This document shows, piece after piece, positions 1 through 64,000 of a stretch of DNA of 64,000 bases (the first letter of the stretch is position 1; every line of letters begins with the position of its first letter). Location: the sequence record MN871449.1. The stretch is one strand, 5' to 3'. The translations under genes were made by a program, and so were the position numbers. The notes under the pieces are model-generated. The model made no database searches. It was not told where the DNA came from and saw only the letters and a program-made list of their open reading frames with translations.

Positions 1-162
1 GAGACCATTGCCGCCGCTTTTTCTGTTCCGGTAGATGATGTCGATCATGATATTAAAATTTATACCGAGGCCACCGAGATTATGAAAAAATCTGATAAGT
101 TAGCGGAGGCTTGGATCTCTAAAAACGGACATAGCCCGCTATTAGAAGGGTACGATGAGTAG
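1..162 (+). CDS. 3' end of small HTH-like protein (partial); paralog of next gene
   Basis: Frame 1 is open to TAG at 160-162; ETIAAAFSVPVDDVDHDI resembles EEIAFFYNIPVASVEKDI of 195..428. Confidence 0.6.
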   Translation, partial: ETIAAAFSVPVDDVDHDIKIYTEATEIMKKSDKLAEAWISKNGHSPLLEGYDE

Positions 163-194
163 TTTGACCCGCCACAGTAAAAAGGTACCTAAGG

Positions 195-428
195 ATGCAA
201 CGTGACAAATATCTGGCTTACCTGGCCGAGTTTGACGAACTGATGTCACAACTCGAAAATCCGCAGATCGCCCGAACGATGGAGAACGCTGCCAATCATG
301 GTATGCGAGTAGAAGAGATCGCTTTCTTTTACAACATCCCGGTGGCCTCGGTCGAAAAAGACATTGCGACCCTGAATAAAGTCAGGAATCTAACCACGAT
401 GATTACTGGAGATTTAAACGAATGCTAA
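195..428 (+). CDS. small HTH-like hypothetical protein
   Basis: AAGG RBS; GMRVEEIAFFYNIPVASVEKDI helix-turn-helix pattern. Confidence 0.65.
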   Translation: MQRDKYLAYLAEFDELMSQLENPQIARTMENAANHGMRVEEIAFFYNIPVASVEKDIATLNKVRNLTTMITGDLNEC

Positions 429-748
429 AGAAAATCAAAGACATTTTGTTTGGTGAGTTACGTTACAGCGAACAGTTTGTACGTTTAGTGGTGGTTCAGA
501 GTAACAAAGGCCCTTTGCATCTCTATCTGAAACAACCCGTCACGTCTCGAAAACGCTTCTCTAAGAAGCGGAAAAACGGTAACCGTTTCTGGGAGCTACA
601 AAATACCATCGCTAATCCCTTTTTCGGGAGAAGTCAACAAGAAACTCCTGCAAGTGCTCTGAACGAGATCTTAAAAGAAATAGGGTTACCCTTCCTGGTT
701 AACTGGCATCGCAACGAAGGAACTTTTTCGATTACCTTTACCGATTGA
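422..748 (+). CDS. hypothetical protein
   Basis: ORF coupled to upstream gene, GGAG RBS. Confidence 0.65.
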   Translation: MLKKIKDILFGELRYSEQFVRLVVVQSNKGPLHLYLKQPVTSRKRFSKKRKNGNRFWELQNTIANPFFGRSQQETPASALNEILKEIGLPFLVNWHRNEGTFSITFTD

Positions 749-759
749 CAGGTATTAAC

Positions 760-1095
760 ATGAAACTTGATTTGGATAATTTGCGTTTTCTTTCTGTCCC
801 TAAAAATGTAGGTAATTCCAGACAAACCAGTCGGGCAGGGTGTCTTTACAAAAGCGGCTATTTTCGCTTTACGTCCGCAGTAGACGAATTAGAAGATGGT
901 CATTTCCTGGACATCGCGTTTGACCCGGGGAAGCATCGGTTCTCTTTCCGTTTGAACGGGGACGATGTTGAAATTATCCGGCGTGGGTTTTGGGTCGGTA
1001 CTAAGGTCTACCAAGAGTTCGCTAAACGCAATAAAACTGTCGCGTTTAAATTCCCCGAGAAACCAGACGAAAACGGATGGTTCCATTCTTTGTAA
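760..1095 (+). CDS. hypothetical protein
   Basis: ATG 760 with AGGT RBS; operon packing. Confidence 0.65.
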   Translation: MKLDLDNLRFLSVPKNVGNSRQTSRAGCLYKSGYFRFTSAVDELEDGHFLDIAFDPGKHRFSFRLNGDDVEIIRRGFWVGTKVYQEFAKRNKTVAFKFPEKPDENGWFHSL

Positions 1096-1125
1096 ACGTT
1101 AAAACGTTAAAAGGTTAAAGACGTC

Positions 1126-1599
1126 ATGGCTAAGAAAGTTGATTTCGAATTGATAGCGCAGACACTAGAGAAAACGTTGATTTCTGAGACCTCGGAAATG
1201 GCGAAACGAATTGATTGGCGACGTGGTACCATTCTCCGCGAATGTCGGACAATCGGGTTTAAAATACCGCGTCAAACCGGTAAGACGAAATGGGTACTCG
1301 ATCGAGTGAAGAAAAACCCTAAGTACTCGATGGTCTTTCTCCCGACAGAAACGCTTCTGGATGACTTTGAGGCGCGTCTCTACGGTGACGCTAATCCACC
1401 GACGGAAAAGGTCAGGGCTATTGCTGGGAAACCGTATGAGCGCGGTTACACTCAGTTTTACCGCGAAGCGCCGATTACGCACGTCTACATTGACGAAGCG
1501 TATTTCTACTTTACGCGCGTTCGCAAAGAAAAGTTCTACGACGCGTTACTGACCAACTTTACATTGTCAGAAGATGTGATCATCTATTTCGTTAATTGA
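1126..1599 (+). CDS. small P-loop NTPase-like protein
   Basis: IPRQTGKT Walker A and VYIDEA Walker B. Confidence 0.65.
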   Translation: MAKKVDFELIAQTLEKTLISETSEMAKRIDWRRGTILRECRTIGFKIPRQTGKTKWVLDRVKKNPKYSMVFLPTETLLDDFEARLYGDANPPTEKVRAIAGKPYERGYTQFYREAPITHVYIDEAYFYFTRVRKEKFYDALLTNFTLSEDVIIYFVN

Positions 1600-1608
1600 C
1601 ATTGAAGA

Positions 1609-1639
1609 GAGAGGGGTTCGTCCCCTCTCATTATTTTTT
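1609..1639 (+). terminator. intrinsic terminator
   Basis: GAGAGGGG-TTCGT-CCCCTCTC then T-rich tail. Confidence 0.7.
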
Positions 1640-1694
1640 AGGCGCGTGACGTATCTGTGAACAGAATCCTCTAACGCCTCTGGAGAACGCCACC

Positions 1695-2027
1695 GTGAAA
1701 GAACGGGTAAAGAATACACTCTCTGCGCGCGTTCAGGGACATGCTCTTCATCACACCATGTTCCGTGATGCCGTAGATCCAAAGACATCCACTATCAATT
1801 TCGATATCCTTGCAGACATTTTTAAGAAACACTTTCCGTTATTAAAAGTAAAAGCAAAGAATATCGAAATCACTGTACTTAATCGTATTCTGGATGAGAA
1901 TGGGAAAACGATTGATCATGAGATCGAACGACTGGAAGCAATCCGTGTTTCTAAACACGCTAAAGGTCGGATGGTGACAAAGAAGAAAGTGCGCAGTAAA
2001 CCGATTAAAATTAAACGCCGTCGTTAA
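1695..2027 (+). CDS. hypothetical basic protein
   Basis: GTG start with GGAG RBS; K/R-rich C-terminus. Confidence 0.6.
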   Translation: MKERVKNTLSARVQGHALHHTMFRDAVDPKTSTINFDILADIFKKHFPLLKVKAKNIEITVLNRILDENGKTIDHEIERLEAIRVSKHAKGRMVTKKKVRSKPIKIKRRR

Positions 2028-2054
2028 TCATTTTTATAAAAGAAGGAAAGTAAA

Positions 2055-2675
2055 ATGGAAAGTAAAAAAATTGAAGGTGTAGAAAGTGCTATCACTGCTG
2101 AAACTCACGCGGAGAGCCGTGAAGTTCTCGGTCGCGGTCAGACGCGATTCACTACTCCGGTAGATGATCCTGCCTTTATTCCCGAAGAAAAAATGCAGTT
2201 AATAACAGCAGAAACCCCGATAGAAAAAAGTCGTCTTATTTACTTAGACGAGCCAGCTTTTATCCCCGATGTGCGTAAAGCTCAAAATCATTCGCAGTCT
2301 GGAGACACTATCGAAATAGACAGTATGTCTCAGCTCAGTGATGAGAAACCGGCGATCGAACATCCCGTTGTCAGCGTCGTTGTTAACCAAGAAGAAAAGA
2401 GTGTTACTGCGAGCTACGGCGGGAAAACGCTGATCGAACGTAACCCCGGTGACTGGTTTGTTCCGGGTAGTTTCCAGGTGATTCAGTCAGCGTTGCGGTT
2501 GGCGTGGAAAACCAAATTCAAAGAAGCGTTACCGGCTGAATTCCAAACCAGTTTCTCTTTCAACGGGGGTTTCAGTATGGGCGGAAAACGCAATCTCTTT
2601 ACTGCGCCACCGGCACGTCCGAAACGGGTCTCTAAACACGCTTCTGGGCAATCCAAAAAGAAAAAGCGTAAATAG
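2055..2675 (+). CDS. hypothetical protein with two D-x-PAFIP repeats and basic tail
   Basis: AAGGA RBS; DDPAFIPE and DEPAFIPD. Confidence 0.7.
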   Translation: MESKKIEGVESAITAETHAESREVLGRGQTRFTTPVDDPAFIPEEKMQLITAETPIEKSRLIYLDEPAFIPDVRKAQNHSQSGDTIEIDSMSQLSDEKPAIEHPVVSVVVNQEEKSVTASYGGKTLIERNPGDWFVPGSFQVIQSALRLAWKTKFKEALPAEFQTSFSFNGGFSMGGKRNLFTAPPARPKRVSKHASGQSKKKKRK

Positions 2676-2680
2676 TATTG

Positions 2681-2706
2681 TCTCCTGAGGCGAAAGCCTC
2701 AGGAGA
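2681..2706 (+). terminator. 11-bp hairpin, GAAA loop, no immediate U-tract
   Basis: TCTCCTGAGGC-GAAA-GCCTCAGGAGA directly after a stop codon. Confidence 0.55.
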
Positions 2707-2738
2707 GCTTCTATGTACTTTTAATAAGGAGATATGGT

Positions 2739-3044
2739 ATGCAGTTAGAACATCGTTTTGAGCTATTTGAAATCAAGTCGTTTGGTTTCTTCCCAGAAAA
2801 CAGCCAGATGACCGTGAAGGATTATCTGCGTGCTGTATTCGGCGCAGGTGAGTATAACACCTCTGCGTGGTTTAATGACTTCTACGCAGCTGATCGAAAA
2901 GGACTGATCCTGCACGTCAAACATCGCCATGAAAACGGAATGCTTTACGATTATTATTTCATCGGGGATTCGGTTGGAACCTGTATGGAAATGTTAGCGA
3001 ACCGTTTTCCGTTTACTAACGAAGTTATCGATTACGAGGATTAA
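2739..3044 (+). CDS. hypothetical protein
   Basis: TAAGGAG RBS. Confidence 0.7.
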   Translation: MQLEHRFELFEIKSFGFFPENSQMTVKDYLRAVFGAGEYNTSAWFNDFYAADRKGLILHVKHRHENGMLYDYYFIGDSVGTCMEMLANRFPFTNEVIDYED

Positions 3045-3046
3045 AA

Positions 3047-3415
3047 ATGGCCAGAACAATGATCTTAGAAGAAATGGATTTTGTGGATTTTCAGCCTATG
3101 CGCGATGCCGACGCCACTTTCTATATTCGTGACGGTAAACGTTTTTATTACGTAGGTGACACGAAGATCGTCGTTACCAGTGAAACCGAAGCAGAATGTA
3201 AAAAATCAACCGGCGATTCGGTGTTTGATTTTGATACGGTTTTCACTGCCGTTGTGTGGGAAGGGAAAGACATCAAAGCAGAAGGGAAAATTGTTCAGCT
3301 GATGCAAGAAGAACGTTATTTTTGTATTGTTTTTGTACCGTACGATAGAGAGAATCACGCTGTCACGGTACTGAAAGTGGGTGACCTGACACCGGAGCTG
3401 CCGCATGAAAACTGA
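3047..3415 (+). CDS. hypothetical protein
   Basis: GAGG RBS, tight packing. Confidence 0.7.
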   Translation: MARTMILEEMDFVDFQPMRDADATFYIRDGKRFYYVGDTKIVVTSETEAECKKSTGDSVFDFDTVFTAVVWEGKDIKAEGKIVQLMQEERYFCIVFVPYDRENHAVTVLKVGDLTPELPHEN

Positions 3416-3917
3416 GTTTAAAAGTGATACTCCCAACGAGACGGGTTCTGTTGAGGGTCTCCTTCCGCTCCCGTTTGACAAAATGCTGAAAACATTTAGT
3501 GCCCGCTATTGGGTGATTGTTGATAACGGCCAAGGACTGGAAATCTTAGGGGACAGCGCGACGTTTGTTATTCCGTCCAGGTGTTTAAACCTGGTTACCG
3601 ACGAAATCAATGAAGCGGGTGAGGGTTACACGATCCAATTACAAGGCGTCGATAACAACAGTGTCAGAAACTATAGGGTTTATTACGACAGTAAAGGACG
3701 AGCAGTAGAAGCACAAGAAAGTTTCCGTGACTTTATTCGCAATAAAAACGTTTATCTCGGCAATGAGTACCTGACCCGGTCAATGACCGAAAAACGGTTT
3801 AAGAATGTAGGGGCCACAGAAGAAAGTACTGAAGCGGTTGAGGTAGAGAAAAACATTATTCCAGAAGAGAAGAAACCGAGTCTTTTTAAACGTTTCTTCT
3901 CGCTGTTCCGAAAATAA
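3405..3917 (+). CDS. hypothetical protein
   Basis: Overlapping start, GGAG RBS. Confidence 0.7.
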   Translation: MKTEFKSDTPNETGSVEGLLPLPFDKMLKTFSARYWVIVDNGQGLEILGDSATFVIPSRCLNLVTDEINEAGEGYTIQLQGVDNNSVRNYRVYYDSKGRAVEAQESFRDFIRNKNVYLGNEYLTRSMTEKRFKNVGATEESTEAVEVEKNIIPEEKKPSLFKRFFSLFRK

Positions 3918-3969
3918 ACCTCTTCTCATTTGTTTGAATAGAACCTATTTCACTGTAAAGGATAAAAGA

Positions 3970-5661
3970 ATGACTGATCAAATTGTTGCTGTTAATACCG
4001 TCACCGAAGCTTCTGATCGTTTCTACGAAACCTTAGTAGACGTTATTGAACACAATCTTTCTCTGCACGATATCAACGATGACATTTATCGTGTCGATGT
4101 TGAACACAGCACGGGGAAAAGTTTATATCAGCACTACCTGGAACTTTTCCCGGAAGAAGAACGTCAGCAGTATCGCTGCAAAACCTGTGAGCGTTGGTTG
4201 AACAAATACGGTCAATACGTAACGATTGTCGACGGGTTAGTGAAGTCGATGGCGTTCAACGTTGACGTGGAAGCAGAAGGCGAACCGACGAACAACGTCT
4301 ACGCATTCGTGGCTGCGTTAAACAAAGTGATCTCAAAATGCCCGGTGGCAAACATCGTGGTTGAAAACGTCGCTGACTATTCTTTCCCGCATTCCGGTAA
4401 ATTCCGCCATTTCAACGGTACCCTGAACTGCGCGTCGAAAGAATTGATCTTCGTTTATCAGAACGACGAAGAGCGTCTGGGTAAAGAAGCAGAGGCGCGT
4501 GAGTTGGTGCGTATTCTTCAAAGCGGTCTGTTGCGCTGGGAATCGAATACCGTTCGCGCCGCTTATGAACTGTTTGAATACGGTGAACTGAAGCACCTCA
4601 CCAAGTTCAAAAACCAATTCATGAAGTGGCACAAACTCTACACCGCCTTCCATGAAACGAAAAACAACAATATCAAAACCAACCTGGTTTGGGAAGCGAT
4701 GGACTTTGATAACAAAGATATCATCCATTTCCACACTACGGCGGTTGGGGTGTTGCTCGACGATATTAAAGACGGTAATCTGCGTTACGGGATTAACCAA
4801 TTCCGCATCCGTACCGAAGGCGTCAACTACATGCGGGCAACCGAAGCCCCGACTGAAGAACAGCTGGAAAAAGCGAAAAAGCTCGTCGCTGAATTAGGGA
4901 TTGAGTCGGCGTTCCGTCGCCGTTTCGCTACGCTGGCTGATATTCAGGAATGGTTCTGGCAACCGAAAGAAACAGAAGCGGCTACTGAAGCTAAGGGAAG
5001 TATTTTCGATGGCCTGAAAACCAAAGAGAATAAAACAGAGCCTCAGCGCTCGGTAGTAAGTGGCGGGGATATTTCACTGATGCAATTTATCGCGGAGGTG
5101 TTACCGAAGGCGAAAGCGCTGTTCGTTGAGTTAAGAGGCGGGCACTACGGCCGTTATAACTTTGCGCAATTCACCGCGCAGGCCGACCCGGATGCAAAAC
5201 CGATCTATCGTTGGGACAGCGAAGAGAAACGTAACAGCGTAGCGAGCTACAGCTATCAGAACGGAAGCCCGATCGGTCAGTGGTCGGAGACAGCGGGTCA
5301 ACGTGTCAAGGTAGTGGGTATTTCGCTCACGCCAGCAGTATGGGGCGGGAAAGAAACCTTCAGCTATCAGACACCAGATCGCGGGATGCTCCTGGTACTT
5401 GAGGGCTGGAAAGATAACGTAGCGAAACAATCCGCATTGTTTGCTGAAGACCTCAATCACGAACTTCGTGACGTTCGTCGGGTTGTCGAAGCATTCTCTC
5501 AGGCGAATCCACTGGAGCAGGTCGAAGGGCAGGTTGTAGCCGGTCTGCAGATTCCGGGAAACACCGGTGTGGAGATCTACCGCAGTACGGGTGAATTCCA
5601 ACTGCTGGCGGAAAATGAAGACGGGGTAATGGTTCGCTATTCCCTGACGCGCCACTTCTAA
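3970..5661 (+). CDS. large conserved phage protein of unknown function (CxxC motif)
   Basis: Long ORF, AAGGA RBS before ATG 3970; YLELFP..RQQYRCKTC and SALFAEDL..EL..VRRVVEAFS motifs recalled from other large phages. Confidence 0.7.
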   Translation: MTDQIVAVNTVTEASDRFYETLVDVIEHNLSLHDINDDIYRVDVEHSTGKSLYQHYLELFPEEERQQYRCKTCERWLNKYGQYVTIVDGLVKSMAFNVDVEAEGEPTNNVYAFVAALNKVISKCPVANIVVENVADYSFPHSGKFRHFNGTLNCASKELIFVYQNDEERLGKEAEARELVRILQSGLLRWESNTVRAAYELFEYGELKHLTKFKNQFMKWHKLYTAFHETKNNNIKTNLVWEAMDFDNKDIIHFHTTAVGVLLDDIKDGNLRYGINQFRIRTEGVNYMRATEAPTEEQLEKAKKLVAELGIESAFRRRFATLADIQEWFWQPKETEAATEAKGSIFDGLKTKENKTEPQRSVVSGGDISLMQFIAEVLPKAKALFVELRGGHYGRYNFAQFTAQADPDAKPIYRWDSEEKRNSVASYSYQNGSPIGQWSETAGQRVKVVGISLTPAVWGGKETFSYQTPDRGMLLVLEGWKDNVAKQSALFAEDLNHELRDVRRVVEAFSQANPLEQVEGQVVAGLQIPGNTGVEIYRSTGEFQLLAENEDGVMVRYSLTRHF

Positions 5662-5680
5662 GTTTAGGAACATAAAGCCG

Positions 5681-5710
5681 GTATAGGGGAGAAATCCCCT
5701 ATACTTTTTT
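5681..5710 (+). terminator. intrinsic terminator
   Basis: GTATAGGGGA-GAAA-TCCCCTATAC + TTTTTT. Confidence 0.8.
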
Positions 5711-5720
5711 ATTTTGATTA

Positions 5721-5978
5721 ATGAAATATAAAGAAGAGGTGATTGAATTGACCACATTAGAAACTATGCTCAACGCCGCAAAATACCCTTATGATAGTGG
5801 CGAAAGATTGACTTCAAGCCCTGCCAGATTAGCTGCGCTGGCGATAATAGACGATCTCCTTGACCGTAGGGGAATCGGACATGCGCTTACTGATGTTGAC
5901 TTGGATATTAAGGAAGAGATAGTAGGCACCATGGTAGAATTCATCGAAGTTGCCATGGAATTGAACCAAAAATTATAG
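5721..5978 (+). CDS. hypothetical protein
   Basis: ORF after terminator. Confidence 0.6.
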   Translation: MKYKEEVIELTTLETMLNAAKYPYDSGERLTSSPARLAALAIIDDLLDRRGIGHALTDVDLDIKEEIVGTMVEFIEVAMELNQKL

Positions 5979-5987
5979 GAGTACAAA

Positions 5988-6368
5988 ATGGAATTCAAAT
6001 TCAAAGAAGCGGAACTCACTGAACGTTGGCTGAAACATTGCCAAAAGGAATTGGGAGAGGGAGAGAAAGTAGCAGCAGCTTTCCACTTTCAAAGGGGGAG
6101 TGTTTATAACGGAAAGAATCCCTTCGACGGGATGATCCTTGCCACTGGACCGGAATTGTCATTTCATGCGTTCCTCGATCGAGGGCAGACAAAGATATAC
6201 CTCGGTAAACTAGAGCTCTCTACTGTCGGTCTGAAGCCTCCTCATATAGGGCTCGAAAGGCTGCGACAGACTGATGACCAATTATCCCTATTACAGTTGG
6301 TTTCTGACTTTGGTCCATTAGCTGAGGGAATACGTGAATATTTCCTTGTGCAGGGGAAAGATAAATGA
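5988..6368 (+). CDS. hypothetical protein
   Basis: AGGAG RBS. Confidence 0.7.
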   Translation: MEFKFKEAELTERWLKHCQKELGEGEKVAAAFHFQRGSVYNGKNPFDGMILATGPELSFHAFLDRGQTKIYLGKLELSTVGLKPPHIGLERLRQTDDQLSLLQLVSDFGPLAEGIREYFLVQGKDK

Positions 6369-6796
6369 AACCTTTAGAACCCGGTTGTCGGGCAATAGTC
6401 ATCCGAGACTCTAAAAATCCAGAAAATGTCGGGAAAGAAGTCATTCTTGGCGTTAGTATTTCGCCAGGAAATATGCTTCAAGTCACCGTTAACGAAAATG
6501 GATTAGAGAATGTTGCAGAAGTTATCTCGGGACGGGAAGTTTGGATGGTTAATGGTAAAGTTCGGTCCTATGTGGAATTTCATTGGGGGTTAGTTGGTGG
6601 ATGCTTTAAGGGATTAGCAGAATCTTTCTTAGATTCAGGGGGTACTTATTTTAATGCTGCCTTTCGACCTCATCAACTCATGCGCATCGACGGTTTTTCC
6701 GACGAAGACAAACAAAAAGACCGCGAGCAGGAAATCGGTCGAGGACTATTAACGCCCGTAGTATGGGTGGGTGATCAATACAGCAACATCGAATAG
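6365..6796 (+). CDS. hypothetical phage protein
   Basis: Start overlaps upstream stop; MKPLEPGC..IV..N.G and F.PHQLMRIDG motifs. Confidence 0.7.
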   Translation: MKPLEPGCRAIVIRDSKNPENVGKEVILGVSISPGNMLQVTVNENGLENVAEVISGREVWMVNGKVRSYVEFHWGLVGGCFKGLAESFLDSGGTYFNAAFRPHQLMRIDGFSDEDKQKDREQEIGRGLLTPVVWVGDQYSNIE

Positions 6797-6804
6797 GATA
6801 TTAA

Positions 6805-7356
6805 GTGGACAAAGCTATGTTTACCGATATTAAGAAAATGCAGTTTAAGATCATCAAAGAAAACCAAGAGTATTTTGTTACCGGAATTCCTGAGGCAGAA
6901 GGACGAGTGTTCTTTAAAGCAAACTCTGACGTCGGGTTTAATTTGGTTGGTTTGGCGGCTGCTAGCGGGGAGTTAACATTCACCGATATGCAAATACGTA
7001 CACTGTCAAATTTTGCGGTGGACAAAGTGCTCATCCGTTACACTAAATTTAACGAAGATGGTGAACTCGAAAGTTCAGGTCACGTCGTTGTTCAGTACCC
7101 GCGTTTTCGCCCCACTCAGAATACGACGTATAACTTCCGAGTATTCGATTTAGTCAACGGGACTGAAATCGATATACCGGGGCTGATCGATGATGCATTT
7201 ATCTGCGTCGACGGGGAAGTTAACATTGAGACTTGTAATGCACGTTTCAAGATTACAGCCGAAGGTAATGAGCGGGTTAATCTGGAGGTCGTGGGTTTTA
7301 CACTAGATGTAGAAACGGGTATTTACGTAAAGGATACCGAAACCCAATCTGGTTAA
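6805..7356 (+). CDS. hypothetical protein
   Basis: GTG start, AGGA RBS. Confidence 0.65.
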   Translation: MDKAMFTDIKKMQFKIIKENQEYFVTGIPEAEGRVFFKANSDVGFNLVGLAAASGELTFTDMQIRTLSNFAVDKVLIRYTKFNEDGELESSGHVVVQYPRFRPTQNTTYNFRVFDLVNGTEIDIPGLIDDAFICVDGEVNIETCNARFKITAEGNERVNLEVVGFTLDVETGIYVKDTETQSG

Positions 7357-7368
7357 CGTCTATATCAC
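7346..7368 (+). promoter_or_regulatory. putative phage early promoter (copy 1 of 7)
   Basis: AATCTGGTTAACGTCTATATCAC fits the shared 23-nt motif. Confidence 0.5.
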
Positions 7369-7451
7369 TCTAGTGTAGAGACAACATCTCTACACTTTAT
7401 ATCTGAGAATCTAAAATTCTCTTATCTAACGTAACGGGCCACTAACTGGTC

Positions 7452-8276
7452 ATGAAAAGGAAATGTACGATGATTATTTTACCAAACGAAGTCCAAAACA
7501 CCAATGATGCTGCTCTGGTGCACCCTTATACCCCAGAGTTCCGTATTAGGCTCGGCGAAGAACGTCCTGGGCTTAAAAATTATATTATGCCGGAACGGGA
7601 TAATGAGAATTATAAAATTATCCCGGTGATTACCCATGACAAAACAACCGATATGCGTTGGCTATCGATTGCGGAACGCGTGGATGACAATAACTTAATT
7701 ATTCGTTTTATCAATCAGAAACCCTATAAGCTTTACTCAAATATTGAAGATCAAGAAGAGAGGTTCGTCTCTCAACTTGGGCGGGTTATGAATTGGTTCG
7801 GCGAATATATTTATTATTTTCTTTTAAACCGTCATGATATCGGTTTCAAGAGTGATAAGGTTATCGACGTTTATAATCAGTTACCGGTTAAGGCTGTTAC
7901 TTTAAACCCGTTCTTCGACGTAATTGCAGAATTCTGTCACGAACGTAAAATAAATGTTCCTGTTTTCGATGGAAGAAAATTCGAAGGTGGGGTCGTCCTG
8001 AAACCAAAAATCTCTGTCGTCTTCTACGCGCTTTTTGCCGGAATTAAAACGAGGGTAATGTTAAAGGCGGGTGTTAGTTTTAACTCAGAAAACGGGCCTT
8101 CGTTTGGTTTTAATTCAAACCGAGTTTATACGATTTCCCCTGCCGTAGGAGTGGATAACCTCGACCAGAATTATCGGTTACACATCGTTGAACCGGGGTT
8201 TGGTAGCAATGAACTTTCTTTGCTGAATCAGGACATCGTTAAAGCCTGGTTAAAAGCCGTGGTAGAGAGAATTTAA
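7452..8276 (+). CDS. hypothetical protein
   Basis: 274-aa ORF after promoter motif. Confidence 0.7.
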   Translation: MKRKCTMIILPNEVQNTNDAALVHPYTPEFRIRLGEERPGLKNYIMPERDNENYKIIPVITHDKTTDMRWLSIAERVDDNNLIIRFINQKPYKLYSNIEDQEERFVSQLGRVMNWFGEYIYYFLLNRHDIGFKSDKVIDVYNQLPVKAVTLNPFFDVIAEFCHERKINVPVFDGRKFEGGVVLKPKISVVFYALFAGIKTRVMLKAGVSFNSENGPSFGFNSNRVYTISPAVGVDNLDQNYRLHIVEPGFGSNELSLLNQDIVKAWLKAVVERI

Positions 8277-8389
8277 TTTCTCTTGGACAGGAAGCAATAA
8301 CAACCCAAGAGAAAAATAAAAACGTTTAATGACCTCATCGTCCTGGGAGATAGTCTCTCCCAGGACCTACGCTATAAAGGATAAAATAA

Positions 8390-8755
8390 ATGGCGATCTT
8401 ATTCCAATTCGGCGAACTCAAAGAAGACAGAGAGGACGGTAATAAACCTTTCGCACAGGTTCCCAATACTTGTCCTCTGGATAACTCGTTATTCGTTACC
8501 CACTCCAATTATCATTCGGTGGTCAATTTCACTAACAATTATCTCAATATTGTTTTCAGTGGACAAGAAAAAGAGGGTATTCTCTACGGTAAAATAGATG
8601 ACTTTTTCCTGGAGAAACTTCAATTACTGACCCGATGGCCAATGACAGAAACACAACGCAGTAACATTGGTTTTTCTGGCTTTGAAGAATTTCTAAAAAT
8701 TGCACGCTGGTGTGCCGATAATCTCGACGATCCTTATTGGGTTGCGATGCCATAA
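8390..8755 (+). CDS. hypothetical protein
   Basis: AAGGA RBS. Confidence 0.7.
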   Translation: MAILFQFGELKEDREDGNKPFAQVPNTCPLDNSLFVTHSNYHSVVNFTNNYLNIVFSGQEKEGILYGKIDDFFLEKLQLLTRWPMTETQRSNIGFSGFEEFLKIARWCADNLDDPYWVAMP

Positions 8756-8769
8756 GACGGGGAATAAAA

Positions 8770-9159
8770 ATGAATGTCCAACAAATGATTTTCATTCTTA
8801 GCGATGCTGAAGGGAAGGACATTGACCTTTGCGTGGTTATGCAATCGTATCCGGAAGAGCGACTAAAGGCATGGTTTTTGAATTTGCATATTGAAGCCGA
8901 TCACGGTTGCAGTGACAATATGGATTTTGAATACGACACGGATTTCATTGCCGATGGAAAATTCCCCACGCTGAAAGTTATTGTAAAAAGTAACTATTGG
9001 AACGACCCGGTAATTCGAGTAGCCGATGAACTGGCGCGTACTAATACCGGCGTGACCCTCCTTAAACGAGAGGTCGCTGCGTACTACCTCTCAGAAATGG
9101 ATAACATCAACATTCCTAACCCGCTCAGATTTGAAGAGCGCCTCATCACTATCGGTTAA
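8770..9159 (+). CDS. hypothetical protein
   Basis: ATG 8770 with GGGGA RBS. Confidence 0.7.
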   Translation: MNVQQMIFILSDAEGKDIDLCVVMQSYPEERLKAWFLNLHIEADHGCSDNMDFEYDTDFIADGKFPTLKVIVKSNYWNDPVIRVADELARTNTGVTLLKREVAAYYLSEMDNINIPNPLRFEERLITIG

Positions 9160-9179
9160 AGATAAAACGGGAGAATAAA

Positions 9180-9905
9180 ATGATTCACTACGTTAACAAT
9201 GACATCACAGACGAAGAGCTCAACCGATTCATTCTCGATAAAGAGGGTAATTTGAAAACGGTAGTTTCATTACCGTATCGGATCTTGGTTCATAAGTTAA
9301 AATTCCCTCTTCAGATGGCGATGGTACAGGAGAAGAAGATCAGTTTTACAGAAGCTGAAGCACTGCTCTTCCGCGATCTGAATAATCCGGCAGATTATCA
9401 CGTTAATTTGCTCATTGATCTTCTGCAGAAAAATAAAAATCAGGTCTCCCTTTTCCGTAATACGCCAGACGGCGTAAAACAGTCGATTTTCACTGTTGGC
9501 TCGATTCTGTTCCTCGGTAATCTTTCACGTCAAGAAGTAGTATTATGCAATAACAGTAATGGTACACAACCTCCTGAAAAACCAAAGGAAAAACCGAAAA
9601 TGGCAAAAGCACGCAAACCTTCTACGCCGGGCGAAATTCTTTTGAAAGAATACCTGGAACCGAAAGAAATTTCCCCGACTGATTTCGCTGCGCATATCGG
9701 CCTGGCGACAGCAACGCTGTCTCGCCTGATCAACGGTAAAACCAAACTGACGATCCGCACCGCGCACCGTCTGGCAAAGGCTACCAAAACCACCGTCGAA
9801 TTCTGGGTTAATCTCCAGCAGGCGGTTGACCTCGCTGAAGCCAAAGCTGATAAAGAGCTGGCCGCCGAAGTGAAAACGATCAAGCTGCACCCGGCGTTTA
9901 AATAA
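9180..9905 (+). CDS. higA: unknown N-domain fused to HigA/VapI-type XRE antitoxin domain; possible internal start at 9600
   Basis: TPGEILLKEYLEP..IS...FAAHIG....LSRLINGK..LT...AHRLAKA..TT.EFWVNLQ is the HigA signature. Confidence 0.8.
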   Translation: MIHYVNNDITDEELNRFILDKEGNLKTVVSLPYRILVHKLKFPLQMAMVQEKKISFTEAEALLFRDLNNPADYHVNLLIDLLQKNKNQVSLFRNTPDGVKQSIFTVGSILFLGNLSRQEVVLCNNSNGTQPPEKPKEKPKMAKARKPSTPGEILLKEYLEPKEISPTDFAAHIGLATATLSRLINGKTKLTIRTAHRLAKATKTTVEFWVNLQQAVDLAEAKADKELAAEVKTIKLHPAFK

Positions 9906-9929
9906 TTCCGCTTTACGGCGCGATTGTAG

Positions 9930-9957
9930 CCTAGGAGAACCTTCGGGTTCTCCTAGG
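9930..9957 (+). terminator. 12-bp hairpin with cUUCGg loop
   Basis: CCTAGGAGAACC-TTCG-GGTTCTCCTAGG. Confidence 0.65.
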
Positions 9958-10110
9958 TCTATGGTCTATAACTTTTTTCTTTGGTTTGTGTCCAATATCG
10001 TAATGAGGAAAAGATATTCATTTATCATTAACAGAAAGATGTTCCTGTCACTACACAGCCCATGTTGATTAACGCTACAGAACGTAGTAATTCGGAAGTA
10101 TAAAACACAC

Positions 10111-10141
10111 AGGGAGAGGAGGGATGAACCCTCCTCTCCCT
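10111..10141 (-). terminator. terminator downstream of tailspike 1
   Basis: AGGGAGAGGAGGG-ATGAA-CCCTCCTCTCCCT. Confidence 0.65.
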
Positions 10142-10155
10142 TATCTCATTTTAAT

Positions 10156-12411
10156 CTATTTCAAAAATAATCTTACTCGGAAGGATGTCGCCGACGTCGC
10201 AGCCTGACTTTCAAATGTACGCAGCTGAATAACTAGCTGATTATTCGCAGCATTAAAATAAGCAGACGAAAATGCACCACCCAGACTTTGGTCAGTCCGA
10301 ACGCCACTGACACCGGTTACAAACGCAGAGAAACGACTACTCGTAATCGTTGTGTTAACCATGGTATTTGCCGCAATAGTACCTGGCGTCCACGGTACAG
10401 TAACATCGAAATAATCTGCGTACTTTATACTAACCCCGTCAAAAAGAAAAGTATTCGTCCCGACATTTTTAAATATTATTGAGCCAGCGCCGGAGCCCAA
10501 TAAAGTCGGCGTGATAAACCAATCTACCTGAGTCCAACCACTGTTAGCAGGAACCGTTAAAAAATTGGAATTGGTCACTAAAGAGTGGGTATTGTTAGTG
10601 ATGATATTTCCATCGAGGACAATTTGAATATTCCCGTCGGTAACCGTATCCGTACTTTTCACTCGCGCTGAGACTTTTAATACCCTACCGGAAACCATCA
10701 TGTCTTTTGGGATCAAGAGTCGACGAATTTCCTGCCCTACGGTCGCTTGCTGACACGTACCATTAACCGTTGCATCTGGGTCAGTCACGAAGTTGTTACT
10801 GTCGTTAGGTCCGGTAAGTCTATGTGCCGGAATAAAATCAGAATAGAAAGGTTTTGCTGCGTACGACGTCGGTCGATTACCTGTCGACGTACGAATAGCA
10901 GGTGCTTCGATATCTTGGCTATACGGACTTGTTACTACAGTTGTCATTGTGGCGTTACTGCGGTTATTCGCAGCCAGTAATGAGCCGCCAGAAACCTTCC
11001 AGTAATTCGCATTCGTGCAACCCCACGCACTGTTCCCTTTAAACTGTACCCCGTAGTTAGCATTCTGGCTCAATTCAAGTATCGACGTGTAACGACTGTG
11101 TGCCGGGTAATAATACACAAAGCCATTATTATCAATATTAACCCGCTCCACCTTCCCTAAATAAATAACTGACTTATCTGTCGTATTCGGGTTAAGCGAA
11201 TCACTGTCCCATTCGAATTTGTTACTACTAATCCAAATGAGATCGGCATTGGCGTTCTCTGAAGCATAAATTAAGTATCCGCCGCAAGAGCCAAAAGTGC
11301 AACCTTCAATGTGCAAGTTATTAACGTTCCAAGGTGCGCTGTCCATGTAATCGCCAAGATGAATGACGTTTTTAGTTTCTCCGCCGACACTGTTAAAGTA
11401 GCAGTTAACAATTCTACTTTCCATAAAGTCCTGTAGAACAAACCCCGCTCCAGCGGACTGACGTAGGGATACGTTTGAGAACTCTAAACTGGAAGCATGA
11501 CTGACTCGTATAAAGTCTGATTTATTCGCCGTGGTTTGACCGAGTAATGAAATCCCCGTCATTCCTCCGCCAATCAAGCGGCTACCGTTTCCGGTGGTCC
11601 CATTACCTGACCCACTGAAATTAAATCCATAGTCGGCACCGTCGAGGATAACGAGCGATGCGCCAACTTGACGGTAACCCGCAATGGCAGTTCCCCAAAA
11701 GTGAATATTGCGAGTAACGTTAATATTCGCAATTTTCAGTGTCCCTATTTCCGTATTACTTGGAATGAAAATATTATCTGCGTTAGAATTGAGTGCTTTC
11801 GTAAAACGCGTCGAGTCGTCATTTGCACTGTCGCTATCCCAATCGTATATTGAAGGAATCTCACGAAGCTTATTTTGAATACTCCGCAGCGTACTGGATC
11901 CACTTTTAGCGCTGTAAAAAGGAATATCAATGCGTTGCCAGTAATAACCAGGCCCGGCAGCAATGGTAAAACCGTCATCGACGCCTGTTCCCTTTTTACC
12001 GACGAAATCTCCATAGCCGACACCTAAAACTTTTACTGACTGTCCGTCGCGAAGTACAGGGAGTGATCTGAGCTCCGCGAACGAGCTCACTTCTTTTGTT
12101 TCCACTGCGCTGACAGATTGTTGTAACTTATCGTACGCATCGAATATAGCGAGACTGTAGTGAGAGTCTACAGATAGTGTTACGGTTTTACCCGAGGCGT
12201 CCACCGGAAAGCCCCGACTGTCCAGATTCACTGGTTGCGTTAACGTAGTACTCGTACCGTCGGTAGCAACACCGGTTACCGGGATTTGATTAGCCGCAAC
12301 GGTAGGGTCGGTATTGGCTTTACCTACGTACAATTTACCGAAATTAGCGTTCCTCGCTCCATCGGATAGTTTGAATTGACTATTTGGCATAGATATAAAA
12401 TTGGTGCTCAT
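10156..12411 (-). CDS. tailspike / capsule depolymerase with P22-type head-binding N-domain, beta-helix and C-terminal carbohydrate-binding modules
   Basis: N-term GKLYVGKANTDPTVAANQIPV...QPVNLD..G...HYSLAIFDA matches the P22 tailspike head-binding domain; then SFAELRSL..DGQ...WQR neck, DD..RF..AL pectate-lyase-like start and Asn-rich beta-helix; AGGAG RBS. Confidence 0.85.
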   Translation of the reverse strand: MSTNFISMPNSQFKLSDGARNANFGKLYVGKANTDPTVAANQIPVTGVATDGTSTTLTQPVNLDSRGFPVDASGKTVTLSVDSHYSLAIFDAYDKLQQSVSAVETKEVSSFAELRSLPVLRDGQSVKVLGVGYGDFVGKKGTGVDDGFTIAAGPGYYWQRIDIPFYSAKSGSSTLRSIQNKLREIPSIYDWDSDSANDDSTRFTKALNSNADNIFIPSNTEIGTLKIANINVTRNIHFWGTAIAGYRQVGASLVILDGADYGFNFSGSGNGTTGNGSRLIGGGMTGISLLGQTTANKSDFIRVSHASSLEFSNVSLRQSAGAGFVLQDFMESRIVNCYFNSVGGETKNVIHLGDYMDSAPWNVNNLHIEGCTFGSCGGYLIYASENANADLIWISSNKFEWDSDSLNPNTTDKSVIYLGKVERVNIDNNGFVYYYPAHSRYTSILELSQNANYGVQFKGNSAWGCTNANYWKVSGGSLLAANNRSNATMTTVVTSPYSQDIEAPAIRTSTGNRPTSYAAKPFYSDFIPAHRLTGPNDSNNFVTDPDATVNGTCQQATVGQEIRRLLIPKDMMVSGRVLKVSARVKSTDTVTDGNIQIVLDGNIITNNTHSLVTNSNFLTVPANSGWTQVDWFITPTLLGSGAGSIIFKNVGTNTFLFDGVSIKYADYFDVTVPWTPGTIAANTMVNTTITSSRFSAFVTGVSGVRTDQSLGGAFSSAYFNAANNQLVIQLRTFESQAATSATSFRVRLFLK

Positions 12412-12557
12412 TTCATCTCCTGCCCGATCGGGCTAATAGGTTGATTCTTGTCACAAGAAACGCACTGTTGTGGTGCTAATTGGAAAACAATATCAACAAC
12501 GAAGTATATTATCACGTATATACTTTTTAGTTTGAACTCACTAACAGGTAACCCATT

Positions 12558-13097
12558 ATGATTTTCTCTCTCATCGTTGCACACGATCTTGATTTCATTA
12601 TTGGTCAAGATGATAAACTTGCTTGGAAATCCAAAGAAGACCTTTCTTGGTTTGTAAGGAAAACCAAAAACAAAGCCATCGTCATGGGGTCGACCACGGC
12701 TAAAGGTATTGGCCGGGCTTTACCTGGACGAGCCCATTACGTTTTGACCTCTGATCTCAGTCAGTTTGAAAACACCCCCGAACTCCTCGCGTATAGCTCA
12801 TTTGAAGATATCGCTGTAGACGCCTCTAGAAAAGGCTACAACGAGATTGTTATCTGCGGAGGGGTAAGTATCTACAAACAACTATTAGATCGGGTACAGA
12901 AGCTTTACGTGACGGAAATCCCTATTCGCTCCAAAGGGAATGTTCCGCTCGACATTGATCTTATCCAAGAACTCAGTAAATTGTTCTCTTATACTACAGT
13001 TCACCGTGGTTGGACCCTTGAGTCGCTTGAATTCGGGGAAGACGAGGGATGTCGTTTCTCTACGTTCGTGAAAATACAGAATCCAATAACACGCTGA
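12558..13097 (+). CDS. folA: dihydrofolate reductase
   Basis: LIVA...IIG....LAW...DL.WF..KT....IVMG..T...LPGR..VL; I.GG..IY; LYVTEI. Confidence 0.9.
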   Translation: MIFSLIVAHDLDFIIGQDDKLAWKSKEDLSWFVRKTKNKAIVMGSTTAKGIGRALPGRAHYVLTSDLSQFENTPELLAYSSFEDIAVDASRKGYNEIVICGGVSIYKQLLDRVQKLYVTEIPIRSKGNVPLDIDLIQELSKLFSYTTVHRGWTLESLEFGEDEGCRFSTFVKIQNPITR

Positions 13098-13145
13098 TAA
13101 TATTTATTTTGAAGATTAAGTTTTAACACTTTGAAAGGGGTTACA

Positions 13146-14009
13146 ATGTTTAAAGTTACGTTTGATGACCAACCGGTCCTTTATGAGAATATGACTTTTC
13201 CGGGTGGCGAGGAACATATCACAATTAACCGTCATGGGCTACCGCCCCATGATATCGGCGTTGTTAAAATAGAAGGAAGTATCAAATCTTCCACCGAGGC
13301 AGTGCGTCTACTGTTACTGGTCGACGCTATTCGTCGTATTGGGAAATACACTGCGAAAACAGAACTCCATTTAATTGTGCCTTATTTCCCGTACGCGCGA
13401 CAAGACCGTGTCTGTAATGCAGGCGAATCGTTTTCACTCGGCGTTTTTGCTGAACTGTTCAATAGCCTGAAAGCAGACCGAGTGCTGATACACGATCCGC
13501 ATTCTAACGTTACTCCGGCACTGATCAAAAACCTCGTCGTCCTGGAACAGTCCAAAATTGTCTACAATTTATTGGCTAATTGGATTCGGGAAAATAACGT
13601 CGTATTAGTCTCCCCTGACGGTGGTGCGGCGAAGAAAACTGAAGAGTTGGCAAAACTACTCGGCGGGGTGCCTATCGTTTACGCAAACAAAAAGCGCGAT
13701 ACTAAAACCGGCAACATTCTCGACATTACGTTATTGGACAATGACAATATCGAAGGTCGTAATTTGTTGGTTGTCGACGACATCTGCGATGGTGGGTGGA
13801 CTTTCACTGAGCTGGCGAAAAAGCTCAATACCCAAAACCCGAAATCGCTCAGTCTCTTCGTGACCCATGGAATTTTTTCTAAGGGCCTGGGCGAACTCTC
13901 TATCGCTTTTGATCAGATTTTCTCAACCAACGTTTGGTGGGAAAATATCACTGACGACGGGTTACCAACCCAATCTTATTTAACTGCTAAAGATGGACGC
14001 GTGAAATGA
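13146..14009 (+). CDS. prs: PRPP-synthetase-like enzyme (NARP1 Adps-type ADPR pyrophosphokinase)
   Basis: FPGGE, PYFPYARQDR, DPHS, SPDGGA, VVDDICDGGWT, VTHGIFS. Confidence 0.9.
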   Translation: MFKVTFDDQPVLYENMTFPGGEEHITINRHGLPPHDIGVVKIEGSIKSSTEAVRLLLLVDAIRRIGKYTAKTELHLIVPYFPYARQDRVCNAGESFSLGVFAELFNSLKADRVLIHDPHSNVTPALIKNLVVLEQSKIVYNLLANWIRENNVVLVSPDGGAAKKTEELAKLLGGVPIVYANKKRDTKTGNILDITLLDNDNIEGRNLLVVDDICDGGWTFTELAKKLNTQNPKSLSLFVTHGIFSKGLGELSIAFDQIFSTNVWWENITDDGLPTQSYLTAKDGRVK

Positions 14010-15787
14010 CCAACCCTTTACTGAAAGACCCAAAGTTCTATACTGAAGATCCGCTGGTTTTCCTGCTGTGCGATGCCTACAAAACTGGGCACATCAACCA
14101 ACAACCTCTGGGCACTGACAGCTTCTTTGAAAACCTGACGGCACGTAGCCATACGTACTTCAATACGCCACTGGACTTCGACGGTTCGGTGTTCATGGGA
14201 ATGCAGCGCCTGGTTCTGCGTTGGTTGGTAGGGAGTTTCGATAACTTCTTTAAAGCGCCGTTCAACGAATCGGAGGCAGAATACCTTCAGTACATGGACG
14301 GTGTTCTGGGTAAAGGTGTGGTGAAATCCGCTCACCTGAAAGCGCTTCACGAACTGGGTTATATCCCACTGGAGATCCGTGCGGTGCCGGAAGGCTCACT
14401 CGTCCCTATTCGTGTTCCGTTCCTGACGATTGAAAACACAGTTGACGGCTTCGGGTGGCTGACGGGTTATTTCGAAGACCTCTGGAGTAACGAACTCTGG
14501 AAGCCATGTGTGCTGGCAACGAAAGCGTTGCACTTCCGTCGAGTGTTAGAACAGTACGCTAACGAAACGGGTGCGGCAAAAGCCTTTATCGACTACCAAT
14601 CCCATAACTTCGCCCTGCGCGGTATGTCGGGGATGTTCGATGATGCCAACAGTTCAGTCGGTCAATTGATCTACTTCAAAGGGAGCGATAGCTTCCCTTC
14701 GGTCTGGACAGCGAATCGCTTTTATAACCCAGAAGGCGATATGCCGATTTCTGAAATCGCCGGGAGTGTACCCGCTACAGAGCACAGTGTGACCTGTCTG
14801 AATATCGCGGTCTATGTCGAGCAGTTACAAGCTACTCCGGGATATCGCGATGCGACTGAAGCGGAACTACTGTCGAAAGCGGAAGAACTTTTCCAACGTC
14901 GACTGATCACCGAAGTTTATCCGTCTGGCGTTTTCAGCTTCGTCAGCGATACTAACGACTTCTTCGATACCATCACCACCAAAGCCATCGCTAATAAAGA
15001 TGCGATTATGGCGCGTGACGGTAAACTGGTCTATCGTCCGGATAGCGGTAATCCGTATCACATCCTCTGTGGTTATACTTGGGATGGCGATAATCATCTT
15101 TCCGCTGGTATTTATCCTGACCCGCGAATTGGTGGAAAAACGCTCTATTCCGAAATAGGTCGAGAAAAGACGGAAGAATTCCTTCGTCGTTTTTCTATTG
15201 AAAACGGATACGAATGCTATTGTATCGACAACGTTTTCTATTCGACTAAAAGCGGTAAACCTATTTCTTTGGAAGAGAAAAAAGGGGCGGTACAAATCCT
15301 CTTTGAAATCTTCGGCGGGACAACCAATGCTGCGGGTTACAAAGAACTGGACCCTCACGTCGGTTTGATCTACGGGGATGCGATCACATTGACTCGCATG
15401 ACTCAGATCCTTTCTCGTTTGAAAGCGAATGGGTTCTGTAGTTCCAACGTGGTCTTTGGTGTGGGCAGTTTCGAATTCCAGTATGTTACCCGTGACACCC
15501 TGGGCATCGCCATGAAGGCGACCGCTGGGAAGGTTAACGGTAAACATTACTCTATCGCGAAAAACCCGAAAACCGACGATGGTACTAAGAAATCAGCGAA
15601 AGGTTATCTGATCGTTGCGAAGGGCGAGAACGGAAAACTCGAACTCCGTGATAACCTGACCCGTGAAGAGTATGAAGCGCTTCGCGGTAGTGAGGTTGAC
15701 GCGATGCGGACTGTGTACCTGAACGGCGACGTGAAAGTACTGGAAAGTCTTCGTACTATTCGTCAACGTGCGGCGCAGTGGTTGTAA
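14006..15787 (+). CDS. nadV: nicotinamide phosphoribosyltransferase-like enzyme (NARP1 Namat-type)
   Basis: CDAYKTGH..Q, HNFALRG, SVPATEHSV, RPDSGNP, GLIYGDAIT, GVGSFEFQYVTRDT, KNPKTDDGTKKSAKG; ATGA coupling to prs. Confidence 0.9.
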   Translation: MTNPLLKDPKFYTEDPLVFLLCDAYKTGHINQQPLGTDSFFENLTARSHTYFNTPLDFDGSVFMGMQRLVLRWLVGSFDNFFKAPFNESEAEYLQYMDGVLGKGVVKSAHLKALHELGYIPLEIRAVPEGSLVPIRVPFLTIENTVDGFGWLTGYFEDLWSNELWKPCVLATKALHFRRVLEQYANETGAAKAFIDYQSHNFALRGMSGMFDDANSSVGQLIYFKGSDSFPSVWTANRFYNPEGDMPISEIAGSVPATEHSVTCLNIAVYVEQLQATPGYRDATEAELLSKAEELFQRRLITEVYPSGVFSFVSDTNDFFDTITTKAIANKDAIMARDGKLVYRPDSGNPYHILCGYTWDGDNHLSAGIYPDPRIGGKTLYSEIGREKTEEFLRRFSIENGYECYCIDNVFYSTKSGKPISLEEKKGAVQILFEIFGGTTNAAGYKELDPHVGLIYGDAITLTRMTQILSRLKANGFCSSNVVFGVGSFEFQYVTRDTLGIAMKATAGKVNGKHYSIAKNPKTDDGTKKSAKGYLIVAKGENGKLELRDNLTREEYEALRGSEVDAMRTVYLNGDVKVLESLRTIRQRAAQWL

Positions 15788-15838
15788 TTTAAAGACATAG
15801 CGTTCCCTACAGCACGCATGTGCTGTAGGGAGTTATGC

Positions 15839-15861
15839 AATTTGTTTCATGTATATATCTC
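15839..15861 (+). promoter_or_regulatory. putative early promoter (copy 2)
   Basis: AATTTGTTTCATGTATATATCTC just after hairpin 15804-15831. Confidence 0.55.
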
Positions 15862-15930
15862 CGTTATGCAACATAGTTGAATGTATTAAATTCGATTTCA
15901 TTTTTGTCAGTCTACTATAGGAGAAATACA

Positions 15931-16302
15931 ATGAAACTTTATTCTAAAGAAGAATTTCTTAAATTACCTTCCGGGACACTTTTTGTATTTGGACCAGCGG
16001 ATTGGACAGAGGGGCAAATAGAGCCGGGGTATCTAGCTCTAAATGTTAAATACGAATCGCTACGGAATGACTTTGTATTTAGACCTTTAATTGACATTGA
16101 AGTCAGATCCTCAGAAGAACGAGATGAAATCAATGATTTCATCCAAGGGGAGATGAAAACGACTGGTATTTCCTCTGATATTCCCATGGATCTTTTCGCG
16201 ACAAGTCGAGATGGCTTGTTTGAAAAAGATTCGACTTACCTTGTTCTCAATAATGAGGAACTGAAAGCGGTTATTGCCTCATTACAAATGTTAGTCAAAT
16301 AA
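15931..16302 (+). CDS. hypothetical protein
   Basis: AGGAGAAATACA-ATG. Confidence 0.7.
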   Translation: MKLYSKEEFLKLPSGTLFVFGPADWTEGQIEPGYLALNVKYESLRNDFVFRPLIDIEVRSSEERDEINDFIQGEMKTTGISSDIPMDLFATSRDGLFEKDSTYLVLNNEELKAVIASLQMLVK

Positions 16303-16333
16303 CTAAACCAGTAAAAGAAGAAGGAGAAATACA

Positions 16334-17821
16334 ATGATCCGTTTACAAGAAAACTTATATCTGCCGTATGAAGAACTGAGCCGCTTTTTGGAGCGTTTGC
16401 CCGAAGGAATGACCTATGACCTGCTCCAGTCTAAAATTCCTTCTCTACGCTCACTGAAGAAGAAAGAACTGGATATCTTACTCAAGTACGTCATTGAGAA
16501 AAACAGAATCGTCGTAACAGAGATAACGCAAAAAGGCGTCAAGTGTGCACCGCTGCTTCGTCACAAAATGTTTACGGCGCCGATTAACGTCCTCGCACAG
16601 CCAGAGAAAGAACGTCCGTCTGGTTCGGTGGTTCATATCACCGGCGCAGGTAAACAGACCATTGTCACTAAGAAACGCAGTCGTCTGGAACGCATTATCC
16701 CACCTATCAAAGAGGAGAAAGAAATGACCACCCAAGAAAAACCGGTTACCGCCAAAACTGTCGTTGATTTTGAATCTCTCCGCGCCGAACACCTGGTCGA
16801 TGTAAAACTGATTAACGCGGCCGATAAAATCAAAGCCTTTCTCCTCACTGACCCGAAAGGTTTTACCCGTACTGAGATTGATGAGTCGGTCAAAGAGTAT
16901 CGTTACCTGAAAGGCGCGCCTCGTCAACAAGTCCTTTCCTACCTGAAAACCTACGAAGGTGTAGTAGAGAAAGAATGGCAACCGGAGAAATATAAGTACC
17001 CGGTAGGGCGCTTTGTTCACCCTGACTTCATTAACGCTGAAACAGCGGTGTTACCGGAAGCGGTAAAAGACTATACTTTCGCTAATAAAGAAGAAGCGAA
17101 ACCGCAGGTAAAAGTTAACGAATCCGCTATCCGCGGCATGATCGTAGAATTACTGAAGGCGTCTAAAAATTTACTTCCGATCTACCAGGTTTGGAACTAT
17201 CTCCCTAACCTGCCGGAACTGAGTAAAGAAACGCGTTTCGCCATTTTGAACCCGTTAGTAGAAAAGGGTATTGTCTCCATCTACAGCGATGATCACCCTA
17301 ACAAACCGGGCTGCCACGTTAACTGGATTAAACTCAATGAAGAAGGGGATACGGTAGGGATTGTCCATCGGACGAAAACTGAAGCACCAACTGCAATGGC
17401 GGTGGCGGTGATGGAAGCGTTACAAAAAGGGCCGAAAGAAGGGGAATCTACGGTGGAAACTAATGCTTCGAAATACCCTAACCGGTTGGCGCATTTAGAG
17501 GCTAGACCGGTGAACTTAGCAACACTCCCTGAAATGGCCAACTCTGTACCAGACCCTATCACACCGATCGAGTTTAAAGAGCAAACTATGGCACCCGCAA
17601 CATCCACTGACGTCCGTAAACAGATTCTGGAACTCGAACGCGTTGCAATTGAGCTGGAACAGAAAGAGCGTAACGAGGCGTTGATTGCTGCTATCAAACC
17701 GTTACGTGATGAAATCGTCATGCGTTTCGCCGAAGCGCAGAAAGCCATTGACGCGCAGATTGACGCGCAGGCGGCGTTGGGGCTGGCGATTGAGAAACTG
17801 AACCAGGCTATTGGTCAGTAA
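16334..17821 (+). CDS. protein with three winged-helix-like repeats and C-terminal coiled coil
   Basis: Three roughly 60-aa helical repeats; heptad-like C-terminus; strong RBS. Confidence 0.6.
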   Translation: MIRLQENLYLPYEELSRFLERLPEGMTYDLLQSKIPSLRSLKKKELDILLKYVIEKNRIVVTEITQKGVKCAPLLRHKMFTAPINVLAQPEKERPSGSVVHITGAGKQTIVTKKRSRLERIIPPIKEEKEMTTQEKPVTAKTVVDFESLRAEHLVDVKLINAADKIKAFLLTDPKGFTRTEIDESVKEYRYLKGAPRQQVLSYLKTYEGVVEKEWQPEKYKYPVGRFVHPDFINAETAVLPEAVKDYTFANKEEAKPQVKVNESAIRGMIVELLKASKNLLPIYQVWNYLPNLPELSKETRFAILNPLVEKGIVSIYSDDHPNKPGCHVNWIKLNEEGDTVGIVHRTKTEAPTAMAVAVMEALQKGPKEGESTVETNASKYPNRLAHLEARPVNLATLPEMANSVPDPITPIEFKEQTMAPATSTDVRKQILELERVAIELEQKERNEALIAAIKPLRDEIVMRFAEAQKAIDAQIDAQAALGLAIEKLNQAIGQ

Positions 17822-17825
17822 CGAT

Positions 17826-17853
17826 AAAGGGCGGTTTCCGCCCTTTTCTTTTT
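17826..17853 (+). terminator. intrinsic terminator
   Basis: AAAGGGCGG-TTT-CCGCCCTTT + T-tract. Confidence 0.8.
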
Positions 17854-17874
17854 AGATGAATTGGAGTAAATCAA

Positions 17875-18516
17875 ATGGGTAAGTTTAATTTAAAGTGGGA
17901 AGAGGTGCGCTTTGAATTGGTCGAAGGAAATCTTTCTTTAGCATTCGAATTCAATCGTTTAACGAAAGGGAAGTACATTTCTAAACTGTTAGAATTCTTA
18001 TCTATCAACGAAGAGAATGTAACAGGTTCATTTGCGTTTCGTATTTTCGCGCACTTAAAGGTCGAAAATAACACTCAAATATTTACACCGAGTGATCTGA
18101 CGGTAGAGATCAAAGATGGAATTATCCTCTTCCGATCGACGAGATTCAAAGGTATAGTTCCAATTATCGCCGTATCCGACTTCATTCAGTTCTTCGTCGA
18201 TCTTGGTTACCCCGATCCTCGTAACGAAATTCAGTGGACACCAACCGAAATTTCGCTCGATAATCTGGCAGAAAGAATCGGGGAAACCAGAAAACCTAGC
18301 TGGCGAGAATTCTGGTATCCCCGTGACGGAATCGAAGAACGTCGCTTTATTAAGGGTTGCACTGTGCTTTATTTCGACACGAGGGAAGACAAACGTTATC
18401 ACTTCAATGGAGAACACTCTTTCAATTTCTCACCAGAAGAAGTACCCCTTTCTGAGAAACATTCTGAAATCATCGAAGAAATTCGTAAAGCAATTAACTT
18501 CGAAATTGCGGAGTAA
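17875..18516 (+). CDS. hypothetical protein
   Basis: GGAG RBS. Confidence 0.7.
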   Translation: MGKFNLKWEEVRFELVEGNLSLAFEFNRLTKGKYISKLLEFLSINEENVTGSFAFRIFAHLKVENNTQIFTPSDLTVEIKDGIILFRSTRFKGIVPIIAVSDFIQFFVDLGYPDPRNEIQWTPTEISLDNLAERIGETRKPSWREFWYPRDGIEERRFIKGCTVLYFDTREDKRYHFNGEHSFNFSPEEVPLSEKHSEIIEEIRKAINFEIAE

Positions 18517-18521
18517 CAAAC

Positions 18522-18884
18522 ATGAAAAAGATGATTTTAGCAGTTTTACTGGCGGGTGTTTCTCTTAATGCGGTCGCTGTCGATTGCCGTGGCCATCTCA
18601 AATCTGTGATGGGTGAATATTTCTCAGAGAAACTTCTTAACGGGGGTTCTGTGGAAAACCTTGCCTACCACAAATGGGTAGAGGTAACGGGTCCTCTCGA
18701 ACCGGTAGGGGCCTATTACCAGGGCGGTGTCAGGGTGAAAGAACACGTTAAAGTGTTGCCACTGGGATTATTGGCAATGGACAGGAATAGTAATAGCTTC
18801 ACTGTCAACGCGGCCGTAGCATACAACGAAATCAGTTGCGAAGTTTACGGAATCGAAATTAATGAATTTAAGGCGGGGAAATGA
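18522..18884 (+). CDS. exported protein (signal peptide)
   Basis: MKKMILAVLLAGVSLNAVA|V. Confidence 0.7.
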   Translation: MKKMILAVLLAGVSLNAVAVDCRGHLKSVMGEYFSEKLLNGGSVENLAYHKWVEVTGPLEPVGAYYQGGVRVKEHVKVLPLGLLAMDRNSNSFTVNAAVAYNEISCEVYGIEINEFKAGK

Positions 18885-19444
18885 CCATTTCTATCGGGCA
18901 GGTATATAGGCATTATAAAGGCGAAATTTACATTGTATCCGGTTTAGCGACTTCTGCTAATAATGACACTGATGGGGAGACTTCTGTTAGTTACTACCCG
19001 TTGAACGGGGACAGTACGATTTACCATCGATCGGAAAAGGAATTCAATGAAACCGTTACATCTGGAGAATTCCCGGTCCCTCGTTTTAAACTTCTCCCGT
19101 CAGTTACTCGTTTCTTTCAACGGACAAAAGCTGTACCAGGTAATGGTCATCTTTTCCCTGTTTACACTCTTCAAGATCTGCAAGACTTTATCAACGGTCT
19201 GAAAGAGGTTGGGTTAAATATCGAACAGGGAGAAGAAAGCCGATTGAAGAAGACTTACGAGGTGATCAATCGTCATAATGCCTTGGGTTTCTCTGTCCAG
19301 GTAGAGAAACCATGCGTAATTCTGACAATTGGAAATGAATATAACATTATCGCCGCTGATGAAGTTACGCGATTAGCTCGTCAGATAGAAACCGATAAGC
19401 ATTTTAAAATCAATCCGCTGGCCATGACTAACCGTTTTAATTAA
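18881..19444 (+). CDS. DUF1653-like domain protein
   Basis: GQVYRHYKGEIYIV...A...V.Y.....IYHR...EF. Confidence 0.7.
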   Translation: MTISIGQVYRHYKGEIYIVSGLATSANNDTDGETSVSYYPLNGDSTIYHRSEKEFNETVTSGEFPVPRFKLLPSVTRFFQRTKAVPGNGHLFPVYTLQDLQDFINGLKEVGLNIEQGEESRLKKTYEVINRHNALGFSVQVEKPCVILTIGNEYNIIAADEVTRLARQIETDKHFKINPLAMTNRFN

Positions 19445-19453
19445 GGAAAGAAT

Positions 19454-19903
19454 ATGATTACCTCCGATCAAATAGTAAAATCTGCTCAAGAAGCATTGGC
19501 TGAGTTACTCACGGAAGAAAAAATAGAAGAGATAAAGGCTGAATATGAAGGCGTTGTTGTTGGTGTAAAAGGATTCGTCTCTAAACTCGAAGCTGAATTT
19601 GCTGAAGTTCCTGATTGTACTTTAAAGGAACAAGCGACGAATTCTCTGAAAAAAATTTCTCCGGAAAAGATAGAAAATAAAATTATCGGAATGACAGCAC
19701 TCACCGCCGTGGCCTTAGACGACGCTATGTTTGAAAATGTCATTTTAAATTTAGTCTCTGGCCAGGGATCGTTAAGCGATCTAACTGTAGATTTTAAGGG
19801 TATTAAAAACCTTCATCAAAAGGGATTCACTACGGAAGAAATTGCTCATCGTCATAATCTGCCATTTAGTGATGTAGAAGAATATTTAGGTAAACTGAAA
19901 TGA
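19454..19903 (+). CDS. hypothetical protein with C-terminal HTH
   Basis: GFTTEEIAHRHNLPFSDVEEYL. Confidence 0.65.
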   Translation: MITSDQIVKSAQEALAELLTEEKIEEIKAEYEGVVVGVKGFVSKLEAEFAEVPDCTLKEQATNSLKKISPEKIENKIIGMTALTAVALDDAMFENVILNLVSGQGSLSDLTVDFKGIKNLHQKGFTTEEIAHRHNLPFSDVEEYLGKLK

Positions 19904-20355
19904 ATATCGAAGAATTAATAAAAGGTTTTACTGATCAAGAAAAGGCTTCCCTGTTACTGACTGCTAAAGATGAGGATCTGCTCCTCTCTGCCGTTGACAT
20001 GCTTTTTAGTAACAAAGTCACCAATGTCGCCCAGATTGCGCTATTGCAACAGAATATGACAAAGTTCTGCTACGGGGAAGTTGACGCCGTAACGTTTTGG
20101 GAGAATCGATTAGGCGAACAAAGATTAACGTCCCCGATTTCAAGTTATATCGATTCTGTTCATTCTGTCATGAAAGCCATTCGCTCGTCGAATTCTTCTA
20201 ATGGCAAGAAATTGTGGCTTTCGGTAGGGGGTTCAGGTGACGAAATTAAATACTTTTCATCTGTTTTGTTAGAAGCTAAACGCACTGAGAAAGGAATCTC
20301 CTTCTCTGTCTGGCGAAACAAATACGGGGTCTCGGGGGTAATGTTAAGTGAATAA
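19900..20355 (+). CDS. hypothetical protein
   Basis: Start overlaps upstream stop. Confidence 0.7.
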   Translation: MNIEELIKGFTDQEKASLLLTAKDEDLLLSAVDMLFSNKVTNVAQIALLQQNMTKFCYGEVDAVTFWENRLGEQRLTSPISSYIDSVHSVMKAIRSSNSSNGKKLWLSVGGSGDEIKYFSSVLLEAKRTEKGISFSVWRNKYGVSGVMLSE

Positions 20356-20647
20356 ATTTTTTCTTGTTCTGATACTGTTGTTCTCGCATGGGGCGTTAGC
20401 TGACACTATTACGGTGTGGGATGACCCCGATAATAACTATGCGGGGCGCTTCGAGAAGAAGTCTATGGATGATGGTTATTTACGGATTATCGTCGATCAC
20501 GCGACTGGTTGCGAGTACTTCTACGTAGAAGGGAGAAGCATTGCGCCTGTCTTAGGGGGAAGTTATGCCGCCCGTGATCCGTATTGCCCTTCTGAGAACA
20601 AGTACACTCAGCAGACAGACAACGGCACGAAAGCGTATCGCAAATAA
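20348..20647 (+). CDS. exported protein (signal peptide)
   Basis: MNKFFLVLILLFSHGALA|D; two Cys. Confidence 0.65.
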   Translation: MNKFFLVLILLFSHGALADTITVWDDPDNNYAGRFEKKSMDDGYLRIIVDHATGCEYFYVEGRSIAPVLGGSYAARDPYCPSENKYTQQTDNGTKAYRK

Positions 20648-20651
20648 AACG

Positions 20652-20674
20652 GTAAGGGGTTTTATACCCCTTAC
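20652..20674 (+). terminator. hairpin terminator
   Basis: GTAAGGGGT-TTTAT-ACCCCTTAC. Confidence 0.6.
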
Positions 20675-20701
20675 TTATATTTTAAACAGAGGAGAAATAT
20701 C

Positions 20702-21151
20702 ATGAATATCGAGACATTGAAAACTTTAATAAGTAACACTAATGAAAAATTCGTTCTCGTTACAGGTAATAATGAAAAAGCGTTGTTGATGGGATTAAAG
20801 GAATTGGGGTTAGATCCTATAGACCATAATCGTAAAAATCAGCTTATTGAACGTCATACCGGTTTTGACATGGCGATCTATTATAATCCGGACGATCGAT
20901 TCATTAGTGCATCGAGACAACTTTCACAGATTTTCCCTTCTATTGGTAAGAGAAAAGGGTCGGTATTATTTCTCTCCGAGGGTTCATTTGCGCAGGGATT
21001 CTATCAAGATTACGCTTTCCCGGCCAAAACATTATTTGTAGCGGTTATCATCGCGCATTTCGAGTTAAGCAACGGACATTTAACGACTTTCGGCTTTGAC
21101 CGCTCTGAAAGAAAAAGCGGCTTAGCTAAACTTAGCGGAGAAAACGAATGA
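20702..21151 (+). CDS. hypothetical protein
   Basis: GAGGAG RBS. Confidence 0.7.
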   Translation: MNIETLKTLISNTNEKFVLVTGNNEKALLMGLKELGLDPIDHNRKNQLIERHTGFDMAIYYNPDDRFISASRQLSQIFPSIGKRKGSVLFLSEGSFAQGFYQDYAFPAKTLFVAVIIAHFELSNGHLTTFGFDRSERKSGLAKLSGENE

Positions 21152-21516
21152 CCTGTCAAGATGCGTTGAATGCGATCATGTGGCAAGACAATAAAACTGT
21201 CTTGCTTATCGGGGAACAGGAAGATGATTTACTTGCCTTCACGGAGGATCAGTTTGGACCGATCACGGAAAGAAACGTAAAGAAACTTTTTTCTGATTCA
21301 CTGCCTGAGATACCATCGGACGGAACGTTCGATAGTGTGACTCTGTTGTCACACCCTTCTAAACCGCAACCGGTACTCGCCGCCAATCGCCAATTATGGT
21401 TGACGTTAGATGTAAGGGCACTCACTAACAAAACAAAATTCGCTGCCGATATTGTTATCAAAGTACAAAAAGGTAGCGGTGGATTTGCCTGGACGGTCGC
21501 GCGACGTTCTGACTGA
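21148..21516 (+). CDS. hypothetical protein
   Basis: ATGA coupling. Confidence 0.7.
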   Translation: MTCQDALNAIMWQDNKTVLLIGEQEDDLLAFTEDQFGPITERNVKKLFSDSLPEIPSDGTFDSVTLLSHPSKPQPVLAANRQLWLTLDVRALTNKTKFAADIVIKVQKGSGGFAWTVARRSD

Positions 21517-21543
21517 TCGCCTACGTTAACAAACTATTACACT

Positions 21544-21573
21544 ATAGACAGGGTTACCCCTGTCTATTTTTTT
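21544..21573 (+). terminator. intrinsic terminator
   Basis: ATAGACAGGG-TTAC-CCCTGTCTAT + T-tract. Confidence 0.8.
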
Positions 21574-21618
21574 ATACTGTTTAATTTATTTGATTATTTA
21601 CTTTTAAAGGATGGGGTA

Positions 21619-22146
21619 ATGAAAAGAACAAAAAATATCTCTAAGGCGAGATTCCGTAAAAGAATTATTCTGGCGGGTGGGGTGATTATCGCCAGCGCTT
21701 TCTTATCCGGGTGCGACGTCTCTGACGACACTTATCGCCCATACGGTTCGATCTCAGAATGTCAGAAGACACTCAACGACTATTCCGCTAATTGCACCAA
21801 CGCGTATAAGTCAGCAGTTGATAACGCAAAGGTAACAGGAAAACCCTATCGTACCAAAGAAGAGTGTGAGAAAGATAACGACAACAATCGCTGTGAATAC
21901 ACGTCCCATGGTGGGTCGCATTTCTACCCATACCCGCATTATTATTCCTATGGCGGTACAGGGAGCTACGCACAGCCTTTCTATCGATCACGAAATAGCG
22001 AAACCTTTCGTTCTCGTAGCGGTACAGAATTCGCGCCTACACGAACCTCTAATGGTTTCTCAGGCGTGAAAACAGTGACCCGTTCGGGATTTGGTTCGAC
22101 ATCTCGTTCGCATTCTTCTTTTTCCTCCCATTCTTTCGGAGGATAA
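21619..22146 (+). CDS. ygiB: YgiB/DUF1190-like lipoprotein
   Basis: MKRTKNISKARFRK (E. coli YgiB begins MKRTKSIRHASFRK); lipobox FLSGC; Y....EC...C..AY..A...A....Y.T.E.C; TVTRSGFG; C-terminal SFGG. Confidence 0.8.
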   Translation: MKRTKNISKARFRKRIILAGGVIIASAFLSGCDVSDDTYRPYGSISECQKTLNDYSANCTNAYKSAVDNAKVTGKPYRTKEECEKDNDNNRCEYTSHGGSHFYPYPHYYSYGGTGSYAQPFYRSRNSETFRSRSGTEFAPTRTSNGFSGVKTVTRSGFGSTSRSHSSFSSHSFGG

Positions 22147-22164
22147 AATCGTGGGGTAAAGCCA

Positions 22165-22632
22165 ATGTCAGAATTGATACGGAATTTAGAGTTAATGAAT
22201 TTCAATGCGCCCAGTGATTTTCGTAATGCTGATCAGTACAACATTACACTTGATCGACTGGAAGCCCAAATGCAGAAGATCCTGAACTTTGGCAGTATCG
22301 GTTACGTCACGTTCGCACAGGCCGATGATTGGGAAAAATCCTTTTCACGGAATCAAAGCGCAGGGTATCTAGTAGGTTACGAGATCGTTAACAATTGTTC
22401 CAGTGGCGCCATCTGGCTTTATGCTGACATTGCGCTTTCCCCCGAGGCGATCGGATTCAGAAATCTTTTTCCAGACCTTTCTGGTTTTGCTATGCGTAGT
22501 CAGTCCCTTATCATTAATTCTGACTACGGTAGAATCGCCCAGATAGAATCAATCGAAGCGTTTGACTTCACCTTTACCAAAGACAGTTCAATAAGGAACG
22601 AACCCGTTGAAAAACACAAAAGACGTCGCTAA
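22165..22632 (+). CDS. hypothetical protein
   Basis: GGGGT RBS. Confidence 0.65.
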   Translation: MSELIRNLELMNFNAPSDFRNADQYNITLDRLEAQMQKILNFGSIGYVTFAQADDWEKSFSRNQSAGYLVGYEIVNNCSSGAIWLYADIALSPEAIGFRNLFPDLSGFAMRSQSLIINSDYGRIAQIESIEAFDFTFTKDSSIRNEPVEKHKRRR

Positions 22633-22771
22633 AATGTTAGGCATCTCCCAATCCGCTGTTCGTATTCGCGTCAGTAAAGGGAAACTCCCTGCCCCTGATA
22701 AACGAGAAGGGAAGGAGTTATTCTGGAAACTCGAAACCATTACCGGGGCTGTTGATGGCATACGTCCTTAA
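22607..22771 (+). CDS. AlpA/excisionase-like HTH DNA-binding protein (54 aa, not in ORF track)
   Basis: TAAGGA RBS 9 nt before TTG; TKDVAKMLGISQSAVRIRVSKGKLPAPDKREGKELFW. Confidence 0.75.
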   Translation: MKNTKDVAKMLGISQSAVRIRVSKGKLPAPDKREGKELFWKLETITGAVDGIRP

Positions 22772-22949
22772 TACCTTACTTTGGTTACTGGTCTTATTGA
22801 GTGGTAACCTGATTTTCGCTTTTCTGTGGATTGCAATACGGGACGGTCTGAAAAAGAAAACGATGGCAGTTCTACAGTCGTTAGTCTGTGTCGTTGTCTT
22901 CGGCTGGTTGCATTATCTAAGCTTAATTACGTTTATCAAGGATTTCTAG
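22755..22949 (+). CDS. small membrane protein (2 TM)
   Basis: Two hydrophobic segments. Confidence 0.65.
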   Translation: MAYVLNTLLWLLVLLSGNLIFAFLWIAIRDGLKKKTMAVLQSLVCVVVFGWLHYLSLITFIKDF

Positions 22950-23363
22950 ATGACCCCCGTTAAACAGCTACTTATTCAGTTCTTAAAATCTCAACATACC
23001 TTATCGATTATCGCTGAGACGTCGGATGCAGCGGAGCTTTTTCTGAAAGCGGTCGCCCCTGAATTGAAAGAGGAAGTCATCCTTTTCATTCACAGCGAGT
23101 ACGGCAATTTAAACGCGAAAGACTTGATGGAGAAAATCAAGTCAGCGAAAAAGGACGCGGAACTTTCCGGGAAACGTATTGTCTTTGTCGCAGAAAAGAA
23201 AATGCCGGTTTACACGTTTGAAGCGTCATGCGTGATCGAAGTTGAACAGATCGACTTAGGCGACGCGCTCTTTAACTTAGGGAAAATCGCTTTCGATATC
23301 ACCTTCGTTAAATGTCGCGGTTACACGGTAGATGGTTTTGAAGGCGTCACGTTAGTAGAATAA
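22950..23363 (+). CDS. hypothetical protein
   Basis: Abuts upstream stop; AAGGA RBS. Confidence 0.65.
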   Translation: MTPVKQLLIQFLKSQHTLSIIAETSDAAELFLKAVAPELKEEVILFIHSEYGNLNAKDLMEKIKSAKKDAELSGKRIVFVAEKKMPVYTFEASCVIEVEQIDLGDALFNLGKIAFDITFVKCRGYTVDGFEGVTLVE

Positions 23364-23365
23364 TC

Positions 23366-23397
23366 CTCTCCCTTCCTGCCAATGCAGGAAGGGAGAG
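23366..23397. terminator. 14-bp hairpin between convergent genes
   Basis: CTCTCCCTTCCTGC-CAAT-GCAGGAAGGGAGAG. Confidence 0.7.
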
Positions 23398-23420
23398 ACT
23401 CTATGCCGTATCTTTCTTTT

Positions 23421-24011
23421 TTAGTACATCAAATTACCGTCCAGGAAGCGCGCTACACGTTTCCCTGAACTTTTCCTACCGTCAGTATGCTTTTCCACTG
23501 AACGGCCGTCACGGTGCTCTACTAGCGATTTGATAGGGTAATAGACAGGACCGTCCCACGCACTCCCGATAGCAAAGTCTGCCGGTTTTCGGTTATCAAT
23601 TCCTTTTAGGATCTTTTCAATAGAACCCGGGGCGGGCGAATAACAGACACCGTGAATCAATTGATTTAATCGGATCGCTTCGCGCCCTAACCGTTTAGCG
23701 TTAAGAATTGAGTGCGTTACTAATTCCTGGTACTGCGGTGGTCGGCTCGTCCCTAGATAAAAACTGACGAATTGTTCCGGGTAAACAGTAAACCACTTTT
23801 CTGCTTTTTCAATAAAGCCCTCAACCGGAATAGCATCGTCTTCCATGATAACGACACGTTCGACTTGTTGGACTGCCCATTCCAAAGCTTTGATGTGGTT
23901 GGCCAACGCCCCTGTCCCTACTGTGTCAAGAAACACTTCGCAGGGGAGCACGCTCGTGAGCTTCTCGATGGCTATCGTCCTTGACACGTGACCTACTACC
24001 GCAATACGCAT
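23421..24011 (-). CDS. glycosyltransferase (GT25/GT-A-like)
   Basis: NHIKALEWA, VVIMEDDAIP, HGVCY, KPADFAIG, SLVEHRDG. Confidence 0.7.
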   Translation of the reverse strand: MRIAVVGHVSRTIAIEKLTSVLPCEVFLDTVGTGALANHIKALEWAVQQVERVVIMEDDAIPVEGFIEKAEKWFTVYPEQFVSFYLGTSRPPQYQELVTHSILNAKRLGREAIRLNQLIHGVCYSPAPGSIEKILKGIDNRKPADFAIGSAWDGPVYYPIKSLVEHRDGRSVEKHTDGRKSSGKRVARFLDGNLMY

Positions 24012-24022
24012 ATTAGTTACCT

Positions 24023-25480
24023 CTACTTGTGCTGCCAGAAAGCGATGTCATTGCCGTGACCGTTTCCTTTGAAGACGGTGTTGACGATCGGGCCGTGTAC
24101 CAGGTTCTCACCAAATTTGAAGACTTCGATCCCGAACATTACCATATCTGTCGCTGATTCAGGACCGGTTTCTTCTCGCCAGAAAATTTCTGATTTCATT
24201 TTCCAGACTTGCGCGATCATCCCGTGTGCCACTTTCATGACGTCTTCACGTGAACCACCAATAATCCCAGCGTTGACAACCTGCTGATCTTTATTTTCCT
24301 GAATAAACTTTTTCAGGGACTTCTGGTGATTGACTTTATCAAACCACGGGTTACTGTAAGTGGTGTGTTCATTACCGACATACAGTTTACCGGGCTCCAT
24401 GCTTTCCCATGGTTCTCTCAGCATGATAACGTCAGTTCCGTCTGTGCACCAGACCTGTTCAATATCCGGGTTATTGCGGAGGTATTGGTAGATGTGCAAC
24501 CACCGTAAGAAGTAAGGGGAAAGATTGTTGACTTCGGGAACCTTAATCAGATTCACACCCGTCATCGCTGAGAGTTGATCAGCAAAGACAATTTTCTCTG
24601 CGCCCTTAATACTGTTCGCCCACGCGTGTAATAAAGCGGGAGTCGCCTGCATGTGCTGATTACGCTGCGGGTCTACACAACCAGTGAGCAGACAAGTCAT
24701 TACCACCCGACGTGGTTTACGGTACGGGGCGAATCCGCTATAACGCGCTCTCCGCCTGGCGTTATAAATCTTGACGTTACGTTCGACTTGTTGCTGGCGA
24801 TCAGCTGGCGGGACTGAACGCGTCACTTCTTCATGTTCATCGAGTGAGTAGATGAGTTTGTTACTACCAACGACGTCGCCAAAAGGAAACGTTGTTAACC
24901 CAGCATTGTGAATTCTTAATGCTAAGTCAACGTGTTCATACATTCCCCGTTGGTAAATAGGATCAAAACCACCGACTTTATCAATTGCGGATTTATGGTA
25001 GTACAACATTACACCACGCTGACCCGAAAGCGCGAAGTGTTTACCGTCATTGAAGACCTCGATAGTATCGTTGATTTTCCTTTTACCGGCGAGGTCTTTA
25101 AATTGATAACCCAGATGCGGTTCAGGGGATTCCATATACGGCACCCACCAATTCTCTGCGATAGGGAACGCGTCATCGTCCCAGAGGTAAAGATGCTCAC
25201 AACTGGCGTCAATCAAAAGCTGAAGCGAAGTATTCTTTACCGCAACAATCCCTTCGCTTTTCTCGTGACGGTGCACCTGAGCCCATTCAGGACCTTTAAC
25301 TGGGGTATCAGACCCATCGTCGACAATGTAAACCACGGCATTAGGTGGTAGAAACTTTTCGTGTTGCTCTAACGTTCGTTTAAGGACGTCGTGTCGGTTA
25401 CGCGTGGAGATCGCTATCCCAATTTTCTTCTCTGCTTGTTCTTCTGGTATATAACGTTTACCATCAATGATTACGTCCAT
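24023..25480 (-). CDS. two-domain glycosyltransferase (GT2 N-domain + second GT-A-like domain)
   Basis: IAISTRNR, IVDDGS, KNTSL, LWDDDAFP, GGFDP.Y..G.YEHVDLALR; second domain WCTDGTDV and NAGIIGG. Confidence 0.85.
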   Translation of the reverse strand: MDVIIDGKRYIPEEQAEKKIGIAISTRNRHDVLKRTLEQHEKFLPPNAVVYIVDDGSDTPVKGPEWAQVHRHEKSEGIVAVKNTSLQLLIDASCEHLYLWDDDAFPIAENWWVPYMESPEPHLGYQFKDLAGKRKINDTIEVFNDGKHFALSGQRGVMLYYHKSAIDKVGGFDPIYQRGMYEHVDLALRIHNAGLTTFPFGDVVGSNKLIYSLDEHEEVTRSVPPADRQQQVERNVKIYNARRRARYSGFAPYRKPRRVVMTCLLTGCVDPQRNQHMQATPALLHAWANSIKGAEKIVFADQLSAMTGVNLIKVPEVNNLSPYFLRWLHIYQYLRNNPDIEQVWCTDGTDVIMLREPWESMEPGKLYVGNEHTTYSNPWFDKVNHQKSLKKFIQENKDQQVVNAGIIGGSREDVMKVAHGMIAQVWKMKSEIFWREETGPESATDMVMFGIEVFKFGENLVHGPIVNTVFKGNGHGNDIAFWQHK

Positions 25481-25531
25481 AGAGTATTCAACCTGGTTAT
25501 GTTCAGTGAAAAAGTCATAAGATTAATCTCC

Positions 25532-25554
25532 AATTTTTTTCATGTATATATTGC
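25532..25554 (+). promoter_or_regulatory. putative early promoter (copy 3)
   Basis: AATTTTTTTCATGTATATATTGC. Confidence 0.6.
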
Positions 25555-25620
25555 CCGAGTGATAAAGGAAAAGAATAACCTTTTTATCATACTTTTAACT
25601 AAACCAATAAGGAATATATC

Positions 25621-26253
25621 ATGACCACTTTCACTATTACTGTTTTCGCTAAAGACGCTAACTTTGATTTGACCCCGGACACGCTCTCCGAGAATTTCGC
25701 CACATTCACGCCGCGCTTCGATTTTGAAAATTCTATCCCGGAAACGGCAGATTTAATCGTGGAGACTCGTATGAGTACGGGCGACCGTTTTTGGATGTAC
25801 TGCGAAAATAGAGAGGCGTTTTCCACGATGTGCGACGAGCCAGAATTCCTGGCCAACTGGCCGTACAAACGCGAATACCTCGACAGCACGATTCTTACTC
25901 CTGATGAACTCGCAGACTTCGAAGAAGAGACGGATATTCTTTCTATCGTCTACGGGGTAGAAGAAGTTATCGTTAATATTAAGCGTTATCGCGAACAGAA
26001 CCCTGTGAAAGTTATGCCGAGCGACTTCAGCTTTAATCCGGAAACGGATATCTTCATTGACGAAGTGGCTAAAGTACAAAGCGGGGAACGTGAGCATTAC
26101 CACATGATCATCCGTGACAACGTTATCTACCTCGATAAAACGCTGTCGATTGTTAACATGGCCAACTACGAACCGATCACTGTTACAACGATCAAATTCA
26201 AACACGCTGAAGATATTAAATTCAGTGCGAACATGGCGCCGTTCTTTAACTAA
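25621..26253 (+). CDS. acidic hypothetical protein
   Basis: TAAGGA RBS; D/E rich. Confidence 0.7.
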   Translation: MTTFTITVFAKDANFDLTPDTLSENFATFTPRFDFENSIPETADLIVETRMSTGDRFWMYCENREAFSTMCDEPEFLANWPYKREYLDSTILTPDELADFEEETDILSIVYGVEEVIVNIKRYREQNPVKVMPSDFSFNPETDIFIDEVAKVQSGEREHYHMIIRDNVIYLDKTLSIVNMANYEPITVTTIKFKHAEDIKFSANMAPFFN

Positions 26254-26320
26254 TCAAACACTTACCTGGCAGGGGAATTCCCCTGCCAATTATACAACTA
26301 AACCTATAGAGAGAAGATAA

Positions 26321-26788
26321 ATGTCATTTTTAAAATCTACTGCTTTAAGCGTTTTTGCTAATCTGAAATACAGCCGTGAAGAACGCGAACAGAAATTCCG
26401 TGACGCCGCGGCGGCAATGGTCAATGCCGTTAATGATATCGTCCTTCATCATGCCGGGGTTCTGCTTGAAGAGTTAGAAAATTTCGATGAAGATAACTGG
26501 ATCCTCGGCGATGAATGCGGTTCAGCTATCCTGATATTACGTGATCTGGGTCTTGAGCGCATCAATGACCTGGGTAAGTCGGAAGTCTGTATGAAAGAGA
26601 CCGGTGAAATTTGGATGTTGATTCATCTGGACGGTGTCTTCGGTGATGACTTCGAACCTATGTTCTTACGCGGTAGTGAACATACCGTCATTGAAAGACT
26701 GGCGGTTGGCGTTGATGAAGCCGTAGAGAAACTCGGTCTCGCTGGACTGAGACTCTACTTTAACGGTAGTGACATTTTAAAGAAATAA
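26321..26788 (+). CDS. acidic hypothetical protein
   Basis: ORF after hairpin 26267-26288. Confidence 0.7.
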   Translation: MSFLKSTALSVFANLKYSREEREQKFRDAAAAMVNAVNDIVLHHAGVLLEELENFDEDNWILGDECGSAILILRDLGLERINDLGKSEVCMKETGEIWMLIHLDGVFGDDFEPMFLRGSEHTVIERLAVGVDEAVEKLGLAGLRLYFNGSDILKK

Positions 26789-26852
26789 TACAGCCGGAGG
26801 AGGGGTGGTGACCCCTCTTCTTATTTTGTTTTTTAATAAAAGGAGAATCAAT

Positions 26853-27152
26853 ATGTCATTTTCTGATAACGACGCTACAATCAACGAACTCTCAACGGTC
26901 TTCCAGTCGCTCTTTTCGATTAAAGACGAGCATGACCTCATTGAACGTCCTCTGTTAACGAGTCGCGCCATTGAACTCCTTGATCGTACGATTCAGAGTT
27001 TAACTTTTCTGGCGGAACTGGCAGAAGTTCTTGATCCTGAAATCGCCAGTAAACATCGTGACGACATCAAATGTTTCACTGAGATGAAAACCAAACTAGA
27101 AGCAACGCAGCAAGACGAATGTCGTTTCTGGCTCTCTAATTCTTTCCATTAA
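26853..27152 (+). CDS. hypothetical protein
   Basis: AAGGAG RBS before ATG 26853. Confidence 0.7.
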   Translation: MSFSDNDATINELSTVFQSLFSIKDEHDLIERPLLTSRAIELLDRTIQSLTFLAELAEVLDPEIASKHRDDIKCFTEMKTKLEATQQDECRFWLSNSFH

Positions 27153-27166
27153 TTGGTGTTATAAAC

Positions 27167-27523
27167 ATGAAAAAGATCATTCTTATTTTAACGTTGGTTT
27201 TCCCTTTCTTCGCTAATGCAACAGCGATTATGTTCGAGGATCAAAACTCTAAATGGACGATCACTGATAACCGCGCGGTCATCTTTGCGAACGGCAAGAA
27301 GTACATCTGCACCGATCCAGAAATCGTCAATGACCAGGTCGATAACGATGGCTTTGTTTACTCCGCCGACACCTACGTTTGCGGGGATCGTTTTTACTTC
27401 GCACTGAAAAGCTATAACAAAACCAATTTATTCCTTTTACGTATTTACGACGGTAAACGTGAAAAGGTGGTCATTGAAAAGCTGGTAAACAAAAACCAAT
27501 TCCGTTCTCTCTCCAGTTCTTAA
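27167..27523 (+). CDS. exported beta-rich protein
   Basis: MKKIILILTLVFPFFANA|T; two Cys. Confidence 0.7.
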   Translation: MKKIILILTLVFPFFANATAIMFEDQNSKWTITDNRAVIFANGKKYICTDPEIVNDQVDNDGFVYSADTYVCGDRFYFALKSYNKTNLFLLRIYDGKREKVVIEKLVNKNQFRSLSSS

Positions 27524-27535
27524 AAGGTGCTCAAC

Positions 27536-27874
27536 ATGAAAAAGATTTTTCTCATTTGTTCGGCAGTTCTCTTAGCCGTTTTCACTACCTTCTCTGCACA
27601 GGCGGTGACTGAAACTTTTCGTAGCGGTTATAATCGTGTAACGGTATCTGGCGACAGGGCTTTCGGTGTTTTTGGCGGGACTAATATAGGCTGCCAGTAT
27701 ATGGGCCAGCAAGGTAGTCAATATAAATGGAGTTGTAACAGCGATGACTACCAGTTGGTCTTAGAAAACCATGACAACGAGCAGGTGGCGGTATTAGGGT
27801 TATTCTACAACCGTATGGGTAAATACGTTTCTACAATGGAAGTCCCGTATACCCAAATTAAAACGGTAAGATAA
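27536..27874 (+). CDS. exported beta-rich protein, likely paralog of upstream gene
   Basis: MKKIFLICSAVLLAVFTTFSAQA|V; two Cys. Confidence 0.7.
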   Translation: MKKIFLICSAVLLAVFTTFSAQAVTETFRSGYNRVTVSGDRAFGVFGGTNIGCQYMGQQGSQYKWSCNSDDYQLVLENHDNEQVAVLGLFYNRMGKYVSTMEVPYTQIKTVR

Positions 27875-27956
27875 AACATCTACTGAAGGAGGCAAACGCC
27901 TCCTTCAGACCATCCCTATGTAATTTCTTTTTTTTTCACCTCGAGGGTTTTAAACG

Positions 27957-28298
27957 ATGGAGAAACAACACGTTCTTGAAATCTTGATCGAGGATAAGGA
28001 CCGTCTCGTCCTCAACAAGCAATACAAACTGGAACATTATGACCCCAATATCCTTTATACTGATTTCCTCAATCGACTGATCGATAATGACCCTGAACTA
28101 GAACCTTATCGTGAAACTATCGATTACTGGCTACAGGGTATTTTCGCTGAGGTAAAAAGCAATTGGTTTAAAACGGTCCGCTATTACGGCTGGTTATCGG
28201 GGATCAAACTCTTTTATCGTTATAAACCAAAAGCGCCCTTCTGGATACGAATTTTCTCTGGGTTCAGTTGGGGATTTAAACCCCTCATTCGAAAATAA
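27957..28298 (+). CDS. hypothetical protein
   Basis: GAGGG RBS. Confidence 0.65.
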   Translation: MEKQHVLEILIEDKDRLVLNKQYKLEHYDPNILYTDFLNRLIDNDPELEPYRETIDYWLQGIFAEVKSNWFKTVRYYGWLSGIKLFYRYKPKAPFWIRIFSGFSWGFKPLIRK

Positions 28299-28403
28299 AG
28301 ATTCCGTTGACTTTTTATGAACGTACAACTGTGGTTTATTTTGCATACCAAGAAAAAGCTCACTATCCGGTGAGCCTCTTTAAACTCTGCTAAGGTGGTA
28401 TCG

Positions 28404-29216
28404 ATGGGACGTCAAAAGAGTAACGCTAAATTGGATCGCGAAGTTCGTCGTGAGTCTCGCCGTAAACTCAATCAGCAACGCTCGCTATCGAATGAAGAAA
28501 CAGCGGAACTTTTTCAGTTTGATAACAGAGGGAACAGCTTCCCTGTTACTCATATTGGGATGGAGAAAGAAAAGCGTGATCGTAGCCCGATAGAAGCCCG
28601 TAACGTCAATCAGGGTCTCTATATGGATGCATTACAGAGTCGGGATTTGATCGTCGCTACAGGATCTGCAGGGTCGGGTAAAACGCTTTTGGCCACAGTC
28701 TATGCGGTCGATCAGCTCAGCGAGAAAAGCGTTGAAAAAATCGTTGTGACCCGACCGATGTTGACAGCGGAAGAAGAGATGGGTTTCCTTCCGGGAACGC
28801 AATACGAGAAGTTCCTACCCTACTTCCGTCCGGTCTATGATATTCTCCGTCGTCGGATGGGGCCAAGCTTCCTTCAGTATTGTCTTCGTCCTGAGATCGA
28901 GAAGATCGAAGTTGCACCATTCAGTTTTATGCGTGGACGAACCTTTGACGATGCAGTGATTATTCTTGACGAAGCCCAGAACGTTACTGTCAACCAGATG
29001 CGTCTCTTCCTGACCCGTGTTGGTGACAATTCCACAGTCATCATTAATGGCGACTTAAAGCAGTGCGATCTTCCTAAAGGCGTCAAGTCGGGGTTAGCAG
29101 ACCTACTTGAACGGATAGAGCGTAAACAGTTAGATATCCCGGTGATTAACTTTACCGATGACGATTGTGTGCGTTCCCCTATCTGTCAAACTGCGTTGGC
29201 GATCTACGCAGAATAA
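28404..29216 (+). CDS. phoH: PhoH-family ATPase, enterobacterial type
   Basis: MGRQK start; ATGSAGSGKT; VTRP; GFLPG...EKF.PYFRPVYD; SFLQYCLRPEI; MRGRTF; ILDEAQN; NGD..QCDL. Confidence 0.95.
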   Translation: MGRQKSNAKLDREVRRESRRKLNQQRSLSNEETAELFQFDNRGNSFPVTHIGMEKEKRDRSPIEARNVNQGLYMDALQSRDLIVATGSAGSGKTLLATVYAVDQLSEKSVEKIVVTRPMLTAEEEMGFLPGTQYEKFLPYFRPVYDILRRRMGPSFLQYCLRPEIEKIEVAPFSFMRGRTFDDAVIILDEAQNVTVNQMRLFLTRVGDNSTVIINGDLKQCDLPKGVKSGLADLLERIERKQLDIPVINFTDDDCVRSPICQTALAIYAE

Positions 29217-29268
29217 ATCTATGGTGGGTGGTTTTACCACCCACCATTTTATTAAAGGAACCTGGCGT

Positions 29269-29673
29269 ATGTTTAAAAGTAAAAACAATACCCCTGCTAC
29301 TTTTATCAAGGATAATACACTTGGAGATATTTTCTTATACTTACGCAGCGGAGATTTCGACGGGGGTTGTAAGTTGCATTATTTGTTTTCTTTGGTGGAG
29401 AAGAAAGTAAAGGCTATACCGGATGATTTGTACCGATTAACCTATAGCCCAGAAAAAAACTTACGGTTAAAAGAAACAAAAGATTTGGACCCCAAAGCGT
29501 ATTATTACTCGATTAAAGAAGGTCGTCTTTTTCAAGGGTTTAATCGAGTAATGACTAACAACTTCCCTGTGGAATGGTCTATCGTTGGGAGTTTTGTTTC
29601 TATTGAAAGGGAAACAAAAACAATACCGGAACGTGAATTCTTCTCTGAGTTTAAAGAGGTAACCTGGCAATGA
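29269..29673 (+). CDS. hypothetical protein
   Basis: AAGGA RBS before ATG 29269. Confidence 0.65.
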   Translation: MFKSKNNTPATFIKDNTLGDIFLYLRSGDFDGGCKLHYLFSLVEKKVKAIPDDLYRLTYSPEKNLRLKETKDLDPKAYYYSIKEGRLFQGFNRVMTNNFPVEWSIVGSFVSIERETKTIPEREFFSEFKEVTWQ

Positions 29674-29930
29674 TTAAATATACTCGTGTCAATGTGACCT
29701 ACATTCCAGGTAATAAATTGAGTGATATGAAAGAATGGGATTTTCCGTATAACGACGATGAATTTCGTTTGGTGGAAGACTTTCACTCATTAGACCTTAG
29801 TGCATTATCGGACGCAGAGAAGCATCGCATTACACAACTGATATTAGAGCTACCGCGCCACGGGGTGGTGAGAACAGATTCAATGGATCCTGTATTGGGA
29901 CTTGTGATTGTGGCACTGAAAAGAAAATAA
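29670..29930 (+). CDS. hypothetical protein
   Basis: Start overlaps upstream stop. Confidence 0.65.
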   Translation: MIKYTRVNVTYIPGNKLSDMKEWDFPYNDDEFRLVEDFHSLDLSALSDAEKHRITQLILELPRHGVVRTDSMDPVLGLVIVALKRK

Positions 29931-29960
29931 ACAGAGAGGAGCCGTCTGGCTCCTCTCTGT
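29931..29960. terminator. bidirectional terminator
   Basis: ACAGAGAGGAGCC-GTCT-GGCTCCTCTCTGT between convergent genes. Confidence 0.75.
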
Positions 29961-29972
29961 ATTTCTGATGTG

Positions 29973-32192
29973 TCAATCGTCAAGTAACACTGAAATACGT
30001 ATTTCTTTAATGTAGTTATTTGGCACGTTATTAGTCATAGTGACAAGTAACTCCAACGCATTGTCTAACCCATTAACAGAACCTCGCATAGGGACATACC
30101 CCAAGGTGTACGCCTCCGGTGAGGAGTTTGCCGTGTTAGAGGAGGGTTGACAAACAATAGTTGTATCTTGCGGATTCATTGTATTGTCAACAGTGGAAAC
30201 TTTACTGTTGGTCAATTCAGTGAACAAAGTGTTACCGATGTTACCGTCCCATGAAGGGAGTCGACGTAAAGTCATAGCGAAATTCGTTGCACCGTTAGCG
30301 TTACCCGCTAATGAGTTTTTATTAAATGTCAGATAAGCCCTGACATCGCCAACTCCATTGACATGGGTTGGTATCGGAATGCGTAAAATAACGTCTGTAG
30401 TGCCAGTGGCGATGAAACGTCCATCGTACCGTGTCAGTTCACTTGCCGGGGTCACTAAGTACGCTGTCGGGGTGACATAAATGTAACCGATCTTATACCC
30501 TTTTATCGTATTGTTCTGGAAGAAACCGAATGCAGACTGGGTTTCTCGGTAGAACGGTTTCTGGGGTTTGAACTTCAGCACATTGAATTGGGCGTTCGAT
30601 GTTCTGAAATAAGTGTCGTAAATAACATTGCTCACTTTAAGATCATTGAAGATCCCGTATTTCCCAGCGATACTAATACCGTTATCTGAATTTGTCACTT
30701 CGATATTGCTAAAAAAGTTTGGCTTGTTAGCGTCATTAAAGGTCGTATCAGAATAAAATGTACTAAGACCATTCTTTGCATTGTTTACAAATAAACCGCG
30801 GACAATACAACCTTTCGTGTTATTGATTAACAGCCCCTCAGAACTTGCAGAACGCCCCAGATTCATGATTTTGATGTTAGTGAAGGAAACATCTTCACAA
30901 AGGTTAGTTGCACCGCCAGAGCCGTTTAGTGTACCATCTACTAAAGGCCCATATTGGATGGCGTTATCGACGTGTACGTCTGTCGAATTCGCGACGAAGA
31001 AAAGAGTATAGAACGATTTGTCCTGATTTGGAGTTAAGCAATAAAGGTTTCGGATATTGACGCGATAACAAGATGGCGTCTCTGGGATAGTATCTGACCC
31101 CACGTTAACTAACTCAGTCCAACCGTCGCCGTAAATAGAATCGATTTCGATATCCATGGCATTATTCAAGTTGATACCGTAACCGCCATTTTTATTCGAC
31201 CCCGTGTAAATGGCAACTAAATACAAATCGCTAATAGAGCAATTTCTACATTGCGCTAAGCTCTGATTATCGCGAAGATATTGCTTTTGCGCTGGGTTAA
31301 CGAAGGTATTGTCAGCCACGTTCCCGCCAGTAACAGAACCAGTTCGCCAAACTGCCATCCCTTTGTTTCTGTTTGCCTCGCGTGAACTCCCCATCACAAA
31401 ACCACCACGACCTTTTGCAGAAAGCAATGGGTTCTCAAAAATAATTTTTGAGGCCATTCCTTGACCTTTCATTACTGTATTCGCAAAAAAGAACACCGGG
31501 AAGGTAATGCGATAGGCAACCACTGGCGCCGGAACATTTATCGTTCCACCGCCGTATTGGTAAACACCAAACGTTGCGCCCTGGAAAGCAAAATAATCAT
31601 CAGTAACCCCGTCCCCTTTGGCACCGAAATCTAACACCGAAAAAGACCCTTTGTCCGGAACACGCTGCCAGACCCATTGCCCATCATACCGGACATGAAT
31701 TCCTAAGTCATTCTCAACAGTAGAGTTTCGAATCGCCTTAAAGTGGCCGGCTCCTGTAGTCCCATTTGCGTAGTAGCTTTTCAGATAAATCGTTTGCCCT
31801 TCGTAAGACGGTTGGATCGATGTTAAATCTGAAAATTGATTCGCTTGGATTTGGATATGCTTTAGTAACGCAGGGATATAAATGGTTTTCTTCGTGCCGC
31901 TATTACCGATAACCGCATTTGCGCCGATGTTTGTTCTGATATACTCATTAACCGATAATTTGTTACTGTCGACATAAACGTAGAAGAGTTGGTTTTCTAC
32001 CGTTGCAGCAATCCCTTCCTCCACTGTCTCAAAGGCATGGTCAAAATCAAAAAGATCCCGAACCTGACTCAACGTGATCTTATTCGTTGCTAAAGTACCG
32101 CTAGATAACGTCAGACTTAGCGGTAACTCTCCTGCCATATTCCCGCTAGTCAAACTGTTTAATTCACTGATCTTATTCCCGAAGTCACTCAT
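29973..32192 (-). CDS. tailspike / capsule depolymerase with KISEL-type N-terminal anchor domain
   Basis: QFSDL....P..EGQ.IYLKSYY..G..GAG.F neck; SVLDFGAKGDGVTDDYFAFQ pectate-lyase-3 motif; beta-helix; AAGG RBS favours ATG 32192. Confidence 0.9.
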   Translation of the reverse strand: MSDFGNKISELNSLTSGNMAGELPLSLTLSSGTLATNKITLSQVRDLFDFDHAFETVEEGIAATVENQLFYVYVDSNKLSVNEYIRTNIGANAVIGNSGTKKTIYIPALLKHIQIQANQFSDLTSIQPSYEGQTIYLKSYYANGTTGAGHFKAIRNSTVENDLGIHVRYDGQWVWQRVPDKGSFSVLDFGAKGDGVTDDYFAFQGATFGVYQYGGGTINVPAPVVAYRITFPVFFFANTVMKGQGMASKIIFENPLLSAKGRGGFVMGSSREANRNKGMAVWRTGSVTGGNVADNTFVNPAQKQYLRDNQSLAQCRNCSISDLYLVAIYTGSNKNGGYGINLNNAMDIEIDSIYGDGWTELVNVGSDTIPETPSCYRVNIRNLYCLTPNQDKSFYTLFFVANSTDVHVDNAIQYGPLVDGTLNGSGGATNLCEDVSFTNIKIMNLGRSASSEGLLINNTKGCIVRGLFVNNAKNGLSTFYSDTTFNDANKPNFFSNIEVTNSDNGISIAGKYGIFNDLKVSNVIYDTYFRTSNAQFNVLKFKPQKPFYRETQSAFGFFQNNTIKGYKIGYIYVTPTAYLVTPASELTRYDGRFIATGTTDVILRIPIPTHVNGVGDVRAYLTFNKNSLAGNANGATNFAMTLRRLPSWDGNIGNTLFTELTNSKVSTVDNTMNPQDTTIVCQPSSNTANSSPEAYTLGYVPMRGSVNGLDNALELLVTMTNNVPNNYIKEIRISVLLDD

Positions 32193-32258
32193 TACCGTTA
32201 CCTTTCTCATGGGGTTATTGTCATAGGAAAATTACCGTTCTCTTTTCACTACCGTTCC

Positions 32259-32281
32259 AATTAGTTTGATACCTATATCAC
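32259..32281 (+). promoter_or_regulatory. putative early promoter (copy 4)
   Basis: AATTAGTTTGATACCTATATCAC. Confidence 0.55.
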
Positions 32282-32326
32282 CCTATTGCAGTTAACATCA
32301 TTAACAAAAAATAAGGTGATTAAACA

Positions 32327-32407
32327 ATGTCTGATTTACTCGATTTACTGGTTTTGGTTTTACTGGGTCAAAGCAACGACGACAGCGATGACGATGACGA
32401 TGAATAA
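32327..32407 (+). CDS. 26-aa amphiphilic micropeptide with poly-Asp tail (not in ORF track)
   Basis: TAAGGTG RBS; MSDLLDLLVLVLLGQSNDDSDDDDDE; fills the gap before the next RBS. Confidence 0.55.
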   Translation: MSDLLDLLVLVLLGQSNDDSDDDDDE

Positions 32408-32419
32408 TTTGGAGGGAGT

Positions 32420-33007
32420 ATGGAAAAGACCGAATTTGCTTACGTGACAACGATAGGATCCACTGACTTAGGACAGGCACACTTTTCGTTCTGTAAAGAG
32501 TTAGGGTTCTTTCTTTGCGAACAGGGGTTCTCAATCCGCTCCGGGAAAGCACCGGGTGCCGACCAAGCGTTTCAATCGGGTTTTGAGAACTCGCTTTCAG
32601 CGGCGGACTATATTCGTGACCCACAGATCTTTCTTCCGTGGAAAACCTTCGAGCGCGACAACGTCTTTGTCTCTGATCGCTACGATCGTTACGACTACAG
32701 CCCGGAAAGCATTGCGAAAGCAGAGGCCATTATCTCGACGGTTCACCCGGTCTGGGATCGTTTAACTGACGGCCAAAAGCGTTTCCATATTCGCAACGTC
32801 TTTCAGATTCTTGGCGAAGACGTTGAATCGCCGTCAGCGTTTTTGATCGCGTGTGCGCCAGAGGACTCCGAAGGACTTCCGAAAGGCGGTACTCGGTCTG
32901 CCTTTAAAATTGCAAGGGATCGTGATATCCCTTGCATCAACATCTACGACCTTTCTCATCAGATCGTCTTTGATTGGTTAGAAAAAACAATGGGGAGTTC
33001 ACGATGA
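32420..33007 (+). CDS. stand-alone SLOG/DprA-like protein
   Basis: TTIGS, RSGKAPGADQAF, IFLPW, HP.W..L, RNVFQILG, GGT..AFKIA..IP..NI. Confidence 0.75.
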   Translation: MEKTEFAYVTTIGSTDLGQAHFSFCKELGFFLCEQGFSIRSGKAPGADQAFQSGFENSLSAADYIRDPQIFLPWKTFERDNVFVSDRYDRYDYSPESIAKAEAIISTVHPVWDRLTDGQKRFHIRNVFQILGEDVESPSAFLIACAPEDSEGLPKGGTRSAFKIARDRDIPCINIYDLSHQIVFDWLEKTMGSSR

Positions 33008-33348
33008 TCGCCAAACATTTAATCGAAGAATTTAAACGAGAGTTTTCCGATGCCAGCGCGGTCTACAAAGCCTACGCTGAAAATAATGAAAATACCCAAA
33101 TGTACGGATGGGCAGGACATTACGAAGTCGCCGCCGAGGTGTCAGCGAATGTGTTGCGTATCAACATCACTCACCCTGACGGAACGTATTGGACGGATGA
33201 TCCGACTACCCTCGCAGCAGACGTCGAAACGTTGAAAGATTTATTGGTCGCCTTCCTACCGGAAAACGACTATAAGACGGAAAGTCTCATTGAAACTTCC
33301 GGGATTTCTTTCACTGTGCATAAGAACACGGCGGGTGCCGCGCTATGA
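33004..33348 (+). CDS. hypothetical protein
   Basis: GGGAG RBS, coupled start. Confidence 0.7.
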   Translation: MIAKHLIEEFKREFSDASAVYKAYAENNENTQMYGWAGHYEVAAEVSANVLRINITHPDGTYWTDDPTTLAADVETLKDLLVAFLPENDYKTESLIETSGISFTVHKNTAGAAL

Positions 33349-33710
33349 CGACTTCGCCCTTATTACGTTCAATTGAATATCAAAAAACATCCGACCGCAT
33401 TTTTGATATTTTACGTAAACTGTTTGACCGCAAACAGAATGGGTCGGTTGTCGATTCTGCTTCATTAAATAATACTGTGGTAGTAGACCTCGACAACGGT
33501 AGGTTGATCGTGCAGATTAAAAGTAATAATCGTTTTATTTGGGGTGGCAGCGAAGTCAATTATCGATTTGTCTTGGCAACCCAAATTAATCTTCTACGTC
33601 AACGTATCGGCGAGTTACTGAAAGAGATTGATCCGGAGTATGAATACCAAGGATCTTCAGAGTTGGATCCTGGACTTATCATATTCTTGTTTAAACGAAA
33701 TGTAAAATAG
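33345..33710 (+). CDS. hypothetical protein
   Basis: ATGA coupling. Confidence 0.65.
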   Translation: MTTSPLLRSIEYQKTSDRIFDILRKLFDRKQNGSVVDSASLNNTVVVDLDNGRLIVQIKSNNRFIWGGSEVNYRFVLATQINLLRQRIGELLKEIDPEYEYQGSSELDPGLIIFLFKRNVK

Positions 33711-33722
33711 GAGTTTAGCGAT

Positions 33723-34331
33723 ATGAACGCCACCCTCAATAAATACCTCCCTGACGATGCGGAATTAACTGCTATTGAGGTTAATTCGCTTCTTGAACTT
33801 TTTAACGATCTTGGTCGCAGCGGCATCGCACTCAGATCAAAAAATAATTTGGAAATTGTCTCTTTCACCGAATTGACCGGGATAAGTTTACCTTGGTCTC
33901 AGGCGGTCGCTCTTGCTTTAGGTGAGAAAGAAGCTTTTTTACAATTCCCCACTGACCGTTGCGCGGCGCTGGCAAAAGATATCATTAGCGACCTTTGGTT
34001 GAAGTCATACGGGATCGTTGATGATAGTAAGCCTATGCCGTCTCCTTCCAGTTATTTTATTAGTGAAGACGCGGAACCATTCTCAGAAAAAGACATTGAA
34101 TTCTTCTCTGAGGTTGAAGATAATGCCGACGAAAACAAATTCAGTTTCAGTTATCATGAGACTGGTGCCGCCGGCGGCGCGGTTGTTTACGTGCGCTGGA
34201 AAGCTGTCAATCTCGTCGCACGAAATGATACTACCGTTTTCATCGACGATAAAGAAATTACCTTTCAAACAGAGAGCGCGGCCATTGCGTTTCACGCATG
34301 GGTCATTGAATGCGTAGATTACTACGGTTAA
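33723..34331 (+). CDS. hypothetical protein
   Basis: AGGAG RBS. Confidence 0.7.
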   Translation: MNATLNKYLPDDAELTAIEVNSLLELFNDLGRSGIALRSKNNLEIVSFTELTGISLPWSQAVALALGEKEAFLQFPTDRCAALAKDIISDLWLKSYGIVDDSKPMPSPSSYFISEDAEPFSEKDIEFFSEVEDNADENKFSFSYHETGAAGGAVVYVRWKAVNLVARNDTTVFIDDKEITFQTESAAIAFHAWVIECVDYYG

Positions 34332-34345
34332 AGTAAGGAAAGAAG

Positions 34346-34621
34346 ATGACTTGGGCACCCAGTACGTACTTCTCATTTGTGATGTTTTTCGTTATCCTCA
34401 CTATCGCGGTGTTATCCGAAAAAATACACCAACTCAACCCCAGTCTATGGGCGGTTTTTACGATAGTGGGGATGGGTCTTATTTCATTGATTTTCTGCGT
34501 ATGGCGTGTTGATACCGTAGGTAAAAACAACAAAAAAGAAAATCAGCGGCGGTGGTATTATTTCGCCGCCGTGATCTCTGGGTTGGTTGTGATATTAACT
34601 TTAGTAGCGGCGGGAGTGTAA
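34346..34621 (+). CDS. membrane protein (3 TM)
   Basis: Three hydrophobic segments; AAGGA RBS. Confidence 0.7.
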   Translation: MTWAPSTYFSFVMFFVILTIAVLSEKIHQLNPSLWAVFTIVGMGLISLIFCVWRVDTVGKNNKKENQRRWYYFAAVISGLVVILTLVAAGV

Positions 34622-34624
34622 TTG

Positions 34625-35212
34625 ATGTCAGCACTAGTTTTCCGATTTGGTGCCATGAATTCGGCAAAATCTTCAAATCTACTACAAACTGCGTACAACT
34701 ACCGAGAAAGGGGGATGTCGGTTCATGTCTATAAACCGACGGTCGATACTCGGGATAAAGTAGGTAAAGTGGTTTCCCGTATTGGGCTAGAGGGTATCTG
34801 TGTCATGTTAGGGAAAAACGATTCTTTCCTAAACGACATTTACAAGGATCGCAATTACCCTAAAGTCATTTTGGTCGACGAGGCCCAATTCCTCGAACCG
34901 TTCCACATTTACGAACTTCGATCGCTCGTTGATCTTTACGACGTCACCGTTCTGTGTTACGGGCTGCGGACAGATTTTCAACGGAACACTTTCCCGGCCA
35001 GTGCGGTTCTTTTAGCTATAGCCGATAAGCTCGAAGAGATACCAACAATTTGTTGGTGCGGAGTAAAAGCCAGATTTGTTCTGCGTTTGGATAGTGAAGG
35101 TAACGTTATAGTGGTCGGCCCACAAATACTCGTGGGTGGCAATGACCAGTATGTTTCTGTCTGTTCTAAGCATTGGGCATTACAACAACCTCGTAATCCG
35201 GACGTTGAATAA
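34625..35212 (+). CDS. tdk: thymidine kinase
   Basis: GAMNSAKS, KP..DTR, VSRIGL, ILVDEAQFL, CYGLRTDF, IC.CG, Y.SVC..H. Confidence 0.92.
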   Translation: MSALVFRFGAMNSAKSSNLLQTAYNYRERGMSVHVYKPTVDTRDKVGKVVSRIGLEGICVMLGKNDSFLNDIYKDRNYPKVILVDEAQFLEPFHIYELRSLVDLYDVTVLCYGLRTDFQRNTFPASAVLLAIADKLEEIPTICWCGVKARFVLRLDSEGNVIVVGPQILVGGNDQYVSVCSKHWALQQPRNPDVE

Positions 35213-35214
35213 TC

Positions 35215-35496
35215 ATGAAGCGATTTTCACCCAGTACTAAGGTTTCCTTCGTATTCTTGTTCATTCTGATCCTGGTTGGTTTTTTATTCAAAACTTTTAC
35301 CGGTATACGCCTCCCGCCTTCAGTGGCGGGGTGCTTTTTACTCGGGGGTCTGATATTGTCGTTGATTTTCTCTTTTCTCCTGAAACGAGAAGGTCAACGT
35401 AAATCCCCATCCAGGTACGTTTTCAACTGGTGCTACCTGTACCTGATCATCGCCCTGACCATGATGAGTTGGTCACTCTTATTCGTGAGGTTATAA
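35215..35496 (+). CDS. membrane protein (3 TM)
   Basis: Hydrophobic segments. Confidence 0.65.
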   Translation: MKRFSPSTKVSFVFLFILILVGFLFKTFTGIRLPPSVAGCFLLGGLILSLIFSFLLKREGQRKSPSRYVFNWCYLYLIIALTMMSWSLLFVRL

Positions 35497-35497
35497 C

Positions 35498-36061
35498 GTG
35501 ACAGAACATACCGCTGAAACACTCAGAGAGACGTTCCTCTCTGATCTTAAACAAATACTTCGATACTGTAACCGCAATACGGGAACGAAGGAAGAAGCCC
35601 TTTCGTTAGCAGGGTTCATGTTCTTAACGCTCATTGACGGGACAGGGAGCAACAGTATTCCTACTCCCATCGACATCGTGGTGACGGCCCATCCAGAAGA
35701 AGAGATTGAAGAACTTCTTTTAGACGAGCGGACAGTTGTTAAGGAAGACACGGTCATTAATGGGGATTGTTATCTTCATAACCTTCTGGGCGATATCGGT
35801 TTGGTTCCAAAAACATTCTATCCCGCGATACTAGACCGGTATCGTAAAATGATTGAGGATAACACCGACAAGTTAGGAGAGGGTTATTTCTCTGCGTCGC
35901 ATTTACTGTCGATGCTAGAGACCCTACGCGATGACCTGGAACAGAGTCTCTCCAAGAAACACCGTTGGCTGGGTTTCGTACAGGGTGTTCTTTGTACATC
36001 GGGTCTCACGACGGTGGACGCCGAACGGGACTTTACCCGCGGCCTTTTCAATGGCGTTTAA
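35498..36061 (+). CDS. hypothetical phage protein
   Basis: GAGG RBS; C-terminal HRWLGFVQGVL...VD.ERD.TR motif. Confidence 0.7.
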   Translation: MTEHTAETLRETFLSDLKQILRYCNRNTGTKEEALSLAGFMFLTLIDGTGSNSIPTPIDIVVTAHPEEEIEELLLDERTVVKEDTVINGDCYLHNLLGDIGLVPKTFYPAILDRYRKMIEDNTDKLGEGYFSASHLLSMLETLRDDLEQSLSKKHRWLGFVQGVLCTSGLTTVDAERDFTRGLFNGV

Positions 36062-36087
36062 TTAAAAACAAATCTACGGGGGTTAAA

Positions 36088-36741
36088 ATGAATAAAAACA
36101 AAATCCATTTAGACGGCGCAGATCTCACCGAAAAAGAAAAGCAATTTATTCACGAAGTCACGCCTTTTCTCAACAGTAAATTACCGGCGATAGTACTCAG
36201 TCGTTTCTCCTCTTTCTTAAAACAAAACGACTTCTACTCTGCGAACAATGCGCAATTGTCGTTGATGAATTTTATCAGGCAGGCGCAAGAAAAAGCGAAC
36301 CTTCTCGAACTGTCACCTAAGGTTGTCAGGGCGATTGAGTTACTCTCGATCAACCAATCTCCGCGACCATTAACCAATACCTTGGCTGATTGGAAGTGGT
36401 CGAATTATTACGACCATTACGTACACCGTGGTTGCCACCGGTTGATCAGATATGAAATTGATGGCCCGATTTATTTCAATGACGCTATTCATCACTTCCC
36501 TAAACCGCAGTTCAAATACTGGCAGGGTTACAGTACGGCCCGGCTGGTGCGCACGGATGAGTTCCCGATTAACCCGCTGACCAATGTCCATCCGCAATAC
36601 TACTACGCCGAGCCGTGGGACGGTCGTGGGAAAATAGAGGATAGGATCGCCAGTTCGACACTGCTGGAGTTTCCTGAGCACGCCGAAGCCTGGTTAGCGA
36701 TTAAACGCACTCAGTTCGAATCTAATGAGTCACAAGACTAA
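36088..36741 (+). CDS. hypothetical protein
   Basis: GGGGG RBS before ATG 36088. Confidence 0.7.
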   Translation: MNKNKIHLDGADLTEKEKQFIHEVTPFLNSKLPAIVLSRFSSFLKQNDFYSANNAQLSLMNFIRQAQEKANLLELSPKVVRAIELLSINQSPRPLTNTLADWKWSNYYDHYVHRGCHRLIRYEIDGPIYFNDAIHHFPKPQFKYWQGYSTARLVRTDEFPINPLTNVHPQYYYAEPWDGRGKIEDRIASSTLLEFPEHAEAWLAIKRTQFESNESQD

Positions 36742-36755
36742 CAAAAGGGATTTCA

Positions 36756-37142
36756 GTGGACACCACCAAAAGATTGAATCAGATCGCACAGAGCGTCGTT
36801 CGCATCAATGAGATTGATGTTACTCCGATCAGTTCTAAAGAAGCGTTGAGAGGTTGGCAGGCCATTATGCGTTCCTCTTACGGTGTGAAAGAGTATATTC
36901 TCGACGGGAATGCAGAACCCGACGGTTCGAACTTCTTCATGCTCCGTTGCGAAGTCAACACGTTGATTGACGAACCTAGTCGTTACTCTCAGGGAGTGAT
37001 GAGAAACATTACTATTGCTTCTATCAGTAATGATTTTGATCGGATGCTAATGCAACTGGAATCGTTCCTTCAACTGAACACGCAGTATTTTGTGACGCAT
37101 ACCGACAAATACGGTCGGGTATATGGTAAACAAAAAGGATAG
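36756..37142 (+). CDS. hypothetical protein
   Basis: AAGGGA RBS, GTG start. Confidence 0.65.
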   Translation: MDTTKRLNQIAQSVVRINEIDVTPISSKEALRGWQAIMRSSYGVKEYILDGNAEPDGSNFFMLRCEVNTLIDEPSRYSQGVMRNITIASISNDFDRMLMQLESFLQLNTQYFVTHTDKYGRVYGKQKG

Positions 37143-37147
37143 AGATT

Positions 37148-37513
37148 ATGTACCTCAAAGATTTCGACAACGAGTTGTTTAATCGCCTTGTTCAGAATAA
37201 ACAGGTCCTGACCTATTTCACCGATCTGCTCTACCTGAACAGTAGCGAAGCGAATACGCTACAACGTATCTATGACGGTGCGAAAGATCGTTGGAAAACA
37301 TTAACGGTCCCTTTGGAGGTTATTGTCAAAGAGATCGAATCCACGATCATTGGCTATTCCGATAGTCGTGTCGGGAAAGACGCCAAGGACATTGACGTAG
37401 AGCTCTATCGTTCGGTCCCGGCAGCTATTCAAGCTGTTGTACTTCCGGGTATCGAAGACACGAAGAAGCGCGCCTTTGTCGTGGATCTCCTCAACGGGAA
37501 AGTGGTTAAATAG
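37148..37513 (+). CDS. hypothetical protein
   Basis: Tight packing. Confidence 0.7.
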   Translation: MYLKDFDNELFNRLVQNKQVLTYFTDLLYLNSSEANTLQRIYDGAKDRWKTLTVPLEVIVKEIESTIIGYSDSRVGKDAKDIDVELYRSVPAAIQAVVLPGIEDTKKRAFVVDLLNGKVVK

Positions 37514-37537
37514 CTTACCTGATAAAACTACTCATAG

Positions 37538-37572
37538 CTCCTCTCTCCGCCTTAGCGGAGAGAGGAGTACTT
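37538..37572. terminator. bidirectional terminator
   Basis: CTCCTCTCTCCGC-CTTA-GCGGAGAGAGGAG. Confidence 0.75.
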
Positions 37573-38868
37573 TTATTTCATTGCTTTTTTGGCCACATTC
37601 AGCTGGGCTTCGGCCACACGGAAGAAGTGGTTGATGAATTGCATCAACGGTTTCGTGTAAGCTTTGATGTACGCCCGGTTAACGCGATTAATCGCGGTTT
37701 GATACTGGGTGCTACTGATCCCGAATACGATAGAACTTGCCAAACCAAAGTCGGTGTGCGTAGTAAAGAAATCAACGTTAAACATGGTGCCGGTCACTTT
37801 GGTACGGGAGAGACTTCCCATCGTCCCTTTGACCATCTGGCAAAGACGGCGCACAGATTCTTTGTTTACGCCGGTCATTTCAAAGGCGCGACCGTCGGTG
37901 TTCCCGGCTAAGTAGATATCCGGTACGGACTCGCCAATGCTTTTCGAGACAGCGCGGAAGTCTTCGCTCTTTTCCAGTCTTTCGCCGTTAGAAATATAAA
38001 TCCCGCCGAACGTTTTACCATCGGTAAAGGTACTCTGGAACAGTGCGTCTAACGCCTCAGCATTAGCGATGAATTTTTTCGCGAGATCGTTACGACTGTT
38101 CGCTTTGGCATCACCGCGGCCTAACGAGGTATCAAAAGTCTTCTGTACCAGGTTAACGAATTCGTCGTGTTTGGTCAGGACTTTCTGGGAGTACGGACCG
38201 GAGAGCTCGGCGGTTTTCTTGGCGATCGTTTCTAAACCGGAAACGGCTTTGTCAAACGTCGTCGCGAAACTGTTATTGTCCCACGCAACGTAAACCGAGG
38301 AAGATTCACTGACCGGAACACTGTCTTTAAACTCTGCATCGGTCGCTTTCTTCTCGACAGAAGACACCAGATTCTTCAGGGCTTCCAAACGAGAGAACAG
38401 TCCTTTCACGTATTTCTTGAAAGACTCGCCGGCGTTCTTGACTAACTGAACTGCGCCTTTCATGAAATTACTGACGGTTTCGCCGAGCGATTCGAGAGCA
38501 GGTTCAGACGCGCCTTTGATTTCAAATGCTTCCAGAGAAGGGATGACGGTTTCTACGGTTTCACCGGTGCCGTCAACTACGGCGTCGGTCGCTTGTTCGA
38601 TAAGCGCAATTTCGGCCGGGGTGGCGATACGATCTTCGCCTACGACTTCGCTACTGATAAAATCTTTCAGGAGTTCACCGCGTTCGGATTTGTCATCGAG
38701 AATCGCAGATTCGTCGAGTTGATCGACCACCTCACTGGTCAGCTCATAGGCTTCGAGGGCCAGTAAACCTAACTCACTGGCGTCGCCTTCCGGGAGATCA
38801 ATAAACGCTTGGGCTTCCAAAGAGGGGGTAGAAGCAAGGGCTTCGAGTACTTTACGAGTATGTTTCAT
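37573..38868 (-). CDS. internal head (ejection/inner-body paralog family) protein with acidic cleavable propeptide
   Basis: Acidic N-terminal ~125 aa with SLE/ALE sites (PSLEAQ, LALEAY, PSLEAF, PALESL), as in phiKZ/SPN3US head proteins processed by the prohead protease. Confidence 0.75.
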   Translation of the reverse strand: MKHTRKVLEALASTPSLEAQAFIDLPEGDASELGLLALEAYELTSEVVDQLDESAILDDKSERGELLKDFISSEVVGEDRIATPAEIALIEQATDAVVDGTGETVETVIPSLEAFEIKGASEPALESLGETVSNFMKGAVQLVKNAGESFKKYVKGLFSRLEALKNLVSSVEKKATDAEFKDSVPVSESSSVYVAWDNNSFATTFDKAVSGLETIAKKTAELSGPYSQKVLTKHDEFVNLVQKTFDTSLGRGDAKANSRNDLAKKFIANAEALDALFQSTFTDGKTFGGIYISNGERLEKSEDFRAVSKSIGESVPDIYLAGNTDGRAFEMTGVNKESVRRLCQMVKGTMGSLSRTKVTGTMFNVDFFTTHTDFGLASSIVFGISSTQYQTAINRVNRAYIKAYTKPLMQFINHFFRVAEAQLNVAKKAMK

Positions 38869-39052
38869 TTTGGGTCATAACCTTTGCAAAGGGTGATAAT
38901 ACGGGCGTTCGTAACATAAGATATACCTTGCTCAGAGATCTTTTTACGCACTTCGCCTTTAGTCTGATAATAAGAAGAAAGTCGTTATTAAAACGCACAG
39001 AGAATACGCTTTATACAATCAATTAATCGAAAAATAAGCTAAGGAAACAAAG

Positions 39053-40288
39053 ATGAATTTACAGTCCCACTTCGAAGCGGAATTTGAATTCGCTAAGCTC
39101 GATGAAGAAAGTCGTTCCGTATTACGTGCAGCGTTTGATATCTGGCATGATCAAGGGCACTCCGGTGGCAGCGCCGGGATTTTAATCGGTTCCCTCAAAG
39201 CCTGGCGAAAATCACTGACCCCTATAGACGATAATGCCTCACTACTTTCCGGTTTCAGTCGCTTGTTGTTTGAGAACCCTAATCTCGACGATACTAAACG
39301 CGACCAGTTATTGGGACAATTCATTACCCTGGTGAGCTATCGTCCATTAACACCACTGACAGGTGAAGAGGACGAATGGGCCGAACACAGCTATGGCTCC
39401 AAACAGAACAAACGTTGTAGCGCCGTCTTCATGGACGATGACGGAATTGCGCGTTTTTTAGACGGTAGAATTTTCTACACTCCTTCTTCCTACAGCAGTG
39501 ACTTTATTGGTTACCACAATTTTTATTCATCGGTAGAAGTGACCTTCCCGTGGGTCCAGCCCGATGATATCGAGAAACACTTTTATGCCGATCGTGACGG
39601 TGCGTTAGAAATATCCCCTGAACACGCCGCCGCAATTTCCGACACCCGTGCTGTTACACAAGCCGCGGGGTTTATTAATGGTGACTATATCAACCTTGAA
39701 TCATTCTTTATTCATAAAGACCAACAGGAAGCACTCAGTGCGCTTTTTACTCGGTTTATTAAGCTGATGGGTACCTTTGATCACAAGACCCGTAAAAGAG
39801 CGCTCATGAGTTTAGATAACGTTTATTGGACAGACGATTACGAAAACGGTAACGAAAATGTCCCTATCGGTGGAATGTTCCGTGGTGAAACTCTCCCCCG
39901 TACACTAGTGGCACCTTTGACCCGACTGATCGCAATGATTCCACTGGACGCGAAATTGGCTGGAGATGAACTCGTTTGGTTTAGAGGGGCGCGTTTCGTG
40001 ATTAATTTCACAAAACCTATGTTCCCGTCGCAAAAATTCCAATCTTGGGTCGAAGTTACCTCTAAGCGTTTTAATGATAAAGTAGTGGTGTCGTTAGTCA
40101 AGGCGTCGGATAAACCTGACGAGATCACCTATTTTGATCGGGTAGGCTATGAGGTAAAATACGTTGGTGATGATGAGAATTACCTTTATCAGATGCGTAG
40201 GCGGTTTAAGATCAAACACCCTAAGGAGAAAGTCGCCGTCATCGATCAAACCTTGACGTCCGATAACGCTAACCCTGTTCAGGCGTAA
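39053..40288 (+). CDS. conserved phage protein (GHSG.SA / PLTPLTG.EDEW / QNKRCS N-domain)
   Basis: Motifs recalled from many phage hypotheticals; AAGGA RBS. Confidence 0.65.
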   Translation: MNLQSHFEAEFEFAKLDEESRSVLRAAFDIWHDQGHSGGSAGILIGSLKAWRKSLTPIDDNASLLSGFSRLLFENPNLDDTKRDQLLGQFITLVSYRPLTPLTGEEDEWAEHSYGSKQNKRCSAVFMDDDGIARFLDGRIFYTPSSYSSDFIGYHNFYSSVEVTFPWVQPDDIEKHFYADRDGALEISPEHAAAISDTRAVTQAAGFINGDYINLESFFIHKDQQEALSALFTRFIKLMGTFDHKTRKRALMSLDNVYWTDDYENGNENVPIGGMFRGETLPRTLVAPLTRLIAMIPLDAKLAGDELVWFRGARFVINFTKPMFPSQKFQSWVEVTSKRFNDKVVVSLVKASDKPDEITYFDRVGYEVKYVGDDENYLYQMRRRFKIKHPKEKVAVIDQTLTSDNANPVQA

Positions 40289-40337
40289 TTCTCCGGATGG
40301 TTTGCTATGTTAACAATCGCGTTTAAAAGGTGTCAAC

Positions 40338-40961
40338 ATGGCAGACGATATTTCCGTTAAGATCTCAGAACTCAACCGAGTCAATACCATTGCTGAGAAA
40401 GATATTATTCCTTTCTCTACTTCGTTAGTGGACGGAGCAGAAAGTACCCAAGCTGTCTCCGTCGCTATCCTACGAATGATTATGGCTAACCCGACAGTTT
40501 ACGACGATAGCGCTAAAGCGTTAGCCGATCTCAAAGCTGGTGATTATGCACTAATCTGGTCGGACTTCACTCGCTCCTCGGCGAATATCTTCAAATTCGA
40601 CGGTAACACGTTAGCCCAATTACTTACTGAATCCGGTAAGGCGATTGAAATTCCGATCACCAGTTCCGCGACTGGGGTGGTGTTCCGCTATACTGCTTTG
40701 GCAAACGAGTCGATCACTATTCCGAGTCGTTTAATCGGTACCACAGGCTATCACCGTATCATTGCGACGAACTTGACCTACCCTAATATCTTCGGTGAGT
40801 ACGTGGTAAACAAAGGGTTAGCGAGCGAAGCAATTGAGATGTCTTCAGCCATCGTTGAGAAGGAAGCTATGGTCGGGAAAATCCTGATTAATTGGCCTTC
40901 AAATATGGGTTTAGGAATGACCTTCGTTCAACAAGGTCAGTACGAAATTCGGATTTATTAA
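40338..40961 (+). CDS. tail-fibre anchor/adaptor protein lacking a depolymerase domain
   Basis: N-terminal ~105 aa align with the N-terminus of tailspike 29973..32192 (KISELN...). Confidence 0.6.
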   Translation: MADDISVKISELNRVNTIAEKDIIPFSTSLVDGAESTQAVSVAILRMIMANPTVYDDSAKALADLKAGDYALIWSDFTRSSANIFKFDGNTLAQLLTESGKAIEIPITSSATGVVFRYTALANESITIPSRLIGTTGYHRIIATNLTYPNIFGEYVVNKGLASEAIEMSSAIVEKEAMVGKILINWPSNMGLGMTFVQQGQYEIRIY

Positions 40962-40967
40962 GCACAG

Positions 40968-41004
40968 AGAGAGGAGGGCAGCTGCCCTCCTCTCTTTCTA
41001 TTTT
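40968..41004 (+). terminator. intrinsic terminator
   Basis: AGAGAGGAGGGC-AGCT-GCCCTCCTCTCT + T-rich tail. Confidence 0.75.
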
Positions 41005-41015
41005 ACGTCCTGTGG

Positions 41016-41038
41016 AATTTATTTGAAGACTATATCAC
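41016..41038 (+). promoter_or_regulatory. putative early promoter (copy 5)
   Basis: AATTTATTTGAAGACTATATCAC. Confidence 0.6.
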
Positions 41039-41070
41039 TTTATTGAAAGCTTACTCAGAGGGCCTTAGGA

Positions 41071-41775
41071 TTGAAAACTGAAGCGGAACGAAAATTATAT
41101 TCTGTTTGTAATCTGGTGGCGATGTCAACGCATTCTGCCACTGGGCAAAAAAGAAAAGGGTCTAACAAACCTTATTACATCCATCCGTTTTCCGTCAGTG
41201 AAACGCTCAAGGAAAATGACTACCCTATCACCGTAGTCTGCGCAGGTCTGTTACATGACGTGGTTGAGGATACCGAGATCTCTTTAGAGGATCTCCGTTT
41301 TATGCTGTTTACGTTTGATAGCATAGACGGTAATTACACCCAACTGGTTGATGAGACACTGAAACTCGTTGATTGGGTTACGGATCGCTACACAACTAAA
41401 GCCATACAAGCGAACCGGAAAGACCGAACGATGTTAGAGGCGACTAAACTCCTTAACTCCGCTAACCCTGACGCGTGGGCGGTGAAATTGGCAGATATCC
41501 TCGACAACCTAAAAGACGTTGAAGGGATAGAAGTCACCTTCCTTAAAATTTGGCTCACGGAAAAAGATATCTTTACGCAGTTTCTTCCGAAAGGACGTTA
41601 CTACGCACATCTTCACAAACTTGTCACTGACCGTATTACTGAGCTTGATAAAATCTATCATTTCCGTGATACGCAATGCTGGCACCGGTACCGTGATGCC
41701 ATGGAATTTTTCTTAGATGATAACAACCGCAAGGAGTTTGAAAATGCCTACCGAATCAATCCTGAATCTTGTTGA
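41071..41775 (+). CDS. HD-domain small alarmone hydrolase (SpoT/Mesh1-like)
   Basis: H..GQKRKG..KPYYIHP..V; GLLHDVVEDT; VKLADILDNL. Confidence 0.85.
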   Translation: MKTEAERKLYSVCNLVAMSTHSATGQKRKGSNKPYYIHPFSVSETLKENDYPITVVCAGLLHDVVEDTEISLEDLRFMLFTFDSIDGNYTQLVDETLKLVDWVTDRYTTKAIQANRKDRTMLEATKLLNSANPDAWAVKLADILDNLKDVEGIEVTFLKIWLTEKDIFTQFLPKGRYYAHLHKLVTDRITELDKIYHFRDTQCWHRYRDAMEFFLDDNNRKEFENAYRINPESC

Positions 41776-42250
41776 TAAGTTTGTTGATTTTTACCGGGTC
41801 TATTTTTCCCGTGAATCGAAAGAAGATGCGATTAAACGGATTAACTCCGGGGATTGCGGGACGGCGGCAGTATGTATTGGTTTGGTAGCGAAGCAGTGGG
41901 GACATGAGGTGATCTTTTACGATTGCGGGAACCATGCTTTTGTAAGCCTCTCCGACGTTATTATCGACACGGCTAATCCCCACGGTATTGAGTTGGAGAA
42001 ACTCCTTTCTCAATATAGCGCAGATCGGGCGAATGAAGTAACCGTTGAAGAGCTCATCGACGGGTATCTGGAGATCGATGCCCTGGGGTGCAGTTTCGCT
42101 AAACTCTTCCTCGAGCACTTTAAACAGCCTATCCCGGAGAAAATCCGTTACGTGGCCGAACACATCGACGAGTTCGATTCGATAGAGTGGGTACAACCGC
42201 ACGTTGATCGTTTAACGGGGTATCTGAAAGGGGCCGATAATGAACAATGA
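41744..42250 (+). CDS. putative Cys-His-Asp (papain/transglutaminase-like) protein
   Basis: INSGDCGTAA...HAFV...IIDT; AAGGAG RBS. Confidence 0.5.
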   Translation: MPTESILNLVDKFVDFYRVYFSRESKEDAIKRINSGDCGTAAVCIGLVAKQWGHEVIFYDCGNHAFVSLSDVIIDTANPHGIELEKLLSQYSADRANEVTVEELIDGYLEIDALGCSFAKLFLEHFKQPIPEKIRYVAEHIDEFDSIEWVQPHVDRLTGYLKGADNEQ

Positions 42251-42650
42251 TTTAAGCAGATTCATTCGGGAAATAATCATTCTGAAAAAGGACGATGTCG
42301 ATAAGTACTCCCCGGATGCGGTCAGGAAATTCTTTGAACGTAAACACTCGTTTTTGGAATTAGGGGTATTGGAGAGGCCGAAAGGTCCGATGTCCAAAGA
42401 GGACTTCCAACGTTATGTGACGGTTAACCGCGACCAATGTCACTTTGTGACGAAAAACTACAAGTGGGACAGTGAAGGGAATCTCATTACGAGTATCACA
42501 AACTACAGCCCTATTCGTTCCGAGAAAGTAGCGGGGGCGCTGATGAAGGAAACACTTCCTTTCGAATTTGTCCCGCGAATTCTTCGTAAGCGAAATCAAG
42601 ACGGTAGTTACCGTTTTGATATCATCACGTTCGATGTTTGCTGGAGGTAA
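42240..42650 (+). CDS. hypothetical protein
   Basis: Overlapping start. Confidence 0.65.
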   Translation: MNNDLSRFIREIIILKKDDVDKYSPDAVRKFFERKHSFLELGVLERPKGPMSKEDFQRYVTVNRDQCHFVTKNYKWDSEGNLITSITNYSPIRSEKVAGALMKETLPFEFVPRILRKRNQDGSYRFDIITFDVCWR

Positions 42651-42881
42651 ATGATGTACGAAGGCAATCTATTGCGGTACGCTAACGCCAAAATTAAAAC
42701 GGAGTTAGAGCAGGTCGAAGGGGTTGAGGTAACGGATCTCGATGAACCTATTTTCGATACCCTTTTCGATATAACCAGATTAGGGTTAGTGGTGGGTTGT
42801 GATCTGACCACCCTTAACGGTTTTCATTTGACAGCGAACACTGAAGAAGCGGAGGTCTGTCGTGGACTGCTTTTTAAATGA
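42651..42881 (+). CDS. hypothetical protein
   Basis: GGAGG RBS. Confidence 0.65.
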   Translation: MMYEGNLLRYANAKIKTELEQVEGVEVTDLDEPIFDTLFDITRLGLVVGCDLTTLNGFHLTANTEEAEVCRGLLFK

Positions 42882-43194
42882 TTCTGAGGCAATTTCTACT
42901 CATCAAAGACAGCGCCTTTTTGAACTTAAAGCAAATATCATCGCTCAAAGTTCGGTAGAGAAAGCACTAAACGCGCTTCGTGAGGAAGAATACCATCTTC
43001 GTGAACTTATCCAAATGGATCTCCGTCAGACGGGAATTTACGAAGCACATTTACGCGGGATACGCGACGAAGAGATCGCGCACTACGGTGATTATTCTGT
43101 TGGGTATGTTCAACGTTGTATTAAGTCCAAAGAAGCTGAGTTATACTCTCGGCGGACCGGTAACGCCATTATGATTCAATGGCCTGAGGAATAA
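42862..43194 (+). CDS. hypothetical protein
   Basis: GGAGG RBS, GTG start. Confidence 0.6.
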   Translation: MDCFLNDSEAISTHQRQRLFELKANIIAQSSVEKALNALREEEYHLRELIQMDLRQTGIYEAHLRGIRDEEIAHYGDYSVGYVQRCIKSKEAELYSRRTGNAIMIQWPEE

Positions 43195-43635
43195 ATGATG
43201 ATCACTACATTCAAAGGACGTAAAGGGATTTGGACTAAGCGTAACAAGGCTGACTTCGGGGAATTTATTCAGGTCAGTGGCGATGATAAACTACGAATCA
43301 ATTTCGGGCTGTTTGTCAAGGCCAAAGACCGTTCCGTTGTTATTCATTTTCATGACCTGTTTCCAGCGGACAGTAGTATTGACAATGGAACAGAGAAAAA
43401 TAAAGCGCCGTACGTTCCTCTGTTCCATGTCACACCTGGTGTAAAAAGTACCGGTATTTGCTTCAGTCCAGAATGTTTTTATATTTCACTTTCTATTAAC
43501 TACTGGGCTGGGCCTTCCCGCAATCTCAAATTAGGTGTCAATGCTCTTCAATCCTTTATTGGCGGGTTAGGTGATATCTCCGGCGAGAAGCTCGGCGAAA
43601 TTTTATCGGGAGTTGAAAAAGCATATGTTGCCTAA
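43195..43635 (+). CDS. hypothetical protein
   Basis: GAGGA RBS. Confidence 0.65.
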   Translation: MMITTFKGRKGIWTKRNKADFGEFIQVSGDDKLRINFGLFVKAKDRSVVIHFHDLFPADSSIDNGTEKNKAPYVPLFHVTPGVKSTGICFSPECFYISLSINYWAGPSRNLKLGVNALQSFIGGLGDISGEKLGEILSGVEKAYVA

Positions 43636-43716
43636 AATGCGGTACTACCGCCACTCTGAGATCATATTCTGCCCGTAGAGATGTTCTCTACGGGTGAACT
43701 CAGAGGATTTAAAACG

Positions 43717-43980
43717 ATGGCTATTCGTGACCGCGCTTTTCGCCGTTTCAAACGTGCTATGAAGAAAAAGAAAGTTTCTCACTATTGGAACGCCAATGTC
43801 TATTTTAATGGGATGAAACCCCAAACCGATAAAGGCATTATCGGTCGTGTAGCGACCACACCTTGTAACTGTAGTTGCTGGATGTGCGGTCATCAACGTA
43901 AAGGGCACGGGCTTACCCATAGCGAAATTGTAGCGCGAGAAAAGGCAGACATTGCATTAGGTCTGTCAGAAAAAGACTAA
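43717..43980 (+). CDS. small basic protein with CxCxxC motif
   Basis: GAGGA RBS; TPCNCSCWMCGHQR. Confidence 0.7.
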   Translation: MAIRDRAFRRFKRAMKKKKVSHYWNANVYFNGMKPQTDKGIIGRVATTPCNCSCWMCGHQRKGHGLTHSEIVAREKADIALGLSEKD

Positions 43981-43983
43981 CAC

Positions 43984-44012
43984 AGTAGGCGGGGCTAATC
44001 CCCGCCTACTTT
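43984..44012 (+). terminator. intrinsic terminator
   Basis: AGTAGGCGGG-GCTAAT-CCCGCCTACT + TTT. Confidence 0.7.
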
Positions 44013-44026
44013 TCAGAGGAAAGAAA

Positions 44027-44389
44027 ATGACTAAGCAAGATGTTCCTGTACAACCGGATACCATGGAGACTTTTGGTCTGTGGGAGCTTGAGAAAGAAAT
44101 TTACGAAAAAGAAGGGGTACGCGTACTTTTCCGAGCACCTGCCAGGTTGTCACTGATTGGGAAACGTTATAACGAAATTTACACTAACGTTTGTCCCGGT
44201 AATGCCCGATTGACGGTGTTGACGAAACGAATTCAAAACGTCATCAAACAACTGATCGTGGCGAACCAGCGAGGGTTTCTTTCGACTATCCCTAGTCATG
44301 AAATCACATTTGATTACATCGACGGGAAAGGGAACTTTCCTAATGGCGGGCAATACCTGACTACCGTTCGTAACAGCTATTCGAAATAA
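44027..44389 (+). CDS. hypothetical protein
   Basis: GAGGA RBS. Confidence 0.7.
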   Translation: MTKQDVPVQPDTMETFGLWELEKEIYEKEGVRVLFRAPARLSLIGKRYNEIYTNVCPGNARLTVLTKRIQNVIKQLIVANQRGFLSTIPSHEITFDYIDGKGNFPNGGQYLTTVRNSYSK

Positions 44390-44416
44390 CAGGCAATTGG
44401 AGATGAACCCATCTCC

Positions 44417-44439
44417 AATTTTTTTAACATCTATATAGC
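44417..44439 (+). promoter_or_regulatory. putative early promoter (copy 6), overlapping terminator 44395-44425
   Basis: AATTTTTTTAACATCTATATAGC. Confidence 0.55.
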
Positions 44440-44506
44440 TACAGTGATTTAGGAAAGATAAAACCTTTCCGTAAATAAAATAACTAAACCTATTGGAGTG
44501 CTATTA

Positions 44507-44917
44507 ATGTTACTGACTGCGAAAACTATCGAAAACGTACAAAAAGCTATTAATAAAAGTTCTTATACTGTTAAAGAGATTAAAGTCAAAGCTATTTATA
44601 CCACACCAAAAATTTCGGTGGCGCTTTACATTTTAGACGGCGAATTAGTTGCTAGTCAGCTGTATCCTTTCAAAGGGGCTAAAATGTCAAATCTCATTTT
44701 AGATGCGGCGGCCTTCTGCGACTACTATATACTAGAAGAGATTTATCGTGGTCTTGAAAAAGACGACACCGCAGAATTGATTGAGTCTTTATGGCCTTGC
44801 AACGATAAACGCAATGTCGTCGAGATCAGCTCCTTGAAAGAAAATAAAATCTCAAAGGAATCATTTAATACCCTCGCCAACAAATTCAACAACAACCATC
44901 AACGTCGCCGTAAATAA
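44507..44917 (+). CDS. hypothetical protein
   Basis: GGAG RBS before ATG 44507. Confidence 0.7.
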   Translation: MLLTAKTIENVQKAINKSSYTVKEIKVKAIYTTPKISVALYILDGELVASQLYPFKGAKMSNLILDAAAFCDYYILEEIYRGLEKDDTAELIESLWPCNDKRNVVEISSLKENKISKESFNTLANKFNNNHQRRRK

Positions 44918-44928
44918 GAGAAACTAAA

Positions 44929-45300
44929 ATGAAACCACGCTTTGCTTTAATAGGGATTGCCTTCTTTGCGGCGAATGCCTCTGCCCACTACTTCGGTCCA
45001 GTTAACCAAACTAACTCCATCGGCATGGACGGCTATTCTCAAATTGAGATGTACATCGATACGAAAGAATCCGGTGATTTTGTTTTTCGTGTCGGGAATA
45101 AGGTCATTGCGGATAAGAAAGGGATCCCCTACAAAAAATATGTTTTCGGTGGTGAAAGAGCGACCTTTCCGATGACCATCAATAACAAATTTATCCAGCA
45201 GCACGATAATGGACAGAAATACGTCCCTATCTGCGCAATGCAGGTAATACCCAACGTGCAGTTCCAGCCCGAGGTGTGCTTCAATGTCCATGTTGAATAA
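44929..45300 (+). CDS. exported Ig-like protein (putative fimbrial chaperone-like)
   Basis: Signal ...ANASA|HYFGP; beta-rich; C-terminal Cys pair. Confidence 0.55.
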   Translation: MKPRFALIGIAFFAANASAHYFGPVNQTNSIGMDGYSQIEMYIDTKESGDFVFRVGNKVIADKKGIPYKKYVFGGERATFPMTINNKFIQQHDNGQKYVPICAMQVIPNVQFQPEVCFNVHVE

Positions 45301-45688
45301 AGTCTTACTCTTTACAGTTACACTGGCTTGTTCAACAATGGCTTTTGCCGATGCGCCTTACATCATGAACAACACAGCTGAAAATCGTGGCCGCGTACAA
45401 AACGGTGATATCAGCTGTGAGGTCAGCCGCCCGCAAGCAACGATTAACGTCGGGGCGTACGGAAATAATGGTAGTCAGTATCGTTATGCAGATAACGATA
45501 AAGGCGGGTATGTTAGTATAAGTATCCCCTTAGGCGGTGACGATAAGATGGCCGAAAGCTGCGAGCGGTTAGCTGATCTTAGTCGTCGCCAAAAAGAATT
45601 ACAGATCCGTCGTTTAGAGATGGAAATGGAACGCATGGAACAGAATCAGCAAATGGATTCTCAACGTGCGATGCGTGTCGATCCGTAA
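45284..45688 (+). CDS. exported protein with amphipathic beta-hairpin and coiled coil (putative oligomeric OM pore)
   Basis: Signal ...TMAFA|D; GGYVSISIPLG; ESC..L..L.....E.QI..LE heptads. Confidence 0.5.
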   Translation: MSMLNKVLLFTVTLACSTMAFADAPYIMNNTAENRGRVQNGDISCEVSRPQATINVGAYGNNGSQYRYADNDKGGYVSISIPLGGDDKMAESCERLADLSRRQKELQIRRLEMEMERMEQNQQMDSQRAMRVDP

Positions 45689-45730
45689 GTTGTAATAAAA
45701 CATTAACTCAATCTCTCTTTTGGAAAACAA

Positions 45731-46225
45731 ATGAAAAACGTAAAATTCGCTGTGGCTGCTCTGGTACTGTCTCTGTCTTCTACTGCGTTCGCTGCGCAGG
45801 AAATGGTATGGGATGCAGAATACACTCAAACTCAAATGTCATGTGGGATCGATTTTGCCAATGGTCAGCAGACCGGCGGGATCCTTCTGAAAGGCGAGCA
45901 AGGTACCGATAATCAAAAGGCAGTTAACTTCGTACTGAAAAGTAACACCGCTCGCCAGAGCTGGAAACTGACCGAAGCCAAATTGACCCAAAACACCGGC
46001 CGCTTCGCCTTCGCTGATAACCTCATGACCATCAGCGATCGTTCGCAAACTTCTGTATTCATCAACAACCAGGAATACGCGTGGTCCGCTGCTGCTCAAA
46101 ATCAGCAGATCCAGGGTAACAGCAAAACGCTGGCTATCGCGCCGAAAATCAACCTCGACGCACAAGAGATGCCGCTGGGCACTACTCACATCCAGGGCAA
46201 AGTTGTCCTGACCTGCGAAAACTAA
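45731..46225 (+). CDS. exported fimbrial-subunit-like protein
   Basis: Signal ...STAFA|A; N-proximal Cys; beta-rich; C-terminal G...QGKVVLTC strand. Confidence 0.55.
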   Translation: MKNVKFAVAALVLSLSSTAFAAQEMVWDAEYTQTQMSCGIDFANGQQTGGILLKGEQGTDNQKAVNFVLKSNTARQSWKLTEAKLTQNTGRFAFADNLMTISDRSQTSVFINNQEYAWSAAAQNQQIQGNSKTLAIAPKINLDAQEMPLGTTHIQGKVVLTCEN

Positions 46226-46292
46226 TCTACCCCTGTCTCCGGTTCAGAGAACCGGAGACGTTCTAAAACGTTAACGTTAAGGAAGATATAAA

Positions 46293-46712
46293 ATGTTTTA
46301 CTCGCTGACCCTACTTTCCAAAATACTCTCTTTGTTCTCCTGCTTCGCCCTGGCTATTCTTATTATTGCGAAAATCCCGTTATTAGAGGATGCAGTAATT
46401 TACTGGGTGATCACGTTGATCACAATACGGTTACTCTGGCTGGGTTTCCAGTTCTTCTCCTTCCCTGACCTCTCAAGAATATCGCTGACGCCAGAGAACA
46501 AAAGTAAACTTCGCCAAAAAATAGAGAAGCATCTGACTTTCACTGGCGGGATGAACGTTATGCTGCGTTTAATCGTGGCTGTGGTGCTATTCATTCTGCT
46601 CTGCGTTCACCATGAGTACTTATTAGGTATTCTGTCTATCGCTACTTTCTTTGTCCGAATGTTTTTCGAGATTGAAGCGATAATCGAAATTGAATCGCTA
46701 AAACGCGTATAA
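46293..46712 (+). CDS. membrane protein (4 TM)
   Basis: AAGGA RBS; hydrophobic segments. Confidence 0.7.
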   Translation: MFYSLTLLSKILSLFSCFALAILIIAKIPLLEDAVIYWVITLITIRLLWLGFQFFSFPDLSRISLTPENKSKLRQKIEKHLTFTGGMNVMLRLIVAVVLFILLCVHHEYLLGILSIATFFVRMFFEIEAIIEIESLKRV

Positions 46713-46746
46713 AAAAGAGAGGGCGTTTGCCCTCTCTTTTTTTTTG
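46711..46746. terminator. bidirectional terminator
   Basis: A6-GAGAGGGC-GTTT-GCCCTCTC-T-run. Confidence 0.85.
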
Positions 46747-46751
46747 TTTCT

Positions 46752-47321
46752 TTACGGCGTTTGGAACGGGTTGATCAGAAATGCAAACTGGTATTTCTCA
46801 AATCCTTCTGCTTTCAGTTTCCATCCAATGTAAACCTTAAACCGGCGTTTCTTCACGTGGTCGTCACGCATGAAGTAGACCATCCAGTAATGGGACTTAT
46901 AGGTGCCTTTAACATCAAACCCTTTACCCTCTAAAACAGGTTGACGGAATTTGTCTTTTGGTGCACCTAACACGCTAATAGAAAAACCGTACAATGGATT
47001 GCGGTATAACCAAAAGACACGGGCGACGTAAATTTGCGTCCATTCAGGGAGTACCTTTACCCAGAGGGAGTGTTTCTCTTTCCAACCGGAATCCCCGTCT
47101 AAACTATTGTCCGGTGTGTCGAACCATTTCAGCCATTTCGGTAGTTTACCGTCCTTCGTCGCAAAGGCCGGTAGAAACGGTGTGACAATGACGCAAATGA
47201 TCAACGCTGCGAAGTAGATCAATAAAAAACTCAGCCAATGCAAGAAGCCCAATAACGGAACAGGATGTCCCCAAAGCGTAATTTTCTTCATCGTATTCAA
47301 TCCCCAAGGTAGATGTTTCAT
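46752..47321 (-). CDS. conserved phage membrane-associated protein
   Basis: N-terminal TM; LPKWLKWFDTPDNSLDGD and WLYRNP.YGF motifs. Confidence 0.7.
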   Translation of the reverse strand: MKHLPWGLNTMKKITLWGHPVPLLGFLHWLSFLLIYFAALIICVIVTPFLPAFATKDGKLPKWLKWFDTPDNSLDGDSGWKEKHSLWVKVLPEWTQIYVARVFWLYRNPLYGFSISVLGAPKDKFRQPVLEGKGFDVKGTYKSHYWMVYFMRDDHVKKRRFKVYIGWKLKAEGFEKYQFAFLINPFQTP

Positions 47322-47345
47322 AAAAACTTCAACAAATCGAAATGC

Positions 47346-47368
47346 AGTTTTTTTGATGTATATATTGC
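47346..47368 (+). promoter_or_regulatory. putative early promoter (copy 7)
   Basis: AGTTTTTTTGATGTATATATTGC. Confidence 0.6.
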
Positions 47369-47432
47369 TAAGGTGAAATAGGAAAGGAAAAAGTCTTTTC
47401 CAAATAACTAAACCAATAAGAGGTAAAGTAAA

Positions 47433-47591
47433 ATGAAAGAAAGTATACTTTTATTAATTGTCACTCTCATTGCATTGCTTTGTTTCGGCGTATCGTTACC
47501 GTTGGCCATCCTTTACGGGTTCGTCTCTGTGCTCGTCTGGTATATTGTTTCGCCGTTCGCTCTGTTAGTCTCCGTTACCTATTTATCCTAA
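47433..47591 (+). CDS. 52-aa hydrophobic membrane microprotein (not in ORF track)
   Basis: GAGG RBS; MKESILLLIVTLIALLCFGVSLPLAILYGFVSVLVWYIVSPFALLVSVTYLS. Confidence 0.7.
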   Translation: MKESILLLIVTLIALLCFGVSLPLAILYGFVSVLVWYIVSPFALLVSVTYLS

Positions 47592-47606
47592 GAGGGAGAA
47601 ATCATC

Positions 47607-47777
47607 ATGTCTTACTTCATCACGTTAATTCTCACTCTGCTGATCTGCACCTTCTTTGAACTGACTATCATCCCAGCAGTTCTGGTAGCGTTCGCCGCGG
47701 GAGTTATTGGAGCGCTTTCAGAAGAGCAGTTTAACAAAGCCAATTTCAACGCAACCCATTCACCGGAGGCGTTGTAA
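47607..47777 (+). CDS. 56-aa membrane microprotein (not in ORF track)
   Basis: GAGGGAG RBS; MSYFITLILTLLICTFFELTIIPAVLVAFAAGVIGALSEEQF... Confidence 0.75.
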   Translation: MSYFITLILTLLICTFFELTIIPAVLVAFAAGVIGALSEEQFNKANFNATHSPEAL

Positions 47778-47896
47778 TGAAAACGTCTTTCGTGGTACTG
47801 GGGATTATTTCCTCGGTACTTATTCTTGACCTGGCTTTACTTCCGGCCTGCGTTTTCGCCGTCGCCGTAGGGAGTTACTTAAAAGCGGTCAAATAG
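47777..47896 (+). CDS. 39-aa membrane microprotein (not in ORF track)
   Basis: GGAGG RBS, TAATG coupling; MKTSFVVLGIISSVLILDLALLPACVFAVAVGSYLKAVK. Confidence 0.7.
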   Translation: MKTSFVVLGIISSVLILDLALLPACVFAVAVGSYLKAVK

Positions 47897-47976
47897 TAGT
47901 AAGCGCTGCCTCTCAACAGCGTGAGTAGTGCACTCTCACCCGTAGTTAAATTATTCAATTCAAAAGGTAAATTATC

Positions 47977-48264
47977 ATGGAAAAAATCAAAGCGTTCTTC
48001 TCTTTCTCTTTCACTGAGAAAACCAAAGCAATCTTTGCTTTCATCACCGACACCCTGATCGTTGCCGCGCTGGCAATCTTCGCCGCGTTCTGCATGGCTA
48101 CTGCCATGGAAGTGGCAGCCTACGCTTTTGCGGTCTTGGTTATCTTCAGCTATATTCACGATAGCTACAACAACCTCAAAACCGTCATTTCTCCTGCCAC
48201 TGACGGCGAGACTGCGACTGACGCAGGCGAGACCGACGTCTCTGACGCAGCGGTAACCGCTTAA
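47977..48264 (+). CDS. membrane protein (2 TM, acidic tail)
   Basis: AAGGT RBS; hydrophobic core. Confidence 0.75.
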   Translation: MEKIKAFFSFSFTEKTKAIFAFITDTLIVAALAIFAAFCMATAMEVAAYAFAVLVIFSYIHDSYNNLKTVISPATDGETATDAGETDVSDAAVTA

Positions 48265-48344
48265 GTCGTCACTTCACCCTTGGCACACGAGATAAGAAGG
48301 AAACGCCTTACGATAAGCTAAATTAAATTCTCACACTCTCAAAC

Positions 48345-48548
48345 CGTTATAAGACGATATTTCTCGTTACCCACCCGACACCTGTAATCGAGGCTGTGGC
48401 GTTGTACCTACTGACTCTTCCGAAATCGAGGAAAGATCAGAGTTCAGGGACAATAGCAGTAAACCCTCTTACTGGTTCGGTAGTTGCAGAACAAATGACA
48501 GGCTTCGCCGTCTGGTTCTGGACATCGCCGTATGCGACTCTTATAACG
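48345..48548 (+). ncRNA. candidate structured RNA element
   Basis: 10-bp closing stem CGTTATAAGA/TCTTATAACG enclosing several hairpins in a 330-nt gap. Confidence 0.35.
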
Positions 48549-48598
48549 CAAACAACTCTCTCACGTCTAAGTCTACTCTTAAAGTAAAAGGAAAAATT

Positions 48599-48883
48599 AT
48601 GTTAACTTCCATCATCATTATTGCATTAACCTTCGCTATAAGTTTTGTTCTTTGGACGGCCATTGGAATGAACAAATTGGCCATCAAGAATGCAAAAACC
48701 GAAGAAGAAAAAGGTAAGAGTAATAAAGGTACTAAAGTACTTTATGCTGTCATTTCAGCCATTTTCATCCTCTCTATTATTGGGGCAGTTATTTTCAACA
48801 TCGAACTGTTGACTTTAACTATCCTTACCGGAATCATCGGTTTGATGTTTTACGGTAGTTTGAATTCATCAAAAAATAATTAA
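48599..48883 (+). CDS. membrane protein (3 TM)
   Basis: AAGGA RBS; hydrophobic segments. Confidence 0.75.
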   Translation: MLTSIIIIALTFAISFVLWTAIGMNKLAIKNAKTEEEKGKSNKGTKVLYAVISAIFILSIIGAVIFNIELLTLTILTGIIGLMFYGSLNSSKNN

Positions 48884-48901
48884 TTTATAAAGGAAATAAA
48901 A

Positions 48902-49501
48902 ATGACTTCTAAAAAAGAAAATGGTTCGAAAAATAATAAAAATAAAAGCGAAGAGCGTAAAATGTGGGAATCTGGCATTGCTCAACTTAGTAAAGTTTTA
49001 AACGTGGTCGGTCAAGTAAGAGAAGTCATTGATTTTTTTGATAAAATAAATCAAGACTGCTCCAACGAAGAATGGGCGGAATTCATCACTTACAAGTTAC
49101 GAGTATGGTCTAAATGTCTGTTAAAACATCGGAGCAAGATGACCAGTTCGGACATTAAATTCTTTCGTACAATACTCACTAAATCGTTCGTCACTCGCAT
49201 TTTGAAAAAATACGGTTTTATTTTATCAATAACTACTGGTACAAGTATAATTGGTCTTTTGACTTGTATTACTAACAGACACCCTGTGGGAATAATTATC
49301 TCCGCGAGCATTCTACTAGTTAATCTCAGTATTATTGTTTCTAACTTTAGTCTCTTGGCCTTCCGCGAACTCCTTATGGCTAAACGTAACGAACGTAATA
49401 ATTTAAGGAGAGAAGGAAAATATTGCACTAAAGACCGTACTGAAAAATTTAATACGTATAAAGAAACAGGACTCGACGAGATGGGACATGTCCTCTCGTG
49501 A
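48902..49501 (+). CDS. AT-rich membrane protein (2 TM)
   Basis: AAGGA RBS; hydrophobic aa ~105-155. Confidence 0.7.
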   Translation: MTSKKENGSKNNKNKSEERKMWESGIAQLSKVLNVVGQVREVIDFFDKINQDCSNEEWAEFITYKLRVWSKCLLKHRSKMTSSDIKFFRTILTKSFVTRILKKYGFILSITTGTSIIGLLTCITNRHPVGIIISASILLVNLSIIVSNFSLLAFRELLMAKRNERNNLRREGKYCTKDRTEKFNTYKETGLDEMGHVLS

Positions 49502-49530
49502 GGCTATCTTCTTAACCAAAAGGTGTATCT

Positions 49531-49836
49531 ATGTTTACGGCGCTACTTTTCATTGTTATTTTCATTGTCTCTTTTGTAATTGGTTACCTCTTTACTTCGC
49601 GTACTCAAAATACAGCCGCTGACGTCGTTACCGAAGAGGTAACGACCGAAGTAGTTTGTGCTACCGAAGAAATTGTTAACGAAGAACCTGCTGTTAACGA
49701 TGTTCTTTTCTACGGTGAACCAACGGAAAGACAAAAAGAAAAACACAAACGTCATCGTAACCGCCATCGCGTGTCCGGCAAGAACCGTCGCACGTGGCAC
49801 GATAAATTTGATGATGCTGACTACCAACCACTTTAA
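49531..49836 (+). CDS. bitopic membrane protein, acidic then basic tail
   Basis: N-terminal TM; KHKRHRNRHR. Confidence 0.7.
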   Translation: MFTALLFIVIFIVSFVIGYLFTSRTQNTAADVVTEEVTTEVVCATEEIVNEEPAVNDVLFYGEPTERQKEKHKRHRNRHRVSGKNRRTWHDKFDDADYQPL

Positions 49837-49856
49837 GAGAAACCGAGGACTACTCC

Positions 49857-50165
49857 ATGGAATTCTATCTGTTCATTTCTGTTGTTACTTTTGCTGTCCT
49901 GGCGATGATCACCTTCTTAACCTACATCGCTAACAAAAAGTTAACTGCAAAGTGCGCAACACCAGAAGTCCTTTACGATAATTCCTGGAAAGGTCGCTCG
50001 ATAAGAAAACTCCGTGATTGGACTTGTTTCTTAAGTAAAATCGGCTACCTGATCAGTCATGTCGCTTTCTGGATCATGCGCGCTGTCTTCGAAGGTCTCG
50101 TTTATCAGAAAACAAGAGAAGCGGTAGCAAGGGAATCGTTTCATTCCCGTAATTACTGGTACTAG
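49857..50165 (+). CDS. bitopic membrane protein
   Basis: GAGGA RBS; N-terminal TM. Confidence 0.7.
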   Translation: MEFYLFISVVTFAVLAMITFLTYIANKKLTAKCATPEVLYDNSWKGRSIRKLRDWTCFLSKIGYLISHVAFWIMRAVFEGLVYQKTREAVARESFHSRNYWY

Positions 50166-50229
50166 CCCACTGACGCAGTTTCCTTGTCGTTCAACTATCT
50201 ATTTACGTTAACTTAATAAGGTCTATCCC

Positions 50230-50700
50230 ATGAAAAAATTCATTGCTGCTTCACTCATCGCCCTGTCCTCTATCGCGTCCTTCAATGCCATGGCCACCGT
50301 CAATAATTGGACCGAATCTTATCAGCAGGGTACTCTGGAATTCTACACCGAAAACAGCGACGGTTTCTCACTCGCATTCTCTTGCCGCGATACTGGCGAC
50401 CAATGGCCGGTTCAAGCGCTGTTTCTGAACGGTACTAACGGCAACTCGCTTTCCAGCGATGATGATCGCTACGCGCTGGTTATCGAAATGGCCGGTCAGA
50501 AGTACCAGATGATCTCTCCTGCTTCTACCGTTGGGGCAAGTAACTGGCGCTTGTTCTTCGAAGGCGTTAAGAAAACCAAAGCAAAAACCGTTAAGGTTTA
50601 CGTACAAGATCATCCGGAGACCTTCGTTGTTTTCTCAACCAACGGGCTCAAGAAAATCGTCGCCGAAAATAAAGGCGGTAACTGCTTCTTTCTCGGCTAA
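50230..50700 (+). CDS. exported protein (signal peptide)
   Basis: MKKFIAASLIALSSIASFNAMA|T; two Cys. Confidence 0.75.
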   Translation: MKKFIAASLIALSSIASFNAMATVNNWTESYQQGTLEFYTENSDGFSLAFSCRDTGDQWPVQALFLNGTNGNSLSSDDDRYALVIEMAGQKYQMISPASTVGASNWRLFFEGVKKTKAKTVKVYVQDHPETFVVFSTNGLKKIVAENKGGNCFFLG

Positions 50701-50813
50701 ACAAGTGGGTGGAGAGGGTAAACCCTCTCCGCTCCTAGATCTTTTTCTTTTTTAAGTTTATTCTGTCTTTCTTTGAGGCAAGCCGCCTAGAATAAAGAAA
50801 GGATAGCGTTACC

Positions 50814-50981
50814 ATGTCACAGACCACCCCTGAAAAGAAAGACGAAAGTCTGGATTTTGATTCATTCACTCTGAGCGAAGAAGAGGCGGAATCAGCGTTA
50901 GCAAAAGCCGAAGCGTTTATCGAAGAACAACCTGAAATCGAAGCCAGCGATGACTGCGAAGGCGGGGCATGTAAAATTTAA
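50814..50981 (+). CDS. 55-aa acidic peptide ending DDCEGGACKI, mimic of the NrdA C-terminal redox tail (not in ORF track)
   Basis: AAAGGA RBS; own terminator 50985-51013; E. coli NrdA ends DDGCESGACKI. Confidence 0.75.
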   Translation: MSQTTPEKKDESLDFDSFTLSEEEAESALAKAEAFIEEQPEIEASDDCEGGACKI

Positions 50982-50984
50982 TTC

Positions 50985-51013
50985 TAAGGGCGTTTTCGCC
51001 CTTATTTGTTTTG
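50985..51013 (+). terminator. intrinsic terminator
   Basis: TAAGGGCG-TTTT-CGCCCTTA + TTTGTTTT. Confidence 0.75.
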
Positions 51014-51433
51014 TTTCATGAAAGGGTATTCAACGTGTTTAAACCGGCTAATGTTAGTAAACTAGTTAATATTTATCTCCCCTTACCGAACTACCTGCGC
51101 GCTGCCGATATCGAACGGTTATCAAGGGCGTTTAAAACCAGACAAGTTCTTGAGGGTGAACTTAATCCTCAATTAACTAAACTCGCTTGGGAAAATACTA
51201 ACGAATTCTTCGCACGTTTTAGAAAGATCGTGACGCCTTCTCACTTCATCGGTAATTTCAGACTGACCGATAAAGGGATCAAAGCCGATATCGCCATTAC
51301 GGATAAAACTTTGATCGAATACGAAGGAGTGATAACCCTTAAACGCCGCACCTTCAATGACTATTGGAAGTTGGGTGACAGTTACAAAGACGCCCCAGGA
51401 TTCTTTGGGGTAGACATTTTCACACGGAGCTAA
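51011..51433 (+). CDS. hypothetical protein
   Basis: 140-aa ORF; start uncertain. Confidence 0.55.
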   Translation: MFHERVFNVFKPANVSKLVNIYLPLPNYLRAADIERLSRAFKTRQVLEGELNPQLTKLAWENTNEFFARFRKIVTPSHFIGNFRLTDKGIKADIAITDKTLIEYEGVITLKRRTFNDYWKLGDSYKDAPGFFGVDIFTRS

Positions 51434-51435
51434 TC

Positions 51436-51669
51436 ATGGAAACTGAATGGGACCACATTCTTCTCACGTTACAACTGGCGTACAGCGAGCACAAAACTCA
51501 AACGGCTATCAAAACAGCCGCCCGGTTAATGGCGACTAAAGTCAAAGAAATTGACTGTTATAACTGGCTGATGAAAGTGACACTCTCGCCGGCGCCATTG
51601 AAAGTTTTAGTCCGCGAACTCAAGGAGCGTCGCCCTGATGACTTACGATATTATCCGGGGGTCGCGTAG
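51436..51669 (+). CDS. hypothetical protein, paralog of 52480..52731
   Basis: L.TL.LA..EH motif. Confidence 0.65.
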   Translation: METEWDHILLTLQLAYSEHKTQTAIKTAARLMATKVKEIDCYNWLMKVTLSPAPLKVLVRELKERRPDDLRYYPGVA

Positions 51670-52039
51670 CCGATTTTTCGTTGAGTATCCGCCATTCATC
51701 CGGATACTCGCGAGTTATCACGGGATGGAAGTTTTTGAAACGCTAGGTCCTATTTTTAAGGCGCTACAAACGCTCTCCAGAAGTGATCTTCACCTTTCTG
51801 ATGTAGATACCGAATTGTTCGTAGAAACGCTCTACGATATTTTAAATTGCGATTATGAAGGATATTTACTGGATATTCAAACTGAGACCAGTTGGTTAAC
51901 TATCATTGAGGGAATTGAGTACTACAATCTCACGCCCTCAATTTTGAGATGGTACGAAACGCTTTCCAGCTATTCTCGTTTTATCGATCACGGGTCTTTC
52001 CGACCGTTAAACAATTTTGGTTTTATCGTAACAGAATGA
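51638..52039 (+). CDS. hypothetical protein
   Basis: Overlapping ORF. Confidence 0.55.
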   Translation: MTYDIIRGSRSRFFVEYPPFIRILASYHGMEVFETLGPIFKALQTLSRSDLHLSDVDTELFVETLYDILNCDYEGYLLDIQTETSWLTIIEGIEYYNLTPSILRWYETLSSYSRFIDHGSFRPLNNFGFIVTE

Positions 52040-52206
52040 AAAAATTCACCGACGACGATTTCTTTGCCGCTATGAGCGAAATCGGGATTCACTTAGACAA
52101 CGAACAAAAGAACCGCGTTTTAGAAGGAGAAGAAAATGAAAAAGATTACTTTGATGGCCATCGCTCTACTGTTCACTGCTACGACCGCCCAAGCTGCGCC
52201 GAATAG
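52036..52206 (+). CDS. small acidic protein
   Basis: ATGA coupling; MKKFTDDDFFAAMSEIG... Confidence 0.45.
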   Translation: MKKFTDDDFFAAMSEIGIHLDNEQKNRVLEGEENEKDYFDGHRSTVHCYDRPSCAE

Positions 52207-52483
52207 CGCTTGTATCGATCGCGTCAACACTGAGGTTAAAAACGCGGTGACGTTGTTCCCTGGCGTTAACCCTAAAACCGTTCATGTCACCTTTATGCGT
52301 GCTAAGCCTTCTTCGCTTTCTGCCATGGAAGGCGAGGCGCAGACGCCAGGGTATAAAGTTTACAGTACGGTCTCTTTCACGCAGAAAAAGGAAACTGTTC
52401 GTTGGTTGAATGAAAGCGGTGTTGTTTTTGACGGAGATGACACTTGTTCTGTACTTTACACTAATCTGGATGTCGCGGGATGA
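52136..52483 (+). CDS. exported protein (signal peptide)
   Basis: AAGGAG RBS; MKKITLMAIALLFTATTAQA|A; two Cys. Confidence 0.75.
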   Translation: MKKITLMAIALLFTATTAQAAPNSACIDRVNTEVKNAVTLFPGVNPKTVHVTFMRAKPSSLSAMEGEAQTPGYKVYSTVSFTQKKETVRWLNESGVVFDGDDTCSVLYTNLDVAG

Positions 52484-52731
52484 GTGATAGACGTTTAATT
52501 GATCACGAGATGATCGATCTGCTCGTTACATTAGCCATAGCCTTTCGCGAACACAACGGAAAAGCAAAAATCATGAAACGGGTCGCGGAACGGATTTTTA
52601 AACGTCTTCGTTTTGACGAGACGAAAAATATCTGCGAACAATTCATTGTTTATCCTGAAAAGGCCGAGTTTAAATTGAACGTCTTAACCCAAACGTTCTA
52701 CGGTCGTCAGATTTTAAAAATCCTGGCCTAA
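52480..52731 (+). CDS. hypothetical protein, paralog of 51436..51669
   Basis: LLVTLAIAFREH. Confidence 0.65.
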   Translation: MSDRRLIDHEMIDLLVTLAIAFREHNGKAKIMKRVAERIFKRLRFDETKNICEQFIVYPEKAEFKLNVLTQTFYGRQILKILA

Positions 52732-52738
52732 CTATCAC

Positions 52739-52769
52739 AGAGGGGAATTTTCCCCTCTTTTATTTTTTT
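52739..52769 (+). terminator. intrinsic terminator
   Basis: AGAGGGGA-ATTT-TCCCCTCT + T-tract. Confidence 0.75.
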
Positions 52770-52778
52770 GGAGAATTT

Positions 52779-53741
52779 ATGAATAATGAAATAATCGTTT
52801 ATTACCACGACCTTTGCATGGACGGTTTCGCGGCGGCGGCAATCATGTATCAATATACAAGGCTGCAGACTTTCATCCCGGTAAACTACCGTGCTATGCC
52901 GGACTTAGAAAATGAGGAGCCGGTACATATTGTTTTTGTCGATTTCACTCCACCGTTTGAATGGGTTGAGAAGAACGCGGCACGTATACGGTCTATCGTG
53001 ATCCTCGATCATCATGCAGACAAAAAAGAAGAATGTGATAAGATCCAAAAATTCTTCGGGGCGACGGTTGTTTATTTCGACACAGAACTTTCAGGGGCGG
53101 GTTTAGCATGGAAATATGTTAATTCTACCCCTATGCCAGAAGTGATTCGTTTAATCAATAACCGCGACCTCTGGATTGCAGAAGAGAGCGAACGGAATTA
53201 CCACGAACTCTTTGTTCAGTATTTGAAGAAGGGGGATAAGGATGAAATTTTCCCACCTTTCATTGAGTTGTTTAAATACAGCAAAGAACAAGTTGAAGAA
53301 ATTCTCCGCCCGCAGGCCGAACTGTTAGTAAAAGGTCGGGATAAAAATATTGCGTTTCACCTGAATAAAGCAGTCATTATTGAAGAGGCGGCAGAAAGTC
53401 CTTTCTCAGTGGCGTATATTTCTGCTCCGTATTATTACGCTTCTGAAGCGGCCAGTACAATCATGGCCCAAGACGACAAAGTTAATCTGGTCGTGAACGT
53501 AACGTTAAACCGGAACGGTCTCGGTTTGTCGTTCCGGTCACGCAAAGGGACAGGTTTGGCACAACAAGCCGCGGTGCGATTTAACGGTGGAGGGCACGCT
53601 GAGGCTGCTGGCGGGGTCTTTGACCATCCTGTCCCTTTTACCGTGCTTCATGAGATGATTTTCCGCACTGATCCCCATGAGGCGTATCTTAACTTTTTAC
53701 TCGATCAATACAGTGAACTGGGTACCAATAACAAAGGGTAA
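52779..53741 (+). CDS. DHH/DHHA1 family phosphoesterase
   Basis: YHDLCMDGFAAA, VFVDF, ILDHH, SGAGL, RDLW, SFRS, GGGHAEAAG. Confidence 0.88.
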   Translation: MNNEIIVYYHDLCMDGFAAAAIMYQYTRLQTFIPVNYRAMPDLENEEPVHIVFVDFTPPFEWVEKNAARIRSIVILDHHADKKEECDKIQKFFGATVVYFDTELSGAGLAWKYVNSTPMPEVIRLINNRDLWIAEESERNYHELFVQYLKKGDKDEIFPPFIELFKYSKEQVEEILRPQAELLVKGRDKNIAFHLNKAVIIEEAAESPFSVAYISAPYYYASEAASTIMAQDDKVNLVVNVTLNRNGLGLSFRSRKGTGLAQQAAVRFNGGGHAEAAGGVFDHPVPFTVLHEMIFRTDPHEAYLNFLLDQYSELGTNNKG

Positions 53742-53746
53742 AACTG

Positions 53747-54247
53747 ATGGAAACTCTTTTACAACGGATACAGTCGGATAAACTGTTTATCTCGACGACC
53801 AAGGGTGTTTACTACGTTGACCTTAACCGAATCAAAAACGTTGATAAAGCGCAGAGTTTAGGTACGCTCTATCCGAAAACTTTTGTCTCGGTTATCAACC
53901 AGGATAACAACATCACTAACATCCAGACACTTGACCTTGTAGAGGCGGAAACCGTCTTTAAATATATCATCTCGCAGTGGTCGGACTATCTTCTTCACGA
54001 AGGGGTCTTTGAGAACTCCTCAGAACACCCTAGAACGCGTTTTATTCAAGACCTTGAGATAATGGTATATTGGGGACCTCATACGCTCCACATCGATCTG
54101 AGGAAGTTTAACGCCATTTCTTTATTCTGGCAAACTCTGGTCATTTCCGGGAGCGGCGGAACTTTTAAGTTGACCAGTCAAAACCAAAGCTTCCTTGAGA
54201 ATCTCAAAGAGTCGCTGGAACTCTATATTCAACGTAAAGGTAAATGA
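53747..54247 (+). CDS. hypothetical protein (two PH-like beta repeats possible)
   Basis: Tight packing. Confidence 0.65.
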   Translation: METLLQRIQSDKLFISTTKGVYYVDLNRIKNVDKAQSLGTLYPKTFVSVINQDNNITNIQTLDLVEAETVFKYIISQWSDYLLHEGVFENSSEHPRTRFIQDLEIMVYWGPHTLHIDLRKFNAISLFWQTLVISGSGGTFKLTSQNQSFLENLKESLELYIQRKGK

Positions 54248-54843
54248 TGGAAAAATTGATGTTCGTTTTCGATTTAGATGACACTAAATTCGAAACTGAA
54301 GTGGCGATGACTAACTGGATCAATCGGACCTTCAACTGTGGTCTGATTTGGAAGAACCGTCTCTCGAGAACCGATCCGTTTGAAGCGCCTTACCTCAAGG
54401 CGGTTTTAGAAGACGGCCATTTCATGGAAGAAGCAGAATGGGTTTCGGGCTTTGAGCAACTCCCTTCGCTCATTAAAGAAATGCAAACGGTCTTTGGTTC
54501 TCGCATTCAAACGATGTTCGCCACGCACCGCGGGTATCATCCTCGCGCAGCAGAGTTTACGCAGAAACAGTTTGATCGTCTGGGCATTGAGATGGAAGGG
54601 GTTTTCCTTGACCCTGCCATTGTACCGTGTAAAAAGACGTGGTTAGACCAGAACCTTAAGGGGTATCAGTATTACCTCTTTGACGATAACCCGCACTGGA
54701 ATGGTACTGATCGCAACGAAGTCAGTAACGTCTTTTTGATGGACAAGTTGTGGAACCAGAAAGAAACCGCTTACGAACGTCTGTTCACCTTCGATGACGT
54801 GAAGCAAAAAGTCTTCGATCTCGCGGTGAAGCATTTAGGGTAA
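54244..54843 (+). CDS. HAD-superfamily nucleotidase-like phosphatase
   Basis: FVFDLDDT motif I; ATHRG motif II; K; LFDDN motif IV. Confidence 0.8.
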   Translation: MMEKLMFVFDLDDTKFETEVAMTNWINRTFNCGLIWKNRLSRTDPFEAPYLKAVLEDGHFMEEAEWVSGFEQLPSLIKEMQTVFGSRIQTMFATHRGYHPRAAEFTQKQFDRLGIEMEGVFLDPAIVPCKKTWLDQNLKGYQYYLFDDNPHWNGTDRNEVSNVFLMDKLWNQKETAYERLFTFDDVKQKVFDLAVKHLG

Positions 54844-54848
54844 AACAC

Positions 54849-54880
54849 AAAGAGAGAGTCCATTTGGACTCTCTCTTTTA
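54849..54880. terminator. bidirectional terminator
   Basis: AAAGAGAGAGTCC-ATTT-GGACTCTCTCTTT. Confidence 0.8.
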
Positions 54881-54881
54881 A

Positions 54882-55007
54882 TTATTCATCTTTTTTATTT
54901 TTGTCATCAAACAGGATAGAAATAACAAACGCTGTTGTAGCCATGGTGACAAGAATACCGGTGCAAATAATTATAACGTCAACACCGGTAAGAGTACTCA
55001 CACCCAT
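54882..55007 (-). CDS. 41-aa single-TM peptide downstream of endolysin (not in ORF track)
   Basis: GAGG RBS; MGVSTLTGVDVIIICTGILVTMATTAFVISILFDDKNKKDE. Confidence 0.6.
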   Translation of the reverse strand: MGVSTLTGVDVIIICTGILVTMATTAFVISILFDDKNKKDE

Positions 55008-55017
55008 ATCGCCTCGC

Positions 55018-55662
55018 TTAAAGCGGTCGGCGTTTTTCGATTAAACAACCTTCCGCATACATGTTGTAAATAACTTTAGCCACTTCCCCACGCGTAATCA
55101 ACCCATCTTTGTTCACGTCGAGACCCTTGTTCTGGAGATAGGTCGTCGGACGCGTTTTATTGTCCCACATGACGTAAGAATCCGGTTTGGTCACGGCAAC
55201 GGGCCAGAGAATTCTTAAATACCAAGACGGCAGATCGTTCAGTTTCCCTTTATAAGGGATATACCATTTATACACGTAGTCTAGCTGTTGTACGTTGGTC
55301 ATGGACTTCCACTGATCAAGTGTGATCCCGACGTCTTTGCAGAATGCGGCACCGCCCTGAATGATTCCCCAGTAAGGCGCGCCTGCACCGTTTTTAATTG
55401 TGGGGCTAAAGGTACGGCCGGTTTCAAACGCCATGCACGACATCAAATGACTCGGATCACCGCCTAATTTTGCCACGATGTCTTTCGTCTTGTTGACGAA
55501 CTCCAGTGAGGGAATTGCACTCCACGCGATGTCATACTTCTCGAAAGAAGCATCAAGTGCCGCTTGCGAGTTCTTACCCCATAAACCATCAACGCCTTTC
55601 GGATCGAAACCCGCGTTCTTTAACGACTGCTGTAATTTTAATGCTGCGTTTTTATCAAACAT
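55018..55662 (-). CDS. modular endolysin: peptidoglycan-binding domain + lysozyme/SLT-like catalytic domain
   Basis: LQQSLKNAGFDP.GVDGLWG..S.AAL; CMAFETG.TFSP; GIIQ; Y.QN.GLD.NKDG.IT..E. Confidence 0.85.
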   Translation of the reverse strand: MFDKNAALKLQQSLKNAGFDPKGVDGLWGKNSQAALDASFEKYDIAWSAIPSLEFVNKTKDIVAKLGGDPSHLMSCMAFETGRTFSPTIKNGAGAPYWGIIQGGAAFCKDVGITLDQWKSMTNVQQLDYVYKWYIPYKGKLNDLPSWYLRILWPVAVTKPDSYVMWDNKTRPTTYLQNKGLDVNKDGLITRGEVAKVIYNMYAEGCLIEKRRPL

Positions 55663-55735
55663 AATTCACCTCTCAACTATTCTTTCATAGGATGATTATT
55701 GCGGGCCGGCAAAATAAAAAACTTAAGAGAATAAA

Positions 55736-55763
55736 CCTCAAGGAACCCGAAGGTTCCTTGAGG
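55736..55763 (-). terminator. terminator after tail tube
   Basis: CCTCAAGGAACC-CGAA-GGTTCCTTGAGG (UUCG loop on - strand). Confidence 0.75.
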
Positions 55764-55789
55764 AATCTATTTACTAAGGTGTTGATAAC

Positions 55790-56665
55790 TTAGATCGCCA
55801 CACCAGGTTTAGACAGGCTCGAAACTAATTGTTCGATATACCCGTCGTCTCTTGCCGCCACGTCTGCTTCACGATCGCTCAGGAAGGCAGGTTGGGCGTT
55901 AAGATCGATACCCGTCTGGGACGCGCGGTCCAGCATCATCTGACCGAGCTTATCAACGCCGCGACCTACCATCTGCAGACCGGTCATCGTCAAGGATACC
56001 TGGAGCTGTTCCGGTGAAGAGGTCTGATCTTTTGACATGCGCATTTCTGGGCCTTGGCCGGTCGGTTGCATGTTAGTGATCAGCGTAGAACGCAACGCGT
56101 AACGTTCGGTCGGATCCGGTTCCACAAACAGGATGGAGAAGGTGTTGTAATCCGGGTAAGTTGCAGCCGGGGTAATACCACCTTTACCAATAATCCCTGC
56201 GACGTTGGAGTTCGGTTCGCCCATGAAGTACAGGATGTAGTTGTTCCAGTAACGGGAAACCGGCATCCCTACTTTTTCTACCCAGGTAAAGACCGGGACA
56301 GAACGAGCGCGACGAACCTTGGACAGCGTTTGCATCATTTCGCCGCCGCCACCGAACGGGGTTTCAACGTGTTCTACTTCCAGCGTGTAATCAATACCGT
56401 CGATCGTACGAGCGTGCATCTCGATTAGCGCTTTCAGTGAACCGCCCCATTTTTCCGGGTCATCGGTGTCTTTGAAGCAGTTAGGCAACTCCATCAGAAA
56501 CGCGATGGTCGGGCGACGAGTATAATCGGCCGCAGCGTGGTAATAACGGAAGTCAGGGGTATAGCCATAGGGTGCTGGGATTTCCAAGTTCGTCACGGGA
56601 CCATTGGCCCCGTTAGCGTACGAACTATTAGCACTCATGACTGTGTTCGGATCTTTCTTAGCCAT
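55790..56665 (-). CDS. tail tube protein
   Basis: 291 aa directly downstream of sheath, 8-nt overlap; phiKZ-like tube size and position. Confidence 0.85.
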   Translation of the reverse strand: MAKKDPNTVMSANSSYANGANGPVTNLEIPAPYGYTPDFRYYHAAADYTRRPTIAFLMELPNCFKDTDDPEKWGGSLKALIEMHARTIDGIDYTLEVEHVETPFGGGGEMMQTLSKVRRARSVPVFTWVEKVGMPVSRYWNNYILYFMGEPNSNVAGIIGKGGITPAATYPDYNTFSILFVEPDPTERYALRSTLITNMQPTGQGPEMRMSKDQTSSPEQLQVSLTMTGLQMVGRGVDKLGQMMLDRASQTGIDLNAQPAFLSDREADVAARDDGYIEQLVSSLSKPGVAI

Positions 56666-58727
56666 TTGCTAATTCCTCTCTGGTGTATGCGACAGAAGAC
56701 ATATCCATTACGGTACGGAACGCGTTAGCACCGAAGTCAATGCGCATAGACCAAGAATAACCACGTTCTTTATCGGCCTGGGTAATCTCAGAATGCGGCG
56801 TAAAGATCAGGCGGTTATCGAAGGCACCGGCACCGCGGGTGCTCACGATTTCGTCAGAGCGCTCAATCAACTGATCGTCGGTGAGTTTCTGAGTACCGCT
56901 CAGGTCACGCCACGCTTCGAAGGCGAAGCGGTTCAGGTTAGCCACGCACAGACCCACGATAGCCGCCTTCAGTACGGAACCTTGTTCGCTGTAGAACGAC
57001 TGCTGGCCCGGGTAGAACTGCGAACCGGTATCGTAGTCTTCTACGTAAACCAGGTTGTTGTTCCACTGCGCACGACGAACGCGCCAGGATTTATCGAGGT
57101 TGTTAATATTTTTAACCACCTGGACTTTCCGGTTCTCACCTTCATCCACCGCGTATTCCGGTTTGAGTACACCGTCAGAAGCACCGGCATACTGACAGTA
57201 AGCACGGAAACGGTCGAGAGTCAGCGGGACCGCCAGCTTACGCGTAGTTTCCGTGTAATAACCTGCACCACCTACGATCATACCGCGGAACGCCGGGGTA
57301 CCGAAATCAGAGGAGTCCGGGAAAGCGTTTACGCGAGACATCAGGGACAGCGCGATCGATTCTTCTTCTTCATTGCTGTTGAAGTCGAGACTGATGTCCT
57401 GAGTCGACAGGGCGATCCAGGTGTCTGCACGCAGACCGATCAGTTGCGGAATCAGTTGTTTGGTCTTCAGGTCGAAACCGGAGTCCCAGAACGCATTGAA
57501 CGGATAACGCGCGTAGTTACCGATATTGAAAGATGCGCCGCTGGACATGTTGAACAGCACCAGGTTAGCGGCAGCGTTGAAACTGGCGTTACCCAGCGTA
57601 CCGTCACCACCGCCTTGCAGGTAGTTGGTGGAGGTTTCTGTCAGCGTGACGCCACCGTCCAGTACGCCCATAATCTGAACAGCGTGATACGGTACACCTT
57701 CTACCGTCTGCGCGCCGAACAGGTTAATTGTGTAGAGATCCGCTTCATCGTCAGAAACCGTACCGAAGGTGGATTCCACCGACTGTACTGCTTTCAGGAC
57801 GGTATCAATGTTGGACTGATACAGGTACGGCGCATCGATCGGCGACATCAGGTAAGTCGATGGATCTTCGTCGTTGTAACGACTTTCGATACGTTCCGCG
57901 AAATCGTAAACCACTTCGGTCTGCGGATCGACTAAGTTCTCACCGAAACCGACCGACAGAGACGCTTCATTATAGATCGTCTCAAAAATAGTTGGTGAAC
58001 TGTTTTTATCGGTACGGGTCAGGAGCTGGAAGCGGTACAGGAACGATTTGATACGTTCTTGCAGATCGGCATCAGCGGCCTGAGTCGAATTGACAGTCGG
58101 TGCCCAAATACGGATCGCTGTATTCGCGCCGAGAGACGATTTATAACGGCAACGGAAATCGGCCAGTGGCGTGATCGTTGACGGGTTCTCAGCGGTACCG
58201 ATTGTCCCCGCAGAAGCGGTACGTTTTTTGTACTGGGAAACGCCCGACTCGTCCGTCTCGATTTTAGAGAGAACAAAGCGGAACTTGATCCCGTCTACTT
58301 GCGTGGCCAGCGGAATTTTGTCACCGTTGGTATCGGTTTTATAAGTTCCGTCGTCGTTACGCTCATAGTCGTCGATTTTGGTTTTTACCCAATCGACGGA
58401 GAGACCCAGCGTGGCGACGTCAGGGATATCTGCCGGTTCCAGACGCAAGGCCAGGAACTGGTTACCCGCTGCAATCGCTTCCTTAATAAAAGGAGTACTG
58501 TGGGTCGCATAAACGCCGGAAAGGTTGGTAGTTTCGCTACCGTAAATGTCTTCGAATTTTACCGGATCGATCCAGGTAGGGACAGTTGGACCTTTCTGGC
58601 CGAAGAACATGATGAGCGGTCGATGAAGAGCCAGGGTCGTCGTTGAACCCGTAGAACGGGTGAACGAAATATCCTTCGTACCGCGGTAATAAATTCTGGG
58701 TGTTGATCCCGTAATTTGTTCTGACAT
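56658..58727 (-). CDS. contractile tail sheath protein
   Basis: 689 aa; YPF..FWDSGF...TK, RG.IV, sheath C-domain; recalled as near-identical to phiKp24 sheath. Confidence 0.92.
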   Translation of the reverse strand: MSEQITGSTPRIYYRGTKDISFTRSTGSTTTLALHRPLIMFFGQKGPTVPTWIDPVKFEDIYGSETTNLSGVYATHSTPFIKEAIAAGNQFLALRLEPADIPDVATLGLSVDWVKTKIDDYERNDDGTYKTDTNGDKIPLATQVDGIKFRFVLSKIETDESGVSQYKKRTASAGTIGTAENPSTITPLADFRCRYKSSLGANTAIRIWAPTVNSTQAADADLQERIKSFLYRFQLLTRTDKNSSPTIFETIYNEASLSVGFGENLVDPQTEVVYDFAERIESRYNDEDPSTYLMSPIDAPYLYQSNIDTVLKAVQSVESTFGTVSDDEADLYTINLFGAQTVEGVPYHAVQIMGVLDGGVTLTETSTNYLQGGGDGTLGNASFNAAANLVLFNMSSGASFNIGNYARYPFNAFWDSGFDLKTKQLIPQLIGLRADTWIALSTQDISLDFNSNEEEESIALSLMSRVNAFPDSSDFGTPAFRGMIVGGAGYYTETTRKLAVPLTLDRFRAYCQYAGASDGVLKPEYAVDEGENRKVQVVKNINNLDKSWRVRRAQWNNNLVYVEDYDTGSQFYPGQQSFYSEQGSVLKAAIVGLCVANLNRFAFEAWRDLSGTQKLTDDQLIERSDEIVSTRGAGAFDNRLIFTPHSEITQADKERGYSWSMRIDFGANAFRTVMDMSSVAYTREELANG

Positions 58728-58758
58728 GTCTTTTGCCTCTTAAAAAGAGTGGGTACCG

Positions 58759-58769
58759 CATAAATTATG
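58759..58769. promoter_or_regulatory. back-to-back TATG late-promoter-like motifs
   Basis: CATA-AAT-TATG between divergent sheath and baseplate genes. Confidence 0.4.
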
Positions 58770-58890
58770 TAGCTACTTGATGACGCTAAATCCAAGCTTG
58801 GGTGGTTTTTAAACCATAGTTTACCGGTAATACGGAAACGTCGTCATATTAACATTCTATAGGTCACGGTCATTATCGGAGAATTAAGCA

Positions 58891-59829
58891 ATGTTTAAAC
58901 ACAGTTTTGACACCTCAGCCGGCAGTTCTATTTTTCCTGCGAGTCTACCCGGGAAGATGTTGGTGGCGAACGCAGAAGGTGCATTAACCCCAATTAACCA
59001 CTTTAAAGGGCTGTTCGCGGTACTGGAGAAAACCCCAGAATTGGAAGCCATTCCTGTCTTTCGTCATCCCCTTTCTCAAGAAGTTCAAAGTATACCGTAT
59101 ACATATATTGATCTTCGCCCTTACCGCGGGACGTTAAAATTAAATGCAGACGGCACCACAGACTTTGTTAATGAAGGTTCTGTCGGGATCATTTTCCGCC
59201 GTGCTGTTCTGGAGATGGCTTGGTCGGAAGGGAATATCGATGCGTTCTATTTCAACGTCGATGTCCCGTTGGCAATCTTTGCTAAGTGGTTAACTGGGCT
59301 GCTCAAAAACAAACTGAACCTGAATGAGCTGGTTGCAGAAAAACTCAAAGCAATCACTGCTTATTATTACTACTGCTTACACTGCGATGCGAAAGACTTT
59401 AACGATCGTCGTCACGAGGTCTTCTGCGTGAAGATCAGTCGCATCCTGAATATCCCTTATCAGAAACTGGATTTGTGGTTGCGTCCGGTTGGCTACATGG
59501 CGAACCTCGATGACTATTGCAAAGCGTTAGCTGAATTCGGTGAGAGTTTATCACTGAAACGAATTGACAAACGCATTCTCTGGACGTTGACATCAACTAG
59601 CTGGTTTGGTAGTTCAGAAGTCCGTGAGCAATTGGCCGTGGCGCTCGAATACCCGCCGATGTTTATTGCCATGATTTATTCAGCGTGTGCCGGTGAAAAA
59701 CAATACCGTAAAGCATGGTTAACGCAGTTGATTGACCGTGAAGGTCGTAATCTGAAAACCGACGATTTCGTTGCTCGTGTTAACGACCTGATCGCATTGA
59801 CGGCGAATCATCACGAGAAAACTTATTAA
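58891..59829 (+). CDS. conserved phiKZ-like virion/baseplate protein
   Basis: Divergent from sheath, as in SPN3US/phiKZ-like synteny; ALEYPPMFIAMIY motif. Confidence 0.65.
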   Translation: MFKHSFDTSAGSSIFPASLPGKMLVANAEGALTPINHFKGLFAVLEKTPELEAIPVFRHPLSQEVQSIPYTYIDLRPYRGTLKLNADGTTDFVNEGSVGIIFRRAVLEMAWSEGNIDAFYFNVDVPLAIFAKWLTGLLKNKLNLNELVAEKLKAITAYYYYCLHCDAKDFNDRRHEVFCVKISRILNIPYQKLDLWLRPVGYMANLDDYCKALAEFGESLSLKRIDKRILWTLTSTSWFGSSEVREQLAVALEYPPMFIAMIYSACAGEKQYRKAWLTQLIDREGRNLKTDDFVARVNDLIALTANHHEKTY

Positions 59830-59837
59830 AGTAGAAG

Positions 59838-62396
59838 GTGCGTGTAATGAATTCCGTAACCGAAAGTTTCCTTCTCGATCATGCACGCACGAATTTGTGG
59901 TGTGCACCTATTCAGGATCGTCAGGTCATTCTCGATCTGACGCGAATCAGTCGAGACAGTGGTGCGAAAGTTTCCAGTACCATTCTCTGGGTTGATACCC
60001 CATTACCTACCGAAGGCGACGTCTATCATCTTTATCAGATCGGGGCAAACAGTCGTTGGCGTACAGGTCTCCCTGACGTTCGCGGAAAATGGATGGCGTT
60101 GGGACCTTACAGCGAAGCGACTGCGCTGATCATTGACCTCTATCTGGAAACGGGCGTTAAACTCCCGCTCTTTAGCAGTTACGTTCTTCGTACCTACGAC
60201 GACAATTTGATCATTGCGATTAAAGAGCACGCTATCTTTGGCGAGTTAAGTGAAAAGAAAGCGTATCTCAGAATTTACAACAACGCCTTTTTCCGTTCAG
60301 AGCGAAGTAATAACATCGGTCAGAAAGTGGCTTATATCGGCAGAGAGATTACTAAGCAAACTGATATCGCTGCGTTTATTAATGGGTTGCGGCCGCTGCA
60401 AACCTTAACCGGTGTAACCAATATTTACCATAATGGCGTGTGGAAGCCGGAAATCAAATCGACTGATATTTCCATTGGTGACCTGGTTGAGGCAGTTTAC
60501 GACGCCGCGGTGAGTCACGTGGTGGACTTCAAAGTCTCGTCGCTGTACGACTATACGTCGACGTTAGACAACCTGAAGAAGTACCTGCTGCACCCGAGTA
60601 AAAATACGCACGATAACGAAATCTATTACGTCGACGATATCGATTTGTTCATGTACAAAGTCGGCGCGAATGATTCGGTTTCAGGTCGCTATTATCACCG
60701 CAATAAAGAGAACAGTCTGCGTAACGTAACTCATGCTGATTACAGTATTCCGACGGGTTATGTTTCGGCTTATCTGAATGATGGCTGGACAACGTACGAC
60801 AACCTTTATATTCGTCTTCATCTTCGTGAGTCCGGTTTTAAACGCCCTCTCATCGACGAGGTGAATCGGATTGAAACACTTTACCGTTTAAGCGACACTG
60901 ACATTCTCAGAGCAATGATTGGACTCGATTCCACGTTGGCTGAGTGGCGTGTAGAGAACCTGGAAAACTCTCTTTATACGGCGATCATGCGAAACTTCTG
61001 GGGCTCGTTTACAGCGACGGACGTCATCAACGCTTACGGTTACAACGCATTAGCAAAACTCTTTGCGTTAAACCCAACGAAGGTGACGCCTTCCTCGAAC
61101 GGTGGTTTTGTCGATCTACCCTTTGGACTCTCGCTCTGTTCTACGCTCTTTGAGTACGACGAAGACGGGGTGTTGTTGGGCTGGAATCAGCACGGTTACT
61201 CGGAACGCTACTTCGTGAAGAATGAGCGGGCAGCGCTGGTTGAGGGGTTCATGGGGTGGGGTAAGAAAGCCATTACCTGGGCGCCCAGTAACAACAACTA
61301 CACGCTGGACGATAAGTACCAATACTACTTCTTTAAAGCGGCGATCAACAAAGGAGTTGTCTCCGACGTCTGGGAACCGGCCGTAGAAGGGACGGATTAC
61401 ACGGTCTTAAATAATGTCGTCACGTGGATTCACGTCAAGGCCAGAAACATGGGCCTGATCCTCAGTAGCTCTGAGGCGCTTGTATACGATCAGGTTGTAG
61501 GGAGTTCGGACGGGATCTTCCGCTTTACACTGACCTACGGTAAGACGCTCGGGACGATTCTTCCTATTCGGCCACAACAACTGCGCGTGTGGATGAATGG
61601 CCATCCGTTGATTGAAGGGCTCGACTATATCCTGGACGGAAATAAAGGAACGGTCATCACCAATCGTTACTACGATGAAACGTTAGGCAACAGTCAAAAC
61701 TTTACTTTTGCCTGTTTAGGTTGGGAAACGCCAAGCGCGAAGTACAAAAGACCGCTGAATATCGGATTCGTGGATCACGGTTATGTCAGTGTGAACGGTA
61801 CGTTTGATATTCGTGACGACAAGGTTATACGTACGATTATTGACGGGAAAGTGGTTGACCCTTCAACAGTGCCGTTTATTGAAGACGCTGACGAAAAACA
61901 AATCCCGTTACTCCCTAACGGCTTACCTTACTGCGAAGAGACGGTTTTCGTTCCGCTGTACGGGATATCGACGAATGCGAACGCTGAGTTGATTCAGATG
62001 GGTGCCGAAAGCGATAAGCGTGTCAGTGACTACATGACGTTGAAGTACCCGGAGAAGGTCTTAACCGGCCCTAACCCAATCAGCGAACGTTATCGGATGT
62101 TCTCGGTAGTGATCACACGACTGATCTTCGATCTTGATAACGGAACCATCACTGAGCCGTTGAACGTTAATGACAAAGTCTCGCTTGACCGTGTCATGAA
62201 GAACTACAGCGAGTACCTCGATATTGACCCGTGCCGAAGCGTCTGGAATACAAACTACATTTTCATTGACGCACATCCGTTTAGCTCCGCCGTCGCGGTA
62301 ACCACAAAGCGCTGGAAGTTCCTTCAGAACGTCAATCAGTATTACCTGAATAATCGTCTGTCGCTTAATAACTATTTCTTTATAAAGGAATCCTGA
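59838..62396 (+). CDS. large baseplate-type virion structural protein
   Basis: LLDHA..NLWC.P.QD.Q N-terminus and WMNG..LIEGLDY, typical of this phiKZ-like gene. Confidence 0.75.
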   Translation: MRVMNSVTESFLLDHARTNLWCAPIQDRQVILDLTRISRDSGAKVSSTILWVDTPLPTEGDVYHLYQIGANSRWRTGLPDVRGKWMALGPYSEATALIIDLYLETGVKLPLFSSYVLRTYDDNLIIAIKEHAIFGELSEKKAYLRIYNNAFFRSERSNNIGQKVAYIGREITKQTDIAAFINGLRPLQTLTGVTNIYHNGVWKPEIKSTDISIGDLVEAVYDAAVSHVVDFKVSSLYDYTSTLDNLKKYLLHPSKNTHDNEIYYVDDIDLFMYKVGANDSVSGRYYHRNKENSLRNVTHADYSIPTGYVSAYLNDGWTTYDNLYIRLHLRESGFKRPLIDEVNRIETLYRLSDTDILRAMIGLDSTLAEWRVENLENSLYTAIMRNFWGSFTATDVINAYGYNALAKLFALNPTKVTPSSNGGFVDLPFGLSLCSTLFEYDEDGVLLGWNQHGYSERYFVKNERAALVEGFMGWGKKAITWAPSNNNYTLDDKYQYYFFKAAINKGVVSDVWEPAVEGTDYTVLNNVVTWIHVKARNMGLILSSSEALVYDQVVGSSDGIFRFTLTYGKTLGTILPIRPQQLRVWMNGHPLIEGLDYILDGNKGTVITNRYYDETLGNSQNFTFACLGWETPSAKYKRPLNIGFVDHGYVSVNGTFDIRDDKVIRTIIDGKVVDPSTVPFIEDADEKQIPLLPNGLPYCEETVFVPLYGISTNANAELIQMGAESDKRVSDYMTLKYPEKVLTGPNPISERYRMFSVVITRLIFDLDNGTITEPLNVNDKVSLDRVMKNYSEYLDIDPCRSVWNTNYIFIDAHPFSSAVAVTTKRWKFLQNVNQYYLNNRLSLNNYFFIKES

Positions 62397-62397
62397 A

Positions 62398-64000
62398 ATG
62401 ACCACATCGACCACGAGTAGTGGGGTGCGTTACGCATTAGCGTTAACGGACAGTACGCCGTCTGACGTCCCCATTTGGAACCCGAATGGATTATGGAAAG
62501 AATGGGACATGTCCGAGATCTATGTCGGACCAGCAGGGATTGGTAGCGGTAACAAAGGCCGGTTTGTGCCGAATGTTGGTAACCGTATCTTCGACAAAAC
62601 TTCAGGTCTCTATATCGTTACCGAAGTCGATACCTCAACATTACTTTCTAAGTGGATTGCGTACAATGTTCCTACTACGATTGATAACTCCATCGATATT
62701 CTGCTGGGAGTCGGTAGCCGTTACCCGCAACCTGGCTATTTCGTTTATGTCGACAATACCGTTTCACCACCGGAGATGGCATTCGACAGTTTAATGAGAG
62801 CCTATCAACCTACTGCGACTTACGTGCGAGTTTTCTCTAACATGTCCAGTACTGGTAACCTCGAAGTGCTTTCAGCGTATTACAATCAGTCCGGTGAACT
62901 CGAAAGCGATAAAATCCCTCTGATGACAATCGATGGGGATGGAACCGGTAATTACCGTATTCCCGTGACTGCCAACGCTACGCGTAAAATCACCAACGGT
63001 GAGACAGTCCTGGTGGTGTTCTACGACGCTGCGGGGTTACCGACGTCCCGTTTCACAATGACCGTTGTTGACTCTGGTATTATTCGTCAATCGAATTCAG
63101 CGAAACGTTCTATTGACTCGGTCGCCTTGGTCAGCAGTTACCTGTCGGCAACCGACCCTAACCGCCTGAATGTTCCGGTCAATCTTCTGATGACCTCCAT
63201 CGATGTCAGCGCGAAGGTAACGTACACTGATGGCAGCTCGGTCATTAAACCGGTGGACGGCAGTAAGATCTACCTGTCTGGTTTAGCGGAGTTTATCCCG
63301 ACGCAATCGGGTCAAAACAGCCCACTGACGCTTTTCTATCAGCTCGACACGACAGAGAGCTTTAAAGGGACAACGACAGCTTCTGGAACGATCACGGTTC
63401 CCTATACGATCGAAACTGTAACTTTACCGAATGCCTATGCGGTTAAACTCTTCATGTTCCCGGAATGGCAGCGGAACGGTAACGGGTTTAAGCTCCGTCA
63501 CTTTATGTATTCGCTCGATCGTCTGGCGATGTACGAAGTGACCGATATCGTCGAAGCGTCGCCGGGTTCGGCGGTTTGGGACCCTACGCTTTACAACACC
63601 AAACAGCACATGATATTTGCGCTTGATATTTCCAAAGTCTCTGCTTCGTTTGGCTCCTATCGACATGTACAGAGCAACGACATCACCCTGATGGCCAATG
63701 GTGAATCGGGCGTTGATAGTCCGTGGTACGTCAACTACGAACTGGGTGACGAAGACTACGGCGGATCGTTAGAATGTCGTCTGAAATACATTTCGTCTCA
63801 GGTTTGGTCGACTGACCTTACCATGGGAGCCCAGACACAGAACGAATGGCTGGATCGGTTATATTACCGTCTTCACCCGTTGTTTGACACTGAGACAGAA
63901 ACGGAAGCGCCGATGCCGACGCACTTCATTCTTCAGGTGGATAACATTCGAGTCAGACAACCGATCTCTGCCTGGAACACGACGTTTACCATTGCAACCG
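62398..64000 (+). CDS. virion/baseplate structural protein (partial, runs off the window)
   Basis: AAGGA RBS; W...EIY.G..G...VPNV motif; frame appears to stay open (absent from ORF track, consistent with no stop in window). Confidence 0.75.
   Translation, partial: MTTSTTSSGVRYALALTDSTPSDVPIWNPNGLWKEWDMSEIYVGPAGIGSGNKGRFVPNVGNRIFDKTSGLYIVTEVDTSTLLSKWIAYNVPTTIDNSIDILLGVGSRYPQPGYFVYVDNTVSPPEMAFDSLMRAYQPTATYVRVFSNMSSTGNLEVLSAYYNQSGELESDKIPLMTIDGDGTGNYRIPVTANATRKITNGETVLVVFYDAAGLPTSRFTMTVVDSGIIRQSNSAKRSIDSVALVSSYLSATDPNRLNVPVNLLMTSIDVSAKVTYTDGSSVIKPVDGSKIYLSGLAEFIPTQSGQNSPLTLFYQLDTTESFKGTTTASGTITVPYTIETVTLPNAYAVKLFMFPEWQRNGNGFKLRHFMYSLDRLAMYEVTDIVEASPGSAVWDPTLYNTKQHMIFALDISKVSASFGSYRHVQSNDITLMANGESGVDSPWYVNYELGDEDYGGSLECRLKYISSQVWSTDLTMGAQTQNEWLDRLYYRLHPLFDTETETEAPMPTHFILQVDNIRVRQPISAWNTTFTIAT

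Follow-up and report, generated by a model that had tools for sequence, protein, structure and literature searches.

A 64,000-nt stretch of sequence record MN871449.1 (the window), which is 100% identical to the Klebsiella jumbo phage KpXa_1 (Siatvirus), carries three consecutive genes that bear the sequence features of Sec-exported proteins and that constitute a discrete, horizontally mobile accessory cassette of virulent phages. The trio is best read as an exported envelope or surface assembly module and, judging from structure prediction, it is possibly one that makes a pilin-like fibre. On these models, the phage may specify a structure on the surface of the infected cell that is assembled without the customary pilus apparatus. 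The interpretation in a preliminary description of this DNA, which had proposed a minimal chaperone–usher–pilin fibre system, is partly supported. The databases and literature that we searched hold no sequence family, solved structure or paper covering these proteins, and neither the proteins nor their profiles gave anything above threshold in Pfam, NCBIfam, PHROGs, PADLOC or the PDB.

The three genes and their export signals

An intrinsic, terminator-like hairpin (44395..44420, plus strand; an 11-bp stem, then a T-run) marks the end of the preceding transcription unit, and an equivalent hairpin precedes the homologous region in phage FBKp24. It is followed by an AT-rich spacer (44421..44506, plus strand; GC 0.32–0.38) that is a putative promoter region; the preliminary description had proposed an early promoter at 44417. 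We found no sigma-70-like site in this spacer; a motif at 44423 is common to the window and FBKp24, whose record has a software-predicted promoter at the same place, and it does not recur elsewhere in the window. Between the spacer and gene 1 lies ORF g0 (44507..44917, plus strand; 136 aa, no signal peptide), the first gene of the apparent unit. This ORF is an annotated CDS in LPKP23 and KpLz-2_45, is 63.5% identical to FBKp24 gp269 and had no family match in Pfam, NCBIfam, PHROGs or PADLOC searches. Because it is confined to the Siatvirus and Maaswegvirus lineages, we place it outside the conserved trio.

The trio itself occupies the coordinates given in the preliminary description, all on the plus strand: gene 1 (44929..45300; 123 aa, about 104 aa mature), gene 2 (45284..45688; 134 aa, about 111 aa mature), which overlaps gene 1 by 17 nt, and gene 3 (45731..46225; 164 aa, about 143 aa mature), each with a predicted exported product. 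Directly after gene 3, the trio ends at a stem–loop (46234..46260, plus strand; 12-bp stem, no U-run), which corresponds to the hairpin reported earlier near 46235. With a folding energy of −19.9 kcal/mol (z = −4.6; 0 of 200 shuffles equally stable), it is probably an RNA-stabilising element or a partial terminator, and the Miami homologue has an annotated terminator at the corresponding place. The next gene, ORF g4 (46293..46712, plus strand; 139 aa), encodes a hydrophobic, multi-pass membrane-like protein that is 52.5% identical to FBKp24 gp273, and a strong terminator follows it (46711–46742). It is not found beside the trio in the Miami, Eowyn, Henunavirus or metagenome loci, and is a lineage-specific neighbour outside the conserved trio.

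All three N-termini have a basic start, then a hydrophobic stretch of 10 or more residues free of charges (mean hydropathy 2.5–2.7) and a small-x-small site at the cleavage point that had been named for each of them. Judged by this pattern of basic N-terminus, hydrophobic core and small-x-small site, the cleavable signal peptides described previously are confirmed, and the pattern is kept in all homologues of the three proteins. In a crude scan, such signal peptides occurred in 9 of the 93 ORFs of the window, so that three in a row are not overwhelming by themselves. The grouping is nevertheless more than chance, because the genes are colinear in every related locus that is long enough and have dN/dS ratios of 0.04–0.05, which agrees with their earlier description as a single exported module. 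These ratios, calculated for all three genes against a 97%-identical relative (0.048 for gene 1 and 0.040 for gene 3), show that the trio is under strong purifying selection. The Cys pair claimed for each protein is likewise present (C102/C117 in gene 1, C45/C93 in gene 2 and C38/C162 in gene 3) and is conserved across the enterobacterial-phage homologues; given that these pairs are invariant, the products are likely to be disulfide-bonded in the periplasm.

Spread of the cassette among virulent phages

Co-occurrence is strict: in each of the 24 examined loci that extend far enough, genes 1, 2 and 3 are closely spaced and in the same order, the sole exception being a 726-bp contig with gene 3 alone. 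At least eight phage lineages carry the trio. They include Siatvirus, Maaswegvirus, Miamivirus, Eowynvirus, Henunavirus and several metagenomic lineages, among them a 375-kb contig, and they comprise several lineages of enterobacterial phages, mostly jumbo phages, together with the 147-kb Henunavirus. Scans of IMG/VR and metagenomes added few further loci. At the sensitivity of our pattern and tblastn scans, no copy of the trio was found in bacterial genomes or plasmids, and a pattern scan of 185,579 bacterial species genomes returned no copy of gene 3. Neither the trio nor its neighbours matched the PADLOC models of anti-phage defence at E ≤ 0.1.

Comparison of close relatives reveals how the cassette comes and goes. 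The trio is cleanly absent from KpGz_1, a relative of Eowyn, in which the Eowyn segment L004:4213-5567 is represented by only 56 bp. The Henunavirus phages pEp_SNUABM_01 and pEa_SNUABM_55 are 95–99% identical to within about 10 nt of the trio on both sides, and pEa_SNUABM_55 has, between the same tRNA-Arg and tRNA-Cys genes, one gene instead of the trio. The product of this replacement gene combines a coiled coil with a signal peptide and matches Pfam YadA_anchor above the cut-off (E = 6e-13), and Hena1 has a 573-aa version of it; the holders of the YadA-anchor gene are sister Erwinia phages. The trio is thus allelic with a trimeric-autotransporter gene. This swap lends circumstantial support to the view that the trio specifies a surface structure, and the support is no more than circumstantial because hot spots can hold unrelated cargo.

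Two evolutionary explanations were considered and rejected. The trio does not evolve faster than its flanks, as identity to FBKp24 is 64–86% in the trio and 40–91% in the flanks. Nor does the higher GC content of gene 3 mark a recent acquisition from the host, given that its GC3 of 0.576 lies within the range of the window (0.495 ± 0.061) and that no bacterial copy was found.

Predicted folds and a Vibrio phage counterpart

The AlphaFold model of gene 3 has a pilin-like Ig fold (pLDDT 80.8, pTM 0.71). In a search of the PDB with this model, about 34 of the best 50 matches are chaperone–usher pilins or pilin domains. The top matches are CfaB, FimA/FimI, SafA, CsuA/B and PapA/E, and other donor-strand polymers, TasA and uromodulin, are also present, as are the pilus terminator or adaptor subunits FimI and PapH beside the major subunits. 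The best match, CfaB, has E = 2.5e-3 (prob 1.0), with no PDB match below E = 1e-3, and the top matches have TM scores of 0.42–0.46 with high rmsd; all rest on a 14-sequence alignment. Among viral structures, gene 3 matched two unnamed proteins (E = 2.6e-7 and 5e-4), the best being A0A2I7S9Y1. At the sequence level, gene 3 and 15 homologues had no match in Pfam, NCBIfam or the PDB, and the gene 3 profile, searched against 1.84 billion proteins, retrieved only nine representatives, all of them close family members. The earlier reading of gene 3 as a fimbrial subunit thus stands as regards the predicted fold, on weak matches, and falls as regards membership in a fimbrial sequence family.

Gene 3 also has a conserved 16-residue extension ahead of its first core strand, in which E24, V26 and A29 are invariant and W27 is nearly so, a degree of conservation that exceeds the expectation for a linker. 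Of the two invariant Cys residues, C38 lies in the first core strand and C162 at the end of the last, so that in the model the pair would join the first and last core strands. A penultimate aromatic residue, usual at the C-terminus of classical pilins, is missing from gene 3.

For gene 1, the model is a single, Ig-like, seven-strand beta-sandwich (pLDDT 72.7, pTM 0.61) with its Cys pair, C102 and C117, at the C-terminal end. Its fold matches are generic Ig and FnIII domains; the chaperones Caf1M, DraB and FimC appear at ranks 11, 38 and 46, amid antibodies and domains of glycosidases and complement proteins, and Pfam searches gave no match to PapD_N or PapD_C. We therefore retain the compact beta-sandwich described earlier, as a prediction, and drop its likeness to a periplasmic chaperone: on the model, gene 1 is a generic Ig-like sandwich, not specifically a chaperone. 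Two further ideas about gene 1 were discarded. The His at its mature N-terminus is replaced by Phe in the FBKp24 clade and no family match was found, which speaks against a copper-binding metal brace, and hhalign similarity between genes 1 and 3 is confined to the signal peptide, which speaks against their being paralogues.

Gene 2 is the most conserved member of the trio within the Klebsiella jumbo-phage lineages. From the alignment, it appears to consist of a conserved, Gly/Asn/Tyr-rich N-terminal region with two amphipathic beta-type segments, in which the alternating hydrophobic positions are conserved, followed by an invariant Pro and a probably helical, heptad-like C-terminal tail. A third Cys lies inside the signal peptide and is not conserved; when the Vibrio proteins are included in the alignment, C93 is invariant and the counterpart of C45 is one column off. 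The preliminary description had likened gene 2 to fimbrial ushers. That likeness did not hold up, there being no Pfam Usher match at E ≤ 1 and only a sub-threshold lead to the TolC family (Pfam OEP). The OEP matches occur in 4 of 13 gene 2 homologues, all in the same register, with scores of 11–18.6 bits against a cut-off of 22; each covers one partial repeat (profile positions 33–105), where OEP proteins have two in tandem, and spans the beta-hairpin and the following helix. The gene 2 protein of the window itself does not match OEP, and searches of NCBIfam and PDB sequences did not reproduce the lead. YadA_anchor matched neither gene 2 nor its homologues, and gene 2 has no C-terminal aromatic residue of the kind typical of outer-membrane barrels. 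Some homologues end in Lys, which is not conserved, and the family has no conserved lipobox, a lipobox-like string being present only in some Vibrio homologues. The window gene 2 weakly matches two PHROG profiles of unknown function, 37374 (E = 1.3e-3) and 1755 (E = 5.9e-4), the first of which is matched by the Vibrio homologue with E = 2e-49.

It is also the only member of the trio with detectable homologues in Vibrio phages (tblastn E = 7e-10, hmmsearch E = 1.5e-12), where clear homologues occur in about 180 records. In three unrelated types of Vibrio phage, the gene 2 homologue sits within an analogous, permuted trio; its partners are a pilin-sized exported protein with an N-proximal and a C-terminal Cys and a gene-1-sized exported protein with two C-terminal Cys. 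This fits the statement in the preliminary description that a similar trio recurs in unrelated marine phages. Homology of the two trios could be traced for gene 2 alone: between the mature parts of the pilin- and Ig-sized proteins and those of genes 3 and 1, it was not demonstrable by hhalign (E about 0.5). Immediately upstream of the Vibrio trio, all three phage types encode two large proteins that lack signal peptides. One of these, of about 800–970 aa, is conserved at its N-terminus and divergent elsewhere, a pattern that resembles that of receptor-binding tail proteins. The large upstream ORF belongs to a PHROG of unknown function and has no PDB match; with neither a signal peptide nor a match to Usher or the PDB, it was rejected as a possible usher. 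The Vibrio phages, like one metagenomic lineage, have endolysin-type genes 1–3 kb downstream of the trio.

Candidate assemblies and known systems

We propose, tentatively and with somewhat less than even confidence, that the mobile cassette encodes Sec-exported products that jointly assemble an envelope or surface structure by beta-strand complementation. Once exported by Sec, the three products would work jointly in the infected cell's envelope. Gene 3, with its pilin-like, incomplete Ig fold, would be the structural subunit, and its conserved amphipathic N-terminal extension could act as the donor strand; gene 1, small and Ig-like, would be its partner in the periplasm and would hold or prime it; and gene 2, built from an amphipathic beta-hairpin with a disulfide clasp at its base and then a periplasmic helical bundle, would form an oligomeric, outer-membrane-associated platform or pore. 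Such a structure may serve to change the infected cell's surface, by way of adhesion or aggregation on the one hand, or of receptor masking and exclusion of other phages on the other. In this scheme, polymerisation, the insertion of gene 2 into the membrane, its oligomerisation, exposure at the surface, the part played by gene 1 and the biological purpose are inferred. A bolder version, which we regard as rather improbable, would make the trio a self-sufficient, usher-independent system for the secretion and assembly of donor-strand fibres, with the hairpins of many gene 2 copies forming a barrel and their helices a periplasmic collar (a 'mini-TolC'), a one-domain Ig substitute for the chaperone, gene 3 polymerised on the surface and the whole interchangeable with a trimeric autotransporter adhesin.

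The same proteins might form no fibre and instead make a complex, either periplasmic or tethered to the outer membrane, that binds and blocks some component of the host envelope, for example a phage receptor, an export machine or the route of DNA entry. Its action would resemble that of the exported superinfection-exclusion proteins of other virulent phages, with the Ig-like folds as binding modules and not polymer subunits; we consider this possible, though on balance unlikely. Such a complex would suit three exported, Cys-paired proteins, a gene 1 that matches generic binding-type Ig domains, and a cassette that, like typical exclusion genes, is mobile and dispensable. Exclusion genes often lie beside receptor-binding genes, as T5 llp does next to the pb5 gene, and the Vibrio trio adjoins large ORFs, one of which resembles receptor-binding tail proteins. 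However, these Vibrio ORFs are only putative tail proteins (with a PHROG of unknown function and no PDB match), the Klebsiella-phage trio is not beside tail genes, no lipobox is conserved across the family in any of the three proteins, and the matches of gene 3 are dominated by polymerising pilins and not by generic Ig domains. The fact that these matches include the terminator or adaptor subunits FimI and PapH, and that Klebsiella and Erwinia hosts encode chaperone–usher systems, would be consistent with parasitism of host pili, in which gene 3 is an orphan pilin mimic that either is displayed by host ushers or caps and jams them, genes 1 and 2 being accessory factors. We find this decidedly improbable. 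Gene 3 has no sequence similarity to host pilin families, had no copy in the pattern scan of 185,579 bacterial species genomes and lacks the penultimate aromatic residue; Vibrio hosts, which have different usher repertoires, are infected by phages with an analogous trio; and the trio always travels as three genes, which argues for self-sufficiency.

A role in lysis or envelope stabilisation, with a spanin-like or Lpp-like gene 2 and with genes 1 and 3 tuning the timing of envelope disruption, would account for the periplasmic helical tail and conserved Cys of gene 2, which are as in i-spanins, for the C-terminal Lys of some homologues, which recalls Lpp, and for the endolysin-type genes downstream in the Vibrio phages and one metagenomic lineage. 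It is nonetheless very unlikely: gene 2 has a cleavable signal peptide and not a membrane anchor, a conserved lipoprotein partner is lacking, the C-terminal Lys is confined to some homologues, no endolysin or holin adjoins the trio in the window, Miami, Eowyn or Henunavirus, the Vibrio phages have candidate lysis genes of their own apart from the trio, and Eowyn-like phages can dispense with the cassette. Proximity of the Vibrio version to large, probably structural, genes would also suit virion components such as fibre accessories. Tailed-phage particles assemble in the cytoplasm, though, and all three proteins have Sec-type signal peptides; moreover, close relatives that lack the cassette have been isolated as viable phages, and in the window it lies amid small non-structural genes, making a place in the virion extremely unlikely.

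We know of no virulent phage that makes infected cells build pilus-like appendages. If our proposal of a jointly assembled surface structure is correct, this usher-free set of three proteins, which also has no two-domain chaperone, would rank as the smallest pilus-like machinery known, and would represent a new phage route to remodelling of the host surface during infection, through adhesion, aggregation or exclusion of rivals. Even if its products form an envelope-binding complex, this is a widespread cassette, with a recognisably related module in about 180 Vibrio phage records. The swap for a trimeric autotransporter marks a 'surface-display slot' in Henunavirus genomes, and because isolated phages provide natural variants in which the trio is present, absent or exchanged, the question is open to purely descriptive comparison.

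Among known systems, the best structural matches of gene 3, although weak, are to chaperone–usher pili (CFA/I CfaB, type 1 FimA/FimI, Saf, Csu and Pap). Like the pilins of these systems, gene 3 is apparently Sec-exported and pilin-sized, with a Cys pair, an N-terminal extension and a C-terminal beta-strand, and, as in chaperone–usher pili, the genes beside it encode a small Ig-like periplasmic protein and one more exported protein. Lacking both a two-domain chaperone and an usher, however, the trio is neither a canonical chaperone–usher system nor a member of that family. Gene 1 comprises a single Ig-like domain (about 104 aa), whereas the chaperones have two domains and about 220 aa; no usher of about 800 aa is present among the eight ORFs of at least 450 aa in the window; the Cys pair of gene 3 would join the first and last strands, whereas that of the pilins joins neighbouring N-terminal strands; and the trio is carried by virulent phages, not by bacterial chromosomes or plasmids. 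Sequence and profile searches gave no above-threshold link between the trio and the pilin, chaperone, usher, TolC or autotransporter families. As to the TolC family, gene 2, with a single hairpin and a single helix, would correspond to roughly one quarter of a TolC protomer. Spanins have an inner-membrane anchor or an outer-membrane lipobox and are encoded by paired genes beside an endolysin and a holin; gene 2 departs from them in its cleavable signal peptide, in lacking a conserved lipobox and in having no lysis genes beside it in the window.

The exclusion proteins Llp of T5, Cor of T1 and phi80, and Imm and Sp of T4 are likewise small, exported, dispensable proteins of lytic phages that act in the envelope, and the Vibrio version lies, as in exclusion of the T5 Llp type, beside probable receptor-binding genes. 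Those proteins are single and mostly lipoproteins or membrane proteins, whereas the trio is a conserved three-protein set with no sequence or fold link to them and, in none of its proteins, a conserved lipobox Cys of the Llp/Cor type at the cleavage site. TasA fibres, curli and Bacillus spore appendages are similarly made of few components, with small beta-rich subunits polymerised outside the cytoplasm, and TasA is among the fold matches of gene 3; they differ in envelope type and accessory proteins, and show no family-level similarity to the trio. The YadA-anchor trimeric autotransporter adhesins differ from the trio in having one protein and not three, have no sequence relationship to it, and have the reverse order of the beta region and helix of gene 2 in their anchor. 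They nevertheless occupy the same Henunavirus slot and are, like the trio, Sec-exported and composed of beta-strands and a coiled coil, and the presence of a YadA-anchor gene in the slot of the trio suggests a comparable role at the cell surface.

Arrangement and linkage of the trio

A check of the window recovered the three ORFs exactly where the preliminary description had placed them: gene 1 at 44929-45300 (123 aa), gene 2 at 45284-45688 (134 aa, with a 17-nt overlap with gene 1) and gene 3 at 45731-46225 (164 aa). The hairpin described after gene 3 is likewise present, as a stem–loop at 46234-46260 (12-bp stem; −19.9 kcal/mol, z = −4.6). Upstream, a terminator (44395-44420) is followed by an AT-rich spacer, and the proposed early promoter corresponds to a putative motif that is unique in the window and conserved with FBKp24, whose record has a software-predicted promoter there; this is the sole support for a promoter. 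A 136-aa ORF (44507-44917) that lacks a signal peptide separates gene 1 from the putative promoter region; passed over in the preliminary description, it is conserved in Siatvirus and Maaswegvirus only and gave no family match. Two lineage-specific neighbours follow the trio, a hydrophobic multi-pass ORF directly downstream (46293-46712, 139 aa) and, beyond a strong terminator (46711-46742), a DUF7338/PHROG 2143 membrane-type protein on the minus strand (46752-47321; E = 3e-43). Large ORFs elsewhere in the window encode a tailspike-like protein with a P22-type Head_binding N terminus (10159-12411, minus), a depolymerase-like protein with a weak pectate-lyase-like match (29976-32210, minus), a nicotinate/nicotinamide phosphoribosyltransferase (14006-15784, plus), a phiKZ gp29PR-like protein (56661-58727, minus) and a DUF7193 protein (59838-62393, plus).

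Over this region the window shows 100% identity to phage KpXa_1 (host Klebsiella pneumoniae, 304 kb), which was deposited as 'Serratia phage KpXa_1' (MN871449); several Klebsiella-host phages in MN871444-MN871453 are filed as 'Serratia phage', at least one of them marked UNVERIFIED_ORG. The trio proteins of 'Stenotrophomonas phage' BUCTxx100 (OR529409) equal those of Miami-like Klebsiella phages in their identity and scores against the window's proteins, so organism names look unreliable. Siatvirus relatives such as KpLz-2_45 and LPKP23 are 97-99.5% identical to the region, and both annotate every gene in it as 'hypothetical protein'. Relative to KpLz-2_45, dN/dS is 0.048, 0.038 and 0.040 for genes 1, 2 and 3, respectively.

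The trio is a real, linked module. Among 25 gene 3 loci fetched after tblastn and profile searches, 24 carry the three genes tightly packed, colinear and in one orientation, and the remaining one is a 726-bp contig with gene 3 alone; the co-occurrence across phages that the preliminary description proposed to check holds for these loci. These loci belong to Siatvirus, Maaswegvirus (FBKp24 gp270-272), Miamivirus (gp130-132), Eowynvirus (gp039-041), and Henunavirus (pEp_SNUABM_01 gp241-243); several further lineages are metagenomic, and one of their contigs is 375 kb long. The flanking genes vary from genus to genus.

Comparison of close relatives marks the trio out as a mobile cassette that can be dispensed with. 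Eowyn and KpGz_1 are about 80% identical, and 1,355 bp with the trio in the former correspond to 56 bp in the latter. In the Henunavirus phages pEp_SNUABM_01 and pEa_SNUABM_55 (95-99% identical), similarity ends within about 10 nt of the trio on both sides, and the tRNA-Arg and tRNA-Cys genes that enclose the breakpoints are shared by both phages. The trio of pEp_SNUABM_01 (fetched locus L005:4272-5506) is replaced in pEa_SNUABM_55 (L024:2285-3471) by a single 387-aa trimeric-autotransporter-like gene, whose product combines a signal peptide with a long coiled coil and matches Pfam YadA_anchor (E = 6e-13, 49 bits versus a cut-off of 22.7), and in Hena1 (L025:2184-3905) by a 573-aa version annotated 'adhesin'. 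In this lineage the trio is therefore allelic with a gene for a predicted exported, outer-membrane-anchored trimeric fibre, and the slot looks like a 'surface-display' hot spot within the tRNA cluster. KpGz_1, which lacks the trio, has about 100 bp beyond the corresponding site a 439-aa ORF (L026:2096-3415) inserted relative to Eowyn, in which a P-loop-like motif can be read. No copy of the trio turned up among 185,579 bacterial species genomes with short conserved patterns from genes 2 and 3, a search blind to distant relatives, or in 72,556 plasmids by tblastn with gene 2 as the only query.

Export signals and predicted folds

As the preliminary description had noted, each of the three proteins has the features of a Sec-type signal peptide (a short basic N terminus, a hydrophobic core free of charged residues, and a small-x-small site) and a cysteine pair (C102/C117, C45/C93 and C38/C162 in genes 1, 2 and 3). 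The pairs are invariant in the enterobacterial-phage homologues; once Vibrio proteins are added to the gene 2 alignment, C93 stays invariant and the counterpart of C45 is displaced by one column. A crude scan of the window flagged five further small ORFs with such signal peptides (18522-18884, the adjacent pair 27167-27523 and 27536-27874, 50230-50700 and 52136-52483), which suggests that quite a number of small proteins are exported by this phage.

Neither as single sequences nor as profiles did the three genes match anything above threshold in Pfam, NCBIfam, PADLOC or PDB sequences, and a gene 3 profile run against 1.84 billion representative proteins returned nine family members only. The gene 3 model, built on a shallow alignment of 14 sequences (pLDDT 80.8, pTM 0.71), starts with a disordered signal peptide and an irregular extension of 16 residues, followed by six or seven strands, the last a long C-terminal one. 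Its best PDB fold match is CfaB, the CFA/I major pilin (E = 2.5e-3, probability 1.0, TM 0.42-0.46), followed by FimA/FimI, SafA, CsuA/B, PapA/E/H, the PapG pilin domain and CupB6; chaperone–usher pilins or pilin domains make up about 34 of the best 50 matches. Because no PDB match falls below E = 1e-3, the likeness is a fold-level resemblance, short of proof: the pilin-like character that had been proposed has support in the predicted fold but not in the sequence, for which no pilin family was found. Among viral models, two unnamed proteins matched (E = 2.6e-7 and 5e-4). The N-terminal extension is well conserved, with an alternating hydrophobic pattern, and has what a candidate donor strand would need.

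Gene 1, modelled on six sequences (also shallow), is a predicted seven-strand sandwich (pLDDT 72.7, pTM 0.61), in line with the compact β-sandwich anticipated for it. Its fold matches are unspecific, spread over FnIII-type domains of glycosidases, antibody and titin domains, MG domains of complement, and CsgH, with chaperone–usher chaperones at ranks 11, 38 and 46 only; they speak neither for nor against a chaperone role. The gene 2 alignment has a conserved N-terminal region with two amphipathic β-type segments flanking a Tyr- and Asp-rich loop, one cysteine just before the first segment and the other just after the second; further on come an invariant proline and then a helical tail, whose hydrophobic residues are spaced in a heptad-like manner. 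The suggested likeness to ushers failed, with no usher similarity found in Pfam. Four of 13 homologues gave sub-threshold matches to the Pfam profile OEP (TolC family), all in one register (residues ~44-117 against profile positions 33-105; best E = 0.0017, 18.6 bits versus a cut-off of 22), which the window's own gene 2 protein, NCBIfam and PDB sequences did not reproduce; kinship with TolC-family proteins is a lead only.

A similar trio in Vibrio phages

A divergent gene 2 homologue retrieved 182 Vibrio phage records by tblastn, and the relationship was confirmed by hmmsearch (E = 1.5e-12) and PHROG 37374. Three unrelated phage types, Ceto (Demerecviridae, 128 kb), 1.205.O (58 kb) and 51E28.4 (83 kb), share a layout: two large ORFs that lack signal peptides come first, then an exported protein of 149-156 aa with N-proximal and C-terminal cysteines, another of 132-135 aa with two C-terminal cysteines, and the gene 2 homologue. 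Next comes a conserved 55-67-aa lipobox protein in 252E42.2, Ceto and 1.205.O (L021:4308-4475, L022:5245-5448, L023:5242-5427); in 51E28.4 (L020) no such gene is called and an HNH endonuclease stands instead. Some Vibrio gene 2 homologues, and not others, contain a lipobox-like string. The order is a rotation of that in Klebsiella phages, and in size, export signal and cysteine placement the first exported protein is like gene 3 and the second like gene 1. Profile comparison of their mature parts was not significant (E ~0.5), so homology is shown for gene 2 only; the similar trio in marine phages that the preliminary description mentioned stands as to layout and, as to descent, for that one gene. 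The ORF just upstream of the trio (794-967 aa, no signal peptide; L020:680-3136, L021:782-3166, L022:1520-4084, L023:1198-4101) belongs to PHROG 10818 where scanned and has a conserved N terminus and a divergent remainder, possibly that of a receptor-binding tail protein.

Possible roles of the trio

A canonical chaperone–usher system is not borne out: the module lacks a two-domain chaperone, no usher was found in it or nearby, and none of its proteins matched a pilin sequence family. It consists of a predicted pilin-like subunit, a partner with an Ig-like predicted fold and a third protein of the hairpin-plus-helix kind, which always travel together, are all predicted to be exported and, in one lineage, replace a trimeric-autotransporter fibre gene. 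Our literature search found no paper on these genes, and a 2026 preprint that deals with envelope-associated proteins in huge phages mentions neither pilins nor fimbriae.

The main rival, a complex of the superinfection-exclusion type that would bind the envelope without polymerising, gains from the position of the Vibrio module beside probable receptor-binding genes, and we regard it as possible though rather unlikely. We give little credence to a pilin-like subunit served by host ushers and slightly less to a role in lysis; that the proteins, all with predicted export signals, are virion components seems very improbable. The best explanation, which we hold tentatively and with somewhat less than even confidence, is an exported assembly module: its products would leave the cytoplasm and assemble an envelope or surface structure, with strand complementation as the putative means of assembly. 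The fold matches of gene 3 also include TasA and uromodulin filaments, which polymerise by strand insertion, as chaperone–usher pilins do.

Follow-up and report, generated by a model that had tools for sequence, protein, structure and literature searches.

A jumbo phage gene for a free-standing peptide that resembles the redox-active C-terminal tail of ribonucleotide reductase NrdA

The jumbo phage sequence MN871449.1 carries a small gene whose 55-amino-acid acidic product ends like NrdA, the alpha subunit of class I ribonucleotide reductase (RNR). Sequence identity, an invariant Cys pair and purifying selection together argue that this is a stand-alone gene for an NrdA-type C-terminal dithiol tail, as an earlier note on this DNA had proposed. 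In class I RNR, each turnover leaves an active-site disulfide, which the C-terminal Cys pair reduces; thioredoxin or glutaredoxin then re-reduces the pair (PMC4078304, PMC5704485). The explanation that we favor, at what we judge to be just short of an even chance, is that the free tail works in trans in the host thioredoxin/glutaredoxin-to-NrdA relay and thereby sustains dNTP supply.

Over this region, the sequence matches Serratia phage KpXa_1 (MN871449.1, 304 kb; recorded host Klebsiella pneumoniae) at 100% identity. Nine relatives reach 98-99%, among them the Siatvirus Klebsiella phage KpLz-2_45. KpLz-2_45 encodes a PhuZ tubulin and several split RNA polymerase beta subunits and therefore belongs to the phiKZ-like jumbo phages. 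The window, by which we mean the whole stretch of 64,000 nucleotides that was analyzed, is thus from the jumbo phage KpXa_1, a phiKZ-like Siatvirus. The ORF had been described as unannotated. This is true of the MN871449.1 record, which has zero annotation, but five relatives (KpLz-2_45, FBKp24, Centimanus, LPKP23 and MJ359) annotate the same ORF as a hypothetical protein.

The ORF runs from ATG to TAA on the plus strand, and its translation is exactly the one quoted in the earlier note (Table 1). The Shine-Dalgarno-like AAAGGA and the hairpins on both sides that had been reported with it were also found. In an alignment with FBKp24, AAGGA is the counterpart of the KpXa_1 Shine-Dalgarno-like motif. 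The upstream hairpin has perfect 9-nt arms, and its stem is kept in FBKp24 and Centimanus through paired substitutions on the two arms. It is probably the terminator of the preceding gene (50230-50700) and isolates the peptide gene as its own unit. The hairpin that directly follows the stop codon was scored as terminator-like, and FBKp24 has a different hairpin with a T-run in the same position 3' of its peptide gene. With T-run hairpins on both sides, the peptide gene appears to form a separate unit bounded by two terminators. The intergenic stretch between the upstream hairpin and the Shine-Dalgarno-like motif is possibly a phage promoter, by inference. No sigma-70-like promoter was found upstream of the peptide gene, and a search across the window for the conserved upstream motif found a single copy with no recurrence.

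Table 1. Positions, within the 64,000-nucleotide window of MN871449.1, of the peptide gene, its flanking elements and the parts of its product
Feature	Positions	Strand	Basis or remark
Upstream hairpin with T-run	50704..50755	+	-24.3 kcal/mol, z -4.1
Upstream hairpin, extended stem	~50704-50736	+	
Upstream hairpin, perfect 9-nt arms	50711-50719 / 50722-50730	+	
Conserved intergenic stretch, candidate phage promoter	50756..50797	+	Alignment of KpXa_1 with FBKp24/Centimanus
Shine-Dalgarno-like AAAGGA	50798..50803	+	10 nt 5' of ATG
CDS of the 55-aa acidic protein, including stop codon	50814..50981	+	Translation
Residues 1-21, acidic N-terminal part, alternating acidic/hydrophobic, predicted disordered	50814..50876	+	AlphaFold2
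Residues 22-38, single predicted alpha-helix	50877..50927	+	AlphaFold2, block pLDDT 80-87
Residues 39-55, flexible tail	50928..50978	+	Last 10 residues are those of the Yersinia/Serratia NrdA end
Cys48	50955-50957	+	
Cys53	50970-50972	+	
Terminator-like hairpin with T-rich run, directly 3' of the stop codon	50985..51014	+	-13 kcal/mol, z -5.5
Downstream hairpin, stem	50985-51004	+	

The likeness to NrdA lies at the C-terminus. In E. coli M9682-C1, the end of NrdA (L007:1249-3534) consists of an acidic run followed by a CX4C pair and two further residues, which confirms the tail that the earlier note had given for E. coli NrdA. When the peptide was compared to E. coli NrdA by BLASTP, the extreme C-termini aligned with 11/16 identity (pairwise E 9e-5), and the alignment was confined to the C-terminal 16 residues. 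Nine of the last 10 residues match, and both the CX4C spacing and the distance to the C-terminus are equal. When the 3' end of the ORF was compared to complete E. coli genomes by blastn, there were only two matches, both to the last 30 bases of nrdA. Aligning a profile of the peptide family with eleven NrdA C-termini in hhalign gave a probability of 96.7% and an E value of 4.5e-10 over 14 columns, and because of these values we consider the match between the peptide and NrdA, as a match of sequences, to be far beyond chance.

We asked where else this ending occurs by scanning 185,579 bacterial and archaeal species, one genome each, with a back-translation of the last ten residues and the stop codon. 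The exact ten-residue end was found in 58 species. In 54 of these it is the 3' end of a full-length nrdA gene, and the taxa include many Yersinia and Serratia, Morganella, Sodalis and Edaphovirga, as well as Pseudoalteromonas, Psychrosphaera, Oleispira, Glaciecola and others. The other four matches are small stand-alone ORFs on short or metagenome-binned contigs. With one genome scanned per species, no Klebsiella or Erwinia species is among the 58.

What the peptide shares with NrdA alpha subunits is the C-terminal CX4C pair, two residues from the end and after an acidic run. The catalytic ten-stranded barrel and the ATP-cone (Ribonuc_red_lgC/lgN) are absent from its 55 residues. Consistent with this, a Pfam search of the peptide gave no meaningful match and none to RNR families. 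Neither the peptide nor a five-member profile drew more than chance matches from the PDB sequences, and RNR and redoxin entries were absent among them; the HMMER filters do not pass a 14-residue match. The peptide is not a thioredoxin-fold redoxin (Trx, Grx or NrdH) either, since its motif is CX4C rather than CxxC, the Pfam search was negative and the predicted structure has a single helix.

The gene is not confined to Siatvirus. A tblastn search of 50,697 phage records found it in 40-42 records, all of jumbo phages: Siatvirus, Maaswegvirus (FBKp24) and Centimanus, Miamivirus, Yersinia phage phiR1-37, about 20 Erwinia phages (Snuvirus and related genera), one Raoultella phage and one phage recorded on Stenotrophomonas. 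Among 5.8 billion proteins, a profile search gave 44 clusters of 43-64 aa with E values from 1e-23 to 7e-3, an exhaustive profile search of 1.84 billion representatives (50% clustering) gave 42 at E <=0.001, and IMG/VR gave 9 loci, mostly from the phages already found. The family comprises at least 45 small phage proteins of 43-64 aa, with a mean acidic fraction of 0.28. The window protein, which is acidic and has the Cys-x4-Cys-Lys-(Ile/Leu) end, is a member.

The earlier note had made its reading depend on conservation of the Cys pair in relatives, and the pair is indeed conserved. Both Cys residues, Gly51 and Lys54 are identical in all 45 sequences of the family alignment, followed by Gly50 (42/45), Ile55 (41/45), Asp46 and Glu49 (40/45 each) and Glu43 (38/45). 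The C-terminus lies two residues past the second Cys in 45 of 45 sequences, and 43 of them contain exactly two Cys residues. The part that precedes the tail varies across the family in both length and sequence. In PHROGs, the family corresponds to phrog_10239, phrog_14561 and phrog_37884, all labeled 'unknown function'. The window protein itself matches PHROGs weakly (E 0.015-0.048), and relatives in which the module is fused to a longer protein reach phrog_10239 at 6.6e-9.

We further compared the gene between KpXa_1 and FBKp24. The dN/dS is ~0.08, with 17 of 55 codons showing synonymous change only and 12 of 55 showing replacement. The last 17 codons contain no replacements and four synonymous changes. 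Among more distant members, identical tail residues are encoded by codons of either serine family and by a variety of Cys, Gly and Ala codons. The low dN/dS, the tail free of replacements and the varied codons for the same residues indicate that selection acts on the protein and not on the DNA.

These data bear on whether the likeness to NrdA is meaningful at all. The peptide could have an unrelated function, such as metal binding or RNR-independent redox sensing, with a motif that is convergent or merely inherited. Two Cys residues in an acidic peptide could bind a metal, and the label given by PHROGs leaves room for such a role. However, all ten terminal residues are those of real NrdA ends, including the non-Cys positions and the distance to the C-terminus, and the NrdA-like residues are the most conserved part of the family. 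Convergence to this extent is very unlikely, and the retention of NrdA-specific residues implies the same binding partners. We consider an unrelated function to be distinctly improbable.

We regard it as very unlikely that the ORF is a non-functional remnant of an nrdA 3' end or is not expressed. The ORF is small, and its phiR1-37 homologue, g117, has almost no reads. However, the gene is carried by unrelated lineages (the phiKZ-like Siatvirus, Maaswegvirus and Miamivirus, and in addition Snuvirus, phiR1-37, one T7-like phage and one ~105-kb phage), a start codon and a Shine-Dalgarno sequence are present at every copy, and both the low dN/dS and the synonymous turnover in an unchanged tail speak against a remnant.

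The phiR1-37 expression data are the main counter-evidence to a role of the peptide in the host relay. RNA-seq means for g117 are 3.9, 1.5 and 1.2, and those of its neighbors range from hundreds to tens of thousands. Two other ORFs of ~155 nt in the phiR1-37 table are equally low, and the low reads of g117 may reflect loss of very short transcripts. Upstream of g117, only a host-type promoter is predicted. Overall, the phiR1-37 data point slightly against strong expression.

AlphaFold2, run with the family alignment, predicts one helix with disordered ends, and the pLDDT of residues 1-21 is low to moderate. One family member, P0040, aligns with residues 719-761 of E. coli NrdA at 17/43 identity (E 6e-7). 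This segment of NrdA consists of the last helix of the enzyme body and the whole flexible tail, and the P0040 counterpart of the window-protein helix aligns with that last helix. Many members also retain an Arg-Asp-Gly step where NrdA has one before the linker. Because the NrdA segment matched by some members covers its final 43 residues, the gene probably arose by capture of the nrdA 3' end, comprising the last helix and the tail, and then became independent. We also considered whether the N-terminal acidic-hydrophobic motif copies the NrdA-binding C-terminus of NrdB. BLASTP against E. coli NrdB was negative, and the idea is further weakened by P0040, in which the N-terminal part aligns with the last NrdA helix.

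If the peptide were the detached tail of a split phage NrdA, as the earlier note had offered among its readings, a tail-less catalytic subunit should be encoded in the same genome. No such subunit was found. The statement that the window contains no nrdA is correct, and it extends to the whole genome of the sister phage KpLz-2_45: feature-by-feature annotation of this complete genome lists no RNR gene, and tblastn with E. coli NrdA, NrdB and YfaE (E <=10) found only the peptide tail itself. The complete genome of Erwinia phage pEa_SNUABM_7, a jumbo phage unrelated to KpLz-2_45, likewise lacks nrdA and nrdB by annotation and tblastn (E <=10). In both genomes, the absence of a divergent class II or III RNR is judged by annotation alone. 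The sole ribonucleotide reductase entry in the published gene table of phiR1-37 is a host gene, and no class I RNR lies within 10 kb of the gene in ~15 other carrier contexts.

There is a precedent for a split enzyme in class II NrdJa+b, and class III NrdD/NrdG genes lie near one carrier copy. However, class III RNRs do not use such a tail (PMC5704485). The split reading is refuted for this phage, and we give it almost no chance.

The Siatvirus genome does encode steps that use RNR products. In KpLz-2_45 these are thymidylate synthase, dihydrofolate reductase, dUTPase, thymidylate kinase and PRPP synthetase, and this phage also has a thymidine kinase and enzymes of NAD salvage. A phage thioredoxin or glutaredoxin was not found in the Siatvirus genome by annotation and a crude motif scan, which makes for a weak negative. 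Family members often lie in nucleotide or replication modules, with dCMP deaminase, HD or MYG1 hydrolases, NrdD/NrdG and ThyX, or DNA polymerase. On a contig of a T7-like phage, the gene sits between primase-helicase and DNA polymerase, directly upstream of the DNA polymerase gene. On a ~105-kb phage contig, it is just 3' of a family-A DNA polymerase, and the contig also has NrdD, NrdG, ThyX and RtcB. One metagenomic member comes directly after a MYG1-type hydrolase gene and has a nucleoside deoxyribosyltransferase-like gene in its vicinity. Miami and Snuvirus share a gene order in which an HD-type phosphohydrolase is followed by a 165-aa protein and then by the peptide, and dCMP deaminase is close by; the Snuvirus peptide gene overlaps the 3' end of the gene for the 165-aa protein. 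The gene is a mobile accessory, and the virulent phages that carry it rely on the RNR of their hosts.

Re-reduction limits the steady-state turnover of E. coli class Ia RNR. Because the residues of the NrdA tail are kept exactly, the same two partners that act on the native tail should recognize the peptide. Host thioredoxin and glutaredoxin, which recognize the NrdA tail, would keep the peptide as a dithiol in the reducing cytoplasm. The dithiol peptide would then enter the active site of host NrdA in trans and reduce the disulfide formed during turnover. In effect, diffusible spare tails would be added to the regeneration step, which corresponds to the trans-acting shuttle among the readings of the earlier note, and the net outcome would be that dNTPs keep flowing to a 300-kb genome whose replication relies on the RNR of the host. 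Docking or solubility may be provided by the helix and the acidic part at the N-terminus, and the small gene, with a short transcript to itself, would now evolve independently.

Several observations sit uneasily with a relay in trans. The native tail is tethered and so is present at high local concentration, and what a free tail would gain is not obvious. Nor is the tail tuned to the host: three of the last ten residues of the phiR1-37 peptide depart from the Yersinia NrdA end, and the Klebsiella and Erwinia species in our scan do not have the exact end. A separate observation concerns the use of a host enzyme as such. DRT9 defense is triggered by the activity of phage NrdAB (review, PMC13434031), and we speculate that using the host enzyme instead of an own RNR might avoid DRT9-type sensing.

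The same mimicry of the NrdA tail would also suit a decoy, another of the readings in the earlier note. A free tail might compete for the NrdA active site or for thioredoxin/glutaredoxin and slow host RNR, and the outcome could be shut-off of host replication, starvation of co-infecting phages or reshaped dNTP pools. There is a precedent in yeast Sml1 (Zhang et al. 2007, cited in PMC4078304), a small disordered protein that reportedly blocks regeneration of the RNR large subunit. The DNA of phiR1-37 has deoxyuridine in place of thymidine, so its dNTP pools must be rewired, and the T7-like carrier could live largely on the breakdown of host DNA. On the other hand, the carriers that we checked have no RNR of their own and do have enzymes that act on RNR products, and blocking the host enzyme would starve a phage of 250-300 kb. 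A reduced dithiol peptide would moreover be a substrate or product of the relay rather than a stable trap, which would make a lasting block chemically hard. A dithiol peptide would turn over only where something oxidizes it. To our knowledge, the NrdA active-site disulfide is the one oxidant that is specific for the tail sequence, and for this reason the peptide is more naturally an electron carrier than a trap. We consider a decoy unlikely, while giving it real weight. Since the carriers need host RNR, their own genes use RNR products and re-reduction is limiting, we favor a supporting role, and sustaining dNTP supply is more likely than blocking it.

A further possibility comes from relatives in which the module is part of a longer protein. 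In 12 of 42 representatives, it forms the C-terminal end of proteins of 84-360 aa. Two N-domain families recur among these, and because their members are 25-47% identical to each other, the fusions are real. The fused relatives hint at a targeting or adaptor role. The tail could be a handle for host thioredoxin/glutaredoxin or NrdA, with the N-terminal part or N-domain contacting a phage component. In this way, the redoxin or RNR of the host would be brought to the phage machinery, or electrons would be passed to a further phage protein. The position of the gene next to a DNA polymerase gene in the T7-like and ~105-kb contigs fits an adaptor, as T7-type DNA polymerases use host thioredoxin, and so does the overlap with the 165-aa gene in Snuvirus. 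However, the N-domains have no Pfam or PHROG function and no conserved Cys pair, the neighbors of stand-alone genes are unrelated to the N-domains, and no partner gene is consistent across contexts. We also considered the upstream genes of Miami and Snuvirus as split counterparts of the fused N-domains; BLAST similarity was absent. An adaptor or tether is, in our judgment, improbable.

The supply of DNA precursors has its bottleneck at RNR, an enzyme that many phages bring along. How large phages that lack RNR source their dNTPs is not well explained. A conserved mobile gene that encodes 45-60 aa and copies the electron-relay tail points to the regeneration step as the point of intervention. 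It is possible, although we would not put it at even, that RNR-less virulent phages exert control over the host enzyme by providing its redox tail in the form of a diffusible peptide of its own. If so, re-reduction of class Ia RNR could be driven or gated intermolecularly in vivo and would be a point at which infection is controlled. Together with its fused relatives, the peptide would represent a new class of auxiliary metabolic factor, spread horizontally among unrelated phage lineages. For RNR enzymologists, the peptide would offer a natural trans-acting tail, and for the PHROG families of unknown function it provides a concrete hypothesis in jumbo phages of Klebsiella, Erwinia, Yersinia and relatives. 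Full-text literature searches returned no account of a class I RNR tail that stands alone, nor of any phage protein that acts on host NrdA.

Among known systems, the tail of NrdA itself (~737-761 in E. coli) shares with the peptide the CX4C pair, both the preceding acidic run and the two residues that follow, and the predicted flexibility. The phage protein differs in that it is a separate 55-aa product without a catalytic domain and that its pre-tail part has diverged. The closest known RNR C-terminal redox module on its own gene is that of class II NrdJa+b of Pseudomonas aeruginosa, in which the electron-relay domain NrdJb is encoded separately (PMC5704485). Like the phage peptide, NrdJb is an RNR C-terminal electron-relay module with its own gene, but it is a Cys-rich zinc-finger domain of 150-220 aa with no sequence similarity to class I tails (PMC5704485). 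NrdJb is also encoded with its cognate catalytic subunit in the same genome, whereas the cognate enzyme of the phage peptide would be that of the host.

Phage thioredoxins and glutaredoxins, such as T4 NrdC and NrdH-like proteins, resemble the peptide as a viral investment in the thiol relay that regenerates RNR. They differ from it in having a thioredoxin fold with a CxxC motif, neither of which the peptide has, and in being usually paired with a phage RNR. Sml1, Spd1 and Hug1 are small disordered inhibitors of the eukaryotic RNR large subunit and, like the peptide, are small disordered proteins at the interplay of tail and active site in that subunit. Unlike the peptide, they are cellular inhibitors that do not copy the tail, and they have no sequence relation to it.

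The closest viral analogy known to us is CP12, a small disordered Cys-pair protein that is homologous to the C-terminal extension of GAPDH-B and is carried by cyanophages. The Pfam search (E <=1) matched the peptide neither to CP12 nor to Sml1-type families, so the likeness in either case is a functional analogy only. CP12 acts on another enzyme and pathway, has no sequence relation to the peptide and is an inhibitory scaffold. What the two would have in common is a free-standing homologue of an enzyme's redox tail that is borne by phages and redirects host metabolism to nucleotide synthesis, and the peptide would thus add, beside CP12/GAPDH, a new viral case of a free-standing enzyme tail.

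The tail module of about 46 aa is not confined to small proteins. It also forms the C-terminal end of twelve longer proteins of 84-360 aa from phage contigs (see the table). Their N-terminal parts fall into two families that recur, P0045/47/50/52 and P0046/49/55/68. Neither Pfam nor PHROG gives a function for these N-terminal parts, and they contain no conserved cysteines.

Four stand-alone tail ORFs (L025, L035, L041 and L053), all on short or metagenome-binned contigs, come from assemblies that carry the names Terrabacter, Neisseria, Flavobacterium and Moraxella. These four are probably phage DNA that was binned with bacteria, and they suggest that the peptide family extends past phages of Enterobacterales. 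Another family member, P0029 (L014-L016), was found on contigs of 60-325 kb. On these contigs genes without any Pfam match adjoin an RND efflux pump operon, so that the surroundings could be those of a very large phage, of a prophage or of a bacterial island.

Among the ten closest records, six carry the title 'Serratia phage', yet the host field is Klebsiella pneumoniae. The last ten residues of the peptide are exactly those with which NrdA of Serratia and Yersinia ends, and equal the NrdA end of no Klebsiella species representative.

The 156-aa protein encoded upstream, a phage protein that is probably exported, matches phrog_3429 (unknown function; E 4e-25), and its first 25 residues bear a faint likeness to 'spackle periplasmic'. 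The peptide, DUF7740 and DHH genes also occur as a trio in FBKp24 and Centimanus and in metagenomic contig L019. The run of small ORFs resembles a set of genes for very small membrane proteins.

Selected features of the window, the sister phage KpLz-2_45 and the longer relatives
Feature	Location	Strand	Details
156-aa protein gene	window 50230-50700	+	immediately upstream of peptide gene; signal-peptide-like N-terminus
DUF7740 protein gene	window 51436-51669	+	downstream of peptide gene; E 1e-6
DHH/DHHA1 phosphoesterase gene	window 52779-53741	+	downstream of peptide gene; phrog_4771, E 1e-55
Small-ORF run	window 47433-48883	+	39-95 aa; nearly all-hydrophobic products
Gene annotated thymidylate synthetase	NC_061418.1 23994-25373 (L008)		sister phage; 459 aa
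Longer module-bearing relatives	loci L081, L082		P0045-P0055, P0064-P0068, P0072

In Erwinia phage pEa_SNUABM_7, tblastn weakly aligned a second site (L087:6630-6770) to NrdA residues 715-761 (25% over 47 aa, E 3.6); this alignment is probably due to chance. The annotated thymidylate synthetase of the sister phage is far longer than the usual ThyA; it may possess an extra domain or be a fusion.
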